In this document: piece after piece, positions 1 to 57,268 of the stretch
How the letters are laid out: each line of letters opens with the position of its first letter
Numbering within the stretch: position 1 is the first letter of the stretch
DNA from: Actinomycetota bacterium
Lineage (GTDB): Bacteria > Actinomycetota > Actinomycetes > S36-B12
Length of the DNA stretch: 57,268 bases
Direction of reading: 5' to 3'
Assembly: GCA_947472655.1 (NCBI GenBank)
Contig: CANJCG010000001.1
Location: 1 to 57,268, forward strand
The notes under the pieces: model-generated
The model's database searches: none
Told to the model about the DNA's origin: nothing
Seen by the model: the letters and a program-made list of their open reading frames with translations, nothing else
Translations under genes and position numbers: made by a program

Positions 1-30
1 GCATAACCTCTTGCACGATGCGTCCTAGTC

Positions 31-330
31 CTAGTACTTGAGCAGGTTGGGTTCGTCGATGGAAGCTGATCGACGTGATCGGAAGATCTGCACGATGATT
101 GCCAAGCCGACGACTACTTCAGCCGCAGCGACAACCATCACGAAGAACGCCACGACCTGGCCGTCCAGATTTCCATTCATTCGGGCAAAAGCCACGAATG
201 CCAAGTTCGCTGCATTCAACATGAGTTCCACGCTCATGAAAACAACGATGGCATTGCGCCGCACCAAAACACCAAGTGTTCCGATCCCGAACAACAAAGC
301 AGAAAGAATTACGTAATTGGATGGATTCAC
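31..330 (-). CDS. nuoK: NADH-quinone oxidoreductase subunit K
   Basis: 99-aa three-helix hydrophobic ORF with NuoK/ND4L-like sequence ([17 protein letters not shown]). Its start overlaps the nuoJ stop by 4 nt, and it sits after nuoJ in the operon. Confidence 0.95.
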
Positions 331-1097
331 TGTGAATCGCGCTCCTCGTTTGCACGACCGTCTTCAATCTCGACGGGCTGAACATCCGCACGCGAACGAA
401 GTGCGCCTGGGATGCTTGCTTCGGTTGGGGTTCCGTCTGGCAAAAGCGCCGGAGTATCTACTGCATTGTGACGGGCGTAGATACCTGGGCTTGGGCGATT
501 GCCTGGATGGTCATCGCCCTTGAATCGAGCGATGGAAAGTTCGGCCTGGGTTGGCTTTGGCTGCCAATGCTCGCGGTGCGCAAGAACCATCGCACCCATC
601 GCAGCAGTAATTAACAGCGCTGAGGTCACTTCGAAGACCAATAAGTAATCGGTGAAAATAAGGTGAGCGATGCTTTGCACGTTTCCGCCATCAACGCGGT
701 TAGCTGCGTCAAGACCAACTGATGGCAGACCGGAAAGCGAGCTTCCAAGGCCCCATACCAAAATAACGATAAGTAGTAGACCTAGCACCACTGCCAGAAA
801 ACGCTGACCCTTAATAGTTTCGATCAGTGAGTCAGATGAATCAACACCCACCACCATCAAAACAAACAAGAAGAGCATCATCACTGCACCCGTATAGACG
901 ATCACCTGCACCATTCCCAGGAACGGTGCGTTGTTAGCGATGTAGAGGATCGCCAAGTTGATCATCGTGAGCGCCATCCACAAAGCGCTATGAACAGCTT
1001 TGCGCGAGGTAATCAAACCAATTGCCCCAAGGACAGAGAGAGCTGCACACACCCAAAAGACGATGGCTTCACCAACGTTTACTTCATAGCCCGTCAC
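327..1097 (-). CDS. nuoJ: NADH-quinone oxidoreductase subunit J
   Basis: 256 aa. Multi-TM N-terminal part typical of NuoJ/ND6, followed by a hydrophilic Pro-rich C-terminal tail. 4-nt overlaps with nuoI and nuoK. Confidence 0.9.
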
Positions 1098-1636
1098 GAG
1101 TTCGCCCCTCGGTTCACGGTGGCAGGACCAGTCACGAGATTGGCGTAGTAATCCTTTTCTGTGGTTCCCTCGACCATGGCATGCGGCGCCTCGATCATTC
1201 CTGCAAGAAGTGGTCCGAGCAGATCTTTCTTTTCGTAAATCAGATCTGCACGGTTGTTGTCAGCAAGCTCAAACTCATTCGTCATAGTCAAGGCACGAGT
1301 TGGACAGGCTTCAATGCACAAGCCGCAGAAGATACAGCGCGCGTAGTTAATCTGATAAACCCGGCCGTAACGTTCACCTGGAGAAAAGCGTTCCTCCTCG
1401 GTGTTCGATGCGCCCTCAACATAGATAGCGTCGGCTGGGCAAGCCCAAGCGCACAATTCACAACCCACACACTTTTCAAGACCATCGGCCCAACGATTGA
1501 GTTGATGGCGGCCATGAAAGCGCGGTTGCGTTGGATACTTATGGGCGTCTTCTGGGTATTGCTCAGTAACCACCTTCTTGAACATTGTCGAGAAGGTGAC
1601 CCAGAATCCCCGGACAGCTTGGGGCAGCTCAGCCAT
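1094..1636 (-). CDS. nuoI: NADH-quinone oxidoreductase subunit I
   Basis: Two 4Fe-4S ferredoxin motifs ([12 protein letters not shown] and [12 protein letters not shown]). I placed the start at the internal ATG (MAELPQAV...), giving an 8-nt overlap with nuoH; the track start at 1672 would overlap nuoH by 44 nt. Confidence 0.92.
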
Positions 1637-2930
1637 CGATGGCCTCCTGCGTAGTAACGGATGAAGTTGCACGACGGGATGGCAGGCTCACTTGCTGTCC
1701 AGGCATTGGTGGCACGGGATAGCCGCCTGCCATTGCATCAAAGACACGAGCTTGAATTTCTGCATCGGCTTCTTCCTGAAGTGCGGTCTTGCGATCAGCT
1801 CGTGACTGAAGCAGCCACGATCCTGCTAACAAGACAACGATGGTGATGGCGCCAACAAGCAGGATCTGCGTGCTGGTGAATTGGACATCGTTGCGAAGAA
1901 CTCGCGCCGTTGCCACAATCAAGATCCAAACGATTGACACGGGGATCAAAATCTTCCAGCCAAACTTCATGAACTGGTCATAGCGAAGTCTTGGCAGGGT
2001 TCCTCGGAGCCAAATAAAGATGAAAATGAAGATCTGAACCTTTGCTAACCACCACAGCATCGGCCAATAGCCGGTGTTTGCTGCGTCCCAAAGCGAGATA
2101 GGCCAGGGCGCGCGCCATCCCCCAAGGAAAAGAGTTGTCGCCAACGCAGAAACAGTGACCATGTTGATGTACTCAGCGAGGAAAAACAGCGCGAACTTCA
2201 TCGATGAATACTCAGTGTGGAAACCACCTACGAGTTCACCTTCGGCCTCAGGGAGGTCAAATGGTGCGCGGTTAGTTTCGCCAACCATGGCGGTTACGTA
2301 GATCAAGAACGAAGGCAACAAGATGACGGCAAACCACACCGGCTCTTGAGCACTAACAATTTCTGAAGTTGACATCGAACCTGCGTAAAGAAAGACGGCA
2401 ACGAACGACAAGCCCATAGCTATTTCATAAGAGATCATCTGCGCGCTGGAACGAAGGCCACCAAGAAGTGGGTAAGTCGAGCCTGAAGCCCAACCAGCAA
2501 GAACAATGCCGTAGATGCCAATAGAAGCAATTGCCAAGATGTACAGCACTGAGACAGGAAAGTCGGTGAGCTGTAGCGGCGTTTGCTGCCCGAACATATT
2601 CACAACCGGGCCAAATGGAATCACTGCAAAAGCGATGAAGGCCGTGGTAGCCGAAATAATTGGCGCGATCCAATACACCGCAAGGTGTACGCCCTTAGGA
2701 ACGATTTCTTCCTTCAGGGCCAGCTTGACGCCGTCCATTAATGACTGCAATAAACCAAACGGTCCAACACGGTTGGGCCCGATTCGATGCTGCATCCGCG
2801 AAACAACTCGGCGTTCCCACCAAATAGTAAAGAGCGTGAGGAGCACAAGCATTACAAAGATGCCGAGTACCTTGACGATCACGATCCACCAGGGATCAAC
2901 ACCAAAGAATCCGAACTGACCACCGGTCAT
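1629..2930 (-). CDS. nuoH: NADH-quinone oxidoreductase subunit H
   Basis: 433-aa polytopic membrane protein with the NuoH/ND1 signature region [22 protein letters not shown]. 4-nt overlap with nuoG. Confidence 0.95.
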
Positions 2931-5293
2931 GCGGCACCTCCAGCAGAAACGTCGACCGCGGATCCGATACGGGCACCGAGATCGCGATAAATCGAGCAGC
3001 CAGTTGAATGCATCGGCAAGAACACGACGTCGTCGATAACGTCTCCGATTTCAACAGGCAATGTGACGGAACCAGTCGGCCCACCCACCGTGATGGTTTC
3101 AGGCGATCCAAGTTGCTTTGCAGCCGCTTCGGAAATTAACGCGATGACAGGGCGCGCAGTGGCCGCTAAGAACGGCTCACCATCTTGCATAACGCCAGCA
3201 TCAAGAAGTTCACGCCATGAAGCCAGGCGGAACGCATCACTCATAAGTGGCGCGCTACCCGTTGACGGCAACTCTTCACGAACACCTGTCCATTGCCCAA
3301 GTTCAGCAAGTTCGCGACGCAAACCAGCACCGTCCCAAACACCTGCTTGCTTTCCAAGGGCCTTAGCAAGCATGCCAAGAATCGTTGCATCGCTCATTGC
3401 AAGCGCATCCTTGAATACCTGACCGAATGGACGAGGGCGACCTTCCCAATCGATGAAGGTTCCGGCCTTTTCAGTGACAAGTGCTACCGGAAGCACGACA
3501 TCAGCGGCTTGAGTGAACTCTGAATGATGATGGTCAAGGGAGACGATGAATGCGGTGCGCGCAAGAGCTACCGCCGTTACTTCTGGATCAGGTAGATCTA
3601 CCGGATCAACGCCAGCAATGACAAACGCACGAAGATTTTCTCTGCTGCCTGCATTGATAATGTTTTCGCCCGAGAGTCCAATAACCCGCGGCAGCGCATC
3701 GGCATCAACACCCCAGACTCCCGCAACCTCGTTACGTGCATCATCGTTTGTGATTGGGCGTCCACCAGGAAGTAAGCCAGCAAGCGCACCAACATCAAGT
3801 GCGCCTCGTTCACCAGCACGACGAGGCACCCAAGCAACACTCGCGCCTGTTTGCGCTGCAACTTCTGCCAGAGCCGAAGGGCCACCCGCACTTGCCGCGA
3901 TACGTTCACCGACCAGAATTACCGCACCAGGTTGAGCGAGCGCAGCCTTCACATGATCAGGTAGTGCGCGTAGAACGAGTGCTTCTTGACCTGGCTTAGT
4001 CGCAAGTAACGTGCCACCCATTTTTTTCAGGCCACGAGTTGCAACAGCTCCAAGACTTACAACAGTGGTCTTTGCTTTACGCAACCGCAAGAAAATCATT
4101 GGTGATTCGTCTTCAGGTTCGAAAGCCACAAGCAAAACGAATGGTGCTTTCTCAAGTGCGTCATACGTGACTGTGACTGGTGTACCAGCTATCGCACTGC
4201 GGAGATACTGAGTTTCTTCGGATGAAGTTGCTCGAGCACGGAAGTCAATGTTGTCGGTCCCAAGGATCGCGCGAGCAAATTTCGCGTAACCATAGGCATC
4301 TTCTTGTGTCAGGCGTCCGCCGGTGAGAACTCCTGTTGACGAACCTGCCGCTGCAAGCCCGCGCGCTGCAACATCAATGGCTTCTGGCCATGATGCTGGG
4401 CGTAGTTCTCCATTCTCGCGAACTAGTGGCGTGGTGATGCGTCCGTCTGTGAGGTATGTGAAACCGAAGCGACCCTTGTCACAGTTCCACTCTTCATTCA
4501 CCTCTGGAGAATCCCAAGCCAAACGTCGAGTGATTTCACCGCGACGGTAGTCAGTGCGAAGCGAACAACCTGATGCGCAGTGCTCACAGGTGCTTGGCAC
4601 TGACACAAGGTCAAATGGTCGGGAACGGAATCGGTAAGAAGTGCTCGTCAATGCACCTACTGGGCAGATCTGAATGGTGTTACCGGAAAAATATGAATCA
4701 AAGGGCTGTTCATCGGCAACACCAACTTGCTGGTTCGCGCCGCGTTCAAGCAATTCGATCATTGGATCACCAGCAATTTGTTCCGCAAATCGAGTGCAAC
4801 GCGCACACGACACACATCGTTCGCGGTCGAGCAAGATTTGCGCACTCACGTTAATCGGCTTTTCAAAGATTCGCTTTTCGCCTTCAAAACGAGATTCTGG
4901 TCGCCCTGCTGACATCGACTGGTTTTGTAGCGGGCACTCGCCGCCCTTGTCACACACTGGGCAATCAAGTGGGTGATTAATGAGGAGGAACTCCATGACG
5001 CCTTCTTGCGCATCCTTGGCAACCTCAGAAGATTCTTGAGTGCGAATCGTCATGCCATCGTTCACCACCTGAGCACAAGCAGGTTGTGGCTTGGGCATAC
5101 CTTCCACTTCAATCAAGCATGCGCGACAAGCAGCGACGGGCTCAAGAAGCGGGTGATCGCAAAAGCGCGGAATCTCAATCCCGATGAGTTCGGCAGCTCG
5201 GATCGCCAAAGTGCCCTTTGGCACTTCGATGACCACGCCATCAATCGTGACACTGACCATTGGCACCACGTCGGTGGTGAAGTTTTCGCTCAT
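2927..5293 (-). CDS. nuoG: NADH-quinone oxidoreductase subunit G
   Basis: 788 aa. N-terminal Fe-S Cys clusters ([42 protein letters not shown]) followed by a molybdopterin-oxidoreductase-like domain. Confidence 0.95.
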
Positions 5294-6594
5294 CGGGTTG
5301 CTGCTCCCGCATAGATGTATGAAGCCACCGGATCGAATTTTTCATCCACTGGTGACTCGGTGGCCGCAACAAATTCGTCACGGAAGTACTTCAGTGCTGC
5401 AGGAAACGGCGTTGCGGCCGCATCTCCGAGTGCGCAGAATGATCTCCCCGAAATTTGGTTACATGCGCTCACAAGAAGTTCCAGATCTGATTCCTTGCCA
5501 TGCCCATGCTCGAATGTTTCCAGCACGCCGGTGATCCAGAAGGTGCCTTCACGGCATGGGGTGCACTTGCCGCAAGATTCATGCTTGTAAAACTCAAGCC
5601 AGCGAGTAACAGCCTTAACGACGCTCACCGTCTCATCGAAAATCATTGGCGTTCCGGTGCCGAGCATCGTTCCTGCTGCAGCCATCTCTTCATACGTCAG
5701 CGGAAGATCAAGGTGTTCTGCGGTGAGAAGCGGAACTGAAGATCCACCTGGCAGCCAGAACTTGACCTTGCCATCACCGCGAACTCCACCGGCGTAGCCA
5801 AGTAATTCACGCATTGTGATTCCGAGCGGCGCTTCAAATATGCCTGGGTTATTCACGTGTCCTGAAACGGCCCAAACCTTGAACCCTGGTGACTTCTCGG
5901 TGCCGAATTGACGGAACCAATCCACGCCGCGATCAACGATGTAAGGGATGTTGCAGATAGTTTCGACGTTGTTGATCACCGTTGGCGACGCATACAAACC
6001 AGCCACTGCCGGAAACGGTGGCTTTAACCGCGGTTGCCCGCGCAAGCCTTCTAATGAATCAAGTAGTGCGGTTTCTTCACCACAGATATATGCGCCGGCA
6101 CCCGCATGCACAACGATTTCAAGATCAAAACCAGATCCAAGGATGTTCTTGCCGATCAAACCAGCACGGCGTGCTTCTGCAACAGCGCTAGCGACCTTGC
6201 GCAGTGCATTCGGTACTTCGCCGCGAATATAAATAAAAGCTTGGCTGGCGCGAATCGCAAACGAAGTGATGATGACGCCTTCAACTAACGAATGTGGGTT
6301 AGCCATCATGATCGGAATGTCTTTGCAGGCACCTGGCTCTGATTCGTCAGCGTTTACAACAAGGTAATGCGGCTTGCCATCGTTTTGTGGAACGAAACTC
6401 CATTTCAGGCCCGTGGGGAAACCCGCTCCGCCACGGCCTCGAAGACCAGAATCTTTCACTGTGGTGATGATTGCATCAGGATCGAGCTTGAGTGCCTTCT
6501 CAAGAGCGCGGTACCCACCAAAGCGACGGTAGCCATCAAGTGTGTAAAGGTCAGGGGAATCCCAGTGCTCAGTGATAACCGGTGTCAGTGTCAT
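5290..6594 (-). CDS. nuoF: NADH-quinone oxidoreductase subunit F
   Basis: 434 aa. NADH/FMN site GAGAYICGEETAL and N3 cluster motif ESCGKCTPCREG. Confidence 0.97.
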   Translation of the reverse strand: MTLTPVITEHWDSPDLYTLDGYRRFGGYRALEKALKLDPDAIITTVKDSGLRGRGGAGFPTGLKWSFVPQNDGKPHYLVVNADESEPGACKDIPIMMANPHSLVEGVIITSFAIRASQAFIYIRGEVPNALRKVASAVAEARRAGLIGKNILGSGFDLEIVVHAGAGAYICGEETALLDSLEGLRGQPRLKPPFPAVAGLYASPTVINNVETICNIPYIVDRGVDWFRQFGTEKSPGFKVWAVSGHVNNPGIFEAPLGITMRELLGYAGGVRGDGKVKFWLPGGSSVPLLTAEHLDLPLTYEEMAAAGTMLGTGTPMIFDETVSVVKAVTRWLEFYKHESCGKCTPCREGTFWITGVLETFEHGHGKESDLELLVSACNQISGRSFCALGDAAATPFPAALKYFRDEFVAATESPVDEKFDPVASYIYAGAATR

Positions 6595-6597
6595 GAC

Positions 6598-7251
6598 TTA
6601 GGCCTCCTGTCCGAATTGAGGTGCAGCCATGTTGTGTTCTTTGGCATAGCGCAGTCCGGCAAGCATTTTGTCGTCCACCGAATTGCCATCACCCTCAAGG
6701 CCATCATCAGGAAAGGCCAAGGTGTATTCAGTTGCCTTGAAGTTACGAATAGCCGGGCCGCGCGTTGATGCAACCTGCTCTCCACGCGCCAGACGATCGA
6801 CCACATCAATTGCTGATGATGGGGTGACATCGTCCATAAATTCCCAGTCAACTGTCATCACTGGCGCATGCGTGCATGCTGCCTGACATTCAATTCGTTC
6901 AAGTGAAAATTTGCCGTCGGCAGTTGGCTCATTGTGTCCAACTCCAAGCCGTTGGGAAAGAGCTTCATAAACCGCATCGCCACCAAGAAGGCCACACAAC
7001 GTGTTAACACACACACCAATGTGATGCTCACCAACTGGCTTGCGCTTGTACATCGTGTAGAAGGTTGAGACACCCGTGACTTCAGCCTTAGAAATTCCCA
7101 GCATGTCAGCACAGGCTGCAATGCCTTCAGCCGTAACTTCGCCTTCGGCACTTTGAACAAGGTGCAGCATCGGCAATAGTGCCGAGCGTGACTGTGGGTA
7201 ACGCGCCACGATGTCGCGCATGCTTTCTAGGGTCTGCTCGCTGATAGCCAT
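6598..7251 (-). CDS. nuoE: NADH-quinone oxidoreductase subunit E
   Basis: 217 aa. Thioredoxin-like 2Fe-2S ligand pattern (GVCVNTLC ... ECQAACTHAP). Operon position between nuoD and nuoF. Confidence 0.94.
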   Translation of the reverse strand: MAISEQTLESMRDIVARYPQSRSALLPMLHLVQSAEGEVTAEGIAACADMLGISKAEVTGVSTFYTMYKRKPVGEHHIGVCVNTLCGLLGGDAVYEALSQRLGVGHNEPTADGKFSLERIECQAACTHAPVMTVDWEFMDDVTPSSAIDVVDRLARGEQVASTRGPAIRNFKATEYTLAFPDDGLEGDGNSVDDKMLAGLRYAKEHNMAAPQFGQEA

Positions 7252-7272
7252 GATCTCTTCCTCTCGATCGCC

Positions 7273-8637
7273 TTAGCGATCGACTCCGCCCATAACGGGA
7301 TCGATACTTGCAACCGCTGCAATGACGTCAGCGATCTGGCCGCCCTCACACATTGCTGCAACTGCTTGAAGATTGGTAAACGACGGATCACGGAAATGCA
7401 CGCGGAATGGACGTGTTCCGCCTGAACTCACAAGGTGGCAGCCAAGCTCGCCACGAGGAGCCTCGATTGCCGTATAAACCTGACCCGCAGGAACCCGGAA
7501 GCCTTCAGTTACCAACTTGAAGTGGTGAATGAGCGCTTCCATCGACTCAGACATGATCTCGCGAATATGCTCAAGCGAGTTGCCCTGACCGTCGCTTCCG
7601 ACCGACAACTGCGCAGGCCAAGCAATTTTTTTGTCGGCAATCATCACAGGGCCTGGCTGCAAACGATCCAAAGTCTGCTCCACAATGCGAAGTGACTGTT
7701 GCATTTCACGGATGCGAATTAAGAAACGACCATAAGCGTCATTCGTATTTTCCGTGACAACGTCGAATTCGTAATTTTCATAACCGCAATACGGCTGTGA
7801 CTTACGAAGGTCATGAGGGTAGCCGGTTGCCCGCAGCACTGGCCCGGTAATTCCAAGCGCCATACAACCAGTGAGATCGAGGTATCCGATTCCAACAGTG
7901 CGACCCATCCAAATGTTGTTATCAACAAGAAGATCGGCAGTGTCTTTCATGCGCTTTCGCAGCAAAGGAATCATTTCGCGAATCTTCTCGACTGCATTGT
8001 CAGGAAGATCTTGTGCAACCCCGCCCGGGCGGATGTAGGCATTATTCATGCGTAGCCCGGTGATCATTTCAAAGATATCGAGGATCAATTCGCGCTCACG
8101 GAACCCAAATTCCATGGCTGTCAAGGCGCCCAGCTCCATGCCTCCCGTCGCTAGCGCTACCAAGTGTGACGAGACTCGATTGAGTTCCATCATCATCACG
8201 CGGATGACGTTTGCGCGTTCAGGGATTTGATCAGTGATACCGAGCAGCTTTTCGATCGCAAGGCAGTAGGCAGTCTCATTGAAAAATGGCGCAAGGTAAT
8301 CCATGCGGGTTGCGTAAGTAACACCCTGAGTAAACGAACGAAACTCCATGTTCTTTTCAATGCCGGTATGTAAGTAACCAATGCCGCATCGAGCTTCTGT
8401 TACCGATTCGCCTTCAATTTCCAGGATCAAACGCAGCACCCCATGCGTTGATGGGTGCTGAGGGCCCATATTTATCACGATGCGTTCGGAGTCGCTCTCT
8501 GGATCTACGGTGATTGAATCCCAATCTCCGCCGCCAACGTTAAAGATGCGGCCACCTTCAGCCGGATCACTGAAGTTTGCGTAAGGATCATTTGGCTGTG
8601 CAGCAGCACTCGTGTAGGTCACGTTCTCGGTACTCAT
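7273..8637 (-). CDS. nuoD: NADH-quinone oxidoreductase subunit D (canonical operon copy)
   Basis: 454 aa. 49-kDa subunit signatures [28 protein letters not shown], and the C-terminal [11 protein letters not shown]. Confidence 0.97.
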
Positions 8638-9331
8638 GAGTTGTATGACCTCCGCTGATCTGGTGGCGGAATAGTTGCACCCTTGTATTCAATTGGGATG
8701 CCACCAAGTGGATAGTCCTTGCGCTGTGGATGGCCCGGCCAGTCATCTGGCATTTGTATACGGGTCAAGGCCGGATGCCCGTCAAAAACAATGCCGAAGA
8801 AGTCGAAGGTTTCGCGCTCGTGCCAGTCATTAGTTGGATAGATGCTGACTGAAGACGGGATGTGTCGATCTGAGTCAGCGGTAACTACTTCAACGCGAAT
8901 ACGGTGGTTGTGAGTCATCGACATCAAGTGATAAACCGCGTGTAGTTCACGATTGGTGTCACCTGGGTAATGGACACCGCTCACGCCAGTTGAAAATTCA
9001 AATCGCAAACCTGGCTCGTCGCGAAGGGTCGACAGCACGCTGAGCAAGTACTCCCTGCGCACGAAAAAGGTAATCTCATTAAATGCAATAACGACTTTTT
9101 CTATTGCATCGCCTGCATTGACTTCTCGAGCTGAAAGCGAAAGCTCGAGCTCATCAGAGATCTCATCAAACCATCCGCCAAAAGGGCGAGCACTCGCCTC
9201 TGGCATGTGCATCAATTCAACAAGCCCACCGAAACCACTTGTGTCGCCTGAGCCCGTGCCACCAAATGCGCCTTCACGTACGTGGAAGACCTCGAACTGG
9301 CTCACCCCTTCAGGAACAACTGGCACCTGGC

Positions 9332-9335
<4 letters not shown>
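8634..9335 (-). CDS. nuoC: NADH-quinone oxidoreductase subunit C
   Basis: 233 aa. 30-kDa subunit family ([16 protein letters not shown]). 4-nt overlaps with nuoB and nuoD. Confidence 0.93.
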
Positions 9336-9886
<551 letters not shown>

Positions 9887-9898
9887 GAGTAACTCCCG

Positions 9899-10258
9899 TT
9901 AATCCCACTCGAGTCCACGTCGACGCCAAACATAGGCGTACACGACGAGGACGGTGACGATGAACAGCACCATTTCGACCAGACCAAATAAAGCCATGTG
10001 ATCGAAGGAAACTGCCCACGGATATAAGAAAACAATTTCGATATCGAACACAATAAACAGCATCGCGGTGAGGTAGTACTTCACTGGGAAGCGGCCACCG
10101 CCTACCGGTTGCGGAGTTGGTTCAATACCGCATTCATACGCATCGGCTTTGGCGCGGTTGTAACGCTTTGGGCCGGTTATTGGCGCGATGACTGCAGAGA
10201 AAACAGCAAAACCAAATGCCAACACACCCAATACGAGGATTGGCGTATACACGTTCAC
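9899..10258 (-). CDS. nuoA: NADH-quinone oxidoreductase subunit A
   Basis: 119 aa, 3 TM helices, ND3-like. First gene of the nuo string, preceded by a 98-nt non-coding region. Confidence 0.92.
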   Translation of the reverse strand: MNVYTPILVLGVLAFGFAVFSAVIAPITGPKRYNRAKADAYECGIEPTPQPVGGGRFPVKYYLTAMLFIVFDIEIVFLYPWAVSFDHMALFGLVEMVLFIVTVLVVYAYVWRRRGLEWD

Positions 10259-10301
10259 TTAGCGCTCCAAATGATCAGAACTTCGTGGTCAGATTGCGCC
10301 T

Positions 10302-10319
10302 TTGTGAACGCCTTCACGA
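10302..10319 (-). promoter_or_regulatory. Putative Rex operator (ROP-like inverted repeat) upstream of nuoA
   Basis: The plus strand reads TTGTGAACGCCTTCACGA, a 16/18 match to the Streptomyces Rex operator as I remember it (TTGTGAACGCGTTCACAA). It lies 44-61 nt upstream of the nuoA start codon, and a rex gene is present in the same window. Confidence 0.5.
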
Positions 10320-10356
10320 CCGAGGAAAGCATAGCGGCGGCCATGGGGTGGCGTTG

Positions 10357-11049
10357 CTATGGGTTCACGGCCCGATGGACGGCGACGATCCCGCCCGTCA
10401 AGTTTCGCCATTGGACCTCAGCAAAGCCCGCTGCAACGATCTCATCGGCGAGCTCAGCTTGAGCTGGCCACGCACGAATCGATTCAGCCAAATAGACATA
10501 CGCATCTGGATTCGTGGCAACTTTGGTGGCCACTGCGGGTAGGGCCTTCATGAGATATTCCGTGTAAAGAGTGCGCAACGGCTTTGACGTTGGGCTCGAG
10601 AATTCACAGATGACCAGGCGCCCGCCTGGCTTCAGGACCCTTCGAAACTCTGCCAGACCAACGGAGCGATCGGTCAGATTGCGTAGCCCAAAGGAAATCG
10701 TGGCCGCATCGAATGAATTGTCCCGATATGGGAGGTTTAGACCATCTCCAGCCACAAACGGTAGCTCCGGCTGGCGTTCGTGGCCAACCCGAAGCATTCC
10801 TAGAGAGAAATCAGTGGGAATCACATGGGCGCCAGCCTTGGCAAATGGCACGCTCGAGGTTCCGGTTCCAGCTGCCAGATCCAAAATGAGTTCGCCTGAT
10901 TGCGGCTTGATTGCGGCAACGACGGCTCGGCGCCAGATCCGAGTTTGGCCCAAAGCCAGCACATCATTGGCAAGGTCATAGCGCTGTGCGACCCCATCAA
11001 ACATGGCCGCAACTGCCGAGGGATCCTTGGAAAGGTCTGCTCTGCTCAC
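10357..11049 (-). CDS. menG: Demethylmenaquinone methyltransferase (UbiE/MenG family)
   Basis: 230 aa. UbiE-type N-terminus ([26 protein letters not shown]) and SAM motif ILDLAAGTG. Sits in a men gene context. Confidence 0.9.
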
Positions 11050-11099
11050 TACGCCATCCTTGCATCGAGTCTTGAGTGCTCGACATCTAGGCTAGGGCT

Positions 11100-12386
11100 G
11101 TGCCTGACCCAGTCATCGAGCTCATGAAAGCGGCCATCATCGCGCGCGAACAACCCGGTGCCCCACTGCAAGTGCGCACTCGATCCCTCGAAAACCCCGG
11201 AAACCTGTTAGCACTCCTGCCCAGCGGCGACGCGGTGAGTTGGGTACGCAATGGCGAGGGCATGGTCGGCTGGGGAGTTGCTGCCAGTCTCGAAATCAGT
11301 GGACCTGAACGATTTAGCCGAGCGCAACGTTGGTGGGCCAAGTTGTGCGCCCAGGCCAGCATCGATGACACCGTTGCGATGCCTGGCACTGGCCCAGTGG
11401 CCTTTGCGTCATTTGCCTTCGATCCTGAGCCTGGTCTGTCTGTCATCACTGTTCCTCGGGTACTTATCGGCCGACGCAATGGCCAGTCATGGATCACTGT
11501 CATTGGTGGCGAAGGTGATCCCCGCAACGAAATTCGCGCGGTGAGCGTGCCCAACGCACCTGCGAGCGTGCACTGGACCGATGGCAGTCAATCCACCCAA
11601 TCGTGGCAAGCCTCCGTGCAAGAAGCCATTACCCGAATCAATCTCAATGAACTCGACAAGGTTGTTCTTGCCCGAGACATATTTGGAAAAGTCGATGGTG
11701 AACTTGATACACGAAGCATGCTTTCATCGCTGGCACAGACTTACCCAACGTGTTGGACATTTAGTGTCGCAGGACTAGTCGGAGCGACTCCAGAACTTCT
11801 CGTTCGTCGCACTGGTGATCTCGTAACGAGCCGTGTGCTTGCGGGCACCGTACGAAGTCAGGGCAATGCCACTGCGGATGCTGACATGGCTCAGGTGCTA
11901 CTCAGTAGTGAGAAAGACCTTGCCGAACACGCATATGCGGTTCATTCTGTTGCACGCGCGCTTGCAGCACACTGCACAGATCTTGAAGTGCCAGCTCACC
12001 CACACGTATTGCCGCTTGCCAACGTTCAGCATCTGGCTACTGATGTAACAGGTCGACTCGCTGACGATGTTCCAGTACTTGCACTTGCAGCACTTCTTCA
12101 TCCCACTGCTGCTGTCTGCGGAACACCAACTGAACGTGCGCTAGCAACCATCCGCGAACTTGAAGGTATGGATCGTGGACGATATGCCGGACCGGTTGGT
12201 TGGGTTGATGCACACGGTGACGGTGAATTTGGTATCGCATTGAGATGCGCCGAAATTAATCAGGAAGCAGGAACAGTTCGAGCATTCGCAGGCTGCGGCA
12301 TTGTTGCGGGATCTGATTCAGAGCAAGAACTCGCAGAATCAAATGCAAAATTGGTACCTATCCGAGACTCTCTCACTCAGCACTAA
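11100..12386 (+). CDS. menF: Isochorismate synthase
   Basis: 428 aa. Chorismate-binding enzyme C-terminal region (GRYAGPVGWVD...GEFGIALRCA). Track start is a GTG at 11100, with an alternative ATG at 11124. Confidence 0.85.
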   Translation: MPDPVIELMKAAIIAREQPGAPLQVRTRSLENPGNLLALLPSGDAVSWVRNGEGMVGWGVAASLEISGPERFSRAQRWWAKLCAQASIDDTVAMPGTGPVAFASFAFDPEPGLSVITVPRVLIGRRNGQSWITVIGGEGDPRNEIRAVSVPNAPASVHWTDGSQSTQSWQASVQEAITRINLNELDKVVLARDIFGKVDGELDTRSMLSSLAQTYPTCWTFSVAGLVGATPELLVRRTGDLVTSRVLAGTVRSQGNATADADMAQVLLSSEKDLAEHAYAVHSVARALAAHCTDLEVPAHPHVLPLANVQHLATDVTGRLADDVPVLALAALLHPTAAVCGTPTERALATIRELEGMDRGRYAGPVGWVDAHGDGEFGIALRCAEINQEAGTVRAFAGCGIVAGSDSEQELAESNAKLVPIRDSLTQH

Positions 12387-12418
12387 GCGCTATCTACGAT
12401 ACCGGGCAAGCTGTAAAA

Positions 12419-14209
12419 CTAGGCAGTAGCCAGTGCCTGACTAATGGCTTCATTCACATTTTTCAAAGCCAATGCCTCATCTGTTCTTGTACATGTCCGT
12501 GCGACCACAACGTGCACACCTCCGGCAGACAACCCGACTTTCAATGCCTCATCAAGTTCTTCAAGTGTGGTTGCGATGAGACAAGGAAAACCTAAAGCAA
12601 GCACTGCCGCAGGTATATCAGCTTCAAATGGCGTGCCAAAAACTCGTTCAAATGAATTCTCGAACTTTGGGGCGCCTTGTTCAAGTTGCGAAAAGATACC
12701 GCCGCCATTGTTATCGCTGATGACGTATACGAGATCTGGCACTGCCTCTTGTGCAGGAACGCGAAGGCCATTGATGTCATAAAGAAAAGTGAGATCTCCC
12801 AAAAGTGCGATACACGCAGCTTCACTGTCGCGTTGCGCAGCAACTGTTACTCCCCATGCAGTGCTCACGCACCCATCAATGCCAGAAGTACCTCGATTGC
12901 CAAGAGTCACGGCGCTTCCAGAAGCATTCGCTGCGAAGTTATATACATGTCGTACTGGCCACGATGGACCGACGAAAAAGATTCCGCCTTCGGGAACTGC
13001 CTGACCGCAGGCGCGAGCCACATGCATGCCGGTCAACTCACCTACTTCACCCGCGAGAACTGTTTCTATCGCGACCGCAGCGAGAAGATCGGCCCGCTGC
13101 CAAGATTCAAGCCAATCGCCATTTATTTCACTCTCTCCAGGAGGGAGTGGGCACGCGGCAACGACAACATCGGCGGTGCGAGTTGGATCACTCCACTGTG
13201 GTTGCGAGTCAACAGCAATATGGAATTTTGCGCGCGCGATGTGTCTCTGCACTGCACGACTCAATCCCACCCGACCAACAGTCAGTACAACATCTGGAAT
13301 ATGTGCATCAGCGAACTCACCATTGCCAAGAATGAGGGCTCCGTGAGACAACGCCGTGTCACAGGCTGCAACGTTGCCACTTGGCTCACCAATAATCGGC
13401 CACCCAAGTGCATCACCGAGTTCATCAACGAGATCGGCGACTTCGCCATCTGACTGATCTCCGACAACGATCAATCCGCGTTCTGGAATAGCTGAATTAT
13501 CAAGCAACATTTCAAAAATTTCATCAATTGGCAGACTCATCCCGCCGACGAGTCGTGCATCAGCAGTCCACGGGCGTCCATCACTGCGACCCGCAAGTGG
13601 GCCGGTTTGCATAGCCTCAATTTGAGCTTCAATGGTCAGATCATCTGTTGGTACAAGCGGCTCAGCAAACTGCACATTGATGTGCACTGGACCTGCTCGT
13701 ATTACGTCAGTCGTGGCCGCAACTGCACGGGCAATTGTCGATCTCCAGGTACGTACTTGTGTAGCCTGCGCTTCGTCATTTTCTGCCGGAGTTGCCGCTG
13801 ACATATCAACGCTATCTCGGACGCTCACACCGAAAATTCCAACTTGGTTGATGGTCTGATTAGCTCCTACGCCTCGCAGTGATGCCGGACGATCTGCCGT
13901 CATCGCAATGAAAGGAACGTTGGAGAAATCGGCCTCAATAATTGCAGGGAGCAAATTTGCGGCCGCTGTGCCGGAGGTTGTTACTACAACGGCAGGAACG
14001 CCACTTACCTTTCCAAGGCCGAGTGCCAAGAAAGCCGCTGAGCGCTCGTCTAGGCGCACATGTAACGTTAGATCGCCTCGGCTTTCCGCAGCTGCAAGGG
14101 CTAGAGCTAGACCTGCTGACCTAGAACCCGGAGCAAGTACGACGTCACTTATGCCACATCGAAGCAATTCATCGACGATGACGCGAGACATTGCTGTAGT
14201 TGGATTCAC
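12419..14209 (-). CDS. menD: 2-succinyl-5-enolpyruvyl-6-hydroxy-3-cyclohexene-1-carboxylate (SEPHCHC) synthase
   Basis: 596-aa ThDP enzyme. N-terminal pyrimidine-binding domain and the ThDP motif GDLTFLYDINGL...SDNNGGGIF. 4-nt overlap with menC. Confidence 0.92.
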   Translation of the reverse strand: MNPTTAMSRVIVDELLRCGISDVVLAPGSRSAGLALALAAAESRGDLTLHVRLDERSAAFLALGLGKVSGVPAVVVTTSGTAAANLLPAIIEADFSNVPFIAMTADRPASLRGVGANQTINQVGIFGVSVRDSVDMSAATPAENDEAQATQVRTWRSTIARAVAATTDVIRAGPVHINVQFAEPLVPTDDLTIEAQIEAMQTGPLAGRSDGRPWTADARLVGGMSLPIDEIFEMLLDNSAIPERGLIVVGDQSDGEVADLVDELGDALGWPIIGEPSGNVAACDTALSHGALILGNGEFADAHIPDVVLTVGRVGLSRAVQRHIARAKFHIAVDSQPQWSDPTRTADVVVAACPLPPGESEINGDWLESWQRADLLAAVAIETVLAGEVGELTGMHVARACGQAVPEGGIFFVGPSWPVRHVYNFAANASGSAVTLGNRGTSGIDGCVSTAWGVTVAAQRDSEAACIALLGDLTFLYDINGLRVPAQEAVPDLVYVISDNNGGGIFSQLEQGAPKFENSFERVFGTPFEADIPAAVLALGFPCLIATTLEELDEALKVGLSAGGVHVVVARTCTRTDEALALKNVNEAISQALATA

Positions 14210-15228
14210 GCATCCACCTTTTCATGCCAAGGCTTGGCAGCAGCAGAGTGCCATGCGCGCGCAAGGCGATCCTGCCAAAAACTGAATCGTGTGGGATCAA
14301 GAAGGGCCCGCGCAGACTCGAGCGCAGCTGGATCTGGAGCCACTCGCTGGACCTTGATTGCCCCTTGGCTAGCGGTGAGCGGCACACCTACGAGATCTGA
14401 GGCTAAAAGTTTGCCTGTACCCAGTCCACATGCGCGATCAATATCTAGGGCAGCCGCAAGTGCTAGCGCTGAACACAGTCCAATCGAGGACTCCATTGCG
14501 TTGCTTACCACGACGGGAAGTTTCACGAGTTCGGCAAGCTCCACTGCTCGCCAGACTCCGCCAACAGGTGCTGGCTTGATGATGGCGACGTCTGCGATTT
14601 CCCGAAGTTCGCGCATGGCAGTTGCATCGAGGTTTTTATCTTTTCGGATCGATTCATCAACCGCGATAGGCACGTCGATGGCAGCACGAACGGCACGAAG
14701 ATCCTCGTTGCTTTCAACCGGCTGCTCTACGTATTCCAGTCCATAGACAGCAAGTCGCTTCAAAGCACTGATCGCATCAACAGCAGACCAACAGGCATTG
14801 GCATCGATACGGATTCGGCCGATTCCGCTTCCTAGCACTGCATCCAAGGCATCACGAGTTGCAGAGACTCGTGCCTCGTCTGCGAGCGGGTCTCCGCTCA
14901 CTTTCACTTTGATCGTGGTGCAGCCGTCATTGACCGCTGCTTCGCGCACTAACACTGAAGCCACTTCAGCGCTCACAGCTGGGATGATCGCGTTGACGTT
15001 CACGGAAGTTCGCTGAGCTTGCGGCCAATCTCCGTAGGCTGCTTCGAGGGCGCTTGCAAGCCATCGGCCACTGTATTCATCACCATAATCATCAAATGGG
15101 GCGAACTCGCCCCAGCCAGACGGCCCTTGAATCAGCAGACCCTCACGAACAGTGACACCCCTAAATTCACGATGCAGTCTGATCGCGAACGGAGTGGCAG
15201 CCGCAAGGAGAAAGCCAGGCAGGCTCAC
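14206..15228 (-). CDS. menC: o-Succinylbenzoate synthase (enolase superfamily)
   Basis: 340-aa enolase-superfamily barrel ([21 protein letters not shown]). Wedged between menB and menD with 4-nt overlaps. Confidence 0.85.
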
Positions 15229-16157
15229 GGGCGTTTAGGGAACTTCGAGAAGTCTGGCTTACGTTTTTCTTTATAAGCATCGCGTCCTTCTTGAGCTTCT
15301 TCACTCATGTAGAACAACAAGGTGGCGTCACCAGCGAGCTGTTGAATCCCAGCAAGTCCATCGTCTGCTGCGTTGTGTGCGGCTTTAAGCATGCGCAATG
15401 ACAGCGGCGAGAGTTGCAACATCTCGTGAGCCATTTCAACCGTTGCAATTTCTAGGTCGACAAGCGGAACAACTTCATTCACTAAGCCCCAGTCATAGGC
15501 TTGTTCAGCGCCGTACTGACGACATAAGTACCACACTTCGCGAGCACGCTTTTGTCCGATGATGCGAGCTAGCAGACCAGAGCCATAGCCACCATCGAAG
15601 GAGCCAACTCGTGGGCCTGTTTGCCCAAAACGCGCATTTTCTGCGGCAACCGTCATGTCACACACCACATGCAGCACATGTCCGCCACCCATTGAGTAAC
15701 CAGCGACCATCGCGATGACAGGCTTAGGAATGCGTCGGATCAGAATCTGAAGATCGAGAACGTTGAGTCGTCCAACGCCAGCAGCCGCGACAGCGTCGTC
15801 GCCGATGTAGCCATCATCACCACGAATGATTTGATCGCCACCTGAACAAAACGCTAAGTCTCCTTGGCCAGTCAAGATGATCACACCAACGCGTCCATCG
15901 TCACGCGCCCGAGTGAACGCCTCGATCAGTTCAATAATGGTCTGTGGACGAAACGCATTGCGCTTCTCTGGGCGGTTAATCGTTATCTTGGCAACACCTT
16001 CTGCATCACCAAGGGAAATCTCATACTTAATATCGTTGAACTCACCCTGTGATTGCCACTCACAAGCCGGAGTCGCTGACGAATGCGCTGGGTTGGTCAT
16101 TGCTGGCGAATCAGCGGCAACGACTGGAGGCAAGATGTATCGCGTACGGGTATCCAT
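15225..16157 (-). CDS. menB: 1,4-dihydroxy-2-naphthoyl-CoA synthase
   Basis: 310-aa crotonase fold ([27 protein letters not shown]). The start could instead be the internal ATG at 16100 (MTNPAHSS). Confidence 0.95.
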
Positions 16158-16190
16158 AACCGGAACGCTATCGCGACTACGATTGGCCTA

Positions 16191-17408
16191 ATGCCGGCCC
16201 GACCACTCATTGCGATATCGGTCCCTTCGGGCCCCGATGGGTTAAGTGCGCTCATTGGTCCACTACGAGCGGCACTGAGCGGCACTGGAGCGGCGATCAC
16301 CCCCATCCCGGCGCAAACCTCCGGATTCTCACCTCAATATTTAGCACAGCTCCTGGCTGCGACTCGTCCTGACGACCCAGCTCAGACCCTAGAGACCGAC
16401 GAAGTGGCGGTGGTGCTGGCGACTTCCGGCTCAACCCAGAACCCCAAGGGCGTGCTGCATAGCGCCACAACGTTGAGCGCCTTGTCATCAGCGGTCCAAG
16501 GCGGCGCAACACCACAATGGATAGCCGCGTTACCCATCACCTCAATGGGTGGCTTCAATGTGGTCGTACGGGCCCTTGAAACAGGGCTTGACCCATTACC
16601 GATGGACAGTTTGGGTGGAGCAAAACCATTCACTCCGGCCGGATTTATCTCTGCAGTTCACTTAGCAACCCAACGATCCAGCGATATTCGGGTCTCCCTT
16701 GTCGCAGCTCAAGTTCGCCGACTTCTTAGCGATCCTGAGGGGATCGATGCGCTGCTGCAGTGTTCACAAATCTTGGTTGGCGGAGGTCCCCTGCCTTCCG
16801 TGACAGCCGATGCGGCAAGGGCCGCGGGCATCACGTTGACCACAACCTACGGTGCAACGGAAACTGCCGGTGGTGCCGTCTTTAACTCACAACCACTTGC
16901 CGGTGTCACCATTTCTATCGACCCTGAAAGTTCAGAGATCTCTTTGACTGGTGCCATGGTTGCTCTTGGCTATCGCTGCGCGCCCGAACTCACTGCGCAG
17001 CGTTTTGTGCAGGGTAGTTATCGAACTGGGGATCTTGGAACCTTCACTGACCATCTCACAGTTACCGGACGCATCGACGATGTAACAACGATTAATGGTG
17101 TCAATGTTTCGCTGCAGGCAGTTGAAGAAATTCTCAATAATTGCGAGGGGGTGGTCGCGGCTGCTGTAGTTTCTGTCCCTGATGTCGGAGATGAAGATCA
17201 ACTCTTTGCGCTTATTGAACCGGCTCGTGACGTCGATCATCACACTCTTCGCATCGAACTTCGCAGCGTTGTGAACCTTGCTCTCGGCGCGGCCGCGACT
17301 CCCCGTTATTTTGCTTTTCTCGATGCAATTCCAACATTGCCGAACAACAAAGTTGATCGGCAATCAATCCTGCAACTCACTCGCGATGGAGCGTTATGGC
17401 AACGGTAA
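16191..17408 (+). CDS. menE: o-Succinylbenzoate-CoA ligase
   Basis: Adenylate-forming enzyme motifs (LATSGSTQNPKGV, YGATETAG, RTGDLG). I placed the start at the ATG at 16191 (MPARPL...), because the track start at 16083 would overlap divergent menB. Confidence 0.85.
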   Translation: MPARPLIAISVPSGPDGLSALIGPLRAALSGTGAAITPIPAQTSGFSPQYLAQLLAATRPDDPAQTLETDEVAVVLATSGSTQNPKGVLHSATTLSALSSAVQGGATPQWIAALPITSMGGFNVVVRALETGLDPLPMDSLGGAKPFTPAGFISAVHLATQRSSDIRVSLVAAQVRRLLSDPEGIDALLQCSQILVGGGPLPSVTADAARAAGITLTTTYGATETAGGAVFNSQPLAGVTISIDPESSEISLTGAMVALGYRCAPELTAQRFVQGSYRTGDLGTFTDHLTVTGRIDDVTTINGVNVSLQAVEEILNNCEGVVAAAVVSVPDVGDEDQLFALIEPARDVDHHTLRIELRSVVNLALGAAATPRYFAFLDAIPTLPNNKVDRQSILQLTRDGALWQR

Positions 17409-18271
17409 GTCAGTGGATTGGTGGCGCTCGGCCGCGTACGTTGCCTTCAGCTATCGCTCCAGTAGCCATCGGTGGTGGGTTAGCTGCCCGTGCCGACTCC
17501 TTCATCTTGGTGCGGGTATTCCTTGCACTCGTTGTCGCCCTCGCACTTCAGATTGGTGTGAATTACGCCAATGATTACAGCGATGGAATCAAAGGAACTG
17601 ATGAAGTGCGTGTCGGACCAGTTCGCCTTGTTGGGCAGAAGCTTGCAACACCCTCACAAGTCAAATTCGCAGCCTTATCTTGTTTTGCAGCAGCGATGTT
17701 AGCCGGCCTGGCTCTGATTTTGATTACTTCACTGTGGTGGTTGACCATCGTGGGAGTGGCGTGTGTGGCCGCAGCTTGGTTTTACACTGGGGGTAAACAT
17801 CCTTACGGATACCTTGGCCTTGGTGAGGTTTTTGTTTTCGTTTTCTTCGGCTTAGTTCCCGTTCTTGGAACTGTCTACGTACAGACGTTCACCATTACTG
17901 CGGCAGATGTTTTTGCTGCCTGTGCTATCGGTCTACTCATTTGCACATTGCTCGTTGTGAATAACCTTCGCGATATTCCCACTGATATTGGCGCAGGTAA
18001 ACGAACTCTCGCAGTAAAACTTGGTGACCATCGCACTCGCTTGCTTTATGTGGGGTTTGTGGTTTCAGCCATGGTCCTCACCGTGATTGTCGCTGCCCTC
18101 ACAACCTGGTGGCTATTACTGGTCTTGGTCAGTTTTGTGCTCGGGATTCAACCCGTTCGTCTAGTCACCAGCGGCGCCGTCGGACCCAGTCTGGTCGTTG
18201 CCCTCAAGCAAAGTGGTCTGCTCGTCTTGATCTACGGACTCGGTGCTGGAGCTTTGCTCGCCTGGGCTTGA
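17396..18271 (+). CDS. menA: 1,4-dihydroxy-2-naphthoate polyprenyltransferase
   Basis: 291-aa polytopic UbiA-family protein with the Asp-rich motif NYANDYSDGIKGTD. 13-nt overlap with the end of menE. Confidence 0.9.
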   Translation: MATVSQWIGGARPRTLPSAIAPVAIGGGLAARADSFILVRVFLALVVALALQIGVNYANDYSDGIKGTDEVRVGPVRLVGQKLATPSQVKFAALSCFAAAMLAGLALILITSLWWLTIVGVACVAAAWFYTGGKHPYGYLGLGEVFVFVFFGLVPVLGTVYVQTFTITAADVFAACAIGLLICTLLVVNNLRDIPTDIGAGKRTLAVKLGDHRTRLLYVGFVVSAMVLTVIVAALTTWWLLLVLVSFVLGIQPVRLVTSGAVGPSLVVALKQSGLLVLIYGLGAGALLAWA

Positions 18272-18595
18272 TTGTGCGCGAAGGATCTCTTGCTGCCACT
18301 TATCTTCGGCAGCGGCCGAACTCTCGATCTTAGAATTGATGCCACTAAAGAATGCACCGACGCTTTCGCTCATTGCATCTCGCTGGCGGTCAAGTAACAC
18401 GATGCTGATCGCGCTTGAAATTAATAGGGCGAGAACGAGGGCCAAGATCCCCTTCACTGGAGTGAGGAACTGCAGAATTGCCCAGAGACCAAACCAGAGC
18501 AATAAGCGCGCAATGGTGTACGTCACAAAATTGAGCCACCGGCTTTTAGGTTGAGTCACAGCCTTACAGTAAGTGACGCAAAACTGCAGGTGCAC
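18161..18595 (-). CDS. DUF4229-like small membrane protein
   Basis: Two-TM core (YTIARLLLWFGLWAIL...ILALVLALLISSAISIVLLDRQRDAMS) typical of DUF4229 proteins found beside menA in actinobacteria. A more likely start is the GTG at 18559 (VTQPKSRW), preceded by AAGG. The acidic, low-complexity tail overlaps the menA 3' end. Confidence 0.65.
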   Translation of the reverse strand: MHLQFCVTYCKAVTQPKSRWLNFVTYTIARLLLWFGLWAILQFLTPVKGILALVLALLISSAISIVLLDRQRDAMSESVGAFFSGINSKIESSAAAEDKWQQEILRAQSSPGEQSSSTESVDQDEQTTLLEGNDQTGSDGAAGD

Positions 18596-18653
18596 GCTGG
18601 AGTTAGCGTGTGCGTGGAAAGAACGGGCGTTAGAATGTGCCTAGGAGGCATGT

Positions 18654-18959
18654 GTGATTAGAGTTTTGGGCATCATCTGCGTGGTGGCGCTCTACATCTG
18701 GTTCGTCGTTGACGTAATTCAGTCACCGAAATCAGGGGTGCGAAATTTACCCCGCGGCATTTGGCTGTTGATCGTGTTACTTCTCCCTATTCTCGGTGGA
18801 TTGCTTTGGGTGCTCTTTGGGCGAACAAGGCCAACTCCCGGAAAGCGACGCGGCCGTCGTGGCCCAGTGGCCCCCGATGACGACCCTCGTTTTCTGGCAA
18901 AACTTGATGAAGATGAATGGCGTCGCAAAATGCGCGAACGCCGAGGAGATGCGACCTAA
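18654..18959 (+). CDS. PLD nuclease N-terminal domain (PLDc_N)-like small membrane protein
   Basis: 101 aa. GTG start preceded by AGGAGG at 18644-18649. Two TM helices with the characteristic VVDVIQSP...VRNLPRGIWLLIVLLLPILGGLLWVLFGR pattern. Confidence 0.75.
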   Translation: MIRVLGIICVVALYIWFVVDVIQSPKSGVRNLPRGIWLLIVLLLPILGGLLWVLFGRTRPTPGKRRGRRGPVAPDDDPRFLAKLDEDEWRRKMRERRGDAT

Positions 18960-19918
18960 CTACCAACCCCTGCATATGAATGCAGGCTGTTTGCCAGAAA
19001 GTTCACCCCGAAGTAGTTCATCAAGAATGCGATCCAGCCAGCCAAGGCAATGAGTGAGGCCTTATTTCCGCGCCAGCCTGCGGTAGACCGCGCATGAAGA
19101 TAAGCCGCATAAATCACCCAGGTGATGAATGCCCACGTTTCTTTAGGGTCCCAGCCCCAGTAACGACCCCACGCGTTCTCGGCCCAGATCGCCCCAGCAA
19201 CCACGGTGAATGTCCATAGTGGGAAGGCAAAGGCGAGAGTCTTGTTCGTGATGGAACGAAGGCGCTCAGCATTAGGAATTCGCGTTGCCAAGATTCCGGT
19301 GACTTCTACGCCCGCTGCGGCTTTGCGCTCAGCGCGATCACTCACGAACGAGAGTCCGGCAGTTGCAGCAGCAATGGTGAAGGCTCCGGAACAAATGATC
19401 GCAGCAAGCACGTGAATCACGAGCCAATAGGACTTCAAAGCTGGCACCAGTTGAGCAGCTTCGGTGTAGAGCACAGTGACGGCCACCCCCAGTGTCAGCA
19501 AAACGGGGATCACGATGAAAAGTCCAAGCCAACGTAGATCAATTCTCGTGTTAGCAATCAGGAAAACGCCAAGCACGCCTAGGGCAGCAGTGATCGAGAA
19601 CTCATACATGTTGCCCCACGGCGCACGTCCGGCCCAGACTCCACGCAGGACAACACCTGCAAGTAATAGCGCAAACGCCAACCAGGTTAAGGAGATGCCA
19701 ATATTTGACGCACGTCGCCCAGGAATTTCAGTCTCTACGACAGTTTGGGTGAGAACAGCAGCGCCGCCAGCACTCATCGTAGATTCAGTCACAGAACTAC
19801 TTGCCCGCCTGCGCCCGCCTGCGAAGGAGGCAGCAAACGAAAACATCGCGAAGGTCAGAACCAACATCGATGAATAAATCATCACGTTGCTTATGCGTGC
19901 GAGTGACTCTGGGCTCAA
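18956..19918 (-). CDS. ccsB: c-type cytochrome biogenesis protein CcsB/ResC
   Basis: 320-aa polytopic protein with the Trp-rich haem-handling motif WGRYWGWDPKETWAFITW. 4-nt overlap with resB. Confidence 0.9.
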   Translation of the reverse strand: MSPESLARISNVMIYSSMLVLTFAMFSFAASFAGGRRRASSSVTESTMSAGGAAVLTQTVVETEIPGRRASNIGISLTWLAFALLLAGVVLRGVWAGRAPWGNMYEFSITAALGVLGVFLIANTRIDLRWLGLFIVIPVLLTLGVAVTVLYTEAAQLVPALKSYWLVIHVLAAIICSGAFTIAAATAGLSFVSDRAERKAAAGVEVTGILATRIPNAERLRSITNKTLAFAFPLWTFTVVAGAIWAENAWGRYWGWDPKETWAFITWVIYAAYLHARSTAGWRGNKASLIALAGWIAFLMNYFGVNFLANSLHSYAGVGS

Positions 19919-21474
19919 CGTTCCTCCTCGGTTATTCCCCGTGCGACACCTGCTGCTTGGAGGGCTTGCTCAACAAGATCAAGATCCTCTGACAGCGCGC
20001 CAATATCTTTATCTTCAAGTGTCGAAGCGCGCATAATTCCGGCAACTTGGATAACGGTAACCCCATCGCGCTCGACAACTTTCACCCACACCCGTCGGCG
20101 ACGAATGAACAGCGACATCGTGAGCCCGATGATTGCCAAGGCCGCGAAGATCAAGGCGATCTCCTTGCCTGGGTCATAGGCGATTTGGAATGACGCCCAA
20201 CGCTTGTACCCCAAGAACGCGACCGTTCCTGAGCCATCTGGCAAGGTCCAACTCTGCCCTGGCTTGAGTTGCTCGAGGCCAATCTTGGTCATGTTGTCTG
20301 TCACAAGCCGGTAGACGCTTTGGGGCTTTCCAGTATTCAAACCAAGATCACCCTTCCAAGCTGACATGAATACGGCCGGGTCATCAGGCCCAGGAAAAGT
20401 TGAGTGCGGCCCAAGAACTTCATCAAGTGCCGCAGTCGGAAGGAACAACGCCTGAATGCCAAGTTGCGGAGTGGAGTCGGGTATTTTTACGACTCCCGTT
20501 GCCGTGCCATTGCCGTCCTGTGGCAGGAATGGCACGGCATCTTCGAAAACTGCCTTGCCAGTCTCATCTGTCACTTTGATTAATGGCGCGTACCCATGAC
20601 CAACCAAGAACACCTTTGCGCCGCTCACCACTAGGGGTTCATTAACTTCAACAAGTCTGTGTTCTATCGGTGCTGTCGGGTCTACTTTGTACGACATTTC
20701 GGCTTCGAAGGCGCGAGGGGCACCCCGCTGGGCGACTCCACGCTCAAAATCAACCGTGAACTTATCAAGGGTGAAGGAGAATGGCGGAAGCGCTTGAGCA
20801 TCTGTATAGCGTCCGCCACCCCAGGCGTCGTACTGCGTAACGGTATTGGAAAATCCCGAACCCTCGCGAACAATCACATTGCCCTTCCAGCCAAAGAGCC
20901 CACCTATAGCAATCGCAGCAAGAACAAACAGCAACGACAAATGGAAAACTAAGTTCCCAGTTTCACGCAGATATCCTTTTTCGGCTGCCACCCAAGTTGG
21001 CGACTCAACCGGCCCCGCTACTACTCGCCATTTGGCTTTGCGCAATGTCTCAGTAACTTCGCTCAGCACCTCTTCAGTGCTCGCCGTAGCAATGTTCTCG
21101 CGAGTACCCGCGAAGCGTTCCAGTATCCGAGGGACTGGAGGCGGAGCGCTGCGCATCGCTCGGTAATGAACACCGACGCGAGGTATGACGCAACCAATGA
21201 GTGATACGAAAAGTAAGAGATATACCGCTGAGAACCAAGGGGAGGAGTACACCTCGAAGAACCCGAGTCGGTCCAGAATTGGTCCCCACGTCGGAGAGTT
21301 AGTTATGAAATTACGCACCTTGATCGGGTCAACACCGCGCTGAGGATAAACCGAACCGGGAACGCTCGCTAAGGCCAATAAGAAGAGCAGAACAAGCGCA
21401 GTCTTCATACTGGTCAGTTGACGCCACAGCCAACGGAAAAACCCGGTGTTGGTCATTGGTGGCAAATTCGTCAT
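19915..21474 (-). CDS. resB: Cytochrome c biogenesis protein ResB/Ccs1
   Basis: ResB-type N-terminus (FFRWLWRQLTSMKTALVLL), a large extracytoplasmic domain and a C-terminal TM helix. I placed the start at the ATG at 21474, which forms an ATGA overlap with the ccdA stop; the track start at 21513 would overlap ccdA by 43 nt. Confidence 0.88.
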   Translation of the reverse strand: MTNLPPMTNTGFFRWLWRQLTSMKTALVLLFLLALASVPGSVYPQRGVDPIKVRNFITNSPTWGPILDRLGFFEVYSSPWFSAVYLLLFVSLIGCVIPRVGVHYRAMRSAPPPVPRILERFAGTRENIATASTEEVLSEVTETLRKAKWRVVAGPVESPTWVAAEKGYLRETGNLVFHLSLLFVLAAIAIGGLFGWKGNVIVREGSGFSNTVTQYDAWGGGRYTDAQALPPFSFTLDKFTVDFERGVAQRGAPRAFEAEMSYKVDPTAPIEHRLVEVNEPLVVSGAKVFLVGHGYAPLIKVTDETGKAVFEDAVPFLPQDGNGTATGVVKIPDSTPQLGIQALFLPTAALDEVLGPHSTFPGPDDPAVFMSAWKGDLGLNTGKPQSVYRLVTDNMTKIGLEQLKPGQSWTLPDGSGTVAFLGYKRWASFQIAYDPGKEIALIFAALAIIGLTMSLFIRRRRVWVKVVERDGVTVIQVAGIMRASTLEDKDIGALSEDLDLVEQALQAAGVARGITEEER

Positions 21475-22214
21475 AGCGCTGTCTCGAATCCAGGAATAGT
21501 TACCCGCAACCAAATAGTGAAATCAAGCCAAAGTCCAGTGACGAGTAGTACTCCCACTGCTACCAGCATCGCACCACCGATGCGCATCACAAGTTCGTAG
21601 TGGTTACGGATCCAACCGATCGCTCGTCCCATTCGGGTGAAGAGCAATCCAAGCAAAACAAATGGCAAACCAAGCCCTAAGCAATAGACCAGTGACAACA
21701 AGGCTCCACGCGCTGCGCTTGCTTCTGTAAAAGCCAAACTTTGTACAGCAGCAAGGGTCGGTCCGATGCACGGAGACCATCCCAAACCGAAAAGAACCCC
21801 AAGGATTGGTGCGCCTGCAACCCCCCAGGTGGGTAAGCGATGCATGCGCCATTCGCGTTGCAGTCCAGGAATAAATCCCATGAACGCTAGGCCCATCACA
21901 ATGACAACTACCCCAAGGACGCGATCAATGGTTTCCTGATATTCCAACAACGTTGATCCGATGGAGCCAAAGAGAACTCCATAGGACACGAAAATGATGC
22001 TGAAGCCGGCGACAAACAACACACTGCCAAGAAGCACCCGGCCGCGATTGCCTTTGACATCCGCGAGTTCTGCACCGGTGAGCCCCGTGATGTAAGACAA
22101 ATAGCCCGGAGCTAGCGGTAGGACACAAGGCGAAGCAAAAGCTAGGAGTCCAGCAGCGAAGGCCAGGGGTAACGCGAAAAGCAAGGTGCCTTCTGAGATC
22201 ACATCCGTGATCAT
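21471..22214 (-). CDS. ccdA: Cytochrome c biogenesis thiol-disulfide transporter CcdA (DsbD family)
   Basis: 247 aa, six TM helices, with the two conserved Cys motifs ASPCVLPL and WSPCIGP. Confidence 0.9.
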   Translation of the reverse strand: MITDVISEGTLLFALPLAFAAGLLAFASPCVLPLAPGYLSYITGLTGAELADVKGNRGRVLLGSVLFVAGFSIIFVSYGVLFGSIGSTLLEYQETIDRVLGVVVIVMGLAFMGFIPGLQREWRMHRLPTWGVAGAPILGVLFGLGWSPCIGPTLAAVQSLAFTEASAARGALLSLVYCLGLGLPFVLLGLLFTRMGRAIGWIRNHYELVMRIGGAMLVAVGVLLVTGLWLDFTIWLRVTIPGFETAL

Positions 22215-22804
22215 GATGTGCTCTTTTGTACGTCATCGATCACACTGCGAAGCGCGGCTTGCGTCGTCGCACCAAGAATACGGGCTGCGACGTTGCCCTG
22301 AGCATCAACAATCAACGTTGACGGAATGGCTTGCGCTGGCAAGGTTTCGCGAAAGAGCAACTGCACTTGTGCTTGCGTATCGATCGCCTGCGGATAAGTG
22401 ATCCCGTATCTATCGACAAAGTTTTGTGCAGCCGTGTCTGAATCCCGCGTATCAAGACCAACGAACTGCACTTTTTTCTGGTTGGACTTCGCCCACACCT
22501 CTTGCAGCTCGGGTGCTTCTGCGCGACAAGGTGCACACCATGAAGCCCACACGTTCATCACAACAACTTTGCCAAGTTGTTTGCTGAGTGTGAAATCAGA
22601 TCCGCCCAAAGTCCTGAGAGTGAAATCTGGGGCCGGTACTCGCTTCTCGACTGCCACGACTTCGATTGAACCGTCACCGGCAACGAAGTTGGTCTCGCTG
22701 CCCGCAGATGCCGTGTTCTTTGCATCGCTACAGCCAGATACCAGCACAGACGACATAACTAATAATGCGACACCGGAAGCGATTCTTGTATTGGTAATGC
22801 GCAT
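22211..22804 (-). CDS. TlpA/ResA-like thioredoxin-fold lipoprotein
   Basis: 197 aa. Lipobox LVSGC after a signal peptide and the CxxC active site WASWCAPCRAE. Sits in a ccdA-resB-ccsB context. Confidence 0.87.
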   Translation of the reverse strand: MRITNTRIASGVALLVMSSVLVSGCSDAKNTASAGSETNFVAGDGSIEVVAVEKRVPAPDFTLRTLGGSDFTLSKQLGKVVVMNVWASWCAPCRAEAPELQEVWAKSNQKKVQFVGLDTRDSDTAAQNFVDRYGITYPQAIDTQAQVQLLFRETLPAQAIPSTLIVDAQGNVAARILGATTQAALRSVIDDVQKSTS

Positions 22805-22827
22805 GGATGCTCAGGCGGTGACGAATG

Positions 22828-23475
22828 TCACGCGCCAGCCACCTTGCTGGCTTTTTCAAGCAAATCTCGTGAAGGCTCGGTGTAGGTGATTGCCAAGAGT
22901 TCGCCGTCTCGGTAGGTCAGTGAAGTAATCGATGCGAGCGAGCATTGCCGGCTGCGCGGGTCATGCCACAAGCGGCGTTGCTCTGCTGCAAGGCGGGCAA
23001 TCCAGATCGGCAATTGATGACTCACAAGTACTACTTCGCCGCCAAGGAATTGATCACGCGCTGCATGAACAGCCTCGGTCATGCGAGCCGCGACAATGTC
23101 GTACGGCTCTCCCCAGGACGGCTTAAAAGGGTTGTACAGGTGCTTCCAAGTGCGCGGCTGCTTGAGAACTCCGTCACCAACACTTACGCGTTGTCCTTCA
23201 AAGACATTGTCAGCTTCAATGAGGCGCGGATCAGTCGAGATTTCCAGGCCGTGAGTAGCTGCCATCGGAGACGCAGTTTGCTGAGCACGCTCCATTGGTG
23301 AAGAGACAACTCCCGTGATGTCGTGACCACTCAATGCCTTGGCTGCACGCTGGGCCATTTCATGCCCAAGATCAGATAACACATAACCTGGAAGGCGTCC
23401 GTAAAGCACGCCCTGAGGATTGTCGACTTCTCCGTGGCGCAGAAGATGAACAACAGTGCGCTCTGGTGTAGCCAT
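22828..23475 (-). CDS. Histidine phosphatase (phosphoglycerate mutase) family protein
   Basis: 215 aa. Catalytic RHGE motif (LLRHGEVDNP). Occupies the same position as the mycobacterial PGM-family gene upstream of the ccdA cluster. Confidence 0.85.
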   Translation of the reverse strand: MATPERTVVHLLRHGEVDNPQGVLYGRLPGYVLSDLGHEMAQRAAKALSGHDITGVVSSPMERAQQTASPMAATHGLEISTDPRLIEADNVFEGQRVSVGDGVLKQPRTWKHLYNPFKPSWGEPYDIVAARMTEAVHAARDQFLGGEVVLVSHQLPIWIARLAAEQRRLWHDPRSRQCSLASITSLTYRDGELLAITYTEPSRDLLEKASKVAGA

Positions 23476-23481
23476 GTGCAG

Positions 23482-25212
23482 TTACGCCTTACGTCGCGTT
23501 GGAGTACGTCGTCGACTTGGTCGCCAACTACCCTCGCCCGCTTCAAGTGCGGCCAGACGTAGTTCTTCACCATGAGCGGCAAGCGCTTCAACGAGCCCGA
23601 TCAACGTAGTGCTGTCGGCTTCGACATCTACGCGAAGACCGTGCTCTTGCGCAGCCTTAACAGTGAGCGGGCCAATGCAAGCCACCACTGTGGTGTGGTG
23701 CGGTTTACCCGCAATGCCAACTAAGTTGCGAACAGTGCTGCTCGAGGTGAACAGCACAGCATCGAAGCCACCCGTTTTAATGGCTTCGCGAGTTTCAGCC
23801 GGAGGTGGTGCAGCACGCACAGTTCGGAAGGCCGTGATGTCTTCGACTTCCCAACCTAATTCCGTTAAACCGGCGACAAGTGACTCAGTGGCGATGTCAG
23901 CCCGCGGTAAAAAGATGCGGTTGATCGGATCGGTGAGCGAATCGTAGGCAGGCCATTCCTCGAGCAAGGCGGCGGTTGTTTGATCACCTTCGGTTACCAA
24001 ATCTGGACGCACACCAAAATCGATTAAGGCCGCGATTGTTGCTTCGCCAACTGCTGCAACTTTGAGTCCGGCAAACGAACGGGCATCGAGTCCATATGAG
24101 GCCAACTTCTCGCGGATTGCACGAACAGCATTAACCGAAGTGAATCCGATCCACTCATAGCGACCCGAAACTAAACCGTGGATAGCGCGATCAATTTGCT
24201 GTGGGGTGCGTGGCGGCTCAACGGAAATCGTTGGCACCTCCATCGGCACGGCTCCATGGCGGCGCAATAGCGCTGAGATGGAATCTGTTGGCTCCTGCGT
24301 GCGTGGAATCAATACGCGCCAGCCAAAGAGCGGCTTAGCTTCAAACCAGTCAGCCTTTTCACGTTGGGCAACAACCTCACCCACGACTACCACGCCAGGA
24401 CCAGCCTGCTTTGAGCGCTTTGCGATTGCACCAATTTCACTCAGGGTGCCAGCAAGGGTGCGCTGATCAACCGTGGTGCCTTGACGAGTGACAGCGATTG
24501 GCGTCTTTGGATCAGCGCCAGCGGCAATCAGATTTGCTGCAATTTCGGCGCAAGAATCAGCACCATTGAGATACACCGTAGTGATACCTGGCTGCATCAG
24601 ATCAGCCCATGGAAGATCTACTTCAGTGCCATCTACTACTCGAATCTGGCGAACCCGACCGCCAGTAAGGCTGAAGCCTGCATAAGCGGGAATACCCGTG
24701 ACATCACTAACACCGGGAGCGACTTCGAATGGCACCTTTGCTTTGCGCAAAGCCGCAGCTTCAGCAACTAAGGAACCATCAATGATTGGATCTCCAGCGA
24801 TGAGCCGCACCACATTCTTGCCTTCGCGAGCAGCATCGATCATGGCCTTGCCATGATCTCCAGCAACAATAAATTCTGTTGTTGCGCTTGCATACACACG
24901 AGCGATGGCTTCAGTTGATTCATCGGCGACGATGACATCGGCATCACGCATCAAGGCGACTGCTCGCAAAGTGAGGAGATCTGGATCTCCGGGTCCTGCT
25001 GCGACGAGTGCCACTGTTCCCACGGCTATCTTCTTGCGGACGACCTTTGCCGGAACTGTTGCGGTATCTGCTGCGGTTGCTGCACGAGTCACTGGGTGCT
25101 CTCCTGCGGTAGTGGTGGAAGTGGACGTCTTCGTTGGAGCAACCTCCGGTTGGGGAGGAACTACCTGTTTTGGCACCTTGGGTTTCGAGGTGCTGAGGGA
25201 TTGTGTTGTCAT
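23482..25212 (-). CDS. hemD: Bifunctional uroporphyrinogen-III C-methyltransferase / uroporphyrinogen-III synthase fusion
   Basis: 576 aa. A Pro/Thr/Ala-rich N-terminus of about 65 aa, then a tetrapyrrole methylase region (VAAGPGDPDLLTLRA, GDPIIDG), then about 250 aa resembling HemD. This matches the architecture of the mycobacterial hemD/cysG fusion. Its start overlaps the rex stop (25209-25212). Confidence 0.85.
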   Translation of the reverse strand: MTTQSLSTSKPKVPKQVVPPQPEVAPTKTSTSTTTAGEHPVTRAATAADTATVPAKVVRKKIAVGTVALVAAGPGDPDLLTLRAVALMRDADVIVADESTEAIARVYASATTEFIVAGDHGKAMIDAAREGKNVVRLIAGDPIIDGSLVAEAAALRKAKVPFEVAPGVSDVTGIPAYAGFSLTGGRVRQIRVVDGTEVDLPWADLMQPGITTVYLNGADSCAEIAANLIAAGADPKTPIAVTRQGTTVDQRTLAGTLSEIGAIAKRSKQAGPGVVVVGEVVAQREKADWFEAKPLFGWRVLIPRTQEPTDSISALLRRHGAVPMEVPTISVEPPRTPQQIDRAIHGLVSGRYEWIGFTSVNAVRAIREKLASYGLDARSFAGLKVAAVGEATIAALIDFGVRPDLVTEGDQTTAALLEEWPAYDSLTDPINRIFLPRADIATESLVAGLTELGWEVEDITAFRTVRAAPPPAETREAIKTGGFDAVLFTSSSTVRNLVGIAGKPHHTTVVACIGPLTVKAAQEHGLRVDVEADSTTLIGLVEALAAHGEELRLAALEAGEGSWRPSRRRTPTRRKA

Positions 25213-26012
25213 GCCTGCATCACCTGCGCTAGCGGCGTCAGGTCATCGACTCGACGTTGCTCGTGGAAGGCAAGTATTTGAAGTTCAACTGCAAGGTCGA
25301 CTTTGCGCACCTCGACACCTACCGGAACGGTGAGTACCGATGGCGCGAAATTCAAAATACTGCGCACGCCAGTAGCAACAAGTCGATCGCATACCTTTTG
25401 CGCGGCACTGGCCGGTGTTGCAATCACCGCAATGCTTGCACTGCTCGCCTTAACGAGATTCTCAAGTTCGGTGAGCGGTTGCACCACTAGGTCTCTTCCA
25501 CCCGTACACACTTTTTCGCCAATGACGTCGGGGTGTGAATCTAGAAGCCCGACAATTTCAAATCCACGTGAGGCAAAACCTTTATACGAAACCAAAGCGT
25601 GGCCCAAATTGCCAACGCCAACGATCACTACGCCCCAAGGCTGACTCAAACCAAGTTCGCGACTGATGTGATAACTCAAGAACGCAACTTCGTAGCCAAC
25701 GCCTCGAGTGCCATACGAACCAAGATGTGACAGGTCTTTGCGTAACTTCGCCGAACTAACACCGCACCTTTGCGCCAAAGTGTCGGAGGAAACTGTGTGC
25801 ACTCCGTCATCAGCTAGCCCACGCAAAACCCGGTGATATATGGGTAACCGCGCAACGGTGGCGTCGGGAATTCCGCGCCCATCGTCGCGTGTGCGACTCG
25901 AGCCAAGTTGGCGGGACAACGACACGGTGCTCCAGGGTTGTTTCACTAGGCGCTGGTATCGGGAGATACCGCGGGAAGACCTCGTGAATGCGGCCTTTGA
26001 ACTACCGGCCAC
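25209..26012 (-). CDS. rex: Redox-sensing transcriptional repressor Rex
   Basis: Rex signature GIPDATVARLPIYHRVL, SAKLRKDLSHLGSYGTRGVGYEV and a Rossmann region VVIVGVGNLGHAL. The true start may be the GTG at 25925 (preceded by GGAG), which would shorten the product from 267 to 238 aa. Confidence 0.9.
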   Translation of the reverse strand: MAGSSKAAFTRSSRGISRYQRLVKQPWSTVSLSRQLGSSRTRDDGRGIPDATVARLPIYHRVLRGLADDGVHTVSSDTLAQRCGVSSAKLRKDLSHLGSYGTRGVGYEVAFLSYHISRELGLSQPWGVVIVGVGNLGHALVSYKGFASRGFEIVGLLDSHPDVIGEKVCTGGRDLVVQPLTELENLVKASSASIAVIATPASAAQKVCDRLVATGVRSILNFAPSVLTVPVGVEVRKVDLAVELQILAFHEQRRVDDLTPLAQVMQA

Positions 26013-26029
26013 CTGCTAAGGGTAAGCAT

Positions 26030-26047
26030 TTGTGCCTTCACGCACAA
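26030..26047 (-). promoter_or_regulatory. Rex-operator-like palindrome upstream of rex
   Basis: TTGTGCCTTCACGCACAA has TTGTG/CACAA arms at 18-nt spacing and an embedded TTCACG identical to the right half of the nuoA site. It matches only 11/18 of the remembered consensus. Confidence 0.3.
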
Positions 26048-26070
26048 AGTTGATCGGACGCGTGTATCCG

Positions 26071-26322
26071 TTATTCGGACAATATCCCTCGTAAGTGCTC
26101 TGGATCGATCCGCCAGAACCCAACAATCTTCTCATCCACAAGCACAAGCGGAATCCGCTCCCAGTATTGGTCATAGAGGCCATGGTCATCCAAGATCGAA
26201 TGTTCTACCCACGTCAGATCCAACTCCGCGCAGACCGTAGCCACGACTGCTCGAGCTTCTTGGCACAGATGACAGTCAGGTTTACCGATGAGCTGCACGC
26301 GACTGATCGGTAATTGACTCAC
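26071..26322 (-). CDS. Glutaredoxin-like (thioredoxin-fold) small protein
   Basis: CxxC motif KPDCHLCQEA near the N-terminus, about 83 aa from the GTG at 26322. The track start at 26427 would overlap the divergent HAD gene. Occupies the same slot as the glutaredoxin-like gene upstream of the hem operon in mycobacteria. Confidence 0.7.
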   Translation of the reverse strand: MSQLPISRVQLIGKPDCHLCQEARAVVATVCAELDLTWVEHSILDDHGLYDQYWERIPLVLVDEKIVGFWRIDPEHLRGILSE

Positions 26323-26345
26323 ACGACTCAGACTACGCTCACTAA

Positions 26346-27203
26346 ATGGCAGAAGATGTGGACCGTGCACGAATTGCCGGGTTAGCCGCTGCCGCTGCCG
26401 CACAACTGCCCACAGACTTTGATCCAAAAACTGCAGCTGCTTTTTTTGATGTCGACAACACCATCATGCGCGGTTCAAGCTTGTTCCACGTTGCAATCGG
26501 CATGGCCCGACGCAAATTCTTCACACCGCGAGAAGTTGCGGCATTCGGAATGGCACAAGCCCGCTTTCTGGTGCGGGGGACTGAAAATCTTGATGATGTC
26601 GCGCTTGCCACTGAATCCGCATTGGCCTTTGTCAAAGGTCGGCGAGTCGATGACATCATTGCCTTTGGCCAAGAAATTTTCGACGACTCAATGGTTGACA
26701 AACTTGTCCCTGGCACCCTGGCTTTAGCTCAGGAACATGTTGACGCCGGACGCCAAGTCTGGCTCGTGACCGCGACCCCGATTGAGTTAGCTCAGGTAAT
26801 TTCAAAGCGATTAGGGCTCACAGGCGCCCTCGGTACCGTTTCTGAAATAGAAGAGAACTGTTACACCGGAAAACTCGTTGGCGCACCGCTGCACGGGCAA
26901 GCAAAAGCCGAGGCAGTGCGAGCGCTAGCCATTCGCGAAGGCCTTGACCTTTCGCAATGTTGGGCTTATTCGGATTCAGCAAATGACATACCGATGTTGA
27001 CCAATGTTGGTAATCCCGTCTGTGTAAATCCTGATCCAAAGTTACGTGCGCATGCACAACTACATGACTGGCCAATCGAAGATTTCCGCGCCCGGGCTCA
27101 TCTACGCAAAGTAACTTCGCCTACGGCTCTCGCAGCCGCAGGTGTTCTGGCAGCTGGTCTAACAATTGGGTTTGTGACCTCGCGCCTACGAAGAACGCGC
27201 TAA
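26346..27203 (+). CDS. HAD-IB family hydrolase (SerB-like phosphatase) with C-terminal TM helix
   Basis: 285 aa. HAD motif I FFDVDNTIMRGSS, motif III/IV region YSDSANDIPML, and a hydrophobic C-terminus. Confidence 0.85.
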   Translation: MAEDVDRARIAGLAAAAAAQLPTDFDPKTAAAFFDVDNTIMRGSSLFHVAIGMARRKFFTPREVAAFGMAQARFLVRGTENLDDVALATESALAFVKGRRVDDIIAFGQEIFDDSMVDKLVPGTLALAQEHVDAGRQVWLVTATPIELAQVISKRLGLTGALGTVSEIEENCYTGKLVGAPLHGQAKAEAVRALAIREGLDLSQCWAYSDSANDIPMLTNVGNPVCVNPDPKLRAHAQLHDWPIEDFRARAHLRKVTSPTALAAAGVLAAGLTIGFVTSRLRRTR

Positions 27204-27328
27204 TTCTTTATTCGAAAATGTTTGTTCGTTGCACCAAACGGCGAAGCAACTGAAATGTTTTCCACGCCCATGGTTTGTACACGAAATCAGGCATGGTAAA
27301 TCAGCCGAATAATCGGCAAAAGAATCGT

Positions 27329-27520
27329 TTAAGTGAATTCAGGGTCAAAACCAAAGTCATCTACCGAACCCGAAGCATTCAACGTTGATTGCAGCATCTC
27401 AAAGAGATGCTGCAACACGTCAGTGGCTTCGCGGCCGGGAATTTCTGGATCTAGGTGAACGCGCGCAGCCTGTGGTTCGGTGCTTCCTGCAGCGCGAGCT
27501 GCACTAGACGCTGAGACCAT
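27329..27520 (-). CDS. Hypothetical small acidic protein (63 aa)
   Basis: ORF beginning 16 nt downstream of the bS22 stop on the same strand. I recognise no family and the RBS is weak. Coding status is uncertain. Confidence 0.25.
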   Translation of the reverse strand: MVSASSAARAAGSTEPQAARVHLDPEIPGREATDVLQHLFEMLQSTLNASGSVDDFGFDPEFT

Positions 27521-27535
27521 GGCCGCAAAGTGTCT

Positions 27536-27637
27536 CTACTTCTTCTTGTTACGGCGCTGCACTCGAGTACGGCGAAGCAACTTCTTATGCTTCTTCTTCG
27601 CCATACGCTTGCGACGCTTCTTGATAACTGAACCCAT
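27536..27637 (-). CDS. 30S ribosomal protein bS22 (33 aa)
   Basis: Hand translation of the minus strand gives [33 protein letters not shown] followed by a stop. This is nearly identical to the actinobacterial bS22 sequence I remember ([28 protein letters not shown]...). GAGG lies upstream, and it sits directly downstream of the HTH gene as in mycobacteria. It is below the length cut-off of the ORF track. Confidence 0.9.
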
Positions 27638-27748
27638 TGAAGGAACCTCACGTTTATTGCTAAAAGGTGAAAATCACCCATGATTTGAAGACTCGAGCCT
27701 ATCGCGACTCAAACTTTGCCAAGCGGCTGGCTTGGTCAGGGGGTGCGC

Positions 27749-27955
27749 TTACGCGGTTTCGACGTAGGAATCGCGTAGATAGTCATGAACAGCTTGCTCA
27801 GGAACACGAAATGAGCGACCGACGCGCACAGCAGTCAGTTCACCGTGGTGAACCAAGCGGTACACAGTCATCTTCGACACACGCATGAGCGCAGCCACTT
27901 CAGCAACGGTCAGAAACCGGACCTCGCTGAGCGAACGGTCAGTGCTTGTCGACAT
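27749..27955 (-). CDS. Excisionase-family helix-turn-helix DNA-binding protein
   Basis: 68 aa from the internal ATG (MSTSTDRS...). Motif LTVAEVAALMRVSKMTVYRLVHHGELTAVRVGRSFRVPEQAVHDYL, typical of the conserved HTH gene that precedes bS22. Confidence 0.85.
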   Translation of the reverse strand: MSTSTDRSLSEVRFLTVAEVAALMRVSKMTVYRLVHHGELTAVRVGRSFRVPEQAVHDYLRDSYVETA

Positions 27956-28079
27956 CTCACACCAAACTTCCTGCGACCCAATCGCACCGGCATCCCGGTG
28001 ACCGACGACTTGCATCGCGAAACGGCAATCTAGTGCCCCCAGCCCATAAAGCAAAGGCGAAGGGGATTACTTCTTCCCA

Positions 28080-29276
28080 CTAAAACCATTCTACCGGCTC
28101 AATCACGAGACCCCAGCCCGGAAAAATTGCCCTCCGAGTGGCCAATATCGCTTGGTCTACCTGGTCCTCTGGGTCATACCCACTGTCAAAAGGACGAGCC
28201 CAAGGCGTATGGCCATCAGTCATCAATTCCGGGCTTATTTGCCCAAGCTCTGACTCAACAAAAGCACGGTATTCAGCGGGTAATGGCGTTCCTGGTTCAA
28301 TCGGATGCCCCGTGATTTCGGCTATCAAGTGGGTCCAAGCGCGAGCAACCACTTCCACCCAGGCGTATCCACCACCACCAACTGCGAGCCACTTGCCCGC
28401 TGCGTACTTATGTGCCCATCGGTGTACTAATTCGTAGGAACTTCGTTGCCCATCAAGACTCATCGTTAGGTGCGCCAGAGGGTCTAACACGTGCGCATCT
28501 GCACCATTTTGAGTAACCAATATCTGTGGATCAAAGGCTTCCAATACGTCAGGGACGATCGCCGAGAAGGCTCGCAGCCAACCTTGATCCCCCGTTCCAG
28601 CAGGCAAGGCAACGTTGATTGCCGAGGCCGGAGCATTGGGACCACCACTTTCTTGCGGGTATCCACTGCCGGGAAAGAGAGTTTTTGGGCTCTCATGTAA
28701 CGAAATCGTGACGACTCTTGGGTCGTCCCAGAACATTGCCTGCACTCCATCGCCGTGATGAACATCTAGATCCAGATAGGCGATGCGCTCATAGCCTTGA
28801 TCGAGCAACCATTGAATGCCGACGGCGATGTCGTTGTAGACACAGAATCCTTCAGCGGATGCAGGCATGGCATGGTGTAGCCCGCCCGCCAAACTCACCG
28901 CGTGATCAAACTCGCCTGAGTGCAGGGCTTGGGCTGCCATCAGGGTTGCACCACATACGCGCGCAGACTCTTCATGCATGTTCGCAAACACTGGAACATC
29001 AGCCGTACCAAGTCCATGCTGCTCATCAACTAAAGAAGAATCACTTGATGCCGCTACGACTACGTCAATGTATTGCGAAGTATGCACTCTTTCGAGGTCT
29101 GCCCGCGAAGCAGGAACCACTGGACTGAGAAGAACAACATTCTCTTGATCGAATAACTCGAATGCTGCGCTAAGCCGTATCGCTAACTGCGTGCGAATTG
29201 GTGCTAGCGGATGGCCTGGACCAAAGTCATAGCCCTTGAGTTTGTCATCCCACACCACACCAACACGGTCGCTCAT
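28080..29276 (-). CDS. Histone deacetylase-family protein (AcuC-like acetoin utilization/deacetylase)
   Basis: 398 aa. Zn-dependent deacetylase motifs (GGLHHAMPASAEGFCVYND, DLDVHHGDGVQ). 4-nt overlap with the proC stop. Confidence 0.85.
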   Translation of the reverse strand: MSDRVGVVWDDKLKGYDFGPGHPLAPIRTQLAIRLSAAFELFDQENVVLLSPVVPASRADLERVHTSQYIDVVVAASSDSSLVDEQHGLGTADVPVFANMHEESARVCGATLMAAQALHSGEFDHAVSLAGGLHHAMPASAEGFCVYNDIAVGIQWLLDQGYERIAYLDLDVHHGDGVQAMFWDDPRVVTISLHESPKTLFPGSGYPQESGGPNAPASAINVALPAGTGDQGWLRAFSAIVPDVLEAFDPQILVTQNGADAHVLDPLAHLTMSLDGQRSSYELVHRWAHKYAAGKWLAVGGGGYAWVEVVARAWTHLIAEITGHPIEPGTPLPAEYRAFVESELGQISPELMTDGHTPWARPFDSGYDPEDQVDQAILATRRAIFPGWGLVIEPVEWF

Positions 29277-30067
29277 GACCCCGATAATTCCGCACTGCGA
29301 TCGCGAGCTGAGACCATGCCTGCAATGATGCCGTCTCGAACGCCATGCTCATCAAAAGTAGCAATTGCTGCAGCAGTTGTTCCGTTTGGTGAAGTCACAT
29401 TCGCTCGTAACTCAACAGGAGATTGCGTAGATGCCGCAAGGAGTTCTGCCGATCCAAGTATCGTCTGCGCCACCGCTGTGCGCGCATCATCGTGCGACAA
29501 ACCTGCTTGCTGGGCCCCAAGCATCATTGCTTCAGCGAGATAGAACACATAGGCGGGACCGCTGCCTGAAGTTGCTGTTATCGCATCTTGCAGAGACTCT
29601 GGAATCTCTAAGACAACACCGACTGCGCTCAAGAGTTCAACAGCCTGAGCAAACTGCTCGGGCTGGCATGTGAGGCCGGCACTCATCCCGATGACTCCAC
29701 GCTGAATTCTTGCGGGTGTGTTAGGCATCGCGCGAACAACTGCCGCCTGTGGAACCAGCGATTCAATTGTTTCGGTGGTCACTCCTGCTGCGATCGAGAT
29801 GATTAACGCGCCAGTTGGCACAACATCAGAAATCTCGTCGAGAGCAGCTCGCATGTCTTGCGGCTTCACCACCGCAATGATCACTTGTGCCCCTGCCACA
29901 GCTGTGCGTGAATCCGCACATGAAACGCCATAGCGCTCGACTAATTCTTGACCACGATCTTCGCGCTGTTCAACCACAACAATGTTCGGTTTTGGATCGA
30001 GTAGCAGTAGCCCAGCTATCAAGGCCTCGCCCATGACACCGCCACCCAGTACAACTATGTGCGTCAT
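29273..30067 (-). CDS. proC: Pyrroline-5-carboxylate reductase
   Basis: N-terminal Rossmann motif IVVLGGGVMGEA and a ProC C-terminal dimerisation region (VTSPNGTTAAAI). I chose the start at the ATG at 30067. Confidence 0.92.
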   Translation of the reverse strand: MTHIVVLGGGVMGEALIAGLLLLDPKPNIVVVEQREDRGQELVERYGVSCADSRTAVAGAQVIIAVVKPQDMRAALDEISDVVPTGALIISIAAGVTTETIESLVPQAAVVRAMPNTPARIQRGVIGMSAGLTCQPEQFAQAVELLSAVGVVLEIPESLQDAITATSGSGPAYVFYLAEAMMLGAQQAGLSHDDARTAVAQTILGSAELLAASTQSPVELRANVTSPNGTTAAAIATFDEHGVRDGIIAGMVSARDRSAELSGS

Positions 30068-30110
30068 TGCAGCCTTTCTACGCCGCACGTCACTTGACCC
30101 GGCAGTAGTC

Positions 30111-30902
30111 CTAGCCTGCCATGGGTGCGCTGTGAGTTCGGGTGAAGGTCAAAGCTTCGGCGAGGTCTGCCGCTCGCTCCTGACGCGTTTGAGCCGACCG
30201 GGTGTTGACTTCCACAATCAGATTGCCGCTGAATCCGACGCCAGCCAAGTGAGCAAGCACCTGTGCAACTGGCTGAGTCCCTCGCCCCGGAATCAGATGC
30301 TCATCCTTTGCCGTGTCTCGCCCATCGGCCAAGTGCATGTGAGCTACCCGGTTTCCAAGACTGCGTACCAAATCAAGCGCGTCGGTCTGAGAGACGGATG
30401 TATGCGAGAGATCCACCGTGGTGTTGGCGTATTCCTCGTCTCGGATATCCCAGCTTGGGGCGTAAGCCGTGATCTCCTGTGACAGCGCCCGCCACGGAAA
30501 CATGTTTTCAACCGCAAAGACGATGTCCGTCTCATCATCCATTCGGGCAAGACCAGTGACGAATTCTTGGGCATAACTTCTTTGCCACCGAAAAGGAGGA
30601 TGCACCACAACCGTGCGAGCGCCAAGTGCTTCTGCTGTGACCTGCGCGCGCTGAAGCTTTCCCCAGGGGTCAGAGCCCCAAACCCGCTGAGTCACGAGCA
30701 AACACGGTGAATGAATGGATAAGACCGGGACTTGGTACTCCTGGACGAGTTCGTTGAGGAGGTACGAATCTTGACTGGCCGCATCCGTGCCGACCATCAC
30801 TTCTACCCCGTCGTATCCGAGTTCGGCAGCGATAGCGAAAGCAGCTTCTGTGGATTCAGGGAATACCGACGAAGTTGAAAGTCCGACCAGCGGAGCTGTC
30901 AT
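30111..30902 (-). CDS. Sugar phosphate isomerase/epimerase (xylose isomerase-like TIM barrel)
   Basis: About 263 aa from the ATG at 30902, which forms an ATGA overlap with the ATPase stop. TIM-barrel family pattern (YDGVEVM..., AVENMFP, HMHLADG). Confidence 0.8.
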
Positions 30903-33223
30903 GGTGCCCGACGCCACCGATCTGTGATTTTCGTTGCGATGCCCACCAAAATTGCGCCGATCACCCCAACTACAACAGCGACAGCTGAGTAGCGTTCGGG
31001 TGAAAGTGAAAGAGCAAAGAATTTCGATAGCCAAGGAATGAATAAAACTGCTACAAAAGCAACAATCATTGTGGCGACGAGGGCAAGTCGAATGAAATTG
31101 AGTGGCCGAGCACTTTGGGTGAGTACTGCCATGGCAACAATGAACAAAGTGACGGTTGCTGCCGATTGCGCACTACTCACTGGCTCACCGACCCCAAGTG
31201 CTGCCCCATAACTAGTGAAGGCCGCGATAGCGCAGATGGTTCCGGCTGGCGCTGTAAACAGCAATACCCGCTTAAAGAAACCAGGACGAAAACGCTCGGT
31301 GTTTGGCATCAGAGCAAGAAAGAATCCCGGGATGCCGATGGTGAGTGCGCCAATCAAGGTGAGATGCCTTGGTAAGAATGGAAATTCCACAGCAAAGATG
31401 CCAGTCGCGATTGAAATCAGTATCGCGTAAAAGGACTTCGTCAGGAAAACATCGGAAACTCGTTCAATGTTGCCGAGCACTCGACGGCCTTCAGCTACCA
31501 CACCTGGCATAACCGACCACTTGTTATCAAGTAAGACCAATTGGGCTACGGCTCGAGTTGCAGCAGACCCCGAACCCATCGAAATACCAAGATCTGCCGA
31601 CTTCAACGCCAGCACATCGTTGACACCATCGCCTGTCATAGCAACGGTTAATCCTTGAAGATGCAACGCATCCACCATCGCTTGCTTTTGTGCAGGTGTG
31701 ACGCGGCCAAATACCGAGGAGCGCATCACTGCAGCGCTCAACTCAGCGGGGTCACTGGGCAACGTGCGTGCATCCACGGGTGCATCAGCCCCAGGAACGC
31801 CAGCCAGCGTCGCGATGGCCCCAACGGTGACTGCGTTGTCACCTGAGATCACTTTGATGTTGACCCCCTGATCAAGGAAGTACTGCACTGTCTCGGCGGC
31901 ATCTGAGCGCAGCCGTTGATCGATCAGAACCAACCCAAAAATTTCCAGTCCACTCACGGGTAGATCCGCATTCATTTCGGTTTCAGCTTTGCCAACCGCA
32001 AGCACTCGCGAGCCGTCAGTGGCAAGTTGTTCTGCTTGAGCCAGCGCAGGATGGCCGGAATCAATAATCATTTCTGGTGCGCCGAGGACCCAGGTTCCGC
32101 GATCAGCGAAGGTCGCACCTGACCATTTGCGTGCACTAGAAAATGGAACGCTTGAAATCACTGTCCACGTTGAGGTGGGATATGAATCAGCGACTGCTGC
32201 AAGTGTGGGGTTCGGTATTGATTCAACGGTTGCCAAAGCACCGAGAACTTCTTGAAGCTCTTCAACTGAACCCTGCAAGGTGACGAGTTCACGAACGTGC
32301 ATTCCGGGCTCAGTGAGTGTTCCGGTTTTGTCAACACAAATGGTGTCGACACGAGCCAATACTTCAACAGCAGGCATGTCTTGAACGAGCACTTTCTTTG
32401 CCGAAAGCCGTATGACTGACACCGCCATCGCGATGCTGGTGAGTAGCACTAAACCTTCGGGAACCATCGTGACCATGCCCGCGATCGTGCCGCGAATGGC
32501 ATCTGGCCACGAGGCATCAGCGCGCACAACTTGCGAGTAGAGCAACAAGGCGCCGACCGGCAACAGCAGGAAGGAAACTGCGCGAATAAAACCGTTGATG
32601 GCATCACGCAATTCCGAATTAGTGAGGTGGAACTTCTTGGCCTGTTCGGTTAAACCAGCCGCAAACGAATCACGGCCAACGCGTGTTGCCTGCATAAGCC
32701 CACTGCCCGCAACAACAAATGATCCTGACATTCCTTCATCATTGTGCACTTTGTCAACAGAATCTGCCTCACCTGTGAGCAAACTTTCATCGATTTCTAA
32801 ACCTTGTGATTCCACGATCACACCATCGACAACAAGTTGATCACCCGCTGAAAGCAAAATGAAATCACCAAGAACAACTTCACTTGCATCTATCTCTACA
32901 TCGATGCCGTCACGCCGAACGATTGGCCGTGCGGCACCAAGCACCGACAAACGTTCCAGAGCCCGGGCCGCGCGATATTCCTGAACAATTCCAATAGCGG
33001 TGTTGGCGACGATCGCAAATCCAAATAGGGAATCCTGAAATGGCGCAACGATCCACATGACGACCCACATCGAGCCAATAACGAAGTTGAAACGTGTGAG
33101 TGTGTTGGCTTTAACGATGTCGGCCAGACTGCGACTCGTTGCTGACGGTGCAATATTGACCTGGCCTGCAGCGATTCTTGTCGCAACTTCCGATGAAGTT
33201 AGCCCTGGCTGCAGTTGCGTCAT
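30899..33223 (-). CDS. Cation-translocating P-type ATPase (P2-like, PEGL type)
   Basis: Phosphorylation site [13 protein letters not shown] motif (MVPEGLVLL), hinge [13 protein letters not shown], and about 10 TM helices. I placed the start at the ATG at 33223, which forms an ATGA overlap with the ppx stop. Confidence 0.93.
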
Positions 33224-34149
33224 GTCGGCAGTCCATCCATTCGATGTAAAATCACGCCTTCTCGAAGCGCCCAAGGACAAATTGAGACTTCGTCGATACC
33301 AAGCAGTTCCATCGCGGCTTCGGCAACAATTGCTCCTGCGAGCAATTGCTCAGCTCGACCTTCAGATACTCCTGGAATCAAAGCGCGCTCAGCCACGGGA
33401 AGAACAGCGAGCTCGTTGACCAGTCTCTTCACTGAAGTCAAAGTCAGTTCCCTGTCAACGAACAAGCCCTCACTTGAAGATGGCGCACCTGCGATGCGTG
33501 CGAGTTGCTTAAGAGTTTTGGATGAACCCACTGCGATTCGCGGCACTCCGCCGCGATGCATCTTTCCTACGACACTGGCAATCGAAGCGCGCACGTGCTT
33601 ACGCAGTTTGCGTAATTCATCTGGCGTTGGCGGATCGTTGTGGAAATACTCCCGGGTGAGTCGGCCCGCTCCTAACGGCAAGGAGACCGCAACATCCGGT
33701 TCTTCGTCAACGCCAGAGGCTAGTTCCAAGGATCCACCGCCGATGTCAACCACGAGCAAACGACCAGCAGACCAGCCAAACCAGCGCCGCACTGCCAAGA
33801 ATGTCATTCGTGCCTCGTCTTCGCCGGAGAGCACTTCAACCTGTATGCCGGTTTCATCCATTACGCGATTGAGCACATTGACGCCATTGCCCGCGTCTCT
33901 AATAGCACTCGTCGCAAAGGCCATCAGCTCGCTGACCCCGAGGTCTTCAGCCAAGCTCTGAGATTTGCGGATGAATTCAAGCAGCGTCTCAACGGCCTCG
34001 TCGTCGACATTGCCTTCGGGCGTGAGATGTTCGGCAAGACGTAATGGAATCTTGAGTTTGGAGGCTGGGATTGGTGCTGCCCCGTAATGGGCGTCGACAA
34101 GCAAAAGATGGACCGTGTTGGAACCTATGTCGAGAACTCCCATGCGCAC
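33220..34149 (-). CDS. ppx: Ppx/GppA-family exopolyphosphatase / guanosine pentaphosphate phosphohydrolase
   Basis: 309 aa. ASKHA-fold motifs LDIGSNTVHLL and VVDIGGGSLEL. Confidence 0.88.
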   Translation of the reverse strand: MRMGVLDIGSNTVHLLLVDAHYGAAPIPASKLKIPLRLAEHLTPEGNVDDEAVETLLEFIRKSQSLAEDLGVSELMAFATSAIRDAGNGVNVLNRVMDETGIQVEVLSGEDEARMTFLAVRRWFGWSAGRLLVVDIGGGSLELASGVDEEPDVAVSLPLGAGRLTREYFHNDPPTPDELRKLRKHVRASIASVVGKMHRGGVPRIAVGSSKTLKQLARIAGAPSSSEGLFVDRELTLTSVKRLVNELAVLPVAERALIPGVSEGRAEQLLAGAIVAEAAMELLGIDEVSICPWALREGVILHRMDGLPT

Positions 34150-34230
34150 ATGCCAACGGTACTCAAATTCATCTGCCAGCCCATACCCGCCTCGCTATTC
34201 CTTCCCCCGGTGTTCGCATAGAGTGTCGCC

Positions 34231-34983
34231 ATGGCTGAAGTGATGTTGGACTTTCCTCGACAGTGGTTTGAGTTCACTGATCCAGCCGATGAAGATCAAC
34301 GCATCCGTGCTGACCTCACCTGGCTGACATCTCGCTGGACCTGCATCTTTGGTCGCGGCTGTCCGGGTATCTATGCATCCTCACCTGAAGCTGGTTGCTG
34401 CACTCTGGGTGCGCACTTTTCTGACAAAGAAGACCGGCAACGCACTGAGAAATGGGTCGCTAAACTCGATGCAAGTCTCTGGCAAAACCATAAGACCGGC
34501 ACGAAAAAGGGCTGGATGGTTAAAGAAGAGGGCGAATGGAAGACCCGGGTAGTTCGCAAGGCTTGTATTTTTCATAACGACCCAGATTTTGCAGGTGGCT
34601 ACGGCTGCGCACTTCATCACCTTGCCGAACGTGAAGGGGTCTCGTTCGTTGAGACCAAGCCCGAGGTGTGTTGGCAAGTGCCTATGCGTCGCTCCTTTGA
34701 GAATGTCGAGCATCCCGATGAAACAGAGACAACCGTCGTGGTTCTCGGTGAATTCGATCGCGGTTCCTGGGGCCCTGGCGGGCATGATCTTGATTGGTAT
34801 TGCAGCTCCAACCCAGCTGCTCACATTGGTACTGAGCCGGTCTATATCAGCAGCAAGACCGAGATGGTTGCCCTGATTGGGGCACAGGCCTACGAAATCG
34901 TGGCCGAGGCATGCCGCAAACTCGAGCTCATGCGCACCACAAGTGGCTTAGACATCGCGCCACATCCAGCCGACCCGCACTAG
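34231..34983 (+). CDS. Conserved Cys-rich hypothetical protein
   Basis: 250-aa ORF with a protein-like composition. Cys pattern WTCIFGRGCPG-x11-GCCTLG plus further Cys and His residues (KACIFH, GYGCALHH). Divergent from ppx. I cannot name the family with confidence. Confidence 0.6.
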   Translation: MAEVMLDFPRQWFEFTDPADEDQRIRADLTWLTSRWTCIFGRGCPGIYASSPEAGCCTLGAHFSDKEDRQRTEKWVAKLDASLWQNHKTGTKKGWMVKEEGEWKTRVVRKACIFHNDPDFAGGYGCALHHLAEREGVSFVETKPEVCWQVPMRRSFENVEHPDETETTVVVLGEFDRGSWGPGGHDLDWYCSSNPAAHIGTEPVYISSKTEMVALIGAQAYEIVAEACRKLELMRTTSGLDIAPHPADPH

Positions 34984-35013
34984 ATCGTCAGCCCTGCCCG
35001 ATAGCGTCAACCC

Positions 35014-36390
35014 ATGGCCAAGGTCACCAGTTCATACAGTTGCACCGCATGTGGTGCCGCCACGATTCGGTGGGCCGGCAAGTGCCCACAATGCAATGCC
35101 TTCGGCACTATGGAATTGGACTCACCAACCGCCCAAGCCCCTGGCATGAAGAGCAACCTCTCGGGCAAAGTTCCCTTGCGGCCCGCACGCCCGGTTTCTT
35201 CTATTACAAAACTTGGACCAGTCCCACGCATCACCACTGGCATCGCAGAATTTGACCGAGTACTTGGCGGTGGGCTGGTTGCGGGCCAAATGTGTTTACT
35301 GAGCGGAGCTCCCGGGTCCGGCAAAAGCACCCTTGTTTTGGCCATCGCTGATTCCGTTGCCAAACGACTCAAGCGCCCGGTGCTGTACATCTCAGGCGAA
35401 GAATCAGTCGAGCAGATCGCTATTCGCGCCCAACGCATCGGAGCAACGAGTGAGTATCTGCTTCTTGCGGATGACACCGAACTTGGTGCAGCCATCGGCC
35501 ATATTGATGAACACTCACCAGACCTCGCGCTCGTCATTGTCGACTCGGTGCAAACAATGGCGTCTTCAGATATTGAAGGACGTGCCGGTGGCGTCACCCA
35601 AGTAATGGAAGTTGCGCAAGCACTGACACGCGTCGCAAAAACGCGAAATCTTCCAATTATTTTGATTGGCCAAGTGACGAAAGATTCAAATGTTGCTGGT
35701 CCTCGAGCCTTGGAACACATCGTTGATGCAACCTTGACGCTCGAAGGTGACGCACACACTTCCTTACGCTTGCTGAGATCAGTGAAAAACCGTTATGGAT
35801 CGCTAGAAGTTGCCGCCTTTGAACAGACAGACACCGGCATGGAAGAAGTTCTTGATCCGAGCATGCTCTTTCGTGGACATCGCGATACGCCTGTTGCCGG
35901 AACATGTATTACCGTAACTGTTGAAGGAAATCGCGCACTCACCGCTGAAGTTCAAGCACTCGTTGCACCTACAACCAACCCCAATCCACGCCGTGGAGTC
36001 TCCGGTCTAGATAGTTCTCGCATGGCAATGCTCATTGCAGTTTCAGAACGCGCCGCATCACTAAAACTTTTCGACAAAGACGTATTCTTGGCAACAATCG
36101 GTGGTATTCGCCTTTCTGATCCCGGAAGCGATTTGGCTGTCTGCCTTGCTGTTGTATCGGCAAGCCAAGATGCACCTATTGCGCTTAATGTCGCAGCAAT
36201 TGGCGAGGTCACCCTGTCTGGCGATGTTCGTCCCGTGCCACATATGACCGAACGAGTCAGTGAAGCTGCGCGCTTAGGTTTTAGTCGCCTACTTGTTCCG
36301 GTTGGGACCAAAGCGCGCGTACGAGATAAGGCGATGGAGCTTGTAGAAGTTCCGACTCTGGCACAGGCAATCGCAGCTATGCGGCGTTAG
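35014..36390 (+). CDS. radA: DNA repair protein RadA
   Basis: 458 aa. N-terminal zinc finger CTACG...CPQCNAF, Walker A GAPGSGKST, a KNRYG variant of the KNRFG motif, and a Lon-like C-terminal domain. Confidence 0.95.
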   Translation: MAKVTSSYSCTACGAATIRWAGKCPQCNAFGTMELDSPTAQAPGMKSNLSGKVPLRPARPVSSITKLGPVPRITTGIAEFDRVLGGGLVAGQMCLLSGAPGSGKSTLVLAIADSVAKRLKRPVLYISGEESVEQIAIRAQRIGATSEYLLLADDTELGAAIGHIDEHSPDLALVIVDSVQTMASSDIEGRAGGVTQVMEVAQALTRVAKTRNLPIILIGQVTKDSNVAGPRALEHIVDATLTLEGDAHTSLRLLRSVKNRYGSLEVAAFEQTDTGMEEVLDPSMLFRGHRDTPVAGTCITVTVEGNRALTAEVQALVAPTTNPNPRRGVSGLDSSRMAMLIAVSERAASLKLFDKDVFLATIGGIRLSDPGSDLAVCLAVVSASQDAPIALNVAAIGEVTLSGDVRPVPHMTERVSEAARLGFSRLLVPVGTKARVRDKAMELVEVPTLAQAIAAMRR

Positions 36391-37019
36391 CGCTTTGACG
36401 TGATGGCGAACGGAGTCTGCACGCTTTTCACAGTTTCGTTGCTGCCAATAAGTTCATAACTACCAGCTTTCGCAAATACACCTTGTTTGTTGCAATTCTG
36501 CGGTGACTGGCGGCCATCCCATGTGATGCTCGATGCCAAGCGCTCTCCGGCCTGCAGCACGCTTTCCTTAGTCGCGATGCTGGCATTGCAATCATCACTT
36601 GACCACACTGGATAACCACCTGAGGTGATGGTGAGTGCATTGGCTTTGGGCCCAACATCCCGGGTACATGCAAAAGTGCCAATATTTTGAATAGTCAAGG
36701 TCAATCTTGGCGTTGAACCAACCAGATACGTCGAGGAATCCGTCGTTGCCGTAACCGCAATGCTGGCATCTGGGCAAAGACCTGTGGGATCGGGAACAGC
36801 CGTGACTACACCTGCACTGGCAGTGGGCGTTGGGGCGATCGTCCCAGCCGCACTGGCACTACTAGAGGTAACAGGGGTTGGTGAAGGCGTTGGAGCAGGA
36901 TCTGACCCGCCAGCCAACATCCACCAAAGACCGATGACCACCGTGAGCGATACCAATAAGACCGCTCCGCGGCGCACCCAATACACCGTTGGGGCTTCCG
37001 GGCCTCTTGGGGACATCAT
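36387..37019 (-). CDS. Membrane-anchored secreted-domain protein (DUF4232-like)
   Basis: One N-terminal TM helix, a Pro/Thr/Ser/Ala linker, then a beta-rich domain with four Cys (LTLTIQNIGTFACTRDVGPKA pattern). Occupies the position of a conserved membrane protein between radA/disA and mutY in mycobacteria. Start at the ATG at 37019 or 37058. Confidence 0.6.
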   Translation of the reverse strand: MMSPRGPEAPTVYWVRRGAVLLVSLTVVIGLWWMLAGGSDPAPTPSPTPVTSSSASAAGTIAPTPTASAGVVTAVPDPTGLCPDASIAVTATTDSSTYLVGSTPRLTLTIQNIGTFACTRDVGPKANALTITSGGYPVWSSDDCNASIATKESVLQAGERLASSITWDGRQSPQNCNKQGVFAKAGSYELIGSNETVKSVQTPFAITSKR

Positions 37020-37076
37020 CGCGCTCACACAGGCCACGGTAGTGCCATAAGCGCCCACTCATGCGACGATCCCTTC

Positions 37077-37946
37077 GTGGCGCATAAAGACGATCCAGTC
37101 ACAGTTGTTGTGGCGTGGTTTGCCGACAATAAACGCGAGCTGCCTTGGCGCGATCCCGAGGTCACCGCCTGGGGCATTTTGGTCAGCGAATTCATGCTGC
37201 AACAAACACAAGTCGACCGGGTGGCGCCCAAATGGCTGACATGGATGCAACGTTGGCCAACCGCCGATGCCCTGTCACGCGCACCACTTGGTGATGTTCT
37301 TCGCGCCTGGCAAGGGTTGGGATATCCCCGACGCGCAATGCGATTGCACGCCACTGCTCAGCGCATTGTTTCGGAGTTTGCCGGCACGGTTCCCTCAACA
37401 CAGGCAGAATTACTCAGCCTTCCAGGCGTTGGCCATTACACCGCCGCTGCGATTGCTGCGTTTGCCTTTCATCAGCCCACAGTGGTGCTCGATACCAATA
37501 TCCGTCGGGTGATTGCGAGAGCTTGGTCTGCGCAAGCAATGCCATCTGCTCATCTAACCAAATCCGAAGAGTCCTTTGCTGCGCAGTTAGTTCCCCAGCG
37601 AGATGGAGCGCAATGGTCGGCAGCTGTTATGGAACTGGGAGCCCTCATTTGCACTGCGCGCAACCCTCTATGCAGTCAGTGCCCGCTTCAAAACTCGTGC
37701 GCTTGGCTTGTGGCAGGACAACCGGACAACGCACCCGTGCGACGTAAACAACCAACCTTCGCTGGCAGCGACCGTCAAGCCCGCGGAGTTCTGTTACGCA
37801 CAGTGAGTGAGGCACCCCTTGCTAGTGAAAGTGCGATAGAAGCAGTTTGGGCTGATGCATTGCAGCGTGAAAAAGCGATGACGAGCCTCATCAACGATGG
37901 GCTCGTCATTCGCGTGAATCAGGGTTACTGCCTTCCAGACAGTTAG
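37077..37946 (+). CDS. mutY: A/G-specific adenine DNA glycosylase
   Basis: 289 aa. HhH-GPD region (LLSLPGVGHYTAAAIAAFAF) and a 4Fe-4S loop CTARNPLCSQCPLQNSC. GTG start. Confidence 0.88.
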   Translation: MAHKDDPVTVVVAWFADNKRELPWRDPEVTAWGILVSEFMLQQTQVDRVAPKWLTWMQRWPTADALSRAPLGDVLRAWQGLGYPRRAMRLHATAQRIVSEFAGTVPSTQAELLSLPGVGHYTAAAIAAFAFHQPTVVLDTNIRRVIARAWSAQAMPSAHLTKSEESFAAQLVPQRDGAQWSAAVMELGALICTARNPLCSQCPLQNSCAWLVAGQPDNAPVRRKQPTFAGSDRQARGVLLRTVSEAPLASESAIEAVWADALQREKAMTSLINDGLVIRVNQGYCLPDS

Positions 37947-40432
37947 CCAACCGTTTCGACTGGTGGCGTATCAGGCAGCACCGCGCGAGGCGTTGCATTG
38001 AAGGTGAATTCACGTTCGGTGTCTTCGCCTTCCACATCAACAACCACGATGTGACCTGCCTTGAGGTCTCCAAAGAGCATTTTCTCGCTCAATGGGTCTT
38101 CAATGTCGCGTTGAATTGTGCGACGCAACGGACGCGCACCAAGTTGTGAGTCATACCCTCGTTCTGCCAATAGATCCTTGGCAGCTGTGGTCAACTCGAT
38201 ATCGATATCGCGATCAGCCAAACGCTTTTCCAAGTTCGCAATCATAAGATCAACAATCTCAATAATTTCGTTCTTGGTGAGCTGGTGGAAGACGATGACA
38301 TCATCGATGCGGTTCAGGAATTCGGGACGGAAGTGTGACTTCAGTTCCTGATTGACTTTCGCCTTCATCCGCTCATATGCCGTCTCGTCTTCATTCTCAG
38401 CAACGAAACCGAGCATGACACCCTGCGACACTTCACGACTACCAAGGTTGGTCGTCATAATGATCACGGTGTTCTTGAAGTCGACTGCGCGACCTTGAGC
38501 ATCAGTTAATCGACCTTCTTCAAGAACCTGAAGCAGTGAATTGAAGATGTCCGGGTGTGCTTTTTCAACTTCGTCGAAGAGCACAACTGAGAACGGCTTG
38601 CGACGCACCTTTTCAGTGAGTTGGCCACCTTCTTCATAACCAACATAGCCCGGAGGCGAACCAAAGAGACGTGAAGCGGTGTGACGCTCGGAATACTCAC
38701 TCATATCAAGAGCGATCAAGGCGTCTTCGTTTCCGAAGAGGAACTCGGCCAAGGTCTTGCTGAGTTCGGTTTTACCTACACCTGAAGGCCCGGCGAAAAT
38801 AAATGAGCCGGACGGACGCTTTGGATCTTTCAACCCCGCGCGAGTACGACGAATCGACTTCGACAGCGCTTTAATTGCCTGCTCTTGGCCAATGACCCGC
38901 TTGTGCAGTTCCTCTTCCATGCGCAGCAAGCGTGCAATGTCGTCTTCGGTGAGATCCGTGACCGGGATGCCAGTCATTAATGCAAGCACTTCACCAATCA
39001 GGCGCTCATCAACTTCAGCAACGACATCTAGGTCGCCGGCTTTCCATTCTTTTTCGCGCTGAGCCTTGTCGGCGATGAGGTTCTTCTCATCGTCGCGAAG
39101 TGATGCAGCTTTTTCGAAATCCTGGGAATCAATTGCTGATTCTTTTTCGCGACGCACGACAGCAATACGGTCGTCGAACTCGCGCAAGTCTGGCGGCGCA
39201 GTCATCCGACGGATGCGCAAACGTGAGCCCGCTTCGTCAATCAGGTCAATGGCCTTATCTGGCAACTGGCGATCTGAGATGTATCGATCAGAAAGTCGAG
39301 CTGCCGCATCGAGGGCTCCATCAGTGATCGAAACCCGGTGATGGGCTTCGTAACGATCACGCAAACCTTTAAGAATCTCGATCGTGTGCGCAACATCTGG
39401 CGCTTCAACCTGAATAGGTGCGAAACGGCGCTCAAGTGCCGCGTCCTTTTCAATGTGCTTGCGGTACTCGTCAAGCGTTGTTGCACCAATGGTCTGCAAT
39501 TCTCCGCGGGCAAGCATCGGCTTCAAAATGCTCGCCGCATCAATCGCGCCTTCCGCTGCGCCAGCGCCCACAAGCGTGTGAATTTCATCGATGAACAACA
39601 CGATGTCGCCACGAGTACGGATTTCTTTGAGAACTTTCTTGAGCCGCTCTTCGAAGTCGCCACGGTAACGGCTACCTGCGACAAGAGCCCCAAGATCGAG
39701 CGTGTAAATCTGCTTGTCTTTCAACGTTTCTGGCACTTCACCCTTAACAATGTTCTGGGCAAGGCCTTCGACAACTGCCGTCTTACCAACGCCAGGCTCA
39801 CCGATTAACACTGGGTTGTTCTTAGTGCGACGCGAAAGAACCTGCATCACGCGCTCTATTTCTTTCTCACGACCAATCACTGGGTCGAGCTTGCCTTCGC
39901 GTGCTGCCACGGTGAGGTTGCGACCGAACTGATCAAGAACAAGTGACGTTGAAGCCGTGCCCTCAGCCGGACCAGCTGCTGCTGGTTCCTTACCTTGGTA
40001 GCCACTGAGTAACTGAATAACCTGTTGACGCACACGGTTCAGGTCAGCACCCAACTTCACTAGTACCTGCGCCGCTACGCCTTCACCCTCTCGGATCAAG
40101 CCAAGCAAGATGTGCTCGGTGCCAATGTAATTGTGGCCCAACTGCAGCGCTTCACGAAGTGAAAGTTCTAATACCTTCTTGGCACGCGGCGTAAACGGAA
40201 TGTGGCCACTTGGCGCCTGCTGGCCTTGCCCGATGATCTCTTCAACCTGACTACGAACCGCTTCAAGGGAAATCCCGAGCGATTCAAGGGCCTTGGCCGC
40301 AACGCCTTCGCCTTCATGAATCAAGCCAAGCAAGATGTGCTCGGTACCGATGTAATTGTGGTTGAGCATGCGCGCCTCTTCTTGCGCCAGTACTACTACC
40401 CGTCGTGCTCTGTCGGTAAACCGTTCAAACAT
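37943..40432 (-). CDS. clpC: ATP-dependent Clp protease ATP-binding subunit ClpC
   Basis: Begins [21 protein letters not shown]. Duplicated Clp_N repeats, two AAA+ modules ([16 protein letters not shown]) and a UVR-like middle region. I chose the start at the ATG at 40432. Confidence 0.97.
40095..40361. repeat. Intragenic 42-nt direct repeat (40/42 identical) inside clpC
   Basis: 40095-40136 (atcaagccaagcaagatgtgctcggtgccaatgtaattgtgg) versus 40320-40361 (atcaagccaagcaagatgtgctcggtaccgatgtaattgtgg). These encode the two Clp_N repeat cores, [13 protein letters not shown]. Confidence 0.9.
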
Positions 40433-40574
40433 CGGCCGCACCCTTCTTTGTCGGACTATCTGCTCGAGCGTCCGTAATACCCCACAAGCCTAACCCTGCG
40501 GCTCGTAGAACACGGCATCAAAGACGCTTGTACTAAGACAACCACGACTTGGGCCAGAACCTTCCCGATCAGGT

Positions 40575-40591
40575 GTACGCCTGCCGCGAAC
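40575..40591 (-). promoter_or_regulatory. ClgR-type operator candidate in the clpC leader
   Basis: The minus strand reads GTTCGCGGCAGGCGTAC, which fits the Streptomyces ClgR motif as I remember it (GTTCGC-N5-GCG) with an imperfect palindromic right arm. It lies about 143 nt upstream of the clpC start. Confidence 0.3.
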
Positions 40592-40768
40592 AGAAGCTAG
40601 GTAACCCCACCAAAATTCTCGATTTGCGGCAATTGTTGCCCATGTCACATGTGGGCTCAGATACCTGAATTCGTGAGCGTATTGATCAGCCAGCAGCTCT
40701 TCTAGCCCTGGATATGGTCCGAGAATGCCGGCCACTGATATACGCAAGTCCGGGTGGGAAAGCCAACG

Positions 40769-41527
40769 CTATCTTTGTAAATACTTGGCGATGCCCGCGG
40801 CTAGTGCCTTCGCGTAGAACTGCTGTCCTTGCGAGGATGACATACGAGCCGCATCTGCTTTATTGCGCATATTGCCAAGTTCGACAATGACCGTAGGCAC
40901 GTTGCTGAAATTTAGAGTCGATTGATCACTACGCACCGACAGAGGATTCGATAAGTAGGTCGAGGGTGCGACACCGGAAGTTTTCATCGCGCTGATCATC
41001 GAATTAGCGAGTGCCCGACTTTGCGCACTGATATCCGAAGTCCAGCCTTTAATCTTGGCTGGAGCAATCACATGAAAGCCGTATCCGCGTGCCGAAGCGC
41101 CGTCGCCATGAATGCTGACCATGAGGTTCGCCTTGACCTTGGCCCCAAATGCGCCCCTATCCCACACACATGGTCCCCAAGAATTCGATGAATTCATGGT
41201 TCTCGTGAGGTGCACCGTGGCACCTTGACTCTCCAGAATCTTTTTGAGGTCATTGGCGACTCGCCAGTTCATCGTTGCTTCCGGAAAGCCCTGATTCGTA
41301 GCAGTGCCGGTGGTGTTGCATGATTTTACGATCGTGCCATTAAATTTCGTTTGCTTCATCTGGGCAGCGAATTTTGAATTACTGTTTCCGAGTTGGTGCC
41401 CCGGATCAATAGCGATCACAACACCCGTAAGGGGACTATCGAAAGCTTGAACAGTGCCAGCCGGTAAAGCACCAAGAGCCAGCGGTGTTGCACTCAAAAC
41501 AAGCGCTGTGATCCGAAAGAACTTCAC
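40769..41527 (-). CDS. Secreted N-acetylmuramoyl-L-alanine amidase (Amidase_3 type)
   Basis: 252 aa. Signal peptide, then the motifs VIAIDPGHQ, VSIHGDGA and VIVELGNMRN. 4-nt overlap with the upstream GNAT gene. Confidence 0.85.
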   Translation of the reverse strand: MKFFRITALVLSATPLALGALPAGTVQAFDSPLTGVVIAIDPGHQLGNSNSKFAAQMKQTKFNGTIVKSCNTTGTATNQGFPEATMNWRVANDLKKILESQGATVHLTRTMNSSNSWGPCVWDRGAFGAKVKANLMVSIHGDGASARGYGFHVIAPAKIKGWTSDISAQSRALANSMISAMKTSGVAPSTYLSNPLSVRSDQSTLNFSNVPTVIVELGNMRNKADAARMSSSQGQQFYAKALAAGIAKYLQR

Positions 41528-42015
41528 AGTTCAAGCAGCATTCGGTGATTGCCAAGCGTGTTGGGTTTCACCCGCTCCAAACCAAGCATTTCAGCGACGC
41601 CTTCGTCGTAGGACTCAAGCATGTGGGGATAGACGGAAGGATCAACCGGTGATCCTTCAATCTCCTTGAATCCATGCTTGCCAAAGAATCTAGTTTCAAA
41701 GGTAAGGCAAAACACTCGAGTGATGTCTAACTCGCGGGCACGATTCAGCAAGGCTTCAAGAATTGCCGATCCCACACCAACACGCGTTATGTTTTCTCGC
41801 ACTGCAACGGTGCGTACCTCTGCAAGGTCTTCCCACATTACGTGCAAAGCTCCGCAGCCGATGATTTGGTCAGCATCTACCGCAACAAAAAATTCTTGGA
41901 TGTCTTCATAAAGCGTAACTGTCGCCTTAGTGAGCAATATTCCCCGAGAGGCATAGTGATCCACCATCTCGCGGATCGCAGGTACGTCACGAGGATGTGC
42001 TGGACGAACGATCAC
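41524..42015 (-). CDS. GNAT-family amino-acid N-acetyltransferase (short single-domain ArgA-like)
   Basis: 163 aa. GNAT core (RTVAVRENITRVGVGSAILEAL) and a C-terminal LERVKPNTLGNHRMLL tail like short actinobacterial N-acetylglutamate synthases. Confidence 0.72.
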   Translation of the reverse strand: MIVRPAHPRDVPAIREMVDHYASRGILLTKATVTLYEDIQEFFVAVDADQIIGCGALHVMWEDLAEVRTVAVRENITRVGVGSAILEALLNRARELDITRVFCLTFETRFFGKHGFKEIEGSPVDPSVYPHMLESYDEGVAEMLGLERVKPNTLGNHRMLLEL

Positions 42016-42035
42016 ACCGACTCCTGAAATTGAGG

Positions 42036-43550
42036 TTAGGCCCGTTCGGGCTTGACCAGTGGGAACAAAATGGTCTCACGGATGCCAAGCCCCGTGAGCG
42101 TCATCAGAAGTCGATCGACACCGATTCCAACTCCACCTGAAGGCGGCATGCCATGTTCTAGGGCGCGTAAGAAGTCTTCGTCGAGTTTCATCGCCTCAAC
42201 ATCACCGCGCGCTCCCAACGCAGACTGCTCCATCAATCGTTCACGTTGAACCACTGGATCAACGAGTTCGGAGTAGCCGGTGGCTTGTTCGTATCCATTG
42301 ATATAGAGATCCCACTTCTCAACCTTTCCGGCTTCACTGCGGTGATCTCGGGTAAGCGGCGAGGTATCAATTGGGAAATCCATGACGAAGGTTGGTTGGC
42401 CATCGAAGGTTGAGATCACGTGATGCTCGAAAAGTTCTTCGACTATTTTTCCTTCAACCCAGGTCGTGCCAACTTCCAGGCCAACGGATTTAGCAAGTTC
42501 AACCAAACGAGTGCGCGGAGTCTGTGGAGTGATTTCTTCGCCAACTGCTTCGGAAAGCGATCCATACAATGAAACTTCACGCCACTCACCAGAAAGATCA
42601 TGTTCAGTGCCATCCATATGTGTCACAACTTGTGATCCAAAGACTGCTTGTGCTGCTTCTTGGATTAATTCACGAGTCAGTTTGGCCATCTCGCGATAGT
42701 CGGCATATGCCTGGTAGAACTCCAGCATCGCAAACTCAGGTGAGTGAGTTGAGTCGGAGCCTTCATTGCGGAAGTTACGGTTGATCTCAAAAACTCGTTC
42801 CATTCCACCGACAACCGCTCGCTTTAAGAAGAGTTCCGGTGCAATGCGCAGGAAGAGTTGAAGGTCAAAAGCATTCGATGTTGTGATGAACGGACGCGCT
42901 GTTGCCCCACCATGCATTGTCTGCAGCATCGGTGTTTCAATTTCTTGATAACCACGAGCTTCAAGACTTCGTCGAATTTGTCCTACCGCTGTAATTCGAG
43001 TTTGTGCCATCTGACGAGCTTCTGGCCGCATGATCAAGTCCAGGTAGCGCTGACGAATGCGGCTGTCGTCATTCATCGGCTTATGAGCAACGGGCAGTGG
43101 GCGAAGCGACTTAGATGCCATCGTCCACGTGTCAGCAAGAACCGATAGTTCGCCACGCTTGGAAGTGATGACTTCGCCTGCAATGAACACATGATCGCCA
43201 AGATCAACCAGTGACTTCCACTGATCTAAGGCTTCCTCCCCCACTTTGGCCAAAGAGAGCATTCCTTGAATTTCAGTGCCATCTCCCGCACGAAGGGTCG
43301 CAAAACATAGTTTTCCGGTATTGCGCACAAAGATCACTCGACCAGCAAGGCCAACCTTGATGCCAGTCTGTACATCGATCTCAAGATCGGGGAACTGAAG
43401 TCGCACCGAAGCGATGGTCGCGGTGATTGGCAGGGCTACCGGATATGGGTCCAAGCCCTGTGCTGCGAGTTTGTTCCGCTTGTCACGGCGGATCTGCATC
43501 TGCTCGGGCAGCTCTAGCTCTTCATCAGGTTCGGTGCTCACGATGGTCAA
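42036..43550 (-). CDS. lysS: Lysine--tRNA ligase (class II)
   Basis: 504 aa. OB anticodon-binding domain plus class II motifs ([17 protein letters not shown]). Confidence 0.96.
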
Positions 43551-43578
43551 GGTTAGCGGCTGGCCTTACGCTGCCCAC

Positions 43579-44283
43579 ATGCTCGTCAACGCTGCTGCCC
43601 TGGCCCCCTTCAATCAGGTCACCCCAATCACCAGCGTGCTCTTTGATTTGCACTCCACTCTCGTAGACCAAGGCGACAGCGCTTCCTGGCTGAATCTGGC
43701 CTTGGCTCGAGCCCCACATGACTTCACCGAGCCCGATCATCGAGCGCTTCTGGATTTTTTGGACCGCATCTGGGAAAACGCTCGAGTATTGGATCCGGAA
43801 AGTTCTCGAGATCTCAGTGCCGGCGCGCATGCACGGGTCTTTCACAGACTCCTTGCACAAGGACCCGCAGTTGATCCAACGCTCGCCAATGCGTTGTATG
43901 AGGTCTTACTCGATACCTGGGTGGCTTACGACGATGCCATCCCAACGCTCGCGGCACTTAAGGATGCTGGCATCAAGATTGGAATCCTGTCTAACGTCGG
44001 GGTCTCAATTCACCACGTACTCGAACGCGAAGGCCTGGCGAAATTTGCCGACGGTGTCGTGCTGTCCTGCGAAGTAGGCTCGGTGAAACCTGACCTTGCA
44101 ATCTTTGAGGCCAGCTTGGATTCAATCGGCAGCACAGCAGCCGAAACCTTGATGGTCGGCGATAGCGGTCACGATGATGTAGGTGGCACTGCGCTGGGTA
44201 TGCGCACGTTGGTCTTACCCCGAACTCGAGGTCGCAACCATGGACTTGCTGTGGTTGTCGGGCTCGTCTTAGCTTCGCGTTAA
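43579..44283 (+). CDS. HAD-superfamily hydrolase (atypical motif I)
   Basis: About 234 aa from the ATG at 43579; the track start at 43414 lies inside lysS. Motif I reads LFDLHSTLVD, with His where the second Asp is normally found. Motif IV is VGDSGHDDVGG. Confidence 0.72.
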   Translation: MLVNAAALAPFNQVTPITSVLFDLHSTLVDQGDSASWLNLALARAPHDFTEPDHRALLDFLDRIWENARVLDPESSRDLSAGAHARVFHRLLAQGPAVDPTLANALYEVLLDTWVAYDDAIPTLAALKDAGIKIGILSNVGVSIHHVLEREGLAKFADGVVLSCEVGSVKPDLAIFEASLDSIGSTAAETLMVGDSGHDDVGGTALGMRTLVLPRTRGRNHGLAVVVGLVLASR

Positions 44284-44317
44284 CGGTTGCCTCGCGCTCG
44301 CAAGTTCTTGGCAGTGA

Positions 44318-45079
44318 CTAATTCGAAGTGTTGCGTTCAAATACTAATCGCAAACCGATCAAGGTGAGATCCGGTTCGTGGTGAGTGATTGTTCGGGATT
44401 CATCAATAACAATAGAAGCTAGGCCACCAGTGGCGATAACTGCTGTTACGTGGTCAAGTTCTTCGCTTATGCGTTCGACCATTCCGTCTACCTGGCCAGC
44501 AAAGCCGTAAAGCGCTCCTGACTGCAAGGCCTCAACTGTGTTCTTTCCAATTGCTGCACGGGGACGAATTAACTCCACCTTGCGCAGCGCGGCTGCGCGT
44601 GAGGCCAACGCATCGAGTGAGATTTCAATGCCAGGTGCTAGTGCTCCACCAATAAACTCGCCCTTCGCAGAAACCACGTCAAGGTTTGTTGACGTTCCAA
44701 AATCGACGACGATGCTTGGTCCGCCGTAGAGAGCAAACGCAGCAACCGTGTTAACGATTCGATCTGTTCCTACTTCTTTTGGATTGTCTGTGAGCACGGG
44801 TACACCAGTTTTGGTTCCCGGCTCAACAATCACCGTTTCAATATTCGCAAAGTATTTGGCAAGCATGATTCGCATCTCACGGAGAACAGCCGGGACTGTG
44901 CTGCATAGTGCGATTCCTGTGATGGGTCCATGCTCTACGAGAAGTCCACGAAAAGTCAGCGCGATCTCATCTGCTGTTGACCGAGCGTCAGTTTTAATGC
45001 GCCAAGAGGCTGCTAGCTCCTCGCCATCAAAAATGCCAAGAACCGTGTTGGTGTTACCAACATCGATAGTCAGGAGCAT
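44318..45079 (-). CDS. coaX: Type III pantothenate kinase
   Basis: 253 aa. ASKHA motifs LLTIDVGNTN and VVDFGTSTN. Its start immediately abuts the nadC stop. Confidence 0.93.
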   Translation of the reverse strand: MLLTIDVGNTNTVLGIFDGEELAASWRIKTDARSTADEIALTFRGLLVEHGPITGIALCSTVPAVLREMRIMLAKYFANIETVIVEPGTKTGVPVLTDNPKEVGTDRIVNTVAAFALYGGPSIVVDFGTSTNLDVVSAKGEFIGGALAPGIEISLDALASRAAALRKVELIRPRAAIGKNTVEALQSGALYGFAGQVDGMVERISEELDHVTAVIATGGLASIVIDESRTITHHEPDLTLIGLRLVFERNTSN

Positions 45080-45988
45080 TTAGTTCTCCGTCCTTAGGTC
45101 AGCGCCAATGTCGAGTACTGGCGCTGAGTGAGTCAACGCACCGACAGCAAGGTAGTCGACGCCTGTCTCGGCCACTTCACGCGCCACGTCAAAGGTCAGT
45201 CCCCCAGAGGCTTCTAGCCGGGCGCGCCCCTTGGTTCTGGTCACGGCATCGCGCATTTGCTCGGTGGTGAAATTATCGAGAAGCACCAGATCTGCGCCTG
45301 CCAACAGCACCTCGTCGAGTTGATCCATCGAGTCAACTTCTACCTCGACTGGCACTCCGGGGAATGTTTCCCGCACCAGGTTGAAGGCTTGGGTTACTCC
45401 CCCTGCGGCAAGCACATGGTTGTCCTTGACTAATGCGGCATCAGAAAGTGACATCCGATGATTCACTCCGCCGCCACACCTGACTGCGTACTTTTCAAGG
45501 GTGCGAAGGCCCGGTGTTGTTTTGCGGGTATCGCGGATTGCAGCTCCCGTTCCCGCAATTTCGTCTACCCATGTGCGCGTGGCAGTGGCAATACCACTCA
45601 GATGGCCTAGGAAATTTAATGCTGGACGCTCAGCACGGAGTAATGCATGAGTTGTTGCGCGGACAGAAATCACAACATGGCCAGCTTGAACTACATCGCC
45701 ATCATTAGCGCCAAATTCAATTTCAATATCCTCATCACCACACACTGCCATGAACACTGCGGCTGAGACTGGAACACCCGCGATTACGCCCCCGCGACGA
45801 GCACACAAATCAAGAACAGCAATCTGGTCAACTGGAACGGTAGCCATCGTGGTCACGTCTTGCCCACCATCAAGATCTTCCTCGACTGCGCGATTTATCA
45901 ACTCTTCTAGATACGTTGGATCAAGACGTGCATCGATAAGCATGCGCGAAATAGTCGGTCCAAATACTTTTGAGTTCTGCTCAGTCAT
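45080..45988 (-). CDS. nadC: Nicotinate-nucleotide (quinolinate) pyrophosphorylase
   Basis: 302 aa. QPRTase family (RKTTPGLR, LDNF). 4-nt overlap with nadB. Confidence 0.94.
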   Translation of the reverse strand: MTEQNSKVFGPTISRMLIDARLDPTYLEELINRAVEEDLDGGQDVTTMATVPVDQIAVLDLCARRGGVIAGVPVSAAVFMAVCGDEDIEIEFGANDGDVVQAGHVVISVRATTHALLRAERPALNFLGHLSGIATATRTWVDEIAGTGAAIRDTRKTTPGLRTLEKYAVRCGGGVNHRMSLSDAALVKDNHVLAAGGVTQAFNLVRETFPGVPVEVEVDSMDQLDEVLLAGADLVLLDNFTTEQMRDAVTRTKGRARLEASGGLTFDVAREVAETGVDYLAVGALTHSAPVLDIGADLRTEN

Positions 45989-47649
45989 CGTTGTCCTTCA
46001 TCTGGATACGTGACTCCAAAACGAGGCACTGTTCTCGTGCGCAATGTTCCATCACTATTGAGGTTACTGACAAGTCGAACCTGCCACTGAGCGTCTTCTC
46101 GCTCTGGAAAATCCTCACGCCAATGCGAGCCGCGAGTTTCTTCTCGCAGTGATGCGTGCCTAGTAAGGGCGGCAGCAATCGTTGTGATGTTCGTGGTTTC
46201 CCAGTCCTCCGCGATGGGATGACCCAACTCAGTGGTCGCTAATGAATTAAGTTCGGTTGCAGCCAGTGCCAGTGAATCAGAACTGCGAAGCACCCCGACA
46301 TGGTGATCCATTGTCTTTTGCACCCGACGGCGAATCTGATGCGGCAGCAATCTTTGACCTTCGCGGGAAGGCAAAATTGGTTCACGCACCACACCGAGGT
46401 TCGCCGAAATTCGCGATCCGATTCGACCAGCGAAAACTAAACCTTCAAGTAGCGAGTTCGACGCCAGCCGGTTAGCACCGTGTACCCCAGTACAAGCAAC
46501 CTCGCCACATGCGTACAGCCCAGGAATAGACGTGCGCCCAAATAGATCAGTTAAGACACCACCCGAGACGTAATGTTGCGCAGGTGAAACCGGGATGAGA
46601 TCAGTTACCGGATCTATTCCACGTGATCTGCAGGATTCAAGGATCGTTGGAAAACGTCGAACCCAAGTATCAGCACCAAGTTTTCGAGCATCTAGCCACA
46701 CATGATCAGCCTGGGTTTGTCGCATGCGTCGCATGATCGCTTTCGCTACCACATCGCGAGGAGCTAAATCTGCCATCGGATGCTCATCGATCATGAATCT
46801 GACCCCATCACTGTCGATGAGATAAGCGCCCTCGCCACGAACCGCTTCTGACACCAAAGGTTGTTGACCTTGTGCAAATGGGCCCAGCCACATCACCGTA
46901 GGGTGGAACTGCACGAACTCAAGATCAGCCACATCTGCACCCGCTCGCATGGCTAGTGCTACCCCATCGCCAGTGGATACATATGGATTCGTAGTTTGTC
47001 GAAATACTTGCCCAAAACCACCAGTAGCTAACACAATCGCGGGCGCTAACGCTGCTCCAACTCCGTCACGTTGCCCAGTGCCCATCACGTGCAGGGTTAT
47101 CCCTTGCGCTGCACCCGTTGCATCAGTGATGAGATCAAGTGCCAGAGCATTTTCAACTAATTCGATTCCTGAATCTTGAGCGATCGCTTCAACCATTGCA
47201 CGTGAAATCTCGGCACCCGTTGCATCGCCGCCTGCATGTGCGATTCGATCGCGGTGATGTCCGCCTTCTCTGGTCAGCGCGATCTCACCGTCTGCTTCAG
47301 TATCAAAGCGGGCACCTAAGGAAATTAATCCGCGAACCGCGGCAGGGCCTTCAGTAACAAGAACGCGTACGGCTTCTTCGTCACACAAACCGACGCCGGC
47401 ATCTAAAGTGTCTTCAAGGTGCTCAGCCGGTGAATCATCCTCTGCCAATGCTGCAGCGATTCCGCCCTGTGCCCAACGAGTTGAGCCTTCATTGACTTGT
47501 GCTTTGGTAACAACCAACACGGTTAATCCAGAACGGCGCAGATGTAGCGCTGTTGCTAATCCAGCGATTCCAGACCCGACAACAATGACATCGGCACGTA
47601 CAGTCCACCCCGGTTGAGCTGCAGCAAGTTGAACGGGAAGTTGAATCAT
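45985..47649 (-). CDS. nadB: L-aspartate oxidase
   Basis: 554-aa flavoprotein. FAD motif VIVVGSGIAGL and a succinate dehydrogenase/fumarate reductase-like fold (HPTV, GGLYACGE-like GLYACGEVA). Confidence 0.95.
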   Translation of the reverse strand: MIQLPVQLAAAQPGWTVRADVIVVGSGIAGLATALHLRRSGLTVLVVTKAQVNEGSTRWAQGGIAAALAEDDSPAEHLEDTLDAGVGLCDEEAVRVLVTEGPAAVRGLISLGARFDTEADGEIALTREGGHHRDRIAHAGGDATGAEISRAMVEAIAQDSGIELVENALALDLITDATGAAQGITLHVMGTGQRDGVGAALAPAIVLATGGFGQVFRQTTNPYVSTGDGVALAMRAGADVADLEFVQFHPTVMWLGPFAQGQQPLVSEAVRGEGAYLIDSDGVRFMIDEHPMADLAPRDVVAKAIMRRMRQTQADHVWLDARKLGADTWVRRFPTILESCRSRGIDPVTDLIPVSPAQHYVSGGVLTDLFGRTSIPGLYACGEVACTGVHGANRLASNSLLEGLVFAGRIGSRISANLGVVREPILPSREGQRLLPHQIRRRVQKTMDHHVGVLRSSDSLALAATELNSLATTELGHPIAEDWETTNITTIAAALTRHASLREETRGSHWREDFPEREDAQWQVRLVSNLNSDGTLRTRTVPRFGVTYPDEGQR

Positions 47650-47651
47650 CG

Positions 47652-48509
47652 TTATGGCCCAACTTCGCAGGCAATATTGTCTATGAGTCGCGTGTTCCCT
47701 ACTCGTGCCGCGATAAGCACCCGGCCTGCGCCTTGAGTTGCTGGCCCAAGTTGTGGATTGGTGATCACCAAATAGTCAACAGCAACTTCAGAATGATCTG
47801 ACAAAATTGCGTTACCAGCTCGAACACCTGCCACAGCACCGTCATGCTTGGCGACTTCTGCCGCAGCTTGAATCGCTCGCGGAATAACAACTGCCACGGC
47901 CCGTTCTTGTTTTGACAGGAACCGATTCCTACTACTCATCGCCAAACCGTCTTCTTCTCGGACAGTGGGCACACCTATTACTTCAACAGGGAAGCGTAAC
48001 TGAGTAGCCATCGAAGTGATTAATGCGAGCTGCTGGTAATCCTTTTCTCCATAGAGCGCGTATTGCGGCGCAGTCAGATGTAAAAGTTTTCCAACAATCG
48101 TGAGCATGCCCTTGAAATGTCCTGGTCGCGCAGCGCCTTCGAGAATCTCGCCAAGAGCCCCCGGTTCAATCATTACTTGATTGCTGAGCTCGGCAAGATT
48201 CGATGACCCATACATTTCTTCTACTGAAGGCGCAAACACCACGTCTGCGCCAGCGGTACCGCTGACTTCAAGATCGTGTTCTAACGTGCGTGGATAGCGA
48301 TCAAAATCTTCACCTGCGCCAAATTGGGTTGGATTCACGAAATCTGTCACCACGACATATCCAGAACGACCAACAATCTCGCGTGCTGTTCGTATCAAGG
48401 TTGCATGACCTTCATGGAGCGCTCCCATGGTCATCACAACTGCAACGGATCGGTTATCGCCACGTGCGGCAATCAGCTCACTATGCGTCGAAGCTAAAAG
48501 TGCGCTCAC
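47652..48509 (-). CDS. panC: Pantoate--beta-alanine ligase
   Basis: 285 aa. HxGH-type motif MGALHEGH and the KMSSR-like MSSRN. Confidence 0.95.
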   Translation of the reverse strand: MSALLASTHSELIAARGDNRSVAVVMTMGALHEGHATLIRTAREIVGRSGYVVVTDFVNPTQFGAGEDFDRYPRTLEHDLEVSGTAGADVVFAPSVEEMYGSSNLAELSNQVMIEPGALGEILEGAARPGHFKGMLTIVGKLLHLTAPQYALYGEKDYQQLALITSMATQLRFPVEVIGVPTVREEDGLAMSSRNRFLSKQERAVAVVIPRAIQAAAEVAKHDGAVAGVRAGNAILSDHSEVAVDYLVITNPQLGPATQGAGRVLIAARVGNTRLIDNIACEVGP

Positions 48510-49393
48510 TTGACTCCCTTTTCGGTGCTCAAGACATCTAACAGTGCCTCAGCAAGTGACGTCGAGAGCAAGCCGGCCGCAACGCTGCGATCAGCCGTGA
48601 CCCGCGCCATCGCCCGGTAGGCATCGGCAGCAGTGCTCGATTGCTCAGCGATCACTGCAAGATGTGTAGCAACTGTGGCTGCATCACCCCGAGCAACCGG
48701 TCCGGTAAGTGCTTGATCACCTAGCCTTAACGCGTTATCCAAGCTGGCACTCAACAGTGGAGCCAGCACTCGCTGCGGATAGTCAATTCCGGCCTGCTGT
48801 AACAACTCGGCACTCTGAGCAACAAGAGTGATTAAATAATTTGATCCAAAAGCCAAGGCAGCGTGATACAGGGCTCGCTTTTCTTCAGGAACCCAAATCG
48901 GGTCGCCGCCAATTTCAATAACTAGAGCCTCAGCTGCCGAACGCAATTCATCTGGTGCAGTCACCCCGAATGGACACTCATCCAGTCTGGTGAGATCCAT
49001 ACTCGTTCCGGTAAATGTCATCACCGGATGTATTGCCAGTGGTAGCGCCCCAAGTTTTGTTACCGGATCCATGACTTCAGTTCCATAGCGTCCACTGAGG
49101 TGTGCCCAAAACTGACCTGGTTTCACGACATTGGCTGCAGCAAGCCCCTGCAATAGCCCGGGTAAAACATCATCAGGCACTGCGACAACTACAAGGTCTG
49201 AAGCGGCAACCACTTCAGCGATATCAACGATGGGAACACCGGGAAGTAACGCCTGAGCGCGCAATTGAGAAAGATCTGAAACGGCTGAAACTGCGACGAC
49301 CACATGACCGGCGCGGTGCAAGGCAGCACCAATAACTGATCCTGCGCGACCGGTGCCAATGACGCCGACACGAAGGCGGGGAGGAGCCGTCAC
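48506..49393 (-). CDS. Rossmann-fold NAD(P)-binding protein with DUF2520-like C-terminal domain
   Basis: 295 aa. Dinucleotide motif RVGVIGTGRAGSVIG. Conserved partner immediately upstream of panC in actinobacteria, with a 4-nt overlap with panC. Confidence 0.72.
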   Translation of the reverse strand: MTAPPRLRVGVIGTGRAGSVIGAALHRAGHVVVAVSAVSDLSQLRAQALLPGVPIVDIAEVVAASDLVVVAVPDDVLPGLLQGLAAANVVKPGQFWAHLSGRYGTEVMDPVTKLGALPLAIHPVMTFTGTSMDLTRLDECPFGVTAPDELRSAAEALVIEIGGDPIWVPEEKRALYHAALAFGSNYLITLVAQSAELLQQAGIDYPQRVLAPLLSASLDNALRLGDQALTGPVARGDAATVATHLAVIAEQSSTAADAYRAMARVTADRSVAAGLLSTSLAEALLDVLSTEKGVK

Positions 49394-49429
49394 AGTTAAG
49401 AGCGTAGAGGCTCGCTAACGTCTTGTGCT

Positions 49430-50338
49430 GTGGCGGCTCTCAAACCTTGGATTGACGGCTGGCAAGAGGCTGCATTTGGCCCTGACGGCTTCTACCGGAA
49501 GCAACATCCCTACGACCATTTCGCCACGTCCGTATCCCAGGATGCCTTGGCCCCAGCCCTGCTGCCCTATCTCGTCAGCGCCCTAGACCACCTTGATTCG
49601 GTAACCGTGGTTGACGTGGGAGCCGGCGATGGTGATCTCGGAGTCCAACTGCATGACCTTTTGGATGAAAACCTGCGCTTACGGGTGCATTTTCTGGCCT
49701 TGGATCTTGGACTCAGACCCATCCATTTGCCGGAGTTCATCCAATGGCGCCAAGGTGACGCCCGCGAAACGATCGCCACAATCGCTGCCGGAAACATGAT
49801 CCTGATTGCTCATGAGTTCCTAGACGATCTGCCTTGTGATGTAGTTGAAGTTGATGAAGCAGGCCTGGTGCGCCTTGGCATGGTTGAAGGAAGTACGCAG
49901 GAACTCACCTTTGGTCAGGAGCTACACGCTGCAGAACATCAGCAGCACTTGCAATGGTTGGCAAACTGGTGGCCAGTGCAACGACCGCTTATGCGGGCTG
50001 AGGTTGGCAGAAGCCGGGATGAATTTTGGAACCTCGCAACCTCTCGCATAACGGCTGGTTACTCCATTGCTATCGACTACGGACACATCAAGGCCGACCG
50101 CGAACGCGGACTTTGGGATGGAGGCACGCTCACTGGCTACCGAGACTCGATGACGGTGTCCCCTACTGCAAACAATTCGGTCAATCTCACTGCACATGTT
50201 GCGATCGATGCAATCGCTGCGGCATCGGCAGGAAATCCAGTAACCCGTACCTTTCGATTAGGACCAACCCCAGATTTTTGGTGGACGGTTGCGGCCTATG
50301 GAATTGAGTTCCCGCAACCTGACAAGATGCCTACGTGA
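49430..50338 (+). CDS. MidA/NDUFAF7-type SAM-dependent methyltransferase (DUF185 / Methyltransf_28-like)
   Basis: 302 aa, GTG start. The family hallmarks occur in order: GFYRKQHPYDHFATS, SAM loop VVDVGAGDGDLG, IAHEFLDDLPCDVVE, IAIDYGH, GTLTGYRDS, NLTAHVAIDAI. The stop overlaps the next ORF's start (GTGA at 50335-50338). Confidence 0.8.
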   Translation: MAALKPWIDGWQEAAFGPDGFYRKQHPYDHFATSVSQDALAPALLPYLVSALDHLDSVTVVDVGAGDGDLGVQLHDLLDENLRLRVHFLALDLGLRPIHLPEFIQWRQGDARETIATIAAGNMILIAHEFLDDLPCDVVEVDEAGLVRLGMVEGSTQELTFGQELHAAEHQQHLQWLANWWPVQRPLMRAEVGRSRDEFWNLATSRITAGYSIAIDYGHIKADRERGLWDGGTLTGYRDSMTVSPTANNSVNLTAHVAIDAIAAASAGNPVTRTFRLGPTPDFWWTVAAYGIEFPQPDKMPT

Positions 50339-51450
50339 CTGAAGTCTTGGTAGCGATCGGCGCAGCGCGGCATATCCCCGCGGATTTGTATTTAGATCTC
50401 GGTGAACTCCATCCCACCGGCCATGGGGCTATGCAACTGGCCCTCAACGTTGATGACGGCATCATCACCGCAGCTGATCCTCGCATTGGGTTTTTGCACC
50501 GCAGTGCTGAAAAACTCTTCGAGGCTCGCGACTATCGCCAACTCATGATGCTCGCGAATAGACATGACTGGGTGAGCGCATTCAGCTCAGAGTTGTCCAT
50601 CGCACTTGTTCTAGAAGATGCGATGGGGATCCTGACCCCCGAACGAGCGACTTGGTCTCGCATGCTGCTTGCCGAGATGAATCGAGTGACCGCAAATCTG
50701 ATCATGCTGGGTGCCTCTGCTCCCGGCTTTTCTCACCTCCTAGCTAGTCGCGAAATATTTCTTGAGTTACTTGAACAACTCACAGGCTCGAGAATTCATC
50801 CGATGTTTAACCGCATTGGCGGTATCGCTACTGGCTGCGATCCGCAGTGGCTGGATTCACTATTTTCAGCGAGTCAAAATTTACAACTCGCACTTGCCAA
50901 TCTTCCAAAGCAGATACAGCAGCAGTTTGCACCACTCATCGGTGTTGGAGTTATTACTTCCGACGCAATTCATACCTACGGCTTATCCGGCACATCGGCT
51001 TGGGCTTCCGGTGTGAAGAACGACTTGCGAGTGTCAGCGCCATATCTTGCATACCAAGATGTCCAATCTCTTTTACCCACTAGGCACCACTCAGGTGACA
51101 TCACGTCAAGATTTGTGCTGATCGCCGAGCAACTCCTAGCAAGTCTGACCATCATTGATGCAGCCATTGATTGGCTTAAAGGCGCTGGAGCAGGGCCCAC
51201 CTCTGTGCAACTACCAAAGGTAGTGCGCGCACCCGAACTCACCGCATATGGCGCTATCGAGGGGCCGCTAGGCACGATGGGCGTTTTGCTGGACAGCGTC
51301 GGCGAGAAAACACCTTGGCGCTTAAAGTTACGCACCCCTTCTTTCGCAACTATTCAAAGTTTTGAAAGCATTCTGATTGGACTCCCACTTACTGCGCTCG
51401 TACCCATGCTGCAGTCGTGCGCGTTTATGGTTGGCGACGCTGATCGGTAG
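50335..51450 (+). CDS. Orphan NuoD / complex I 49-kDa subunit paralog (shortened, function unknown)
   Basis: 371 aa. Alignable by eye along its whole length to the NuoD at 7273-8637 (LHPTGHG/QHPSTHG; [20 protein letters not shown]; [42 protein letters not shown]; [18 protein letters not shown]; [18 protein letters not shown]; GDADR/GGVDR). It lacks about 35 N-terminal and about 50-60 internal residues. It has no NiFe-hydrogenase Cys motifs. Confidence 0.85.
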   Translation: MTEVLVAIGAARHIPADLYLDLGELHPTGHGAMQLALNVDDGIITAADPRIGFLHRSAEKLFEARDYRQLMMLANRHDWVSAFSSELSIALVLEDAMGILTPERATWSRMLLAEMNRVTANLIMLGASAPGFSHLLASREIFLELLEQLTGSRIHPMFNRIGGIATGCDPQWLDSLFSASQNLQLALANLPKQIQQQFAPLIGVGVITSDAIHTYGLSGTSAWASGVKNDLRVSAPYLAYQDVQSLLPTRHHSGDITSRFVLIAEQLLASLTIIDAAIDWLKGAGAGPTSVQLPKVVRAPELTAYGAIEGPLGTMGVLLDSVGEKTPWRLKLRTPSFATIQSFESILIGLPLTALVPMLQSCAFMVGDADR

Positions 51451-51484
51451 CAGCTCAAAGTTTGCGACCAATGCTCGCTAACTA

Positions 51485-51772
51485 CTAAGAGCGTTCGCGA
51501 ATATATGTTGCAAACCGAGCACGAAGGAGCGCCTCGGTCGTAGCGTCAAATTGGGTATCGCCGAACATTTCACGCACCGCGCGAACCGTCTCAATAAACG
51601 TGCCACCAACAGCTCCGAGATCGCCGCCTTCGCCTTCAATGGCAGACATGCTTGGCATATGGCCAAAGAGTTCGGTAAAAAAACCCAGATCCAGATGCTT
51701 CTCAGCAAGGTGAAAAGCTTGCTGACGCAATTGATCAAATGGGAGGTCTTCCAAGATTGGCTCAGTGCTCAT
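51485..51772 (-). CDS. Hypothetical acidic protein (95 aa)
   Basis: Its start overlaps the DUF3180 stop by 4 nt, making it the last gene of the fol string. Composition is protein-like. I recognise no family. Confidence 0.5.
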   Translation of the reverse strand: MSTEPILEDLPFDQLRQQAFHLAEKHLDLGFFTELFGHMPSMSAIEGEGGDLGAVGGTFIETVRAVREMFGDTQFDATTEALLRARFATYIRERS

Positions 51773-52251
51773 GTACTGACCTTACCTAGCCCCGAATCGC
51801 TAGACGCACCGTCCGACGGCAAACGGCACAGATGCTCAAGCCACAGAGCCGCAATAACCAAGGCCAGGGCTCCAATCGCTGCTGCAACCGCGGCCCAAAG
51901 GCTCTGATTTCCTGCTTGGGTTAATCGATCAGGCAAGGTTCCAGCCGCCACGCCAGCATAAAACCCTGAAACAATCGCCCCTGTTCGCGAGGCAGCCATT
52001 GCCAATGCCGCCGTGCGTGCAGCCACGATGGGCGGCATTGGGTGTGAACCTGGTTTGCGTTGCAGCCGAGGTCGGGCCAGTAGCGCCCAGACGAAGACCG
52101 AGGCTGCAAGCAGCCACAACGTCACTGCCGCCAAAAAGGGAACAGGTAGGGCTCGACCGGATTGGCCATCCATAAACGATGCAATCGCCCAGCCAATGAC
52201 CCCTGATAGTGCAGCCAGTACGAGTAGCAGTCCAATTCGAGTGGGCTTCAT
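51769..52251 (-). CDS. DUF3180-like four-TM membrane protein
   Basis: 160-aa, Ala/Leu-rich protein with four predicted TM helices. It follows folK, as its conserved counterpart does in mycobacteria. Confidence 0.7.
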   Translation of the reverse strand: MKPTRIGLLLVLAALSGVIGWAIASFMDGQSGRALPVPFLAAVTLWLLAASVFVWALLARPRLQRKPGSHPMPPIVAARTAALAMAASRTGAIVSGFYAGVAAGTLPDRLTQAGNQSLWAAVAAAIGALALVIAALWLEHLCRLPSDGASSDSGLGKVST

Positions 52252-52751
52252 GGCGCAATCGCTAATCGTAATTCCGGGTTCAACTTACGAACGCCTGACA
52301 CATCAACGTTTCGTACTAGGTCAGTTACCTTCGCGCCACCTAATCTGGCATCCCCGTCTACTGCCAGCCACGGCACTAAAACAAAGCCACGCTGATGCGC
52401 ACGTGGGTGCGGCACCGTGAGGCGTTCAGTATTTGAAGTGAAACCGGCAATATCAATGATGTCTAGATCAAGAGTTCTCGGACCCCAGTGCACTTCGCGC
52501 GTGCGGTGCCATTGCTCTTCTATTTGGTTGAGTCGTCGCAGCAGCGCTAACGGTTCGAGTTCGGTTTCCAACAACACCACCGCATTCACGTATACCGGCT
52601 GATCTGGTCCACCAACAGGGTCAGTCTCGAATACCGGTGAGGCAGCAAGAACCGTGATCCCTTCGGTTTGAGTTAATGCATCGACTGCTCCCTGTAATGC
52701 CGATGTGGCGTCGCCAAGGTTGGCACCCAAAGCAATGACCGCCGAAGTCAT
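52248..52751 (-). CDS. folK: 2-amino-4-hydroxy-6-hydroxymethyldihydropteridine diphosphokinase
   Basis: 167-aa HPPK pattern (ALGANLGD..., WGPRTLDLDI, LTVPHPRAHQRGFVL). Confidence 0.93.
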   Translation of the reverse strand: MTSAVIALGANLGDATSALQGAVDALTQTEGITVLAASPVFETDPVGGPDQPVYVNAVVLLETELEPLALLRRLNQIEEQWHRTREVHWGPRTLDLDIIDIAGFTSNTERLTVPHPRAHQRGFVLVPWLAVDGDARLGGAKVTDLVRNVDVSGVRKLNPELRLAIAP

Positions 52752-53107
52752 GGTCGAACTATTCGCAACGAAACATTATCGAAGGGAACAGGAATCGGAG
52801 CTTGCGGCTTATGAACCGTGACTTCGATGCCATCAACACCTGGCATCGCCAAAACATCTTGAGCGATTCGTTCAGCCAGCGTTTCAATGAGGTTAAAAGC
52901 CTCCCCGACAATTCGGTCATAGACAAACTGGGAGATGGCGCCGTAATCGACGGTGTCAACAAGATCATCGCTCGTCGAAGCATTACTGGGGGCAAGTTTG
53001 ACAACGAGGTCAACGGCGAACTCTTGCCCATTTTCACGTTCATGGTCGAACACCCCATGAAACCCTGTGGCCTTGATTCCGGAGATGATGATCTGATCCT
53101 TACTCAT
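52748..53107 (-). CDS. folB: Dihydroneopterin aldolase
   Basis: 119 aa. FolB pattern (GFHGVFDHERENGQEFAVD, DTVDYG). Confidence 0.93.
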   Translation of the reverse strand: MSKDQIIISGIKATGFHGVFDHERENGQEFAVDLVVKLAPSNASTSDDLVDTVDYGAISQFVYDRIVGEAFNLIETLAERIAQDVLAMPGVDGIEVTVHKPQAPIPVPFDNVSLRIVRP

Positions 53108-53967
53108 GATTTTCCCCTTCGCCAGGCGCCGCCGACTCGAACGGCATCAATACTTCCTGCAACATCATGCACCCGAACAGCCCAAACGTCCGCTGCGGCA
53201 GCAAGCGCCGAGATGGCATCAGTTGCCACATCACGCTGATCAACCGGGCGAACGCTGCCTTCATTGGATGACAGCAAACTGCCAATGAAACGCTTGCGAG
53301 ATGCGCCAATCAGTACTGGATATCCAGTTTCGTTAAAGGCATGTAGGTGGTTCAGAATGGCCCAATTGTGATCCGCTTCTTTAGCAAAACCAAGCCCCGG
53401 GTCAATGACAATCGCATCACGGGAAATACCCGCTGTTAACGCGGCATCTACGCGAGCGCCAAGCTCTGCGAGCACTTCAGTGACGACATCCCCATAAGAC
53501 GCCATTGAGTTCATGTTGGTGCTGTGTCCGCGCCAATGCATAACGACATAGGGCACCTCTAGTGCAGCGACGACTTCGAACATTTGCGGATCCGCAAGAC
53601 CACCGCTCACATCATTGACAAGAAACGCACCTGCCTCAACAGCTGCTCCTGCTGTTGAGGCGTGCATGGTGTCAATACTGGTGGGAATTCCGGCGGCAGT
53701 TAAACCTTCAATGACTTCGAGCACTCGTCGCTGTTCTTCACCGACGCTGACTCGTTGTGCTCCAGGACGTGTGGACTCACCGCCAACATCGATGAAATCC
53801 GCTCCCTGCTTGTGCAAGGCAATTCCAAATTCGACCGCATCTTGTGCGTTTGAAAACTTGCCACCATCAGAAAAGGAATCCGGGGTGACGTTTAAAACAC
53901 CAATGACTAGTGTGCGATCGACGCCAAGGAGAGCTGCAGGCAGTCCCGTTGGTTGTCGCAGATTCAT
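53104..53967 (-). CDS. folP: Dihydropteroate synthase
   Basis: 287 aa. DHPS motifs ([31 protein letters not shown]). Confidence 0.95.
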
Positions 53968-54572
53968 CGGCCTTGAATGAGTGCCATGGCTTCGGCGCGA
54001 GTTGCTGGGTCAAGCAACGATCCGCGAACTGCGCTTGTCAAAGTTTTTGAACCAGGCTTACGAATGCCTCGCATCGACATGCACAAATGCTCGGCTTCAA
54101 TAATTACGATCGCTCCGCGCGGTTCAAGAATTCGCACGAGCGAATCAGCAATCTGTGAAGTTAGTCGCTCTTGAACCTGAGGGCGTCGGGCATACAAATC
54201 AACTAGTCGGGCAAGTTTTGACAAACCGGTAATACGTCCGTGTGCGCCGGGGATATAGCCAATATGCGCGCGTCCATGAAAGGGCACGAGGTGATGCTCA
54301 CAGGTGCTGTACATCTCAATATCGCGCACAATGATCATCTCTTCGTGGCCAAGGTCAAAGGTTGTGGTCAGAACATCTTCAGCACGCATGTGTAGCCCCG
54401 CGAAGATTTCTTGATACGAACGAGCGACTCTTGCTGGAGTGTCTTTTAAACCATCCCGCTCAGGGTTTTCTCCAACGGCAATCAGTAGTGCACGGATTGC
54501 TGCTTCAACACCAGCTGCATCGAATTCACCGATAGCTGCGTTTGGATCCACACTCACTGGATCGATGCTCAT
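53964..54572 (-). CDS. folE: GTP cyclohydrolase I
   Basis: 202 aa. FolE motifs ([22 protein letters not shown]). Confidence 0.96.
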
Positions 54573-56557
54573 TGCGCCTCATCTGGGGTCGTTGGTTCAT
54601 CTGTTGACGTTGGTGTCTCTAATTCTGGAGCTATCTCACCTTGAACGTGTACCGATGGGCGAGGATGATCAATTGGTCCTCGTGAATCTGGTTGGCGACG
54701 AGCCGACCCAGTCCAGGCTGGCCGAACTTGCTGTAACTGCAGCGCTTGGAATACCGCATCAATTTCAGCCCGATCAAGTGTCTCTTTTTCAAGTAGTTCG
54801 TGAACAAGCGCATCAAGCACATCTCGATTCGCTACCAAGATGTCATACGCCTCTTGATGAGCGCTTTCAATGAATGTGCGGACTTCTTCATCAATCGCGC
54901 CTGCGATTTCTTCGGAATATTCACGCCCATGGCCCATATCGCGACCAAGAAAAACCTCGCCTGGAGGTTGGCCATAACGAATAGCTCCTAAGCGTTCAGT
55001 CATGCCGTACTGAGTCACCATCGCACGAGCCAACTCGGTTGCGCGCTCAATATCGTTTGAGGCACCCGTTGTTGGATCATGGAAAATGAGTTCTTCTGCG
55101 GCGCGACCTCCGAGCATGTATGCCAATTGGTTTTGCATCTCGCTGCGCGTAGTTGAATATCGATCTTGCTCTGGTAACACCATCGTGTAACCAAGTGCGC
55201 GCCCGCGAGGCAGGATCGTGATCTTGTGCACTGGGTCATTGCCCGGTAAAGCAGCAGCCACAAGCGCGTGCCCTGCTTCGTGATAAGCCGTGATGCTCTT
55301 TTCGTGGTCATCCATCACACGAGTGCGCTTTTGTGGACCAGCGATAACTCGATCGATTGCTTCGTCAAGTGCCGCATCGTCAAGGCGTTCTAGCCCAAGG
55401 CGCGCAGTCAACAGTGCGGCTTCATTTAACACGTTGGCTAGATCTGCACCCGTGAATCCGGGCGTGCGACGAGCAACCGCTTTGAGATCAACTTCATCAG
55501 CCATCGGCTTGCCTTTTGCGTGAACCTCCAAAATCGCGAAACGGCCCAGAAGATCTGGCCGATCAACAGCGATTTGGCGATCGAAACGGCCCGGACGCAG
55601 CAGTGCGGGATCAAGAATGTCAGGGCGGTTCGTTGCGGCAATCAAGATGACACCGCCGGTGACATCAAAGCCGTCCATTTCAACCAACATCTGATTCAGC
55701 GTTTGCTCACGCTCATCGTGCCCGCCACCCATTCCTGCTCCACGGTGGCGACCAACTGCATCGATTTCGTCAATGAAAATGATTGAAGGCGAGTTCGCTT
55801 TAGCCTGCTCGAAGAGATCACGAACTCGACTGGCGCCAACGCCCACAAACATTTCAACAAAATCTGAACCAGAGATTGCAAAGAAAGGAACTCCCGCTTC
55901 ACCTGCGACCGCACGAGCAAGAAGAGTCTTGCCTGTTCCTGGCGGTCCATACAACAGCACGCCCTTAGGAATCTTGGCGCCGACCGCGTGAAATTTTTCA
56001 GGGTCCGCAAGAAAGTCTTTAATTTCTTCAAGTTCTTCTACTGCTTCGTCTGCGCCGGCGACGTCTGCGAATGTGGTTTGCGGCATGTCTTTATTGACAA
56101 GTTTCGCTTTTGATTTACCAAAACTCATGACCTTGTTACCGCCGCCTTGCATCTGCCCCATGAAAAAGAAGAGCAAGAACACGACGATGGCGATGGGTAG
56201 GAGCGAGAAAAGTAAGGTGACAAGGATGTTTTCACTTGGCACAACCACGTTGTAGCCACCAGGAAGTTGACCTGCGTTGGCCTTGGTCTGAAGTAATTCT
56301 TGAAGGTTGACGCCTTGCCCCGTGACATAGGACGCGCGAACTTTGGACCCGTCCTTCAATGTCAGTTCAAGGAGCTGATCTCGATCAGTGATTGTGGCGG
56401 TATCTACCTTGCCACCATTGATGTCCGAAACTGCCTGACTGGTGTCGACCTGAGTTGGTGCTCCTACGCCGGCAAAAACGCTAGAACCAACCAAAACAAA
56501 GGCAACGGCTAGCGCAACCCAAAAGATGGGGCCACGAAGAATTCTCTTAAAGTCCAC
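54569..56557 (-). CDS. ftsH: ATP-dependent zinc metalloprotease FtsH
   Basis: 662 aa. Two TM helices, AAA Walker A GPPGTGKT, the Zn site HEAGHAL, and an acidic/Pro-rich C-terminal tail. Confidence 0.97.
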
Positions 56558-56622
56558 CTCATGACGTTACTACGGCAACACCTTGACTCACGCCAGCGGA
56601 GGGCGGCTTTCGCGCTCAGCGA

Positions 56623-57177
56623 TCAGGGTCCGTACACATGGGGCGCCAAGGTGCCCACACACCGCAAATTTCGGTACTTCTGGTTGTAGTCCAGGCCGTA
56701 TCCCACAACAAACTCGTTGGGGATATCAAATCCCACGTATTTTGGGTTCACTTCAACCTTGATTGCCTCTGGTTTGCGAAGCAAAGAGAAAACTTCAACT
56801 GAGGCTGCCCCACGTGAGCCAAGGTTTTTAATCAACCATGAAAGGGTCAGTCCCGAATCCAGAATGTCTTCAACAATAAGTACATTTCGGCCGACAATAT
56901 CGCTGTCCAAATCCTTCAAGATACGCACGACGCCACTGGATTTTGTACCAGAGCCATAGGAAGAAACCGCCATCCAGTCCATCTCTGCGCTTCTGATCAA
57001 CGATCGTGCAAGATCGGCCATCAACATGACGGCTCCCTTTAAGACCCCTACGAGAAGCAAATCTCTGCCTTCGTAATCCCTTTCGATCTGTGCCGCGAGC
57101 TCAGTAATCCGCGCTTGGATCTGGGCTTCACTCACAAGCACATGAGCCAGATCCGTACCAAGGTCTTCAGGTAGCAA
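56623..57177 (-). CDS. hpt: Hypoxanthine phosphoribosyltransferase
   Basis: 184 aa. PRPP-binding motif [16 protein letters not shown] start per the track. Confidence 0.94.
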
Positions 57178-57268
57178 GGGGTTCTCCAGGCGTTGAGGGC
57201 GAAACTGGTGCGGTAAGGATCAGCCTTCCATAGTCACGACGAGCATGCACACGGGCTGGCAAACTCAC
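57167..57268 (-). CDS. tilS: 3' end of an upstream gene, probably tRNA(Ile)-lysidine synthase (partial)
   Basis: An open frame enters from the window edge (...[31 protein letters not shown], then a stop) and overlaps the hpt start by 11 nt. The tilS-hpt-ftsH order is conserved in actinobacteria. Only 33 codons are visible, so identity rests mostly on synteny. Confidence 0.45.

Follow-up and report, generated by a model that had tools for sequence, protein, structure and literature searches.

The locus lies on the plus strand of the window, i.e. the whole stretch of 57,268 nucleotides that was analysed, and consists of a gene for a methyltransferase (ORF1, here called MT) followed by a gene for a short protein of the NuoD family (ORF2, here called NuoD2). 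Their features are reported in Table 1, together with the canonical NuoD and NuoB encoded in the same window. The two reading frames overlap by four nucleotides (...ACGTGACT...), with the GTG start of NuoD2 at 50335-50337 and the TGA stop of MT at 50336-50338; the first-pass annotation had already read this GTGA overlap. That annotation was also right in describing the pair as the only plus-strand unit of its region, which runs from coaX (44318) to hpt (57177).

On the upstream side the DUF2520 gene diverges from MT, and a similarly tight divergent spacing is found at two further loci, L085 (39 bp) and L093. A sigma-70-like promoter was searched for in the 36-bp intergenic region of the window and no match was obtained, so that leaderless transcripts are plausible. 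NuoD2 is flanked by MT upstream and by the convergent orf95/DUF3180 downstream. No homologue of nuoB, nuoC or nuoH adjoins it, as had been stated for the window, and the same was found for all of the 80 related loci. The gene for canonical NuoD belongs to a nuo operon, preceded by nuoC (or nuoB) and followed by nuoE or nuoH; NuoD2 does not occupy such a position.

Table 1. Features of the MT-NuoD2 locus and of the canonical nuo genes in the window
Feature	Position	Strand	Remarks
MT (ORF1)	49430..50338	+	MidA/NDUFAF7-family (PF02636, COG1565) SAM-dependent methyltransferase; GTG start; 302 aa
SAM-binding motif I DVGAGDGDLG, residues 62-71	49613..49642	+	From translation; G64, G66 and G68 invariant in orphan-pair and operon-linked MTs
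Family motif AHEFLDDLP, residues 127-135	49808..49834	+	Invariant Glu129 and Asp132; L131 also invariant
NuoD2 (ORF2)	50335..51450	+	Short NuoD-family protein; GTG start; 371 aa
GTGA start/stop overlap	50335..50338	+	Translational coupling of MT and NuoD2
HRSAEK motif	50497..50514	+	Arg56 (50500-50502), homologue of NDUFS2 Arg85, the NDUFAF7 target beside cluster N2
RHDWV motif	50560..50574	+	Trp79 (50569-50571) in place of the canonical NuoD Tyr (RMDY)
RIHPMFNRIGG loop	50791..50823	+	Invariant His155; Asn there in the canonical NuoD of the window
Divergent intergenic region, 36 bp	49394..49429	.	Between DUF2520 start (49393, minus) and MT start (49430, plus)
Canonical NuoD (14-subunit operon)	7273..8637	-	454 aa; Thr (codon 8365-8367) at the NDUFS2 Arg85 position
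Canonical NuoB	9332..9886	-	Arg (codon 9662-9664) at the T. thermophilus Nqo6 Arg83 position

The two proteins

MT matches the Methyltransf_28 model (PF02636) with 59.5 bits, the cutoff being 23.3 (E 4.4e-16), and its proposed membership in the MidA/NDUFAF7 (DUF185/Methyltransf_28) family is therefore confirmed. Profile matches within the family were obtained with 4f3n (2.3e-19), 1zkd (5.6e-16) and Dictyostelium MidA 5ztz (2.3e-6). When the AF2 model of MT (pLDDT 92.9) was compared with known structures by Foldseek, the top six matches were MidA/COG1565/DUF185 structures only (5ztz/5zu0, 4g67/4f3n and 1zkd; TM 0.69-0.76, E 1e-13 to 1e-15), the next ones being generic methyltransferases weaker by 7-8 orders of magnitude (E ~5e-7, TM <0.46). 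A seven-beta-strand methyltransferase core bearing additions of the MidA type, as is characteristic of the family, is seen in the model. The family motifs GxGxG, xE(F/W)LDxxP, DYG and TAHV are all conserved, AHEFLDDLP lines up with (A/G)NE(Y/V)(F/L)D.(L/M)P of 1zkd and 4f3n, and an alignment of 15 diverse MT members shows G64, G66, G68, E129, D132, D216, Y217 and T254 to be invariant. The relationship to eukaryotic NDUFAF7 is a distant one (profile E 2e-6 to MidA, 13% identity in structural alignment), and in the literature consulted no actinobacterial or COG1565 enzyme has a proven substrate; both points speak against the explanation favoured below.

NuoD2 matches Complex1_49kDa (PF00346) with an E of 2.3e-39 and can be aligned over its whole length with the operon NuoD of the window (25% identity, E 1e-41), from which it differs in having neither the N-terminal extension nor a single internal segment of some 41 aa. 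Its scores stay below the NuoD equivalog cutoffs of NCBIfam TIGR01962, PRK06075 and PRK12322 (228 vs 522, 225.5 vs 360 and 212 vs 459 bits), while the canonical NuoD of the window reaches 372 bits on PF00346 and 746 bits to the NuoD of M. smegmatis (8e9g_D). The first-pass annotation had considered ORF2 a shortened NuoD paralog: the homology stands, but the shortening does not. The PRK12322 model (366 aa; short NuoD of the 11-subunit complex I, which we take to be the Bacillus type) and the FpoD model (372 aa) cover NuoD2 in one unbroken alignment; like NuoD2, these proteins belong to a length class of about 366-372 aa and have no 41-aa segment, and the nearest Tyr-type relatives of NuoD2 are encoded in nuoA-B-C-D-H operons. 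The short form is the normal NuoD architecture of complex I operons without nuoE/F/G and not a deletion from canonical NuoD. Unlike NuoD2, with its 228 bits, the short NuoD of 11-subunit complex I retains the quinone-ligand Tyr and scores 400-520 bits on NuoD models.

In canonical NuoD, the Tyr of R-x-D-Y and the His of HPxxHG are the ligands of the quinone headgroup. NuoD2 does not possess this pair, since Trp79 replaces the Tyr in 81 of 81 NuoD2 sequences; the His (His30) is present in the window protein, while 3 of the 81 have Gln or Asn instead. NuoD2 represents a deep separate lineage, delineated here as a clade and called RWH type after Arg56, Trp79 and His155, and the window protein has both the RWH signature and the short form without the 41-aa segment. 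In the NJ tree the clade is recovered as one split containing 80 of 81 members. The operon-encoded P0322 falls just outside this main split, which counts against the explanation favoured below; P0322 and the L092 NuoD share with NuoD2 the RWH signature and the KVP.V..AP junction.

The AF2 model of NuoD2 (pTM 0.84) superposes on NDUFS2, NuoD and Nqo4 at TM 0.76-0.82, indicating that the NuoD fold is kept. Its low-confidence parts are residues 53-65, the RIHPMFNRIGG loop (154-163) and the C-terminus (366-371). These loops are the most conserved of the protein, and low confidence in a monomer model would be expected if they were surfaces ordered only with a partner. We also considered a large subunit of group 4 [NiFe]-hydrogenase, which was rejected: NuoD2 has no N- or C-terminal Cys pairs and ends in GDADR, it reaches only 17.6 bits on the NiFeSe hydrogenase model (cutoff 600), and no conserved Cys was found anywhere in the family alignment, in agreement with the absence of Cys ligands noted at first.

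Distribution of the pair and a second gene arrangement

NuoD2 is present with intact reading frames in at least 596 species genomes. The checks that had been suggested for the pair (Pfam matches, neighbourhoods, signs of decay) all came out in its favour: besides the two family matches given above, MT immediately precedes NuoD2 in the same orientation in 56 of 80 sampled loci and is no more than 8 kb away in 71, the 4-nt overlap being shared by 13 of the 56, and dN/dS ratios of 0.16 for MT and 0.10 for NuoD2 indicate purifying selection on both genes. The link was also found starting from the MT side, in Actinoplanes and Cryptosporangium. Conservation reaches at least 97% at 81 of the 371 NuoD2 positions (81 sequences, from Streptomyces to acI-type genomes). 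Some lineages retain NuoD2 after loss of MT. In a comparison that is biased, 98 positions that are otherwise near-invariant carry 9-29 substitutions in NuoD2 proteins with no MT nearby, compared with a mean of 0.5; these proteins decay around Arg56 (e.g. H55N, K60E/L, D78A/C).

The counterparts in Streptomyces and Kitasatospora are 42-44% identical to the window NuoD2, have MT upstream and, like it, are located between DUF2520-panC and DUF3180-folK. Presumably they correspond to the nuoD2 of the literature (SCO3392 in S. coelicolor). It has been reported that in Streptomyces nuoA2, B2 and H2-N2 form one operon and that nuoD2 is located elsewhere (PMC8388888, PMC3765725). Both papers name nuoD2 in passing, with no mention of an adjacent MidA-like gene, of the Arg56/Trp79/His155 signature or of the Arg85 homology. 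As a separate observation, the Streptomyces nuo2 set has no NuoC gene, a point that counts against our preferred explanation.

A second, independent arrangement is seen in Acidimicrobiia, including Ca. Actinomarina, where NuoD proteins with the signature and the short architecture of the window protein are encoded inside intact nuoA-B-C-D-H-I-J-K-L-M-N operons. A PF02636 gene belongs to the same transcription unit and is located after nuoN, some 8 kb away from nuoD. In the window only MT and D are together, MT coming first and its stop overlapping the start of D. This gene abuts nuoN in all 18 Acidimicrobiia RWH operons with enough downstream DNA; after the nuoN of Tyr-type (Arg/non-Trp) operons of the same 11-subunit type it was found in none of nine. 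Co-occurrence with MT is specific to RWH-type NuoD, and this in two different gene arrangements, the MTs of which are only 14-22% identical to each other. Where the operon is split, it is the D gene that MT has kept as its neighbour, with translational coupling between the two. The NDUFAF7 adjacency in the 11-subunit operon of Ca. Actinomarina was noted by Bulzu et al. (bioRxiv 10.1101/2021.02.01.429150); this and the Streptomyces nuoD2 are already in the literature, where the conserved coupled pair is not noted.

The arginine beside cluster N2 and the role of the methyltransferase

Arg56, present in 81 of 81 NuoD2 sequences, corresponds to Arg85 of NDUFS2 in a gap-free alignment to human 5xtd_Q (query 17 to chain 46). 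Arg85 is dimethylated by NDUFAF7 (PMC3829151), and the equivalent Arg is dimethylated in P. denitrificans and unmodified in E. coli (PMC3750175). The role of this residue beside cluster N2 has been described (PMC3829151, PMC3750175, PMC8042128), as has an Arg switch between NuoD and NuoB that includes the compensating intersubunit Arg83 of T. thermophilus Nqo6 (PMC8042128). From the positional homology of Arg56 and Arg85 and from the gene linkage, we infer that MT is a candidate protein-arginine (symmetric dimethyl) methyltransferase for the Arg of the NuoD/NDUFS2 HRGxE motif. It should be noted that conservation of Arg56 is not specific to methylation, since HRGxEK is an ancestral motif of NuoD proteins, is kept in NuoD2 genes without MT and in Tyr-type operons without MT, and in E. 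coli carries an unmodified Arg (PMC3750175).

The canonical NuoD of the window reads YLHTGIEK, like M. smegmatis 8e9g_D and T. thermophilus 2fug_4, and its Thr is accompanied by the compensating Arg of canonical NuoB, so that NuoD2 is the only NuoD-type protein here offering this Arg. The NuoB adjoining RWH-type NuoD in Acidimicrobiia reads AGT (Thr) at the switch position; Thr was found in every NuoB beside an RWH-type NuoD, and AGT in 115 of 120 close relatives. The pattern of Arg and Thr between NuoD and NuoB is complementary. The canonical proteins of the window share the pattern of T. thermophilus (Nqo4 Thr, Nqo6 Arg83), while NuoD2 follows the opposite, mitochondrial one, with Arg in NuoD and Thr in the partner NuoB; one phylum therefore carries both solutions.

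The explanation that we favour, with a likelihood not far above an even chance, is that the locus represents a cassette of two genes, conserved in actinobacteria, whose products are an assembly factor and its substrate and serve a second complex I. MT would bind newly made NuoD2 and methylate Arg56 of the HR(S/G)xEK loop, the product probably being symmetric dimethylarginine, as with NDUFAF7. The modified NuoD2 would then dock on a NuoB whose switch residue is Thr ('NuoB2'), where the Arg side chain would pack against Fe-S cluster N2; on this proposal MT is an assembly factor and NuoD2 its client or substrate. The GTGA overlap suggests near-equimolar synthesis, which is unusual for a purely catalytic modifier and fits a chaperone-like assembly factor. 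Within the 57 kb analysed, no nuoA2, B2 or H2-N2 genes of a second complex were seen, a further point against this explanation. A functional enzyme-substrate or assembly-factor-client pair had already been proposed in the first-pass annotation, and it gains from the family matches, the conserved adjacency, the selection on both genes, the Arg56-Arg85 correspondence and the co-occurrence with the RWH type; what we infer concerns the methylation of Arg56, the interaction, the partners of NuoD2 in this organism (NuoB and membrane subunits) and the physiological function of the second complex.

It is also conceivable, although we consider it unlikely, that in this genome-streamlined freshwater actinobacterium MT and NuoD2 form a stand-alone soluble module with no dedicated membrane arm, acting as a redox/quinone sensor or another methylation-dependent factor. 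The lack of nuoB, nuoC and nuoH near NuoD2 in 80 loci and the replacement, in all members, of the catalytic quinone-ligand Tyr by Trp would fit such a module, and the gene overlap suggests a 1:1 complex. Both genes are moreover under purifying selection in acI-type genomes, for which a second nuo operon is undocumented, and some lineages keep NuoD2 after MT loss. However, NuoD proteins with the same signature are D subunits of complete 11-subunit operons of a second complex I, which makes a stand-alone redox module less likely, and Streptomyces has a complementary nuoA2, B2, H2-N2 operon that lacks a D gene. In addition, conservation in NuoD2 is strongest at the parts that face N2 in complex I (Arg56, His155 and the C-terminus), and it is these that are disordered in the monomer model, which points to a NuoB-like partner. 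There is likewise a small chance that MT and NuoD2 persist after loss of the other parts of the second complex I, NuoD2 then being a soluble NuoD-like protein with methyl-arginine that serves as a redox/menaquinone sensor or acts on canonical complex I; if true, the 49-kDa fold would have in the stand-alone methylated NuoD2 a function not previously described for it.

The position of MT after nuoN rather than beside nuoD in Acidimicrobiia raises the question of its target, which there could be another subunit. MT might then act on a Nuo subunit such as NuoB2, on another protein or on a small molecule, its link with NuoD2 reflecting co-regulation or assembly of the same complex, and the lack of proven substrates for bacterial COG1565 proteins, like the conservation of Arg56 with or without MT nearby, leaves room for this. 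We regard it as rather improbable, since the only characterised family members (NDUFAF7, MidA) bind the NuoD homologue and methylate precisely this residue of it (PMC3829151; PMC9006661), MT remained with D, translationally coupled, on the operon split, and NuoD2 without MT decays around Arg56.

The complementary Arg/Thr pattern bears on a further possibility, that NuoD2 is an alternative D subunit which in certain conditions takes the place of NuoD in the canonical 14-subunit complex I, MT being required for the exchange. The canonical nuo operon lies in the same window and NuoD2 retains the NuoD fold (TM about 0.8), but the Arg of canonical NuoB would already take up the space of Arg56, so that two Arg side chains would compete (PMC8042128 and sequence), and every NuoB beside an RWH-type NuoD has Thr. 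Considering also the identity of only 25% to canonical NuoD and the missing N-terminal extension and 41-aa segment, such an exchange seems very unlikely. Finally, low scores on NuoD equivalog models and the lost quinone-ligand Tyr could suggest a decaying NuoD duplicate with an accidental MT neighbour, a reading that is refuted by the spread over at least 596 species with intact frames, the conserved synteny and gene overlap, the residue conservation from Streptomyces to acI-type genomes and the NuoD2 dN/dS of 0.10.

Relation to known systems and significance

The nearest known system to the cassette that we propose is the pair of NDUFAF7 (MidA) and NDUFS2 in mitochondria, together with the alpha-proteobacterial MidA homologues and Nqo4 of P. 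denitrificans, which shares with the window pair the methyltransferase family, the fold and the client family. The target Arg85, in an HRGxE motif beside N2, is positionally identical to the candidate Arg56 (PMC3829151, PMC3750175, PMC8042128). Unlike that system, the window genes form one translationally coupled operon, and the client is a divergent lineage with Trp for the quinone-ligand Tyr and not the main NuoD. The methyltransferase, moreover, comes from Actinomycetota and not from Proteobacteria or mitochondria, is remote (E 2e-6 to MidA) and has a putative activity. Judging by homology, the NDUFAF7-NuoD partnership, putative here, would thus reach beyond the alpha-proteobacterial and mitochondrial lineage. 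In a milder version of the stand-alone reading, the partnership of a MidA-type methyltransferase with NuoD may be older than this lineage or independent of it, which, if true, would contradict the view of a 'proteobacterial origin'.

For the second 11-subunit complex I, the D subunit gains a sequence signature, Arg56/Trp79/His155. In Actinomycetota the main complex combines NuoD-Thr with NuoB-Arg and the second one NuoD-Arg with NuoB-Thr, a natural comparison within one phylum; the MidA-like gene accompanies only the second complex, which suggests a specific need for the methyltransferase where NuoD is the subunit that supplies the Arg. Until now, the dimethylated Arg beside N2 was a matter of mitochondria and one alpha-proteobacterium only. 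The cassette, a methyltransferase with its likely client, is present in the genetically tractable Streptomyces and in hundreds of other species, and it offers an accessible system for asking why complex I has this modified residue.

Conservation of the methyltransferase-NuoD2 locus

The two plus-strand ORFs proposed in the first-pass annotation, encoding a MidA/NDUFAF7-type methyltransferase (MT) and a second NuoD (NuoD2), were found as described, including the stop-start overlap GTGA that joins them, and the searches with PF02636 and PF00346 both gave significant matches (see the table). As had also been claimed, the pair is the only plus-strand unit of its region, everything else from coaX (44318) through hpt (57177) being encoded on the minus strand.

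Features of the window discussed in the text
Feature	Coordinates	Strand	Description
ORF1 (MT)	49430-50338	+	302 aa; PF02636 (Methyltransf_28), 59.5 bits, cutoff 23.3
ORF2 (NuoD2)	50335-51450	+	371 aa; PF00346 (Complex1_49kDa), E 2.3e-39
orf95	51485-51772	minus	95 aa, conserved; no Pfam or NCBIfam match; between NuoD2 and DUF3180
canonical nuo operon, nuoB to nuoJ	327-9886	minus	
canonical NuoD	7273-8637	minus	YLHTGIEK, Thr at the Arg85 site
canonical NuoB	9332-9886	minus	Arg at the Nqo6 Arg83 position ([10 protein letters not shown])
menG/ubiE-type methyltransferase, menF, menD, menC, menB, menE, menA	within 10357-27203		
ccsA/resB/ccdA/resA, histidine phosphatase, hemD-cobA fusion	within 10357-27203		cytochrome c maturation (ccsA/resB/ccdA/resA)
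Rex-like redox-sensing repressor	25209-26012		

In a scan of one genome per GTDB species, relatives of NuoD2 were found in at least 596 species, including Streptomyces, Kitasatospora, Streptacidiphilus, Frankiaceae, Acidothermaceae, Nocardioidaceae and Nanopelagicales-type MAGs. The pairing was counted in the best 80 species-representative loci of this set. MT lies directly upstream of NuoD2 on the same strand in 56 of the 80, with gaps from -12 to +303 nt and the identical 4-nt overlap in 13 of these 56; it is found elsewhere within 8 kb in another 15 and is absent in 9, although in 5 of those 9 the upstream DNA is too short for a decision. From acI-type MAGs to Streptomyces, the genes are arranged as DUF2520 (minus), MT (plus), NuoD2 (plus), orf95 (minus), DUF3180 (minus), folK (minus). 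Starting from distant MT homologues, we found MT adjoining a PF00346 gene in Actinoplanes and a PF00346 gene at most 3 kb from MT in Cryptosporangium. The neighbourhood survey that the first-pass annotation had called for thus reveals a widely conserved adjacency, not one unique to this genome, and the absence of nuoB, nuoC and nuoH homologues beside NuoD2, noted there for the window, holds across all 80 loci.

We also compared the pair with an orthologous locus of 88% identity (L093), obtaining dN/dS values of 0.16 for MT and 0.10 for NuoD2, next to 0.09 and 0.11 for the neighbouring folK and DUF3180. Low dN/dS together with wide synteny indicates that the pair is functional and ancient. That NuoD2 might be a decaying duplicate, a possibility raised earlier, is rejected by this purifying selection and by the conserved positions described below.

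Some features of the surroundings should also be noted. The start codons of DUF2520 and MT are divergent and 36 bp apart (49394-49429), a tight spacing kept even in relatives without MT (39 bp in the related locus L085). A scan for sigma-70-like promoters gave no matches, including in this gap, and terminator-like matches were no more frequent than in shuffled controls; the spacing and the lack of a promoter match suggest that DUF2520 and MT may be transcribed back to back from leaderless starts. The gene orf95 is convergent to NuoD2 across a gap of 34 bp and ends the folE-folP-folB-folK-DUF3180 string. The gene recurs in 20 of the 80 related loci, as well as in L085, L087 and L093, and its dN/dS of 0.04 shows that it is real. 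In the Actinoplanes and Cryptosporangium loci its place and that of DUF3180 are taken by a convergent gene immediately following NuoD2; its product, about 560 aa long, matches no Pfam family (L081 8111-9781; L082 11093-12781, minus strand). One MAG contig (L016, CAVZPI010000033.1) carries the ftsH...folK-DUF3180-orf95-NuoD2-MT locus twice, as mirror images joined inside the MT gene, which more likely reflects a fold-back artefact of assembly than a genuine inverted duplication. The organism itself is a freshwater actinobacterium of about 53% GC; its nearest named relatives among the matches listed are "Actinomycetota bacterium" MAGs (74% identity) and Nanopelagicales (69%). A search of a plasmid collection with the 2-kb pair gave no match.

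Identity of the two proteins

As a single query, MT matches only the DUF185 structure 1zkd, and weakly. A profile built from 18 family members matches the Burkholderia COG1565 structure 4f3n (2.3e-19), 1zkd (5.6e-16) and 5ztz, the MidA homologue of NDUFAF7 from Dictyostelium (2.3e-6). For the AF2 model of MT (pLDDT 92.9), the six top-ranking fold matches are COG1565, DUF185 and MidA structures (TM 0.69-0.76), and the first other methyltransferases match 7-8 orders of magnitude less well. The family alignments show an invariant SAM motif, GxGxG, and invariant family motifs xE(F/W)LD, DYG and TAHV; in JGI the homologues carry the label "SAM-dependent MidA family methyltransferase". The relationship of MT to NDUFAF7 is distant. 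When compared in the family alignment, the MTs of acI-type genomes, that of the window included, are without a C-terminal helical segment of about 40 aa found in Streptomyces-, Micromonospora- and Cryptosporangium-type MTs, which is consistent with genome streamlining.

NuoD2 is 25% identical to the canonical NuoD of the same window (454 aa), and is without the N-terminal extension of the latter and one stretch of about 41 aa. The NCBI NuoD equivalog models give it only 212-228 bits, against cutoffs of 360-522. Two short models, PRK12322 (366 aa) and FpoD (372 aa), each give a single continuous alignment with it, and for this reason the segment that had been reported as missing from the middle of the protein represents a known short architecture, normal for 11-subunit-type complexes; the reading of NuoD2 as an internal deletion of NuoD is rejected. 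So is that of a hydrogenase large subunit, since the absence of NiFe-hydrogenase Cys ligands was confirmed.

Homology searches place NuoD2 in a large family of proteins of 360-390 aa. In 81 sequences with an overall identity of only about 42%, 81 of the 371 positions are at least 97% conserved, most densely at residues 52-86, with no variation at Arg56, Trp79 or His155. An exhaustive search of 1.84 billion representative proteins recovered this Arg/Trp/His (RWH) signature in roughly the top 95 matches, below which lie NuoD and NuoCD proteins with Tyr79. A crude NJ tree unites 80 of the 81 RWH members in one split, about equidistant from short and long canonical NuoDs; monophyly was scored on all three residues, as the NuoCD-like protein P0344 shares Trp79 but lacks His155. 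With NuoD models, the nearest Tyr-type relatives reach 400-520 bits; their genes lie in nuoA-B-C-D-H-I operons without nuoE/F/G. Trp79 takes the place of the quinone-ligand Tyr of canonical NuoD, a substitution that implies altered chemistry at the acceptor site.

The AF2 model of NuoD2 (pLDDT 79.9, pTM 0.84) superposes on NDUFS2/Nqo4 with a TM of about 0.8. Loops 53-65 and 154-163 and the C-terminus are the most conserved parts of the protein, yet they are modelled with low confidence in the monomer; the low-confidence loops line the N2/quinone pocket in complex I, and their behaviour in the model fits what would be expected of surfaces ordered by a partner.

The name NuoD2 is applied here to the whole family, whose Streptomyces members are presumably the nuoD2 of the literature (S. 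coelicolor SCO3392). Streptomyces nuoD2 has been described as sitting apart from a partial nuo2 operon, nuoA2, B2, H2-N2 (PMC8388888, PMC3765725). A divergent member with the full RWH signature (P0321, loci L090 and L091) adjoins an Lsr2 gene outside the usual DUF2520/fol slot, with no MT in about 1.3 kb of upstream DNA.

Arg56 and an 11-subunit complex I

The alignment of NuoD2 to human NDUFS2 (5xtd_Q, mature numbering) is gap-free from query residue 17 (chain residue 46) to Arg56, which therefore corresponds to NDUFS2 Arg85. This Arg is symmetrically dimethylated by NDUFAF7 (PMC3829151) and lies about 3.7 Å from cluster N2; its equivalent is dimethylated in P. denitrificans and not in E. coli, and in T. 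thermophilus an "intersubunit residue switch" places Thr in NuoD while Arg83 of NuoB (Nqo6) fills the same space (PMC3750175, PMC8042128). The canonical NuoD of the window reads at this site as in M. smegmatis and T. thermophilus, and the canonical NuoD-Thr/NuoB-Arg pair follows the Thermus pattern, found also in M. smegmatis (8e9g). NuoD2 would be the only NuoD-type protein of this genome to present the Arg that MidA-type enzymes modify. It would also clash with the canonical NuoB, and we infer that it requires a NuoB whose switch position holds Thr or another non-Arg residue; by this Arg/Arg argument, a simple replacement of canonical NuoD by NuoD2 is considered unlikely. A compact respiratory and cofactor block lies downstream of nuo (10357-27203), and the organism combines the Thermus-type switch with a full menaquinone pathway; that the two are correlated is a speculation.

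A NuoB of the predicted kind was found in Acidimicrobiia. Ca. Actinomarina carries a conserved gene unit of afuABC, heliorhodopsin, an 11-subunit nuo operon (A, B, C, D, H-N), NDUFAF7/PF02636, htpX and pspE, besides a full 14-subunit operon (Bulzu et al., bioRxiv 10.1101/2021.02.01.429150). The RWH protein P0322 is encoded in a matching operon of 34% GC (L089; nuoA-B-C-D-H-I-J-K-L) with a heliorhodopsin gene (3795-4598) and an ABC transporter upstream. Its NuoB reads MIVAGTVTDK, with Thr at the switch position, and AGT is also read in 115 of its 120 closest relatives; a homology search with this Thr-type NuoB returned Acidimicrobiia-type NuoBs only, none from Streptomyces or Nanopelagicales. 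Another Acidimicrobiia contig (L092) has a complete A-N operon whose NuoD shows the RWH signature and the same short junction; this 11-subunit operon (9627-19851) lies about 6 kb downstream of the end of another nuo operon, nuoL-M-N (1-3411).

A metagenome scan with P0322 gave 80 further loci, in which we counted the 11-subunit operons with at least 1 kb beyond nuoN. The gene abutting nuoN matches the actinomycete MT profile in 18 of 18 RWH-type operons (three of these genes were checked and match PF02636 at 84-97 bits) and in none of 9 operons with an Arg/non-Trp NuoD (Fisher's exact test, about 2e-7, a value that overstates the independent evidence, given the close relationship among the RWH-type loci). 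NuoD-Arg is accompanied by NuoB AGT throughout these loci, and the sole 14-subunit locus that includes nuoB (L160) combines NuoD-Thr with AGR.

A putative role for the methyltransferase

Two distinct gene arrangements link a MidA-like MT to the RWH-type NuoD clade. In Acidimicrobiia the 11-subunit operon is intact, in the order A-B-C-D-H...N-MT, and MT adjoins nuoN, not nuoD. In the class Actinomycetes the operon is split and only MT and D are together, MT before D and often with the stop codon overlapping the start codon; in Streptomyces the remaining subunits of the second complex are those of the nuo2 operon, which has no D gene (PMC8388888, PMC3765725). The retention of MT beside D through the break-up of the operon suggests that NuoD2 is the partner of MT. 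From this linkage, the biochemistry of NDUFAF7 and NDUFS2 and the exact homology of the Arg, the best-supported mechanism is that MT would methylate Arg56 of NuoD2, or at least chaperone the protein, which would then dock onto a Thr-type NuoB beside cluster N2.

The conservation of Arg56 does not point specifically to methylation, since HRGxEK is an ancestral motif of the family and E. coli leaves the corresponding Arg unmodified. MT is absent from several acI-type lineages in which NuoD2 still occupies the usual slot (L010-L012 and the loci of P0333, P0325 and P0259). At the 98 core positions, defined as at least 97% conserved in 72 sequences with linked MT, MT-less NuoD2s show 0, 9, 14, 14, 26, 29 and 29 substitutions, including H55N, K60E/L, D78A/C and R160T/C, whereas the MT-linked set averages 0.5 and reaches at most 7; this comparison is biased, as the core positions come from the MT-linked set itself, three MT-less sequences were selected for their divergence and the lineages are non-independent. 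It gives a hint that NuoD2 may come under relaxed or altered constraint once MT is gone. Arg56, Trp79 and His155 are kept in all MT-less NuoD2s examined, and the retention of Arg56 indicates a role beyond that of a methylation target.

Methylation of NDUFS2 Arg85 by NDUFAF7/MidA, the same modification in P. denitrificans Nqo4, the orphan nuoD2 of Streptomyces and the NDUFAF7-like gene after the 11-subunit operon of Ca. Actinomarina were already known. Our literature search for the pairing found no description of it, only passing mentions of nuoD2 and the Actinomarina adjacency; likewise it found none of a widely conserved, translationally coupled MT-NuoD2 cassette, of an Arg56/Trp79/His155 clade uniting orphan NuoD2 with the Acidimicrobiia operon NuoD, of its strict co-occurrence with MT, or of the complementary Arg/Thr pattern that leaves NuoD2 as the sole possible NuoD-type target of these genomes. 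The MT-NuoD2 pair would offer a simple bacterial system for the study of the methyl-arginine adjacent to cluster N2.

Follow-up and report, generated by a model that had tools for sequence, protein, structure and literature searches.

A methyltransferase and an orphan NuoD paralogue as a candidate enzyme–substrate pair in Actinomycetes

The window analysed here, a 57,268 nt stretch of DNA from a freshwater actinobacterium, contains a methyltransferase gene and a second copy of NuoD (hereafter NuoD2). Together, these occupy positions 49430–51450 on the forward strand and appear to form a two-gene module that is probably translationally coupled. On balance, we favour an interpretation as an enzyme–substrate operon: the first gene would encode a SAM-dependent protein arginine methyltransferase of the MidA/NDUFAF7 type, and NuoD2 would be its dedicated substrate, modified at Arg56. 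NuoD2 would then serve as an alternative protein of the Q-module, its quinone site remodelled, and would not be a spare subunit. The proposed pairing is supported by (i) the MidA/NDUFAF7 fold of the enzyme, (ii) class-wide linkage of the two genes in Actinomycetes, in which the stop and start codons often overlap, and (iii) a Thermus-type Thr/Arg switch in the housekeeping complex I.

NuoD2 (371 aa; positions 50335–51450, forward strand) is a divergent, short-form paralogue of NuoD/NDUFS2, the translation of which contains, in order, ...GELHPTGHGAMQL...PRIGFLHRSAEKL...MLANRHDWVSAF. It matches Pfam family PF00346 at 135.6 bits (gathering cut-off 24), and lies below all of the NCBIfam NuoD equivalog cut-offs (NF008974, 228.4 against 522; NF004739, 225.5 against 360; TIGR01962, 212 against 459). 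The NuoD encoded in the nuo operon of the window, to which NuoD2 is ~26% identical, clears the equivalog cut-offs at 576 and 571 bits. Two parts of the operon NuoD have no counterpart: an N-terminal extension of ~50 residues is missing from NuoD2, and a 41-residue segment is absent from all 200 of the NuoD2-family sequences. The 366-aa NuoD model NF008974 matches NuoD2 from end to end. The AF2 model of NuoD2 (pLDDT 85.2) has the NuoD fold, with Foldseek TMq values of 0.77–0.84 against 49-kDa/NuoD chains. Its pLDDT falls below 50 only at the Arg loop (residues 56–62) and the His155 loop (residues 154–161), a pattern that fits loops which may become ordered only once packed against a partner. 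The parent superfamily of NuoD is the [NiFe] hydrogenase large subunit, whose four Cys ligands (RxCGxC ... DPCxxC) are absent from NuoD2—R-H-D-W-V-S and F-M-V-G-D-A-D-R are found instead—and a Pfam search of NuoD2 gave no significant match to PF00374. Fusion of NuoD2 to NuoC or to the methyltransferase was considered and rejected, since long family members show only PF00346; for the same reason, their N-terminal extensions are probably miscalled start codons. Decay of NuoD2 at one locus (L077) was also rejected, because an ambiguous base and a change of frame lie at the apparent truncation and point to an assembly problem. A promoter and terminator scan of positions 49200–51900 was uninformative.

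The upstream gene (302 aa; positions 49430–50338, forward strand) encodes a MidA/NDUFAF7-family methyltransferase with a PF02636 score of 59.5 bits (cut-off 23.3). The top six Foldseek matches to its AF2 model (pLDDT 93.7) are Dictyostelium MidA (5ZTZ and 5ZU0), COG1565 structures (4F3N and 4G67) and two chains of the DUF185 structure 1ZKD, at TMq 0.66–0.75; other methyltransferases in the search reach at most 0.46. Five motifs are read along the forward strand: HFATS (49517–49531), VDVGAGDG (49610–49633), AHEFLDDLP (49808–49834), IDYGH (50072–50086) and LTAHVAID (50186–50209). The corresponding patterns—HFxTS, VDVGAGDG, AxExLDxxP, DYGH and TAHVxxD—vary little or not at all across 25 homologues, the SAM-binding GxGxG motif is present, and we take the set to correspond to NDUFAF7's own motifs. 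MidA and 1ZKD are longer than this protein by ~90 residues and share just 12–19% identity with it.

A preliminary description of the window had proposed that the paralogue rather than the operon NuoD carries the arginine that NDUFAF7 methylates in NDUFS2, and that its quinone-site Tyr is replaced by Trp. Residue equivalence was assessed by a phmmer search of NuoD2 against PDB chains, which returned ungapped alignments to solved complex I structures. Residues 17–117 of NuoD2 align ungapped to human NDUFS2 (E = 6e-44). Arg56 (CGC, 50500–50502), which lies in an HRSAEK motif (50497–50514, forward strand), corresponds in this alignment to Arg85 in mature numbering (430-aa chain) and Arg118 in precursor numbering (463-aa chain), while Trp79 (TGG, 50569–50571) corresponds to Tyr108 and His30 to His59. 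The Yarrowia chain (6gcs_C, residues 85–353, aligned with NuoD2 20–280) agrees, pairing R121 with Arg56, R141 with Arg76 and Y144 with Trp79. Both codons were correctly placed, Arg56 is homologous to the NDUFS2 methyl-arginine, and the R-x-D-Y motif, with Yarrowia R141 and Y144, falls on Arg76 and Trp79. The other background statements of that description also proved accurate. The NDUFS2 site is that reported in the literature (Rhein 2013, PMC3829151; Hameedi 2021, PMC8042128); the HRG of human NDUFS2 is seen in HIGLLHRGTEK (human and Drosophila) and that of E. coli NuoCD in HHRGAEK, and the HTG ascribed to Thermus and actinobacterial NuoD is read in Nqo4 (YLHTGFEK) and M. smegmatis NuoD (YLHTGIEK). 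Equivalents of the three residues that face cluster N2 in NDUFS2 (the HRGxE arginine, Arg105 and His190) are all found in NuoD2, as Arg56, Arg76 and His155. The last of these, within GSRIHPMFNRIGG (50785–50823, forward strand), is the counterpart of the N2 redox-Bohr histidine. At two of the three positions the operon NuoD differs, with Thr in place of Arg56 and Asn in place of His155.

Approximately 200 homologues of NuoD2 form a single monophyletic clade with the motif R-H-D-W. Among 200 family sequences, every one that is ungapped at the position in question carries Arg56 (197/197), Trp79 (198/198) and His155 (199/199), and this invariance holds down to ~42% identity. The supposition that Arg56 and Trp79 are conserved among orthologues of the paralogue is borne out accordingly and, judged from the alignment, the three residues are not chance features. 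The family is present in at least 600 genome stretches; ~50 residues are invariant over members that are 43–83% identical, and the most conserved are exactly those that in complex I face NuoB and cluster N2. In the tree, the nearest outgroups of the R-H-D-W clade are short NuoD and NuoCD proteins. Among 32 outgroup representatives, 29 carry Arg with Tyr, two Thr with Tyr and one Arg with Phe. Trp is carried by two short NuoCD-like proteins (P0365 and P0379), and His at position 155 is missing from the outgroup proteins except for two of canonical length (P0362 and P0377). Trp and His155 occur together in a single basal sequence (P0306). A divergent NuoD2 subclade, followed as a possible route to other phyla or operon contexts, proved to belong to Propionibacteriales, where the synteny is unchanged.

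The quinone site of NuoD2 is altered in several respects. Trp79, within the R-H-D-W motif (50560–50571, forward strand) that is the signature of the clade and that also holds the N2-proximal Arg76, sits at the position of the quinone head-group tyrosine (Tyr108 in bovine, Y144 in Yarrowia and Y87 in Thermus complex I). The beta1-beta2 loop, which runs from His26 to His30 (HPTGH; 50410–50424, forward strand), is degenerate in the lineage of the window's NuoD2. Of 200 family sequences, 195 have His26, while His30, the equivalent of the quinone ligand His59, is kept in 174 (Gln in 19). The Asp160 loop is deleted in the window's NuoD2 and in about half of the family; Streptomyces-type members retain Glu or Asp, with Glu at the Asp160 position accompanying a near-canonical loop. 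Since Trp always stands in for the tyrosine and this lineage has also lost the Asp160 loop, NuoD2 should be unable to supply protons to quinone in the canonical manner. These features, with the family-wide absence of the 41-residue segment, uphold the earlier suggestion of a non-canonical role. They suggest an alternative Q-module protein, with acceptor chemistry that is altered or lost, and not a spare subunit.

The housekeeping NuoD (7273–8637, reverse strand), which reads HGVLRL, has Thr91 (8365–8367) at the methyl-arginine position, as do Thermus and M. smegmatis, and keeps Tyr114 (8296–8298) as quinone ligand; the preliminary description had seen both. The housekeeping NuoB (9332–9886, reverse strand) has Arg75 (9662–9664), the equivalent of Thermus Nqo6 Arg83. 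A Thr/Arg switch between these subunits has been described in Thermus (the 'intersubunit switch'; Hameedi 2021, PMC8042128), and the same source gives the arginine equivalent to NDUFS2 Arg85 as methylated in Paracoccus and unmethylated in E. coli. Because Arg75 of NuoB compensates for Thr91 of NuoD, the housekeeping complex I would, like that of Thermus, have no need of an arginine on NuoD. The claim that the paralogue bears the only candidate substrate arginine in the window stands for NuoD-family proteins, among which NuoD2 is the only one with the target residue. As a statement about the whole window, it is slightly overstated: NuoB Arg75 is expected at the same three-dimensional position by cluster N2, and is therefore a conceivable alternative target.

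The two genes overlap by four nucleotides (GTGA, 50335–50338, forward strand), the NuoD2 start codon being GTG (50335–50337) and the methyltransferase stop codon TGA (50336–50338). Linkage was assessed in 82 loci from Nanopelagicales, Streptomyces, Actinoplanes, Nonomuraea and Propionibacteriales. The methyltransferase gene lies within ~6–10 kb of nuoD2 in 73 of these and upstream on the same strand in 64, in 48 cases within 300 nt; a 4 nt overlap or a gap of at most 20 nt is seen in 25 of the 64 same-strand loci, which come from distant lineages. The surrounding block is stable: nadB-panC-DUF2520, then methyltransferase-NuoD2, then DUF3180-folK-folB-folP. In Streptomyces, the methyltransferase and nuoD2 stay paired even when moved away from the DUF2520 gene. 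In several orders, insertions of 1–4 kb separate the two genes, and the methyltransferase remains beside DUF2520. Of the genes inserted, a cysteine-desulfurase-like one (Aminotran_5) and a large ORF that matches no Pfam family are confined to six Streptosporangiales-type loci (L028, L031, L060, L062, L064 and L069), and are therefore lineage-specific. At eight loci (L007, L008, L014, L022, L036, L068, L084 and L086, the last from Cutibacterium), nuoD2 has both Arg and Trp intact and no methyltransferase within 6–10 kb; the role of the arginine can thus not rest wholly on an adjacent enzyme. In all 86 loci nuoD2 is an orphan: no other nuo gene, NuoB-like partners included, lies within 6 kb of it in the 80 genome-scan loci, and none is near it in the Pfam gene tables of six later loci. 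No second NuoB, NuoC, NuoH, NuoI or NuoJ was found in the window or in the 80 genome-scan loci.

Under the favoured enzyme–substrate reading, NuoD2 would be an ancient Actinomycete paralogue of the Q-module NuoD that resembles the short NuoD of 11-subunit complexes lacking the N-module, and that retains the mitochondrial set of N2-facing residues: H-R-x-x-E with Arg56, then Arg76 and His155. The sequence of events might be as follows: (i) Arg56 of newly made NuoD2 would be methylated while the Arg loop is still exposed; (ii) methylated NuoD2 would dock onto a NuoB-type Fe-S partner; and (iii) where a second nuo set has no D gene, as reported for Streptomyces, NuoD2 would be the obvious D subunit. 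Several observations weigh against this reading: the loci with no methyltransferase near nuoD2, the lack of a NuoB-like partner gene in its neighbourhood, and the shortness of the enzyme and its low identity to MidA and 1ZKD. In addition, were NuoB Arg75 the sole partner, two arginines would vie for one place.

Other explanations were weighed against this one. NuoD2, methylated or not, could sometimes replace NuoD in a single housekeeping complex I, making a second nuo set unnecessary; the quinone site of the resulting complex would be lined by Trp, and its catalysis changed or abolished. We regard such an exchange as unlikely. It would suit the single nuo operon visible in the window, the intact NuoD fold, and the persistence of NuoD2 in lineages whose genomes are small, Nanopelagicales and Cutibacterium among them. 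However, the interface would then hold two arginines, given that housekeeping NuoB Arg75 already occupies the place of Arg56 (PMC8042128). The low identity to the operon NuoD, and the lack of both its 41-residue segment and its N-terminal extension, also count against replacement. Just as improbable, in our judgement, is that the enzyme acts elsewhere—on NuoB Arg75, for example, or on a protein outside complex I—with its position beside nuoD2 an inherited piece of pan-fol synteny. Both genes do lie in a very stable block, the methyltransferase keeps its place beside DUF2520 when insertions separate it from nuoD2, and some genomes have NuoD2 with no methyltransferase nearby. On the other hand, stop/start codon overlaps recur across distant lineages, the Streptomyces pair left DUF2520 as one unit, and the target arginine occurs, among NuoD-family proteins of the window, only on NuoD2. 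NDUFAF7 and MidA, moreover, bind NDUFS2 directly (PMC3829151, PMC9006661).

A little less probable again is a soluble NuoD2 that works outside respiratory complexes as a sensor, a regulator, or a chaperone or template for Fe-S/NuoB maturation, and that may form a stable heterodimer with the methyltransferase. The orphan position of nuoD2 in all 86 loci, with no membrane-subunit genes near, is in keeping with such a protein, as are the loss of proton donors from the quinone site and, in this lineage, the degenerate beta1-beta2 and Asp160 loops; yet conservation peaks exactly at the residues facing NuoB and cluster N2, and the near-canonical loop and Glu of Streptomyces-type members suggest a real Q-module context there. 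That NuoD2 is a functionless, pseudogene-like relic of nuoD is extremely improbable. Its scores below all of the NuoD cut-offs and its lost quinone Tyr might be read in this way, but the conservation data contradict the idea: the gene has an intact reading frame, ~50 residues are invariant, at least 600 genome stretches carry the gene, and a monophyletic clade with fixed replacement residues is unlike random decay.

A further version, which we consider doubtful, keeps the pairing of enzyme and NuoD2 and dispenses with a second nuo set. The two would form a self-contained Actinomycetes module, with NuoD2 either a methyl-arginine factor that docks onto NuoB and N2 or a soluble redox/menaquinone sensor; as a docking factor, it could template, gate or regulate the one housekeeping complex I, either in its assembly or in its activity. 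If true, the fold of the Q-module would have a new biological use, and the module would be the first system dedicated to protein arginine methylation in Gram-positive bacteria. More generally, a bacterial operon that pairs an enzyme with its candidate substrate would offer a simple genetic and biochemical system for the role of the methyl-arginine, in organisms as tractable as Streptomyces and with a built-in control, the housekeeping complex that carries its arginine on NuoB. The gene nuoD2, long annotated yet unstudied in Actinomycetes, gains a defining signature (R-H-D-W plus His155, in a short form). If, as its sequence suggests, it encodes no redundant quinone-reducing subunit, the annotation of respiratory chains in Streptomyces, Cutibacterium and the abundant freshwater acI lineage would be affected.

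Methylation of NDUFS2 by NDUFAF7 is needed for human complex I assembly; to our knowledge, a bacterial function of this type of methylation has been inferred in silico only. NDUFAF7 symmetrically dimethylates NDUFS2 at Arg85 early in assembly (Rhein 2013, PMC3829151). The window's methyltransferase shares the Pfam family and fold of NDUFAF7, and NuoD2 has an arginine at exactly the homologous position, in H-R-x-x-E-K, along with the Arg105 and His190 equivalents. The pair differs from the mitochondrial one in that it is a bacterial operon, the arginine belongs to a paralogue instead of the working NuoD, and its methylation is predicted. In addition, NuoD2 has Trp for Tyr108 and is without the 41-residue segment, and the enzyme is shorter than MidA. 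In another actinobacterial lineage, Ca. Actinomarina, an NDUFAF7 homologue is reported to come after an 11-subunit nuo operon (bioRxiv 10.1101/2021.02.01.429150).

The housekeeping NuoD Thr91 and NuoB Arg75 resemble the Nqo4/Nqo6 switch of Thermus, as does M. smegmatis complex I (8e9g); in addition, the window's genome has a further member of the NuoD family that is 'mitochondrial' in type, in that its D subunit bears the arginine. NuoD2 also shares the length and architecture, including the missing 41-residue segment, of the short NuoD of 11-subunit complex I (NF008974), but lies outside any nuo operon and scores far below the cut-off of that model. Our literature search for nuoD2, nuoB2 and PF02636/COG1565 found no functional study of nuoD2, and the Streptomyces papers found on nuoD2 give no residue analysis, methyltransferase link or function. 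The nuo2 set of Streptomyces (nuoA2, B2 and H2–N2, without an N-module) contains no D gene, nuoD2 being located elsewhere (PMC8388888, PMC3765725). Streptomyces, Kitasatospora and Actinoplanes have an orphan NuoD-like gene with which the paralogue in the window shares its clade and neighbourhood; the paralogue therefore appears, from annotation and synteny rather than direct sequence comparison, to be the gene annotated as nuoD2 in Streptomyces. The Nanopelagicales-type protein differs from the Streptomyces type in being more degenerate around the quinone site.

NuoD2, the divergent second NuoD of the window, is encoded by a 371 aa open reading frame at positions 50335-51450 (+). The preliminary description placed in this protein an arginine at the NDUFAF7 target position and a tryptophan in place of the quinone-site tyrosine. 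Both are read from the sequence exactly as described: Arg56 (codon CGC, 50500-50502, +) lies inside PRIGFLHRSAEK, and Trp79 (codon TGG, 50569-50571, +) inside LANRHDWVSAF; the beta1-beta2 loop reads HPTGHGAMQL. Residue equivalence was established by a phmmer search of NuoD2 against all PDB chains. The best matches are mitochondrial NDUFS2 proteins (E ~1e-43), to which NuoD2 residues 17-117 align gap-free. In mature human NDUFS2 (430 residues), Arg85 corresponds to Arg56, Tyr108 to Trp79, and His59 to His30 of NuoD2; in the precursor chain (463 residues), the equivalent of Arg56 is Arg118. Arg56 is thus homologous to the arginine that NDUFAF7 symmetrically dimethylates (Arg85; Rhein et al., PMC3829151). 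In Yarrowia NUCM, R121, R141 and Y144 correspond to Arg56, Arg76 and Trp79, placing Arg76 at the N2-proximal arginine of the R-x-D-Y motif, as proposed (across species, Tyr108 = Tyr144 = Tyr87 and His59 = His38; PMC9120487). The other motifs given in the preliminary description are likewise accurate: E. coli NuoCD carries HHRGAEK, and LHTG is present in both Thermus Nqo4 and the NuoD of M. smegmatis.

Arg56, Arg76 and Trp79 are invariant across the NuoD2 family, as is His155. By homology search, 120 proteins with 44-99% identity to NuoD2 were identified (the named ones being from Nanopelagicales, 'Actinobacteria' and Actinomycetales), and peptide patterns specific to the family matched at least 600 genome stretches in a genome scan. 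Eighty loci were kept from the scan, including Streptomyces, Kitasatospora, Actinoplanes, Nonomuraea, Streptosporangium, Microbispora, Aeromicrobium, Motilibacter and Acidothermaceae; another subclade is formed by the Propionibacteriales Microlunatus, Micropruina and Cutibacterium. In an alignment of 206 sequences, structural references included, the ungapped family sequences show Arg56 in 197/197, Trp79 in 198/198, Arg76 in 198/198 and His155 in 199/199 cases. A 41-residue segment of operon NuoD (25 residues in Thermus) is absent from 200/200 family members, and NuoD2 aligns over the full length of the NuoD model NF008974 (366 aa), with a score far under the cut-off. When 1.84 billion cluster representatives were searched exhaustively with phmmer, 255 proteins reached E <= 1e-30; arginine and tryptophan occur together in 110 of the best 150. 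In a neighbour-joining tree, sequences with R-H-D-W and His155 form a single clade, with short NuoD and NuoCD proteins carrying Arg and Tyr as outgroups. Outside this clade, two short NuoCD-like proteins (P0365, P0379) have R-M-D-W without His155, and a basal sequence (P0306) has R-I-D-W with His155; Tyr may have been replaced by Trp on more than one occasion, or P0306 could represent the transition.

Divergence at the quinone site comes in two grades. In NuoD2 proteins of the Streptomyces and Actinoplanes type, the loop is near-canonical and Glu occupies the position of Asp160. The window NuoD2 and other Nanopelagicales-type members have GELHPTGHGAMQL in the loop, and a 6-7-residue deletion, common to about half of the family, takes out the Asp160 loop. 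Together with Trp79, these changes compromise both canonical proton-donor arrangements (Tyr108 and the His59-Asp160 pair) in this organism, and we infer that canonical quinone reduction would not be possible for NuoD2. The tryptophan is not simply a menaquinone adaptation, since the window encodes a full menaquinone pathway and operon NuoD retains the tyrosine. The menaquinone cluster (ubiE/menG-like; men F, D, C, B, E and A-type domains) lies within 10357-26012, a region rich in respiratory-chain genes that also holds the cytochrome c maturation genes CcsA, ResB and CcdA, and a Rex-type redox-sensing repressor (25209-26012).

The AF2 model of NuoD2 has the NuoD fold (pLDDT 85.2, pTM 0.88), with a Foldseek TMq of ~0.8 to many complex I structures. 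The pLDDT falls below 50 only in residues 56-62 (the Arg loop) and 154-161 (the His155 loop). Both are packed against NuoB around cluster N2 when part of complex I; the model suggests that in isolated NuoD2 the two loops are free, and may be reachable by a modifying enzyme.

A candidate enzyme is encoded immediately upstream (49430-50338, +), its stop codon overlapping the NuoD2 start codon in the sequence GTGA. The protein belongs to the MidA/NDUFAF7 family: it matches PF02636 (Methyltransf_28; 59.5 bits against a cut-off of 23.3), its homologues are named 'SAM-dependent MidA family methyltransferase' by JGI, and 25 homologues share the GxGxG SAM motif and four others, all of them invariant or nearly so. 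The structures closest to its AF2 model (pLDDT 93.7) are Dictyostelium MidA (5ZTZ, 5ZU0), Burkholderia COG1565 (4F3N, 4G67) and Rhodopseudomonas DUF185 (1ZKD), with a TMq of 0.66-0.75, against <= 0.46 for every other methyltransferase; compared with these structures, it is ~90 residues shorter and only 12-19% identical.

The linkage of the two genes is conserved. Of 82 loci with NuoD2, 64 have a same-strand methyltransferase gene upstream (48 within 300 nt, 25 within 20 nt or overlapping), and the identical 4-nt overlap recurs in Kitasatospora, Streptomyces and Micromonosporaceae. In nine loci the methyltransferase is inside the flank on the opposite strand, and in a further nine, two of them at contig ends, none was seen in the flank. 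The conserved block is nadB-panC-DUF2520 / methyltransferase-NuoD2 / DUF3180-folK-folB-folP-folE-ftsH; in Streptomyces, the pair remains together even when no longer adjoining DUF2520. Four loci, L007, L008, L084 and L086 (the last from Cutibacterium sp.), have NuoD2 next to DUF2520 or Lsr2 and lack a flanking methyltransferase gene; these lineages either encode the enzyme at another site or can do without it. L007 and L008, the two checked, retain Arg, Trp and His155. The 80 genome-scan loci hold no other nuo gene within 6 kb of nuoD2, and the Pfam gene tables of six later loci list none either.

Several further features of the neighbourhood were recorded. A 95-aa ORF (51485-51772, -) between NuoD2 and the DUF3180 gene has no Pfam or NCBIfam match and is 71-87% identical across Nanopelagicales-type loci, above the conservation of the genes on both sides. 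In L084 and the P0050 contig, a gene of 96 aa is predicted at the equivalent place. The start codons of the methyltransferase and the divergent DUF2520 gene are only 36 nt apart (49393-49430), and a scan of 49200-51900 gave no sigma-70-like promoter, which suggests leaderless transcripts or promoters within coding sequence. Six Streptosporangiales-type loci (Streptosporangium, Nonomuraea, Microbispora, Sphaerisporangium; L028 at 1511-5983, L031, L060, L062, L064, L069) carry a same-strand insert between methyltransferase and NuoD2, consisting of a class-V aminotransferase (cysteine-desulfurase-like, PF00266) and a large ORF without a Pfam match; a desulfurase-like gene beside one for an Fe-S-cluster-facing protein is possibly of interest. 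The contig of L002 ('MAG: Bifidobacterium breve') shows the gene order of the Nanopelagicales type, and its proteins share 42-77% identity with their window counterparts; mis-binning is probable, because to our knowledge Bifidobacterium is not expected to have these genes.

The housekeeping complex I (nuo operon, 327-9886, -) is built differently around N2. Operon NuoD (7273-8637, -) has Thr91, Tyr114 and HGVLRL, while NuoB (9332-9886, -) has Arg75 (9662-9664), which aligns with Thermus R83 and the arginine of M. smegmatis (T122 in Yarrowia). In Thermus, which has Thr at the NDUFS2 arginine position, Nqo6 R83 occupies the same space beside cluster N2; Paracoccus, unlike E. coli, dimethylates the NDUFS2-position arginine (Hameedi et al., PMC8042128). 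In the working complex I of this organism, NuoD thus offers no arginine for methylation, and by homology the N2-proximal arginine is on NuoB. At the NDUFS2 His190 position, the N2 redox-Bohr histidine of the mitochondrial and Thermus enzymes is present in NuoD2, whereas operon NuoD, like M. smegmatis NuoD, has Asn (GLRMNNAY); NuoD2 is thus the more 'mitochondrial' of the two at both N2-facing positions. Compared with Thermus and mitochondria, operon and M. smegmatis NuoD also have ~16 extra residues at about 330-370, within the segment that is wholly absent from NuoD2.

On this sequence evidence, the interpretation in the preliminary description is supported, with methylation itself putative. 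In the proposed scheme, the methyltransferase would modify NuoD2 Arg56, and NuoD2 would dock on a NuoB-type Fe-S partner; in organisms with a second complex that lacks the N-module, NuoD2 would be its D subunit. Arg56 had been considered the sole candidate target in the window; NuoB Arg75 is a conceivable alternative. If no NuoB other than the canonical one with Arg75 is present, a single site would be contested by two arginines; this speaks against NuoD2 simply replacing operon NuoD and makes a stand-alone or regulatory role conceivable.

The family already carries the annotation nuoD2. In Streptomyces, 'nuoD2' is mentioned as an orphan gene outside a nuo2 operon (nuoA2, B2, H2-N2) lacking the N-module (PMC8388888, PMC3765725), a description that fits our Streptomyces loci; annotation and synteny point to their being the same gene. 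The literature searched yielded no functional study of nuoD2, and no account of the residues that define it, of the MidA-type enzyme with which it is paired, or of the contrast with the housekeeping Thr/Arg switch. That switch, in the window NuoD/NuoB pair, is of the type seen in Thermus Nqo4/Nqo6. Ca. Actinomarina has an NDUFAF7 homologue after an 11-subunit nuo operon (bioRxiv 10.1101/2021.02.01.429150), which supports a general association of the NDUFAF7 enzyme family with N-module-less complex I in Actinobacteria.
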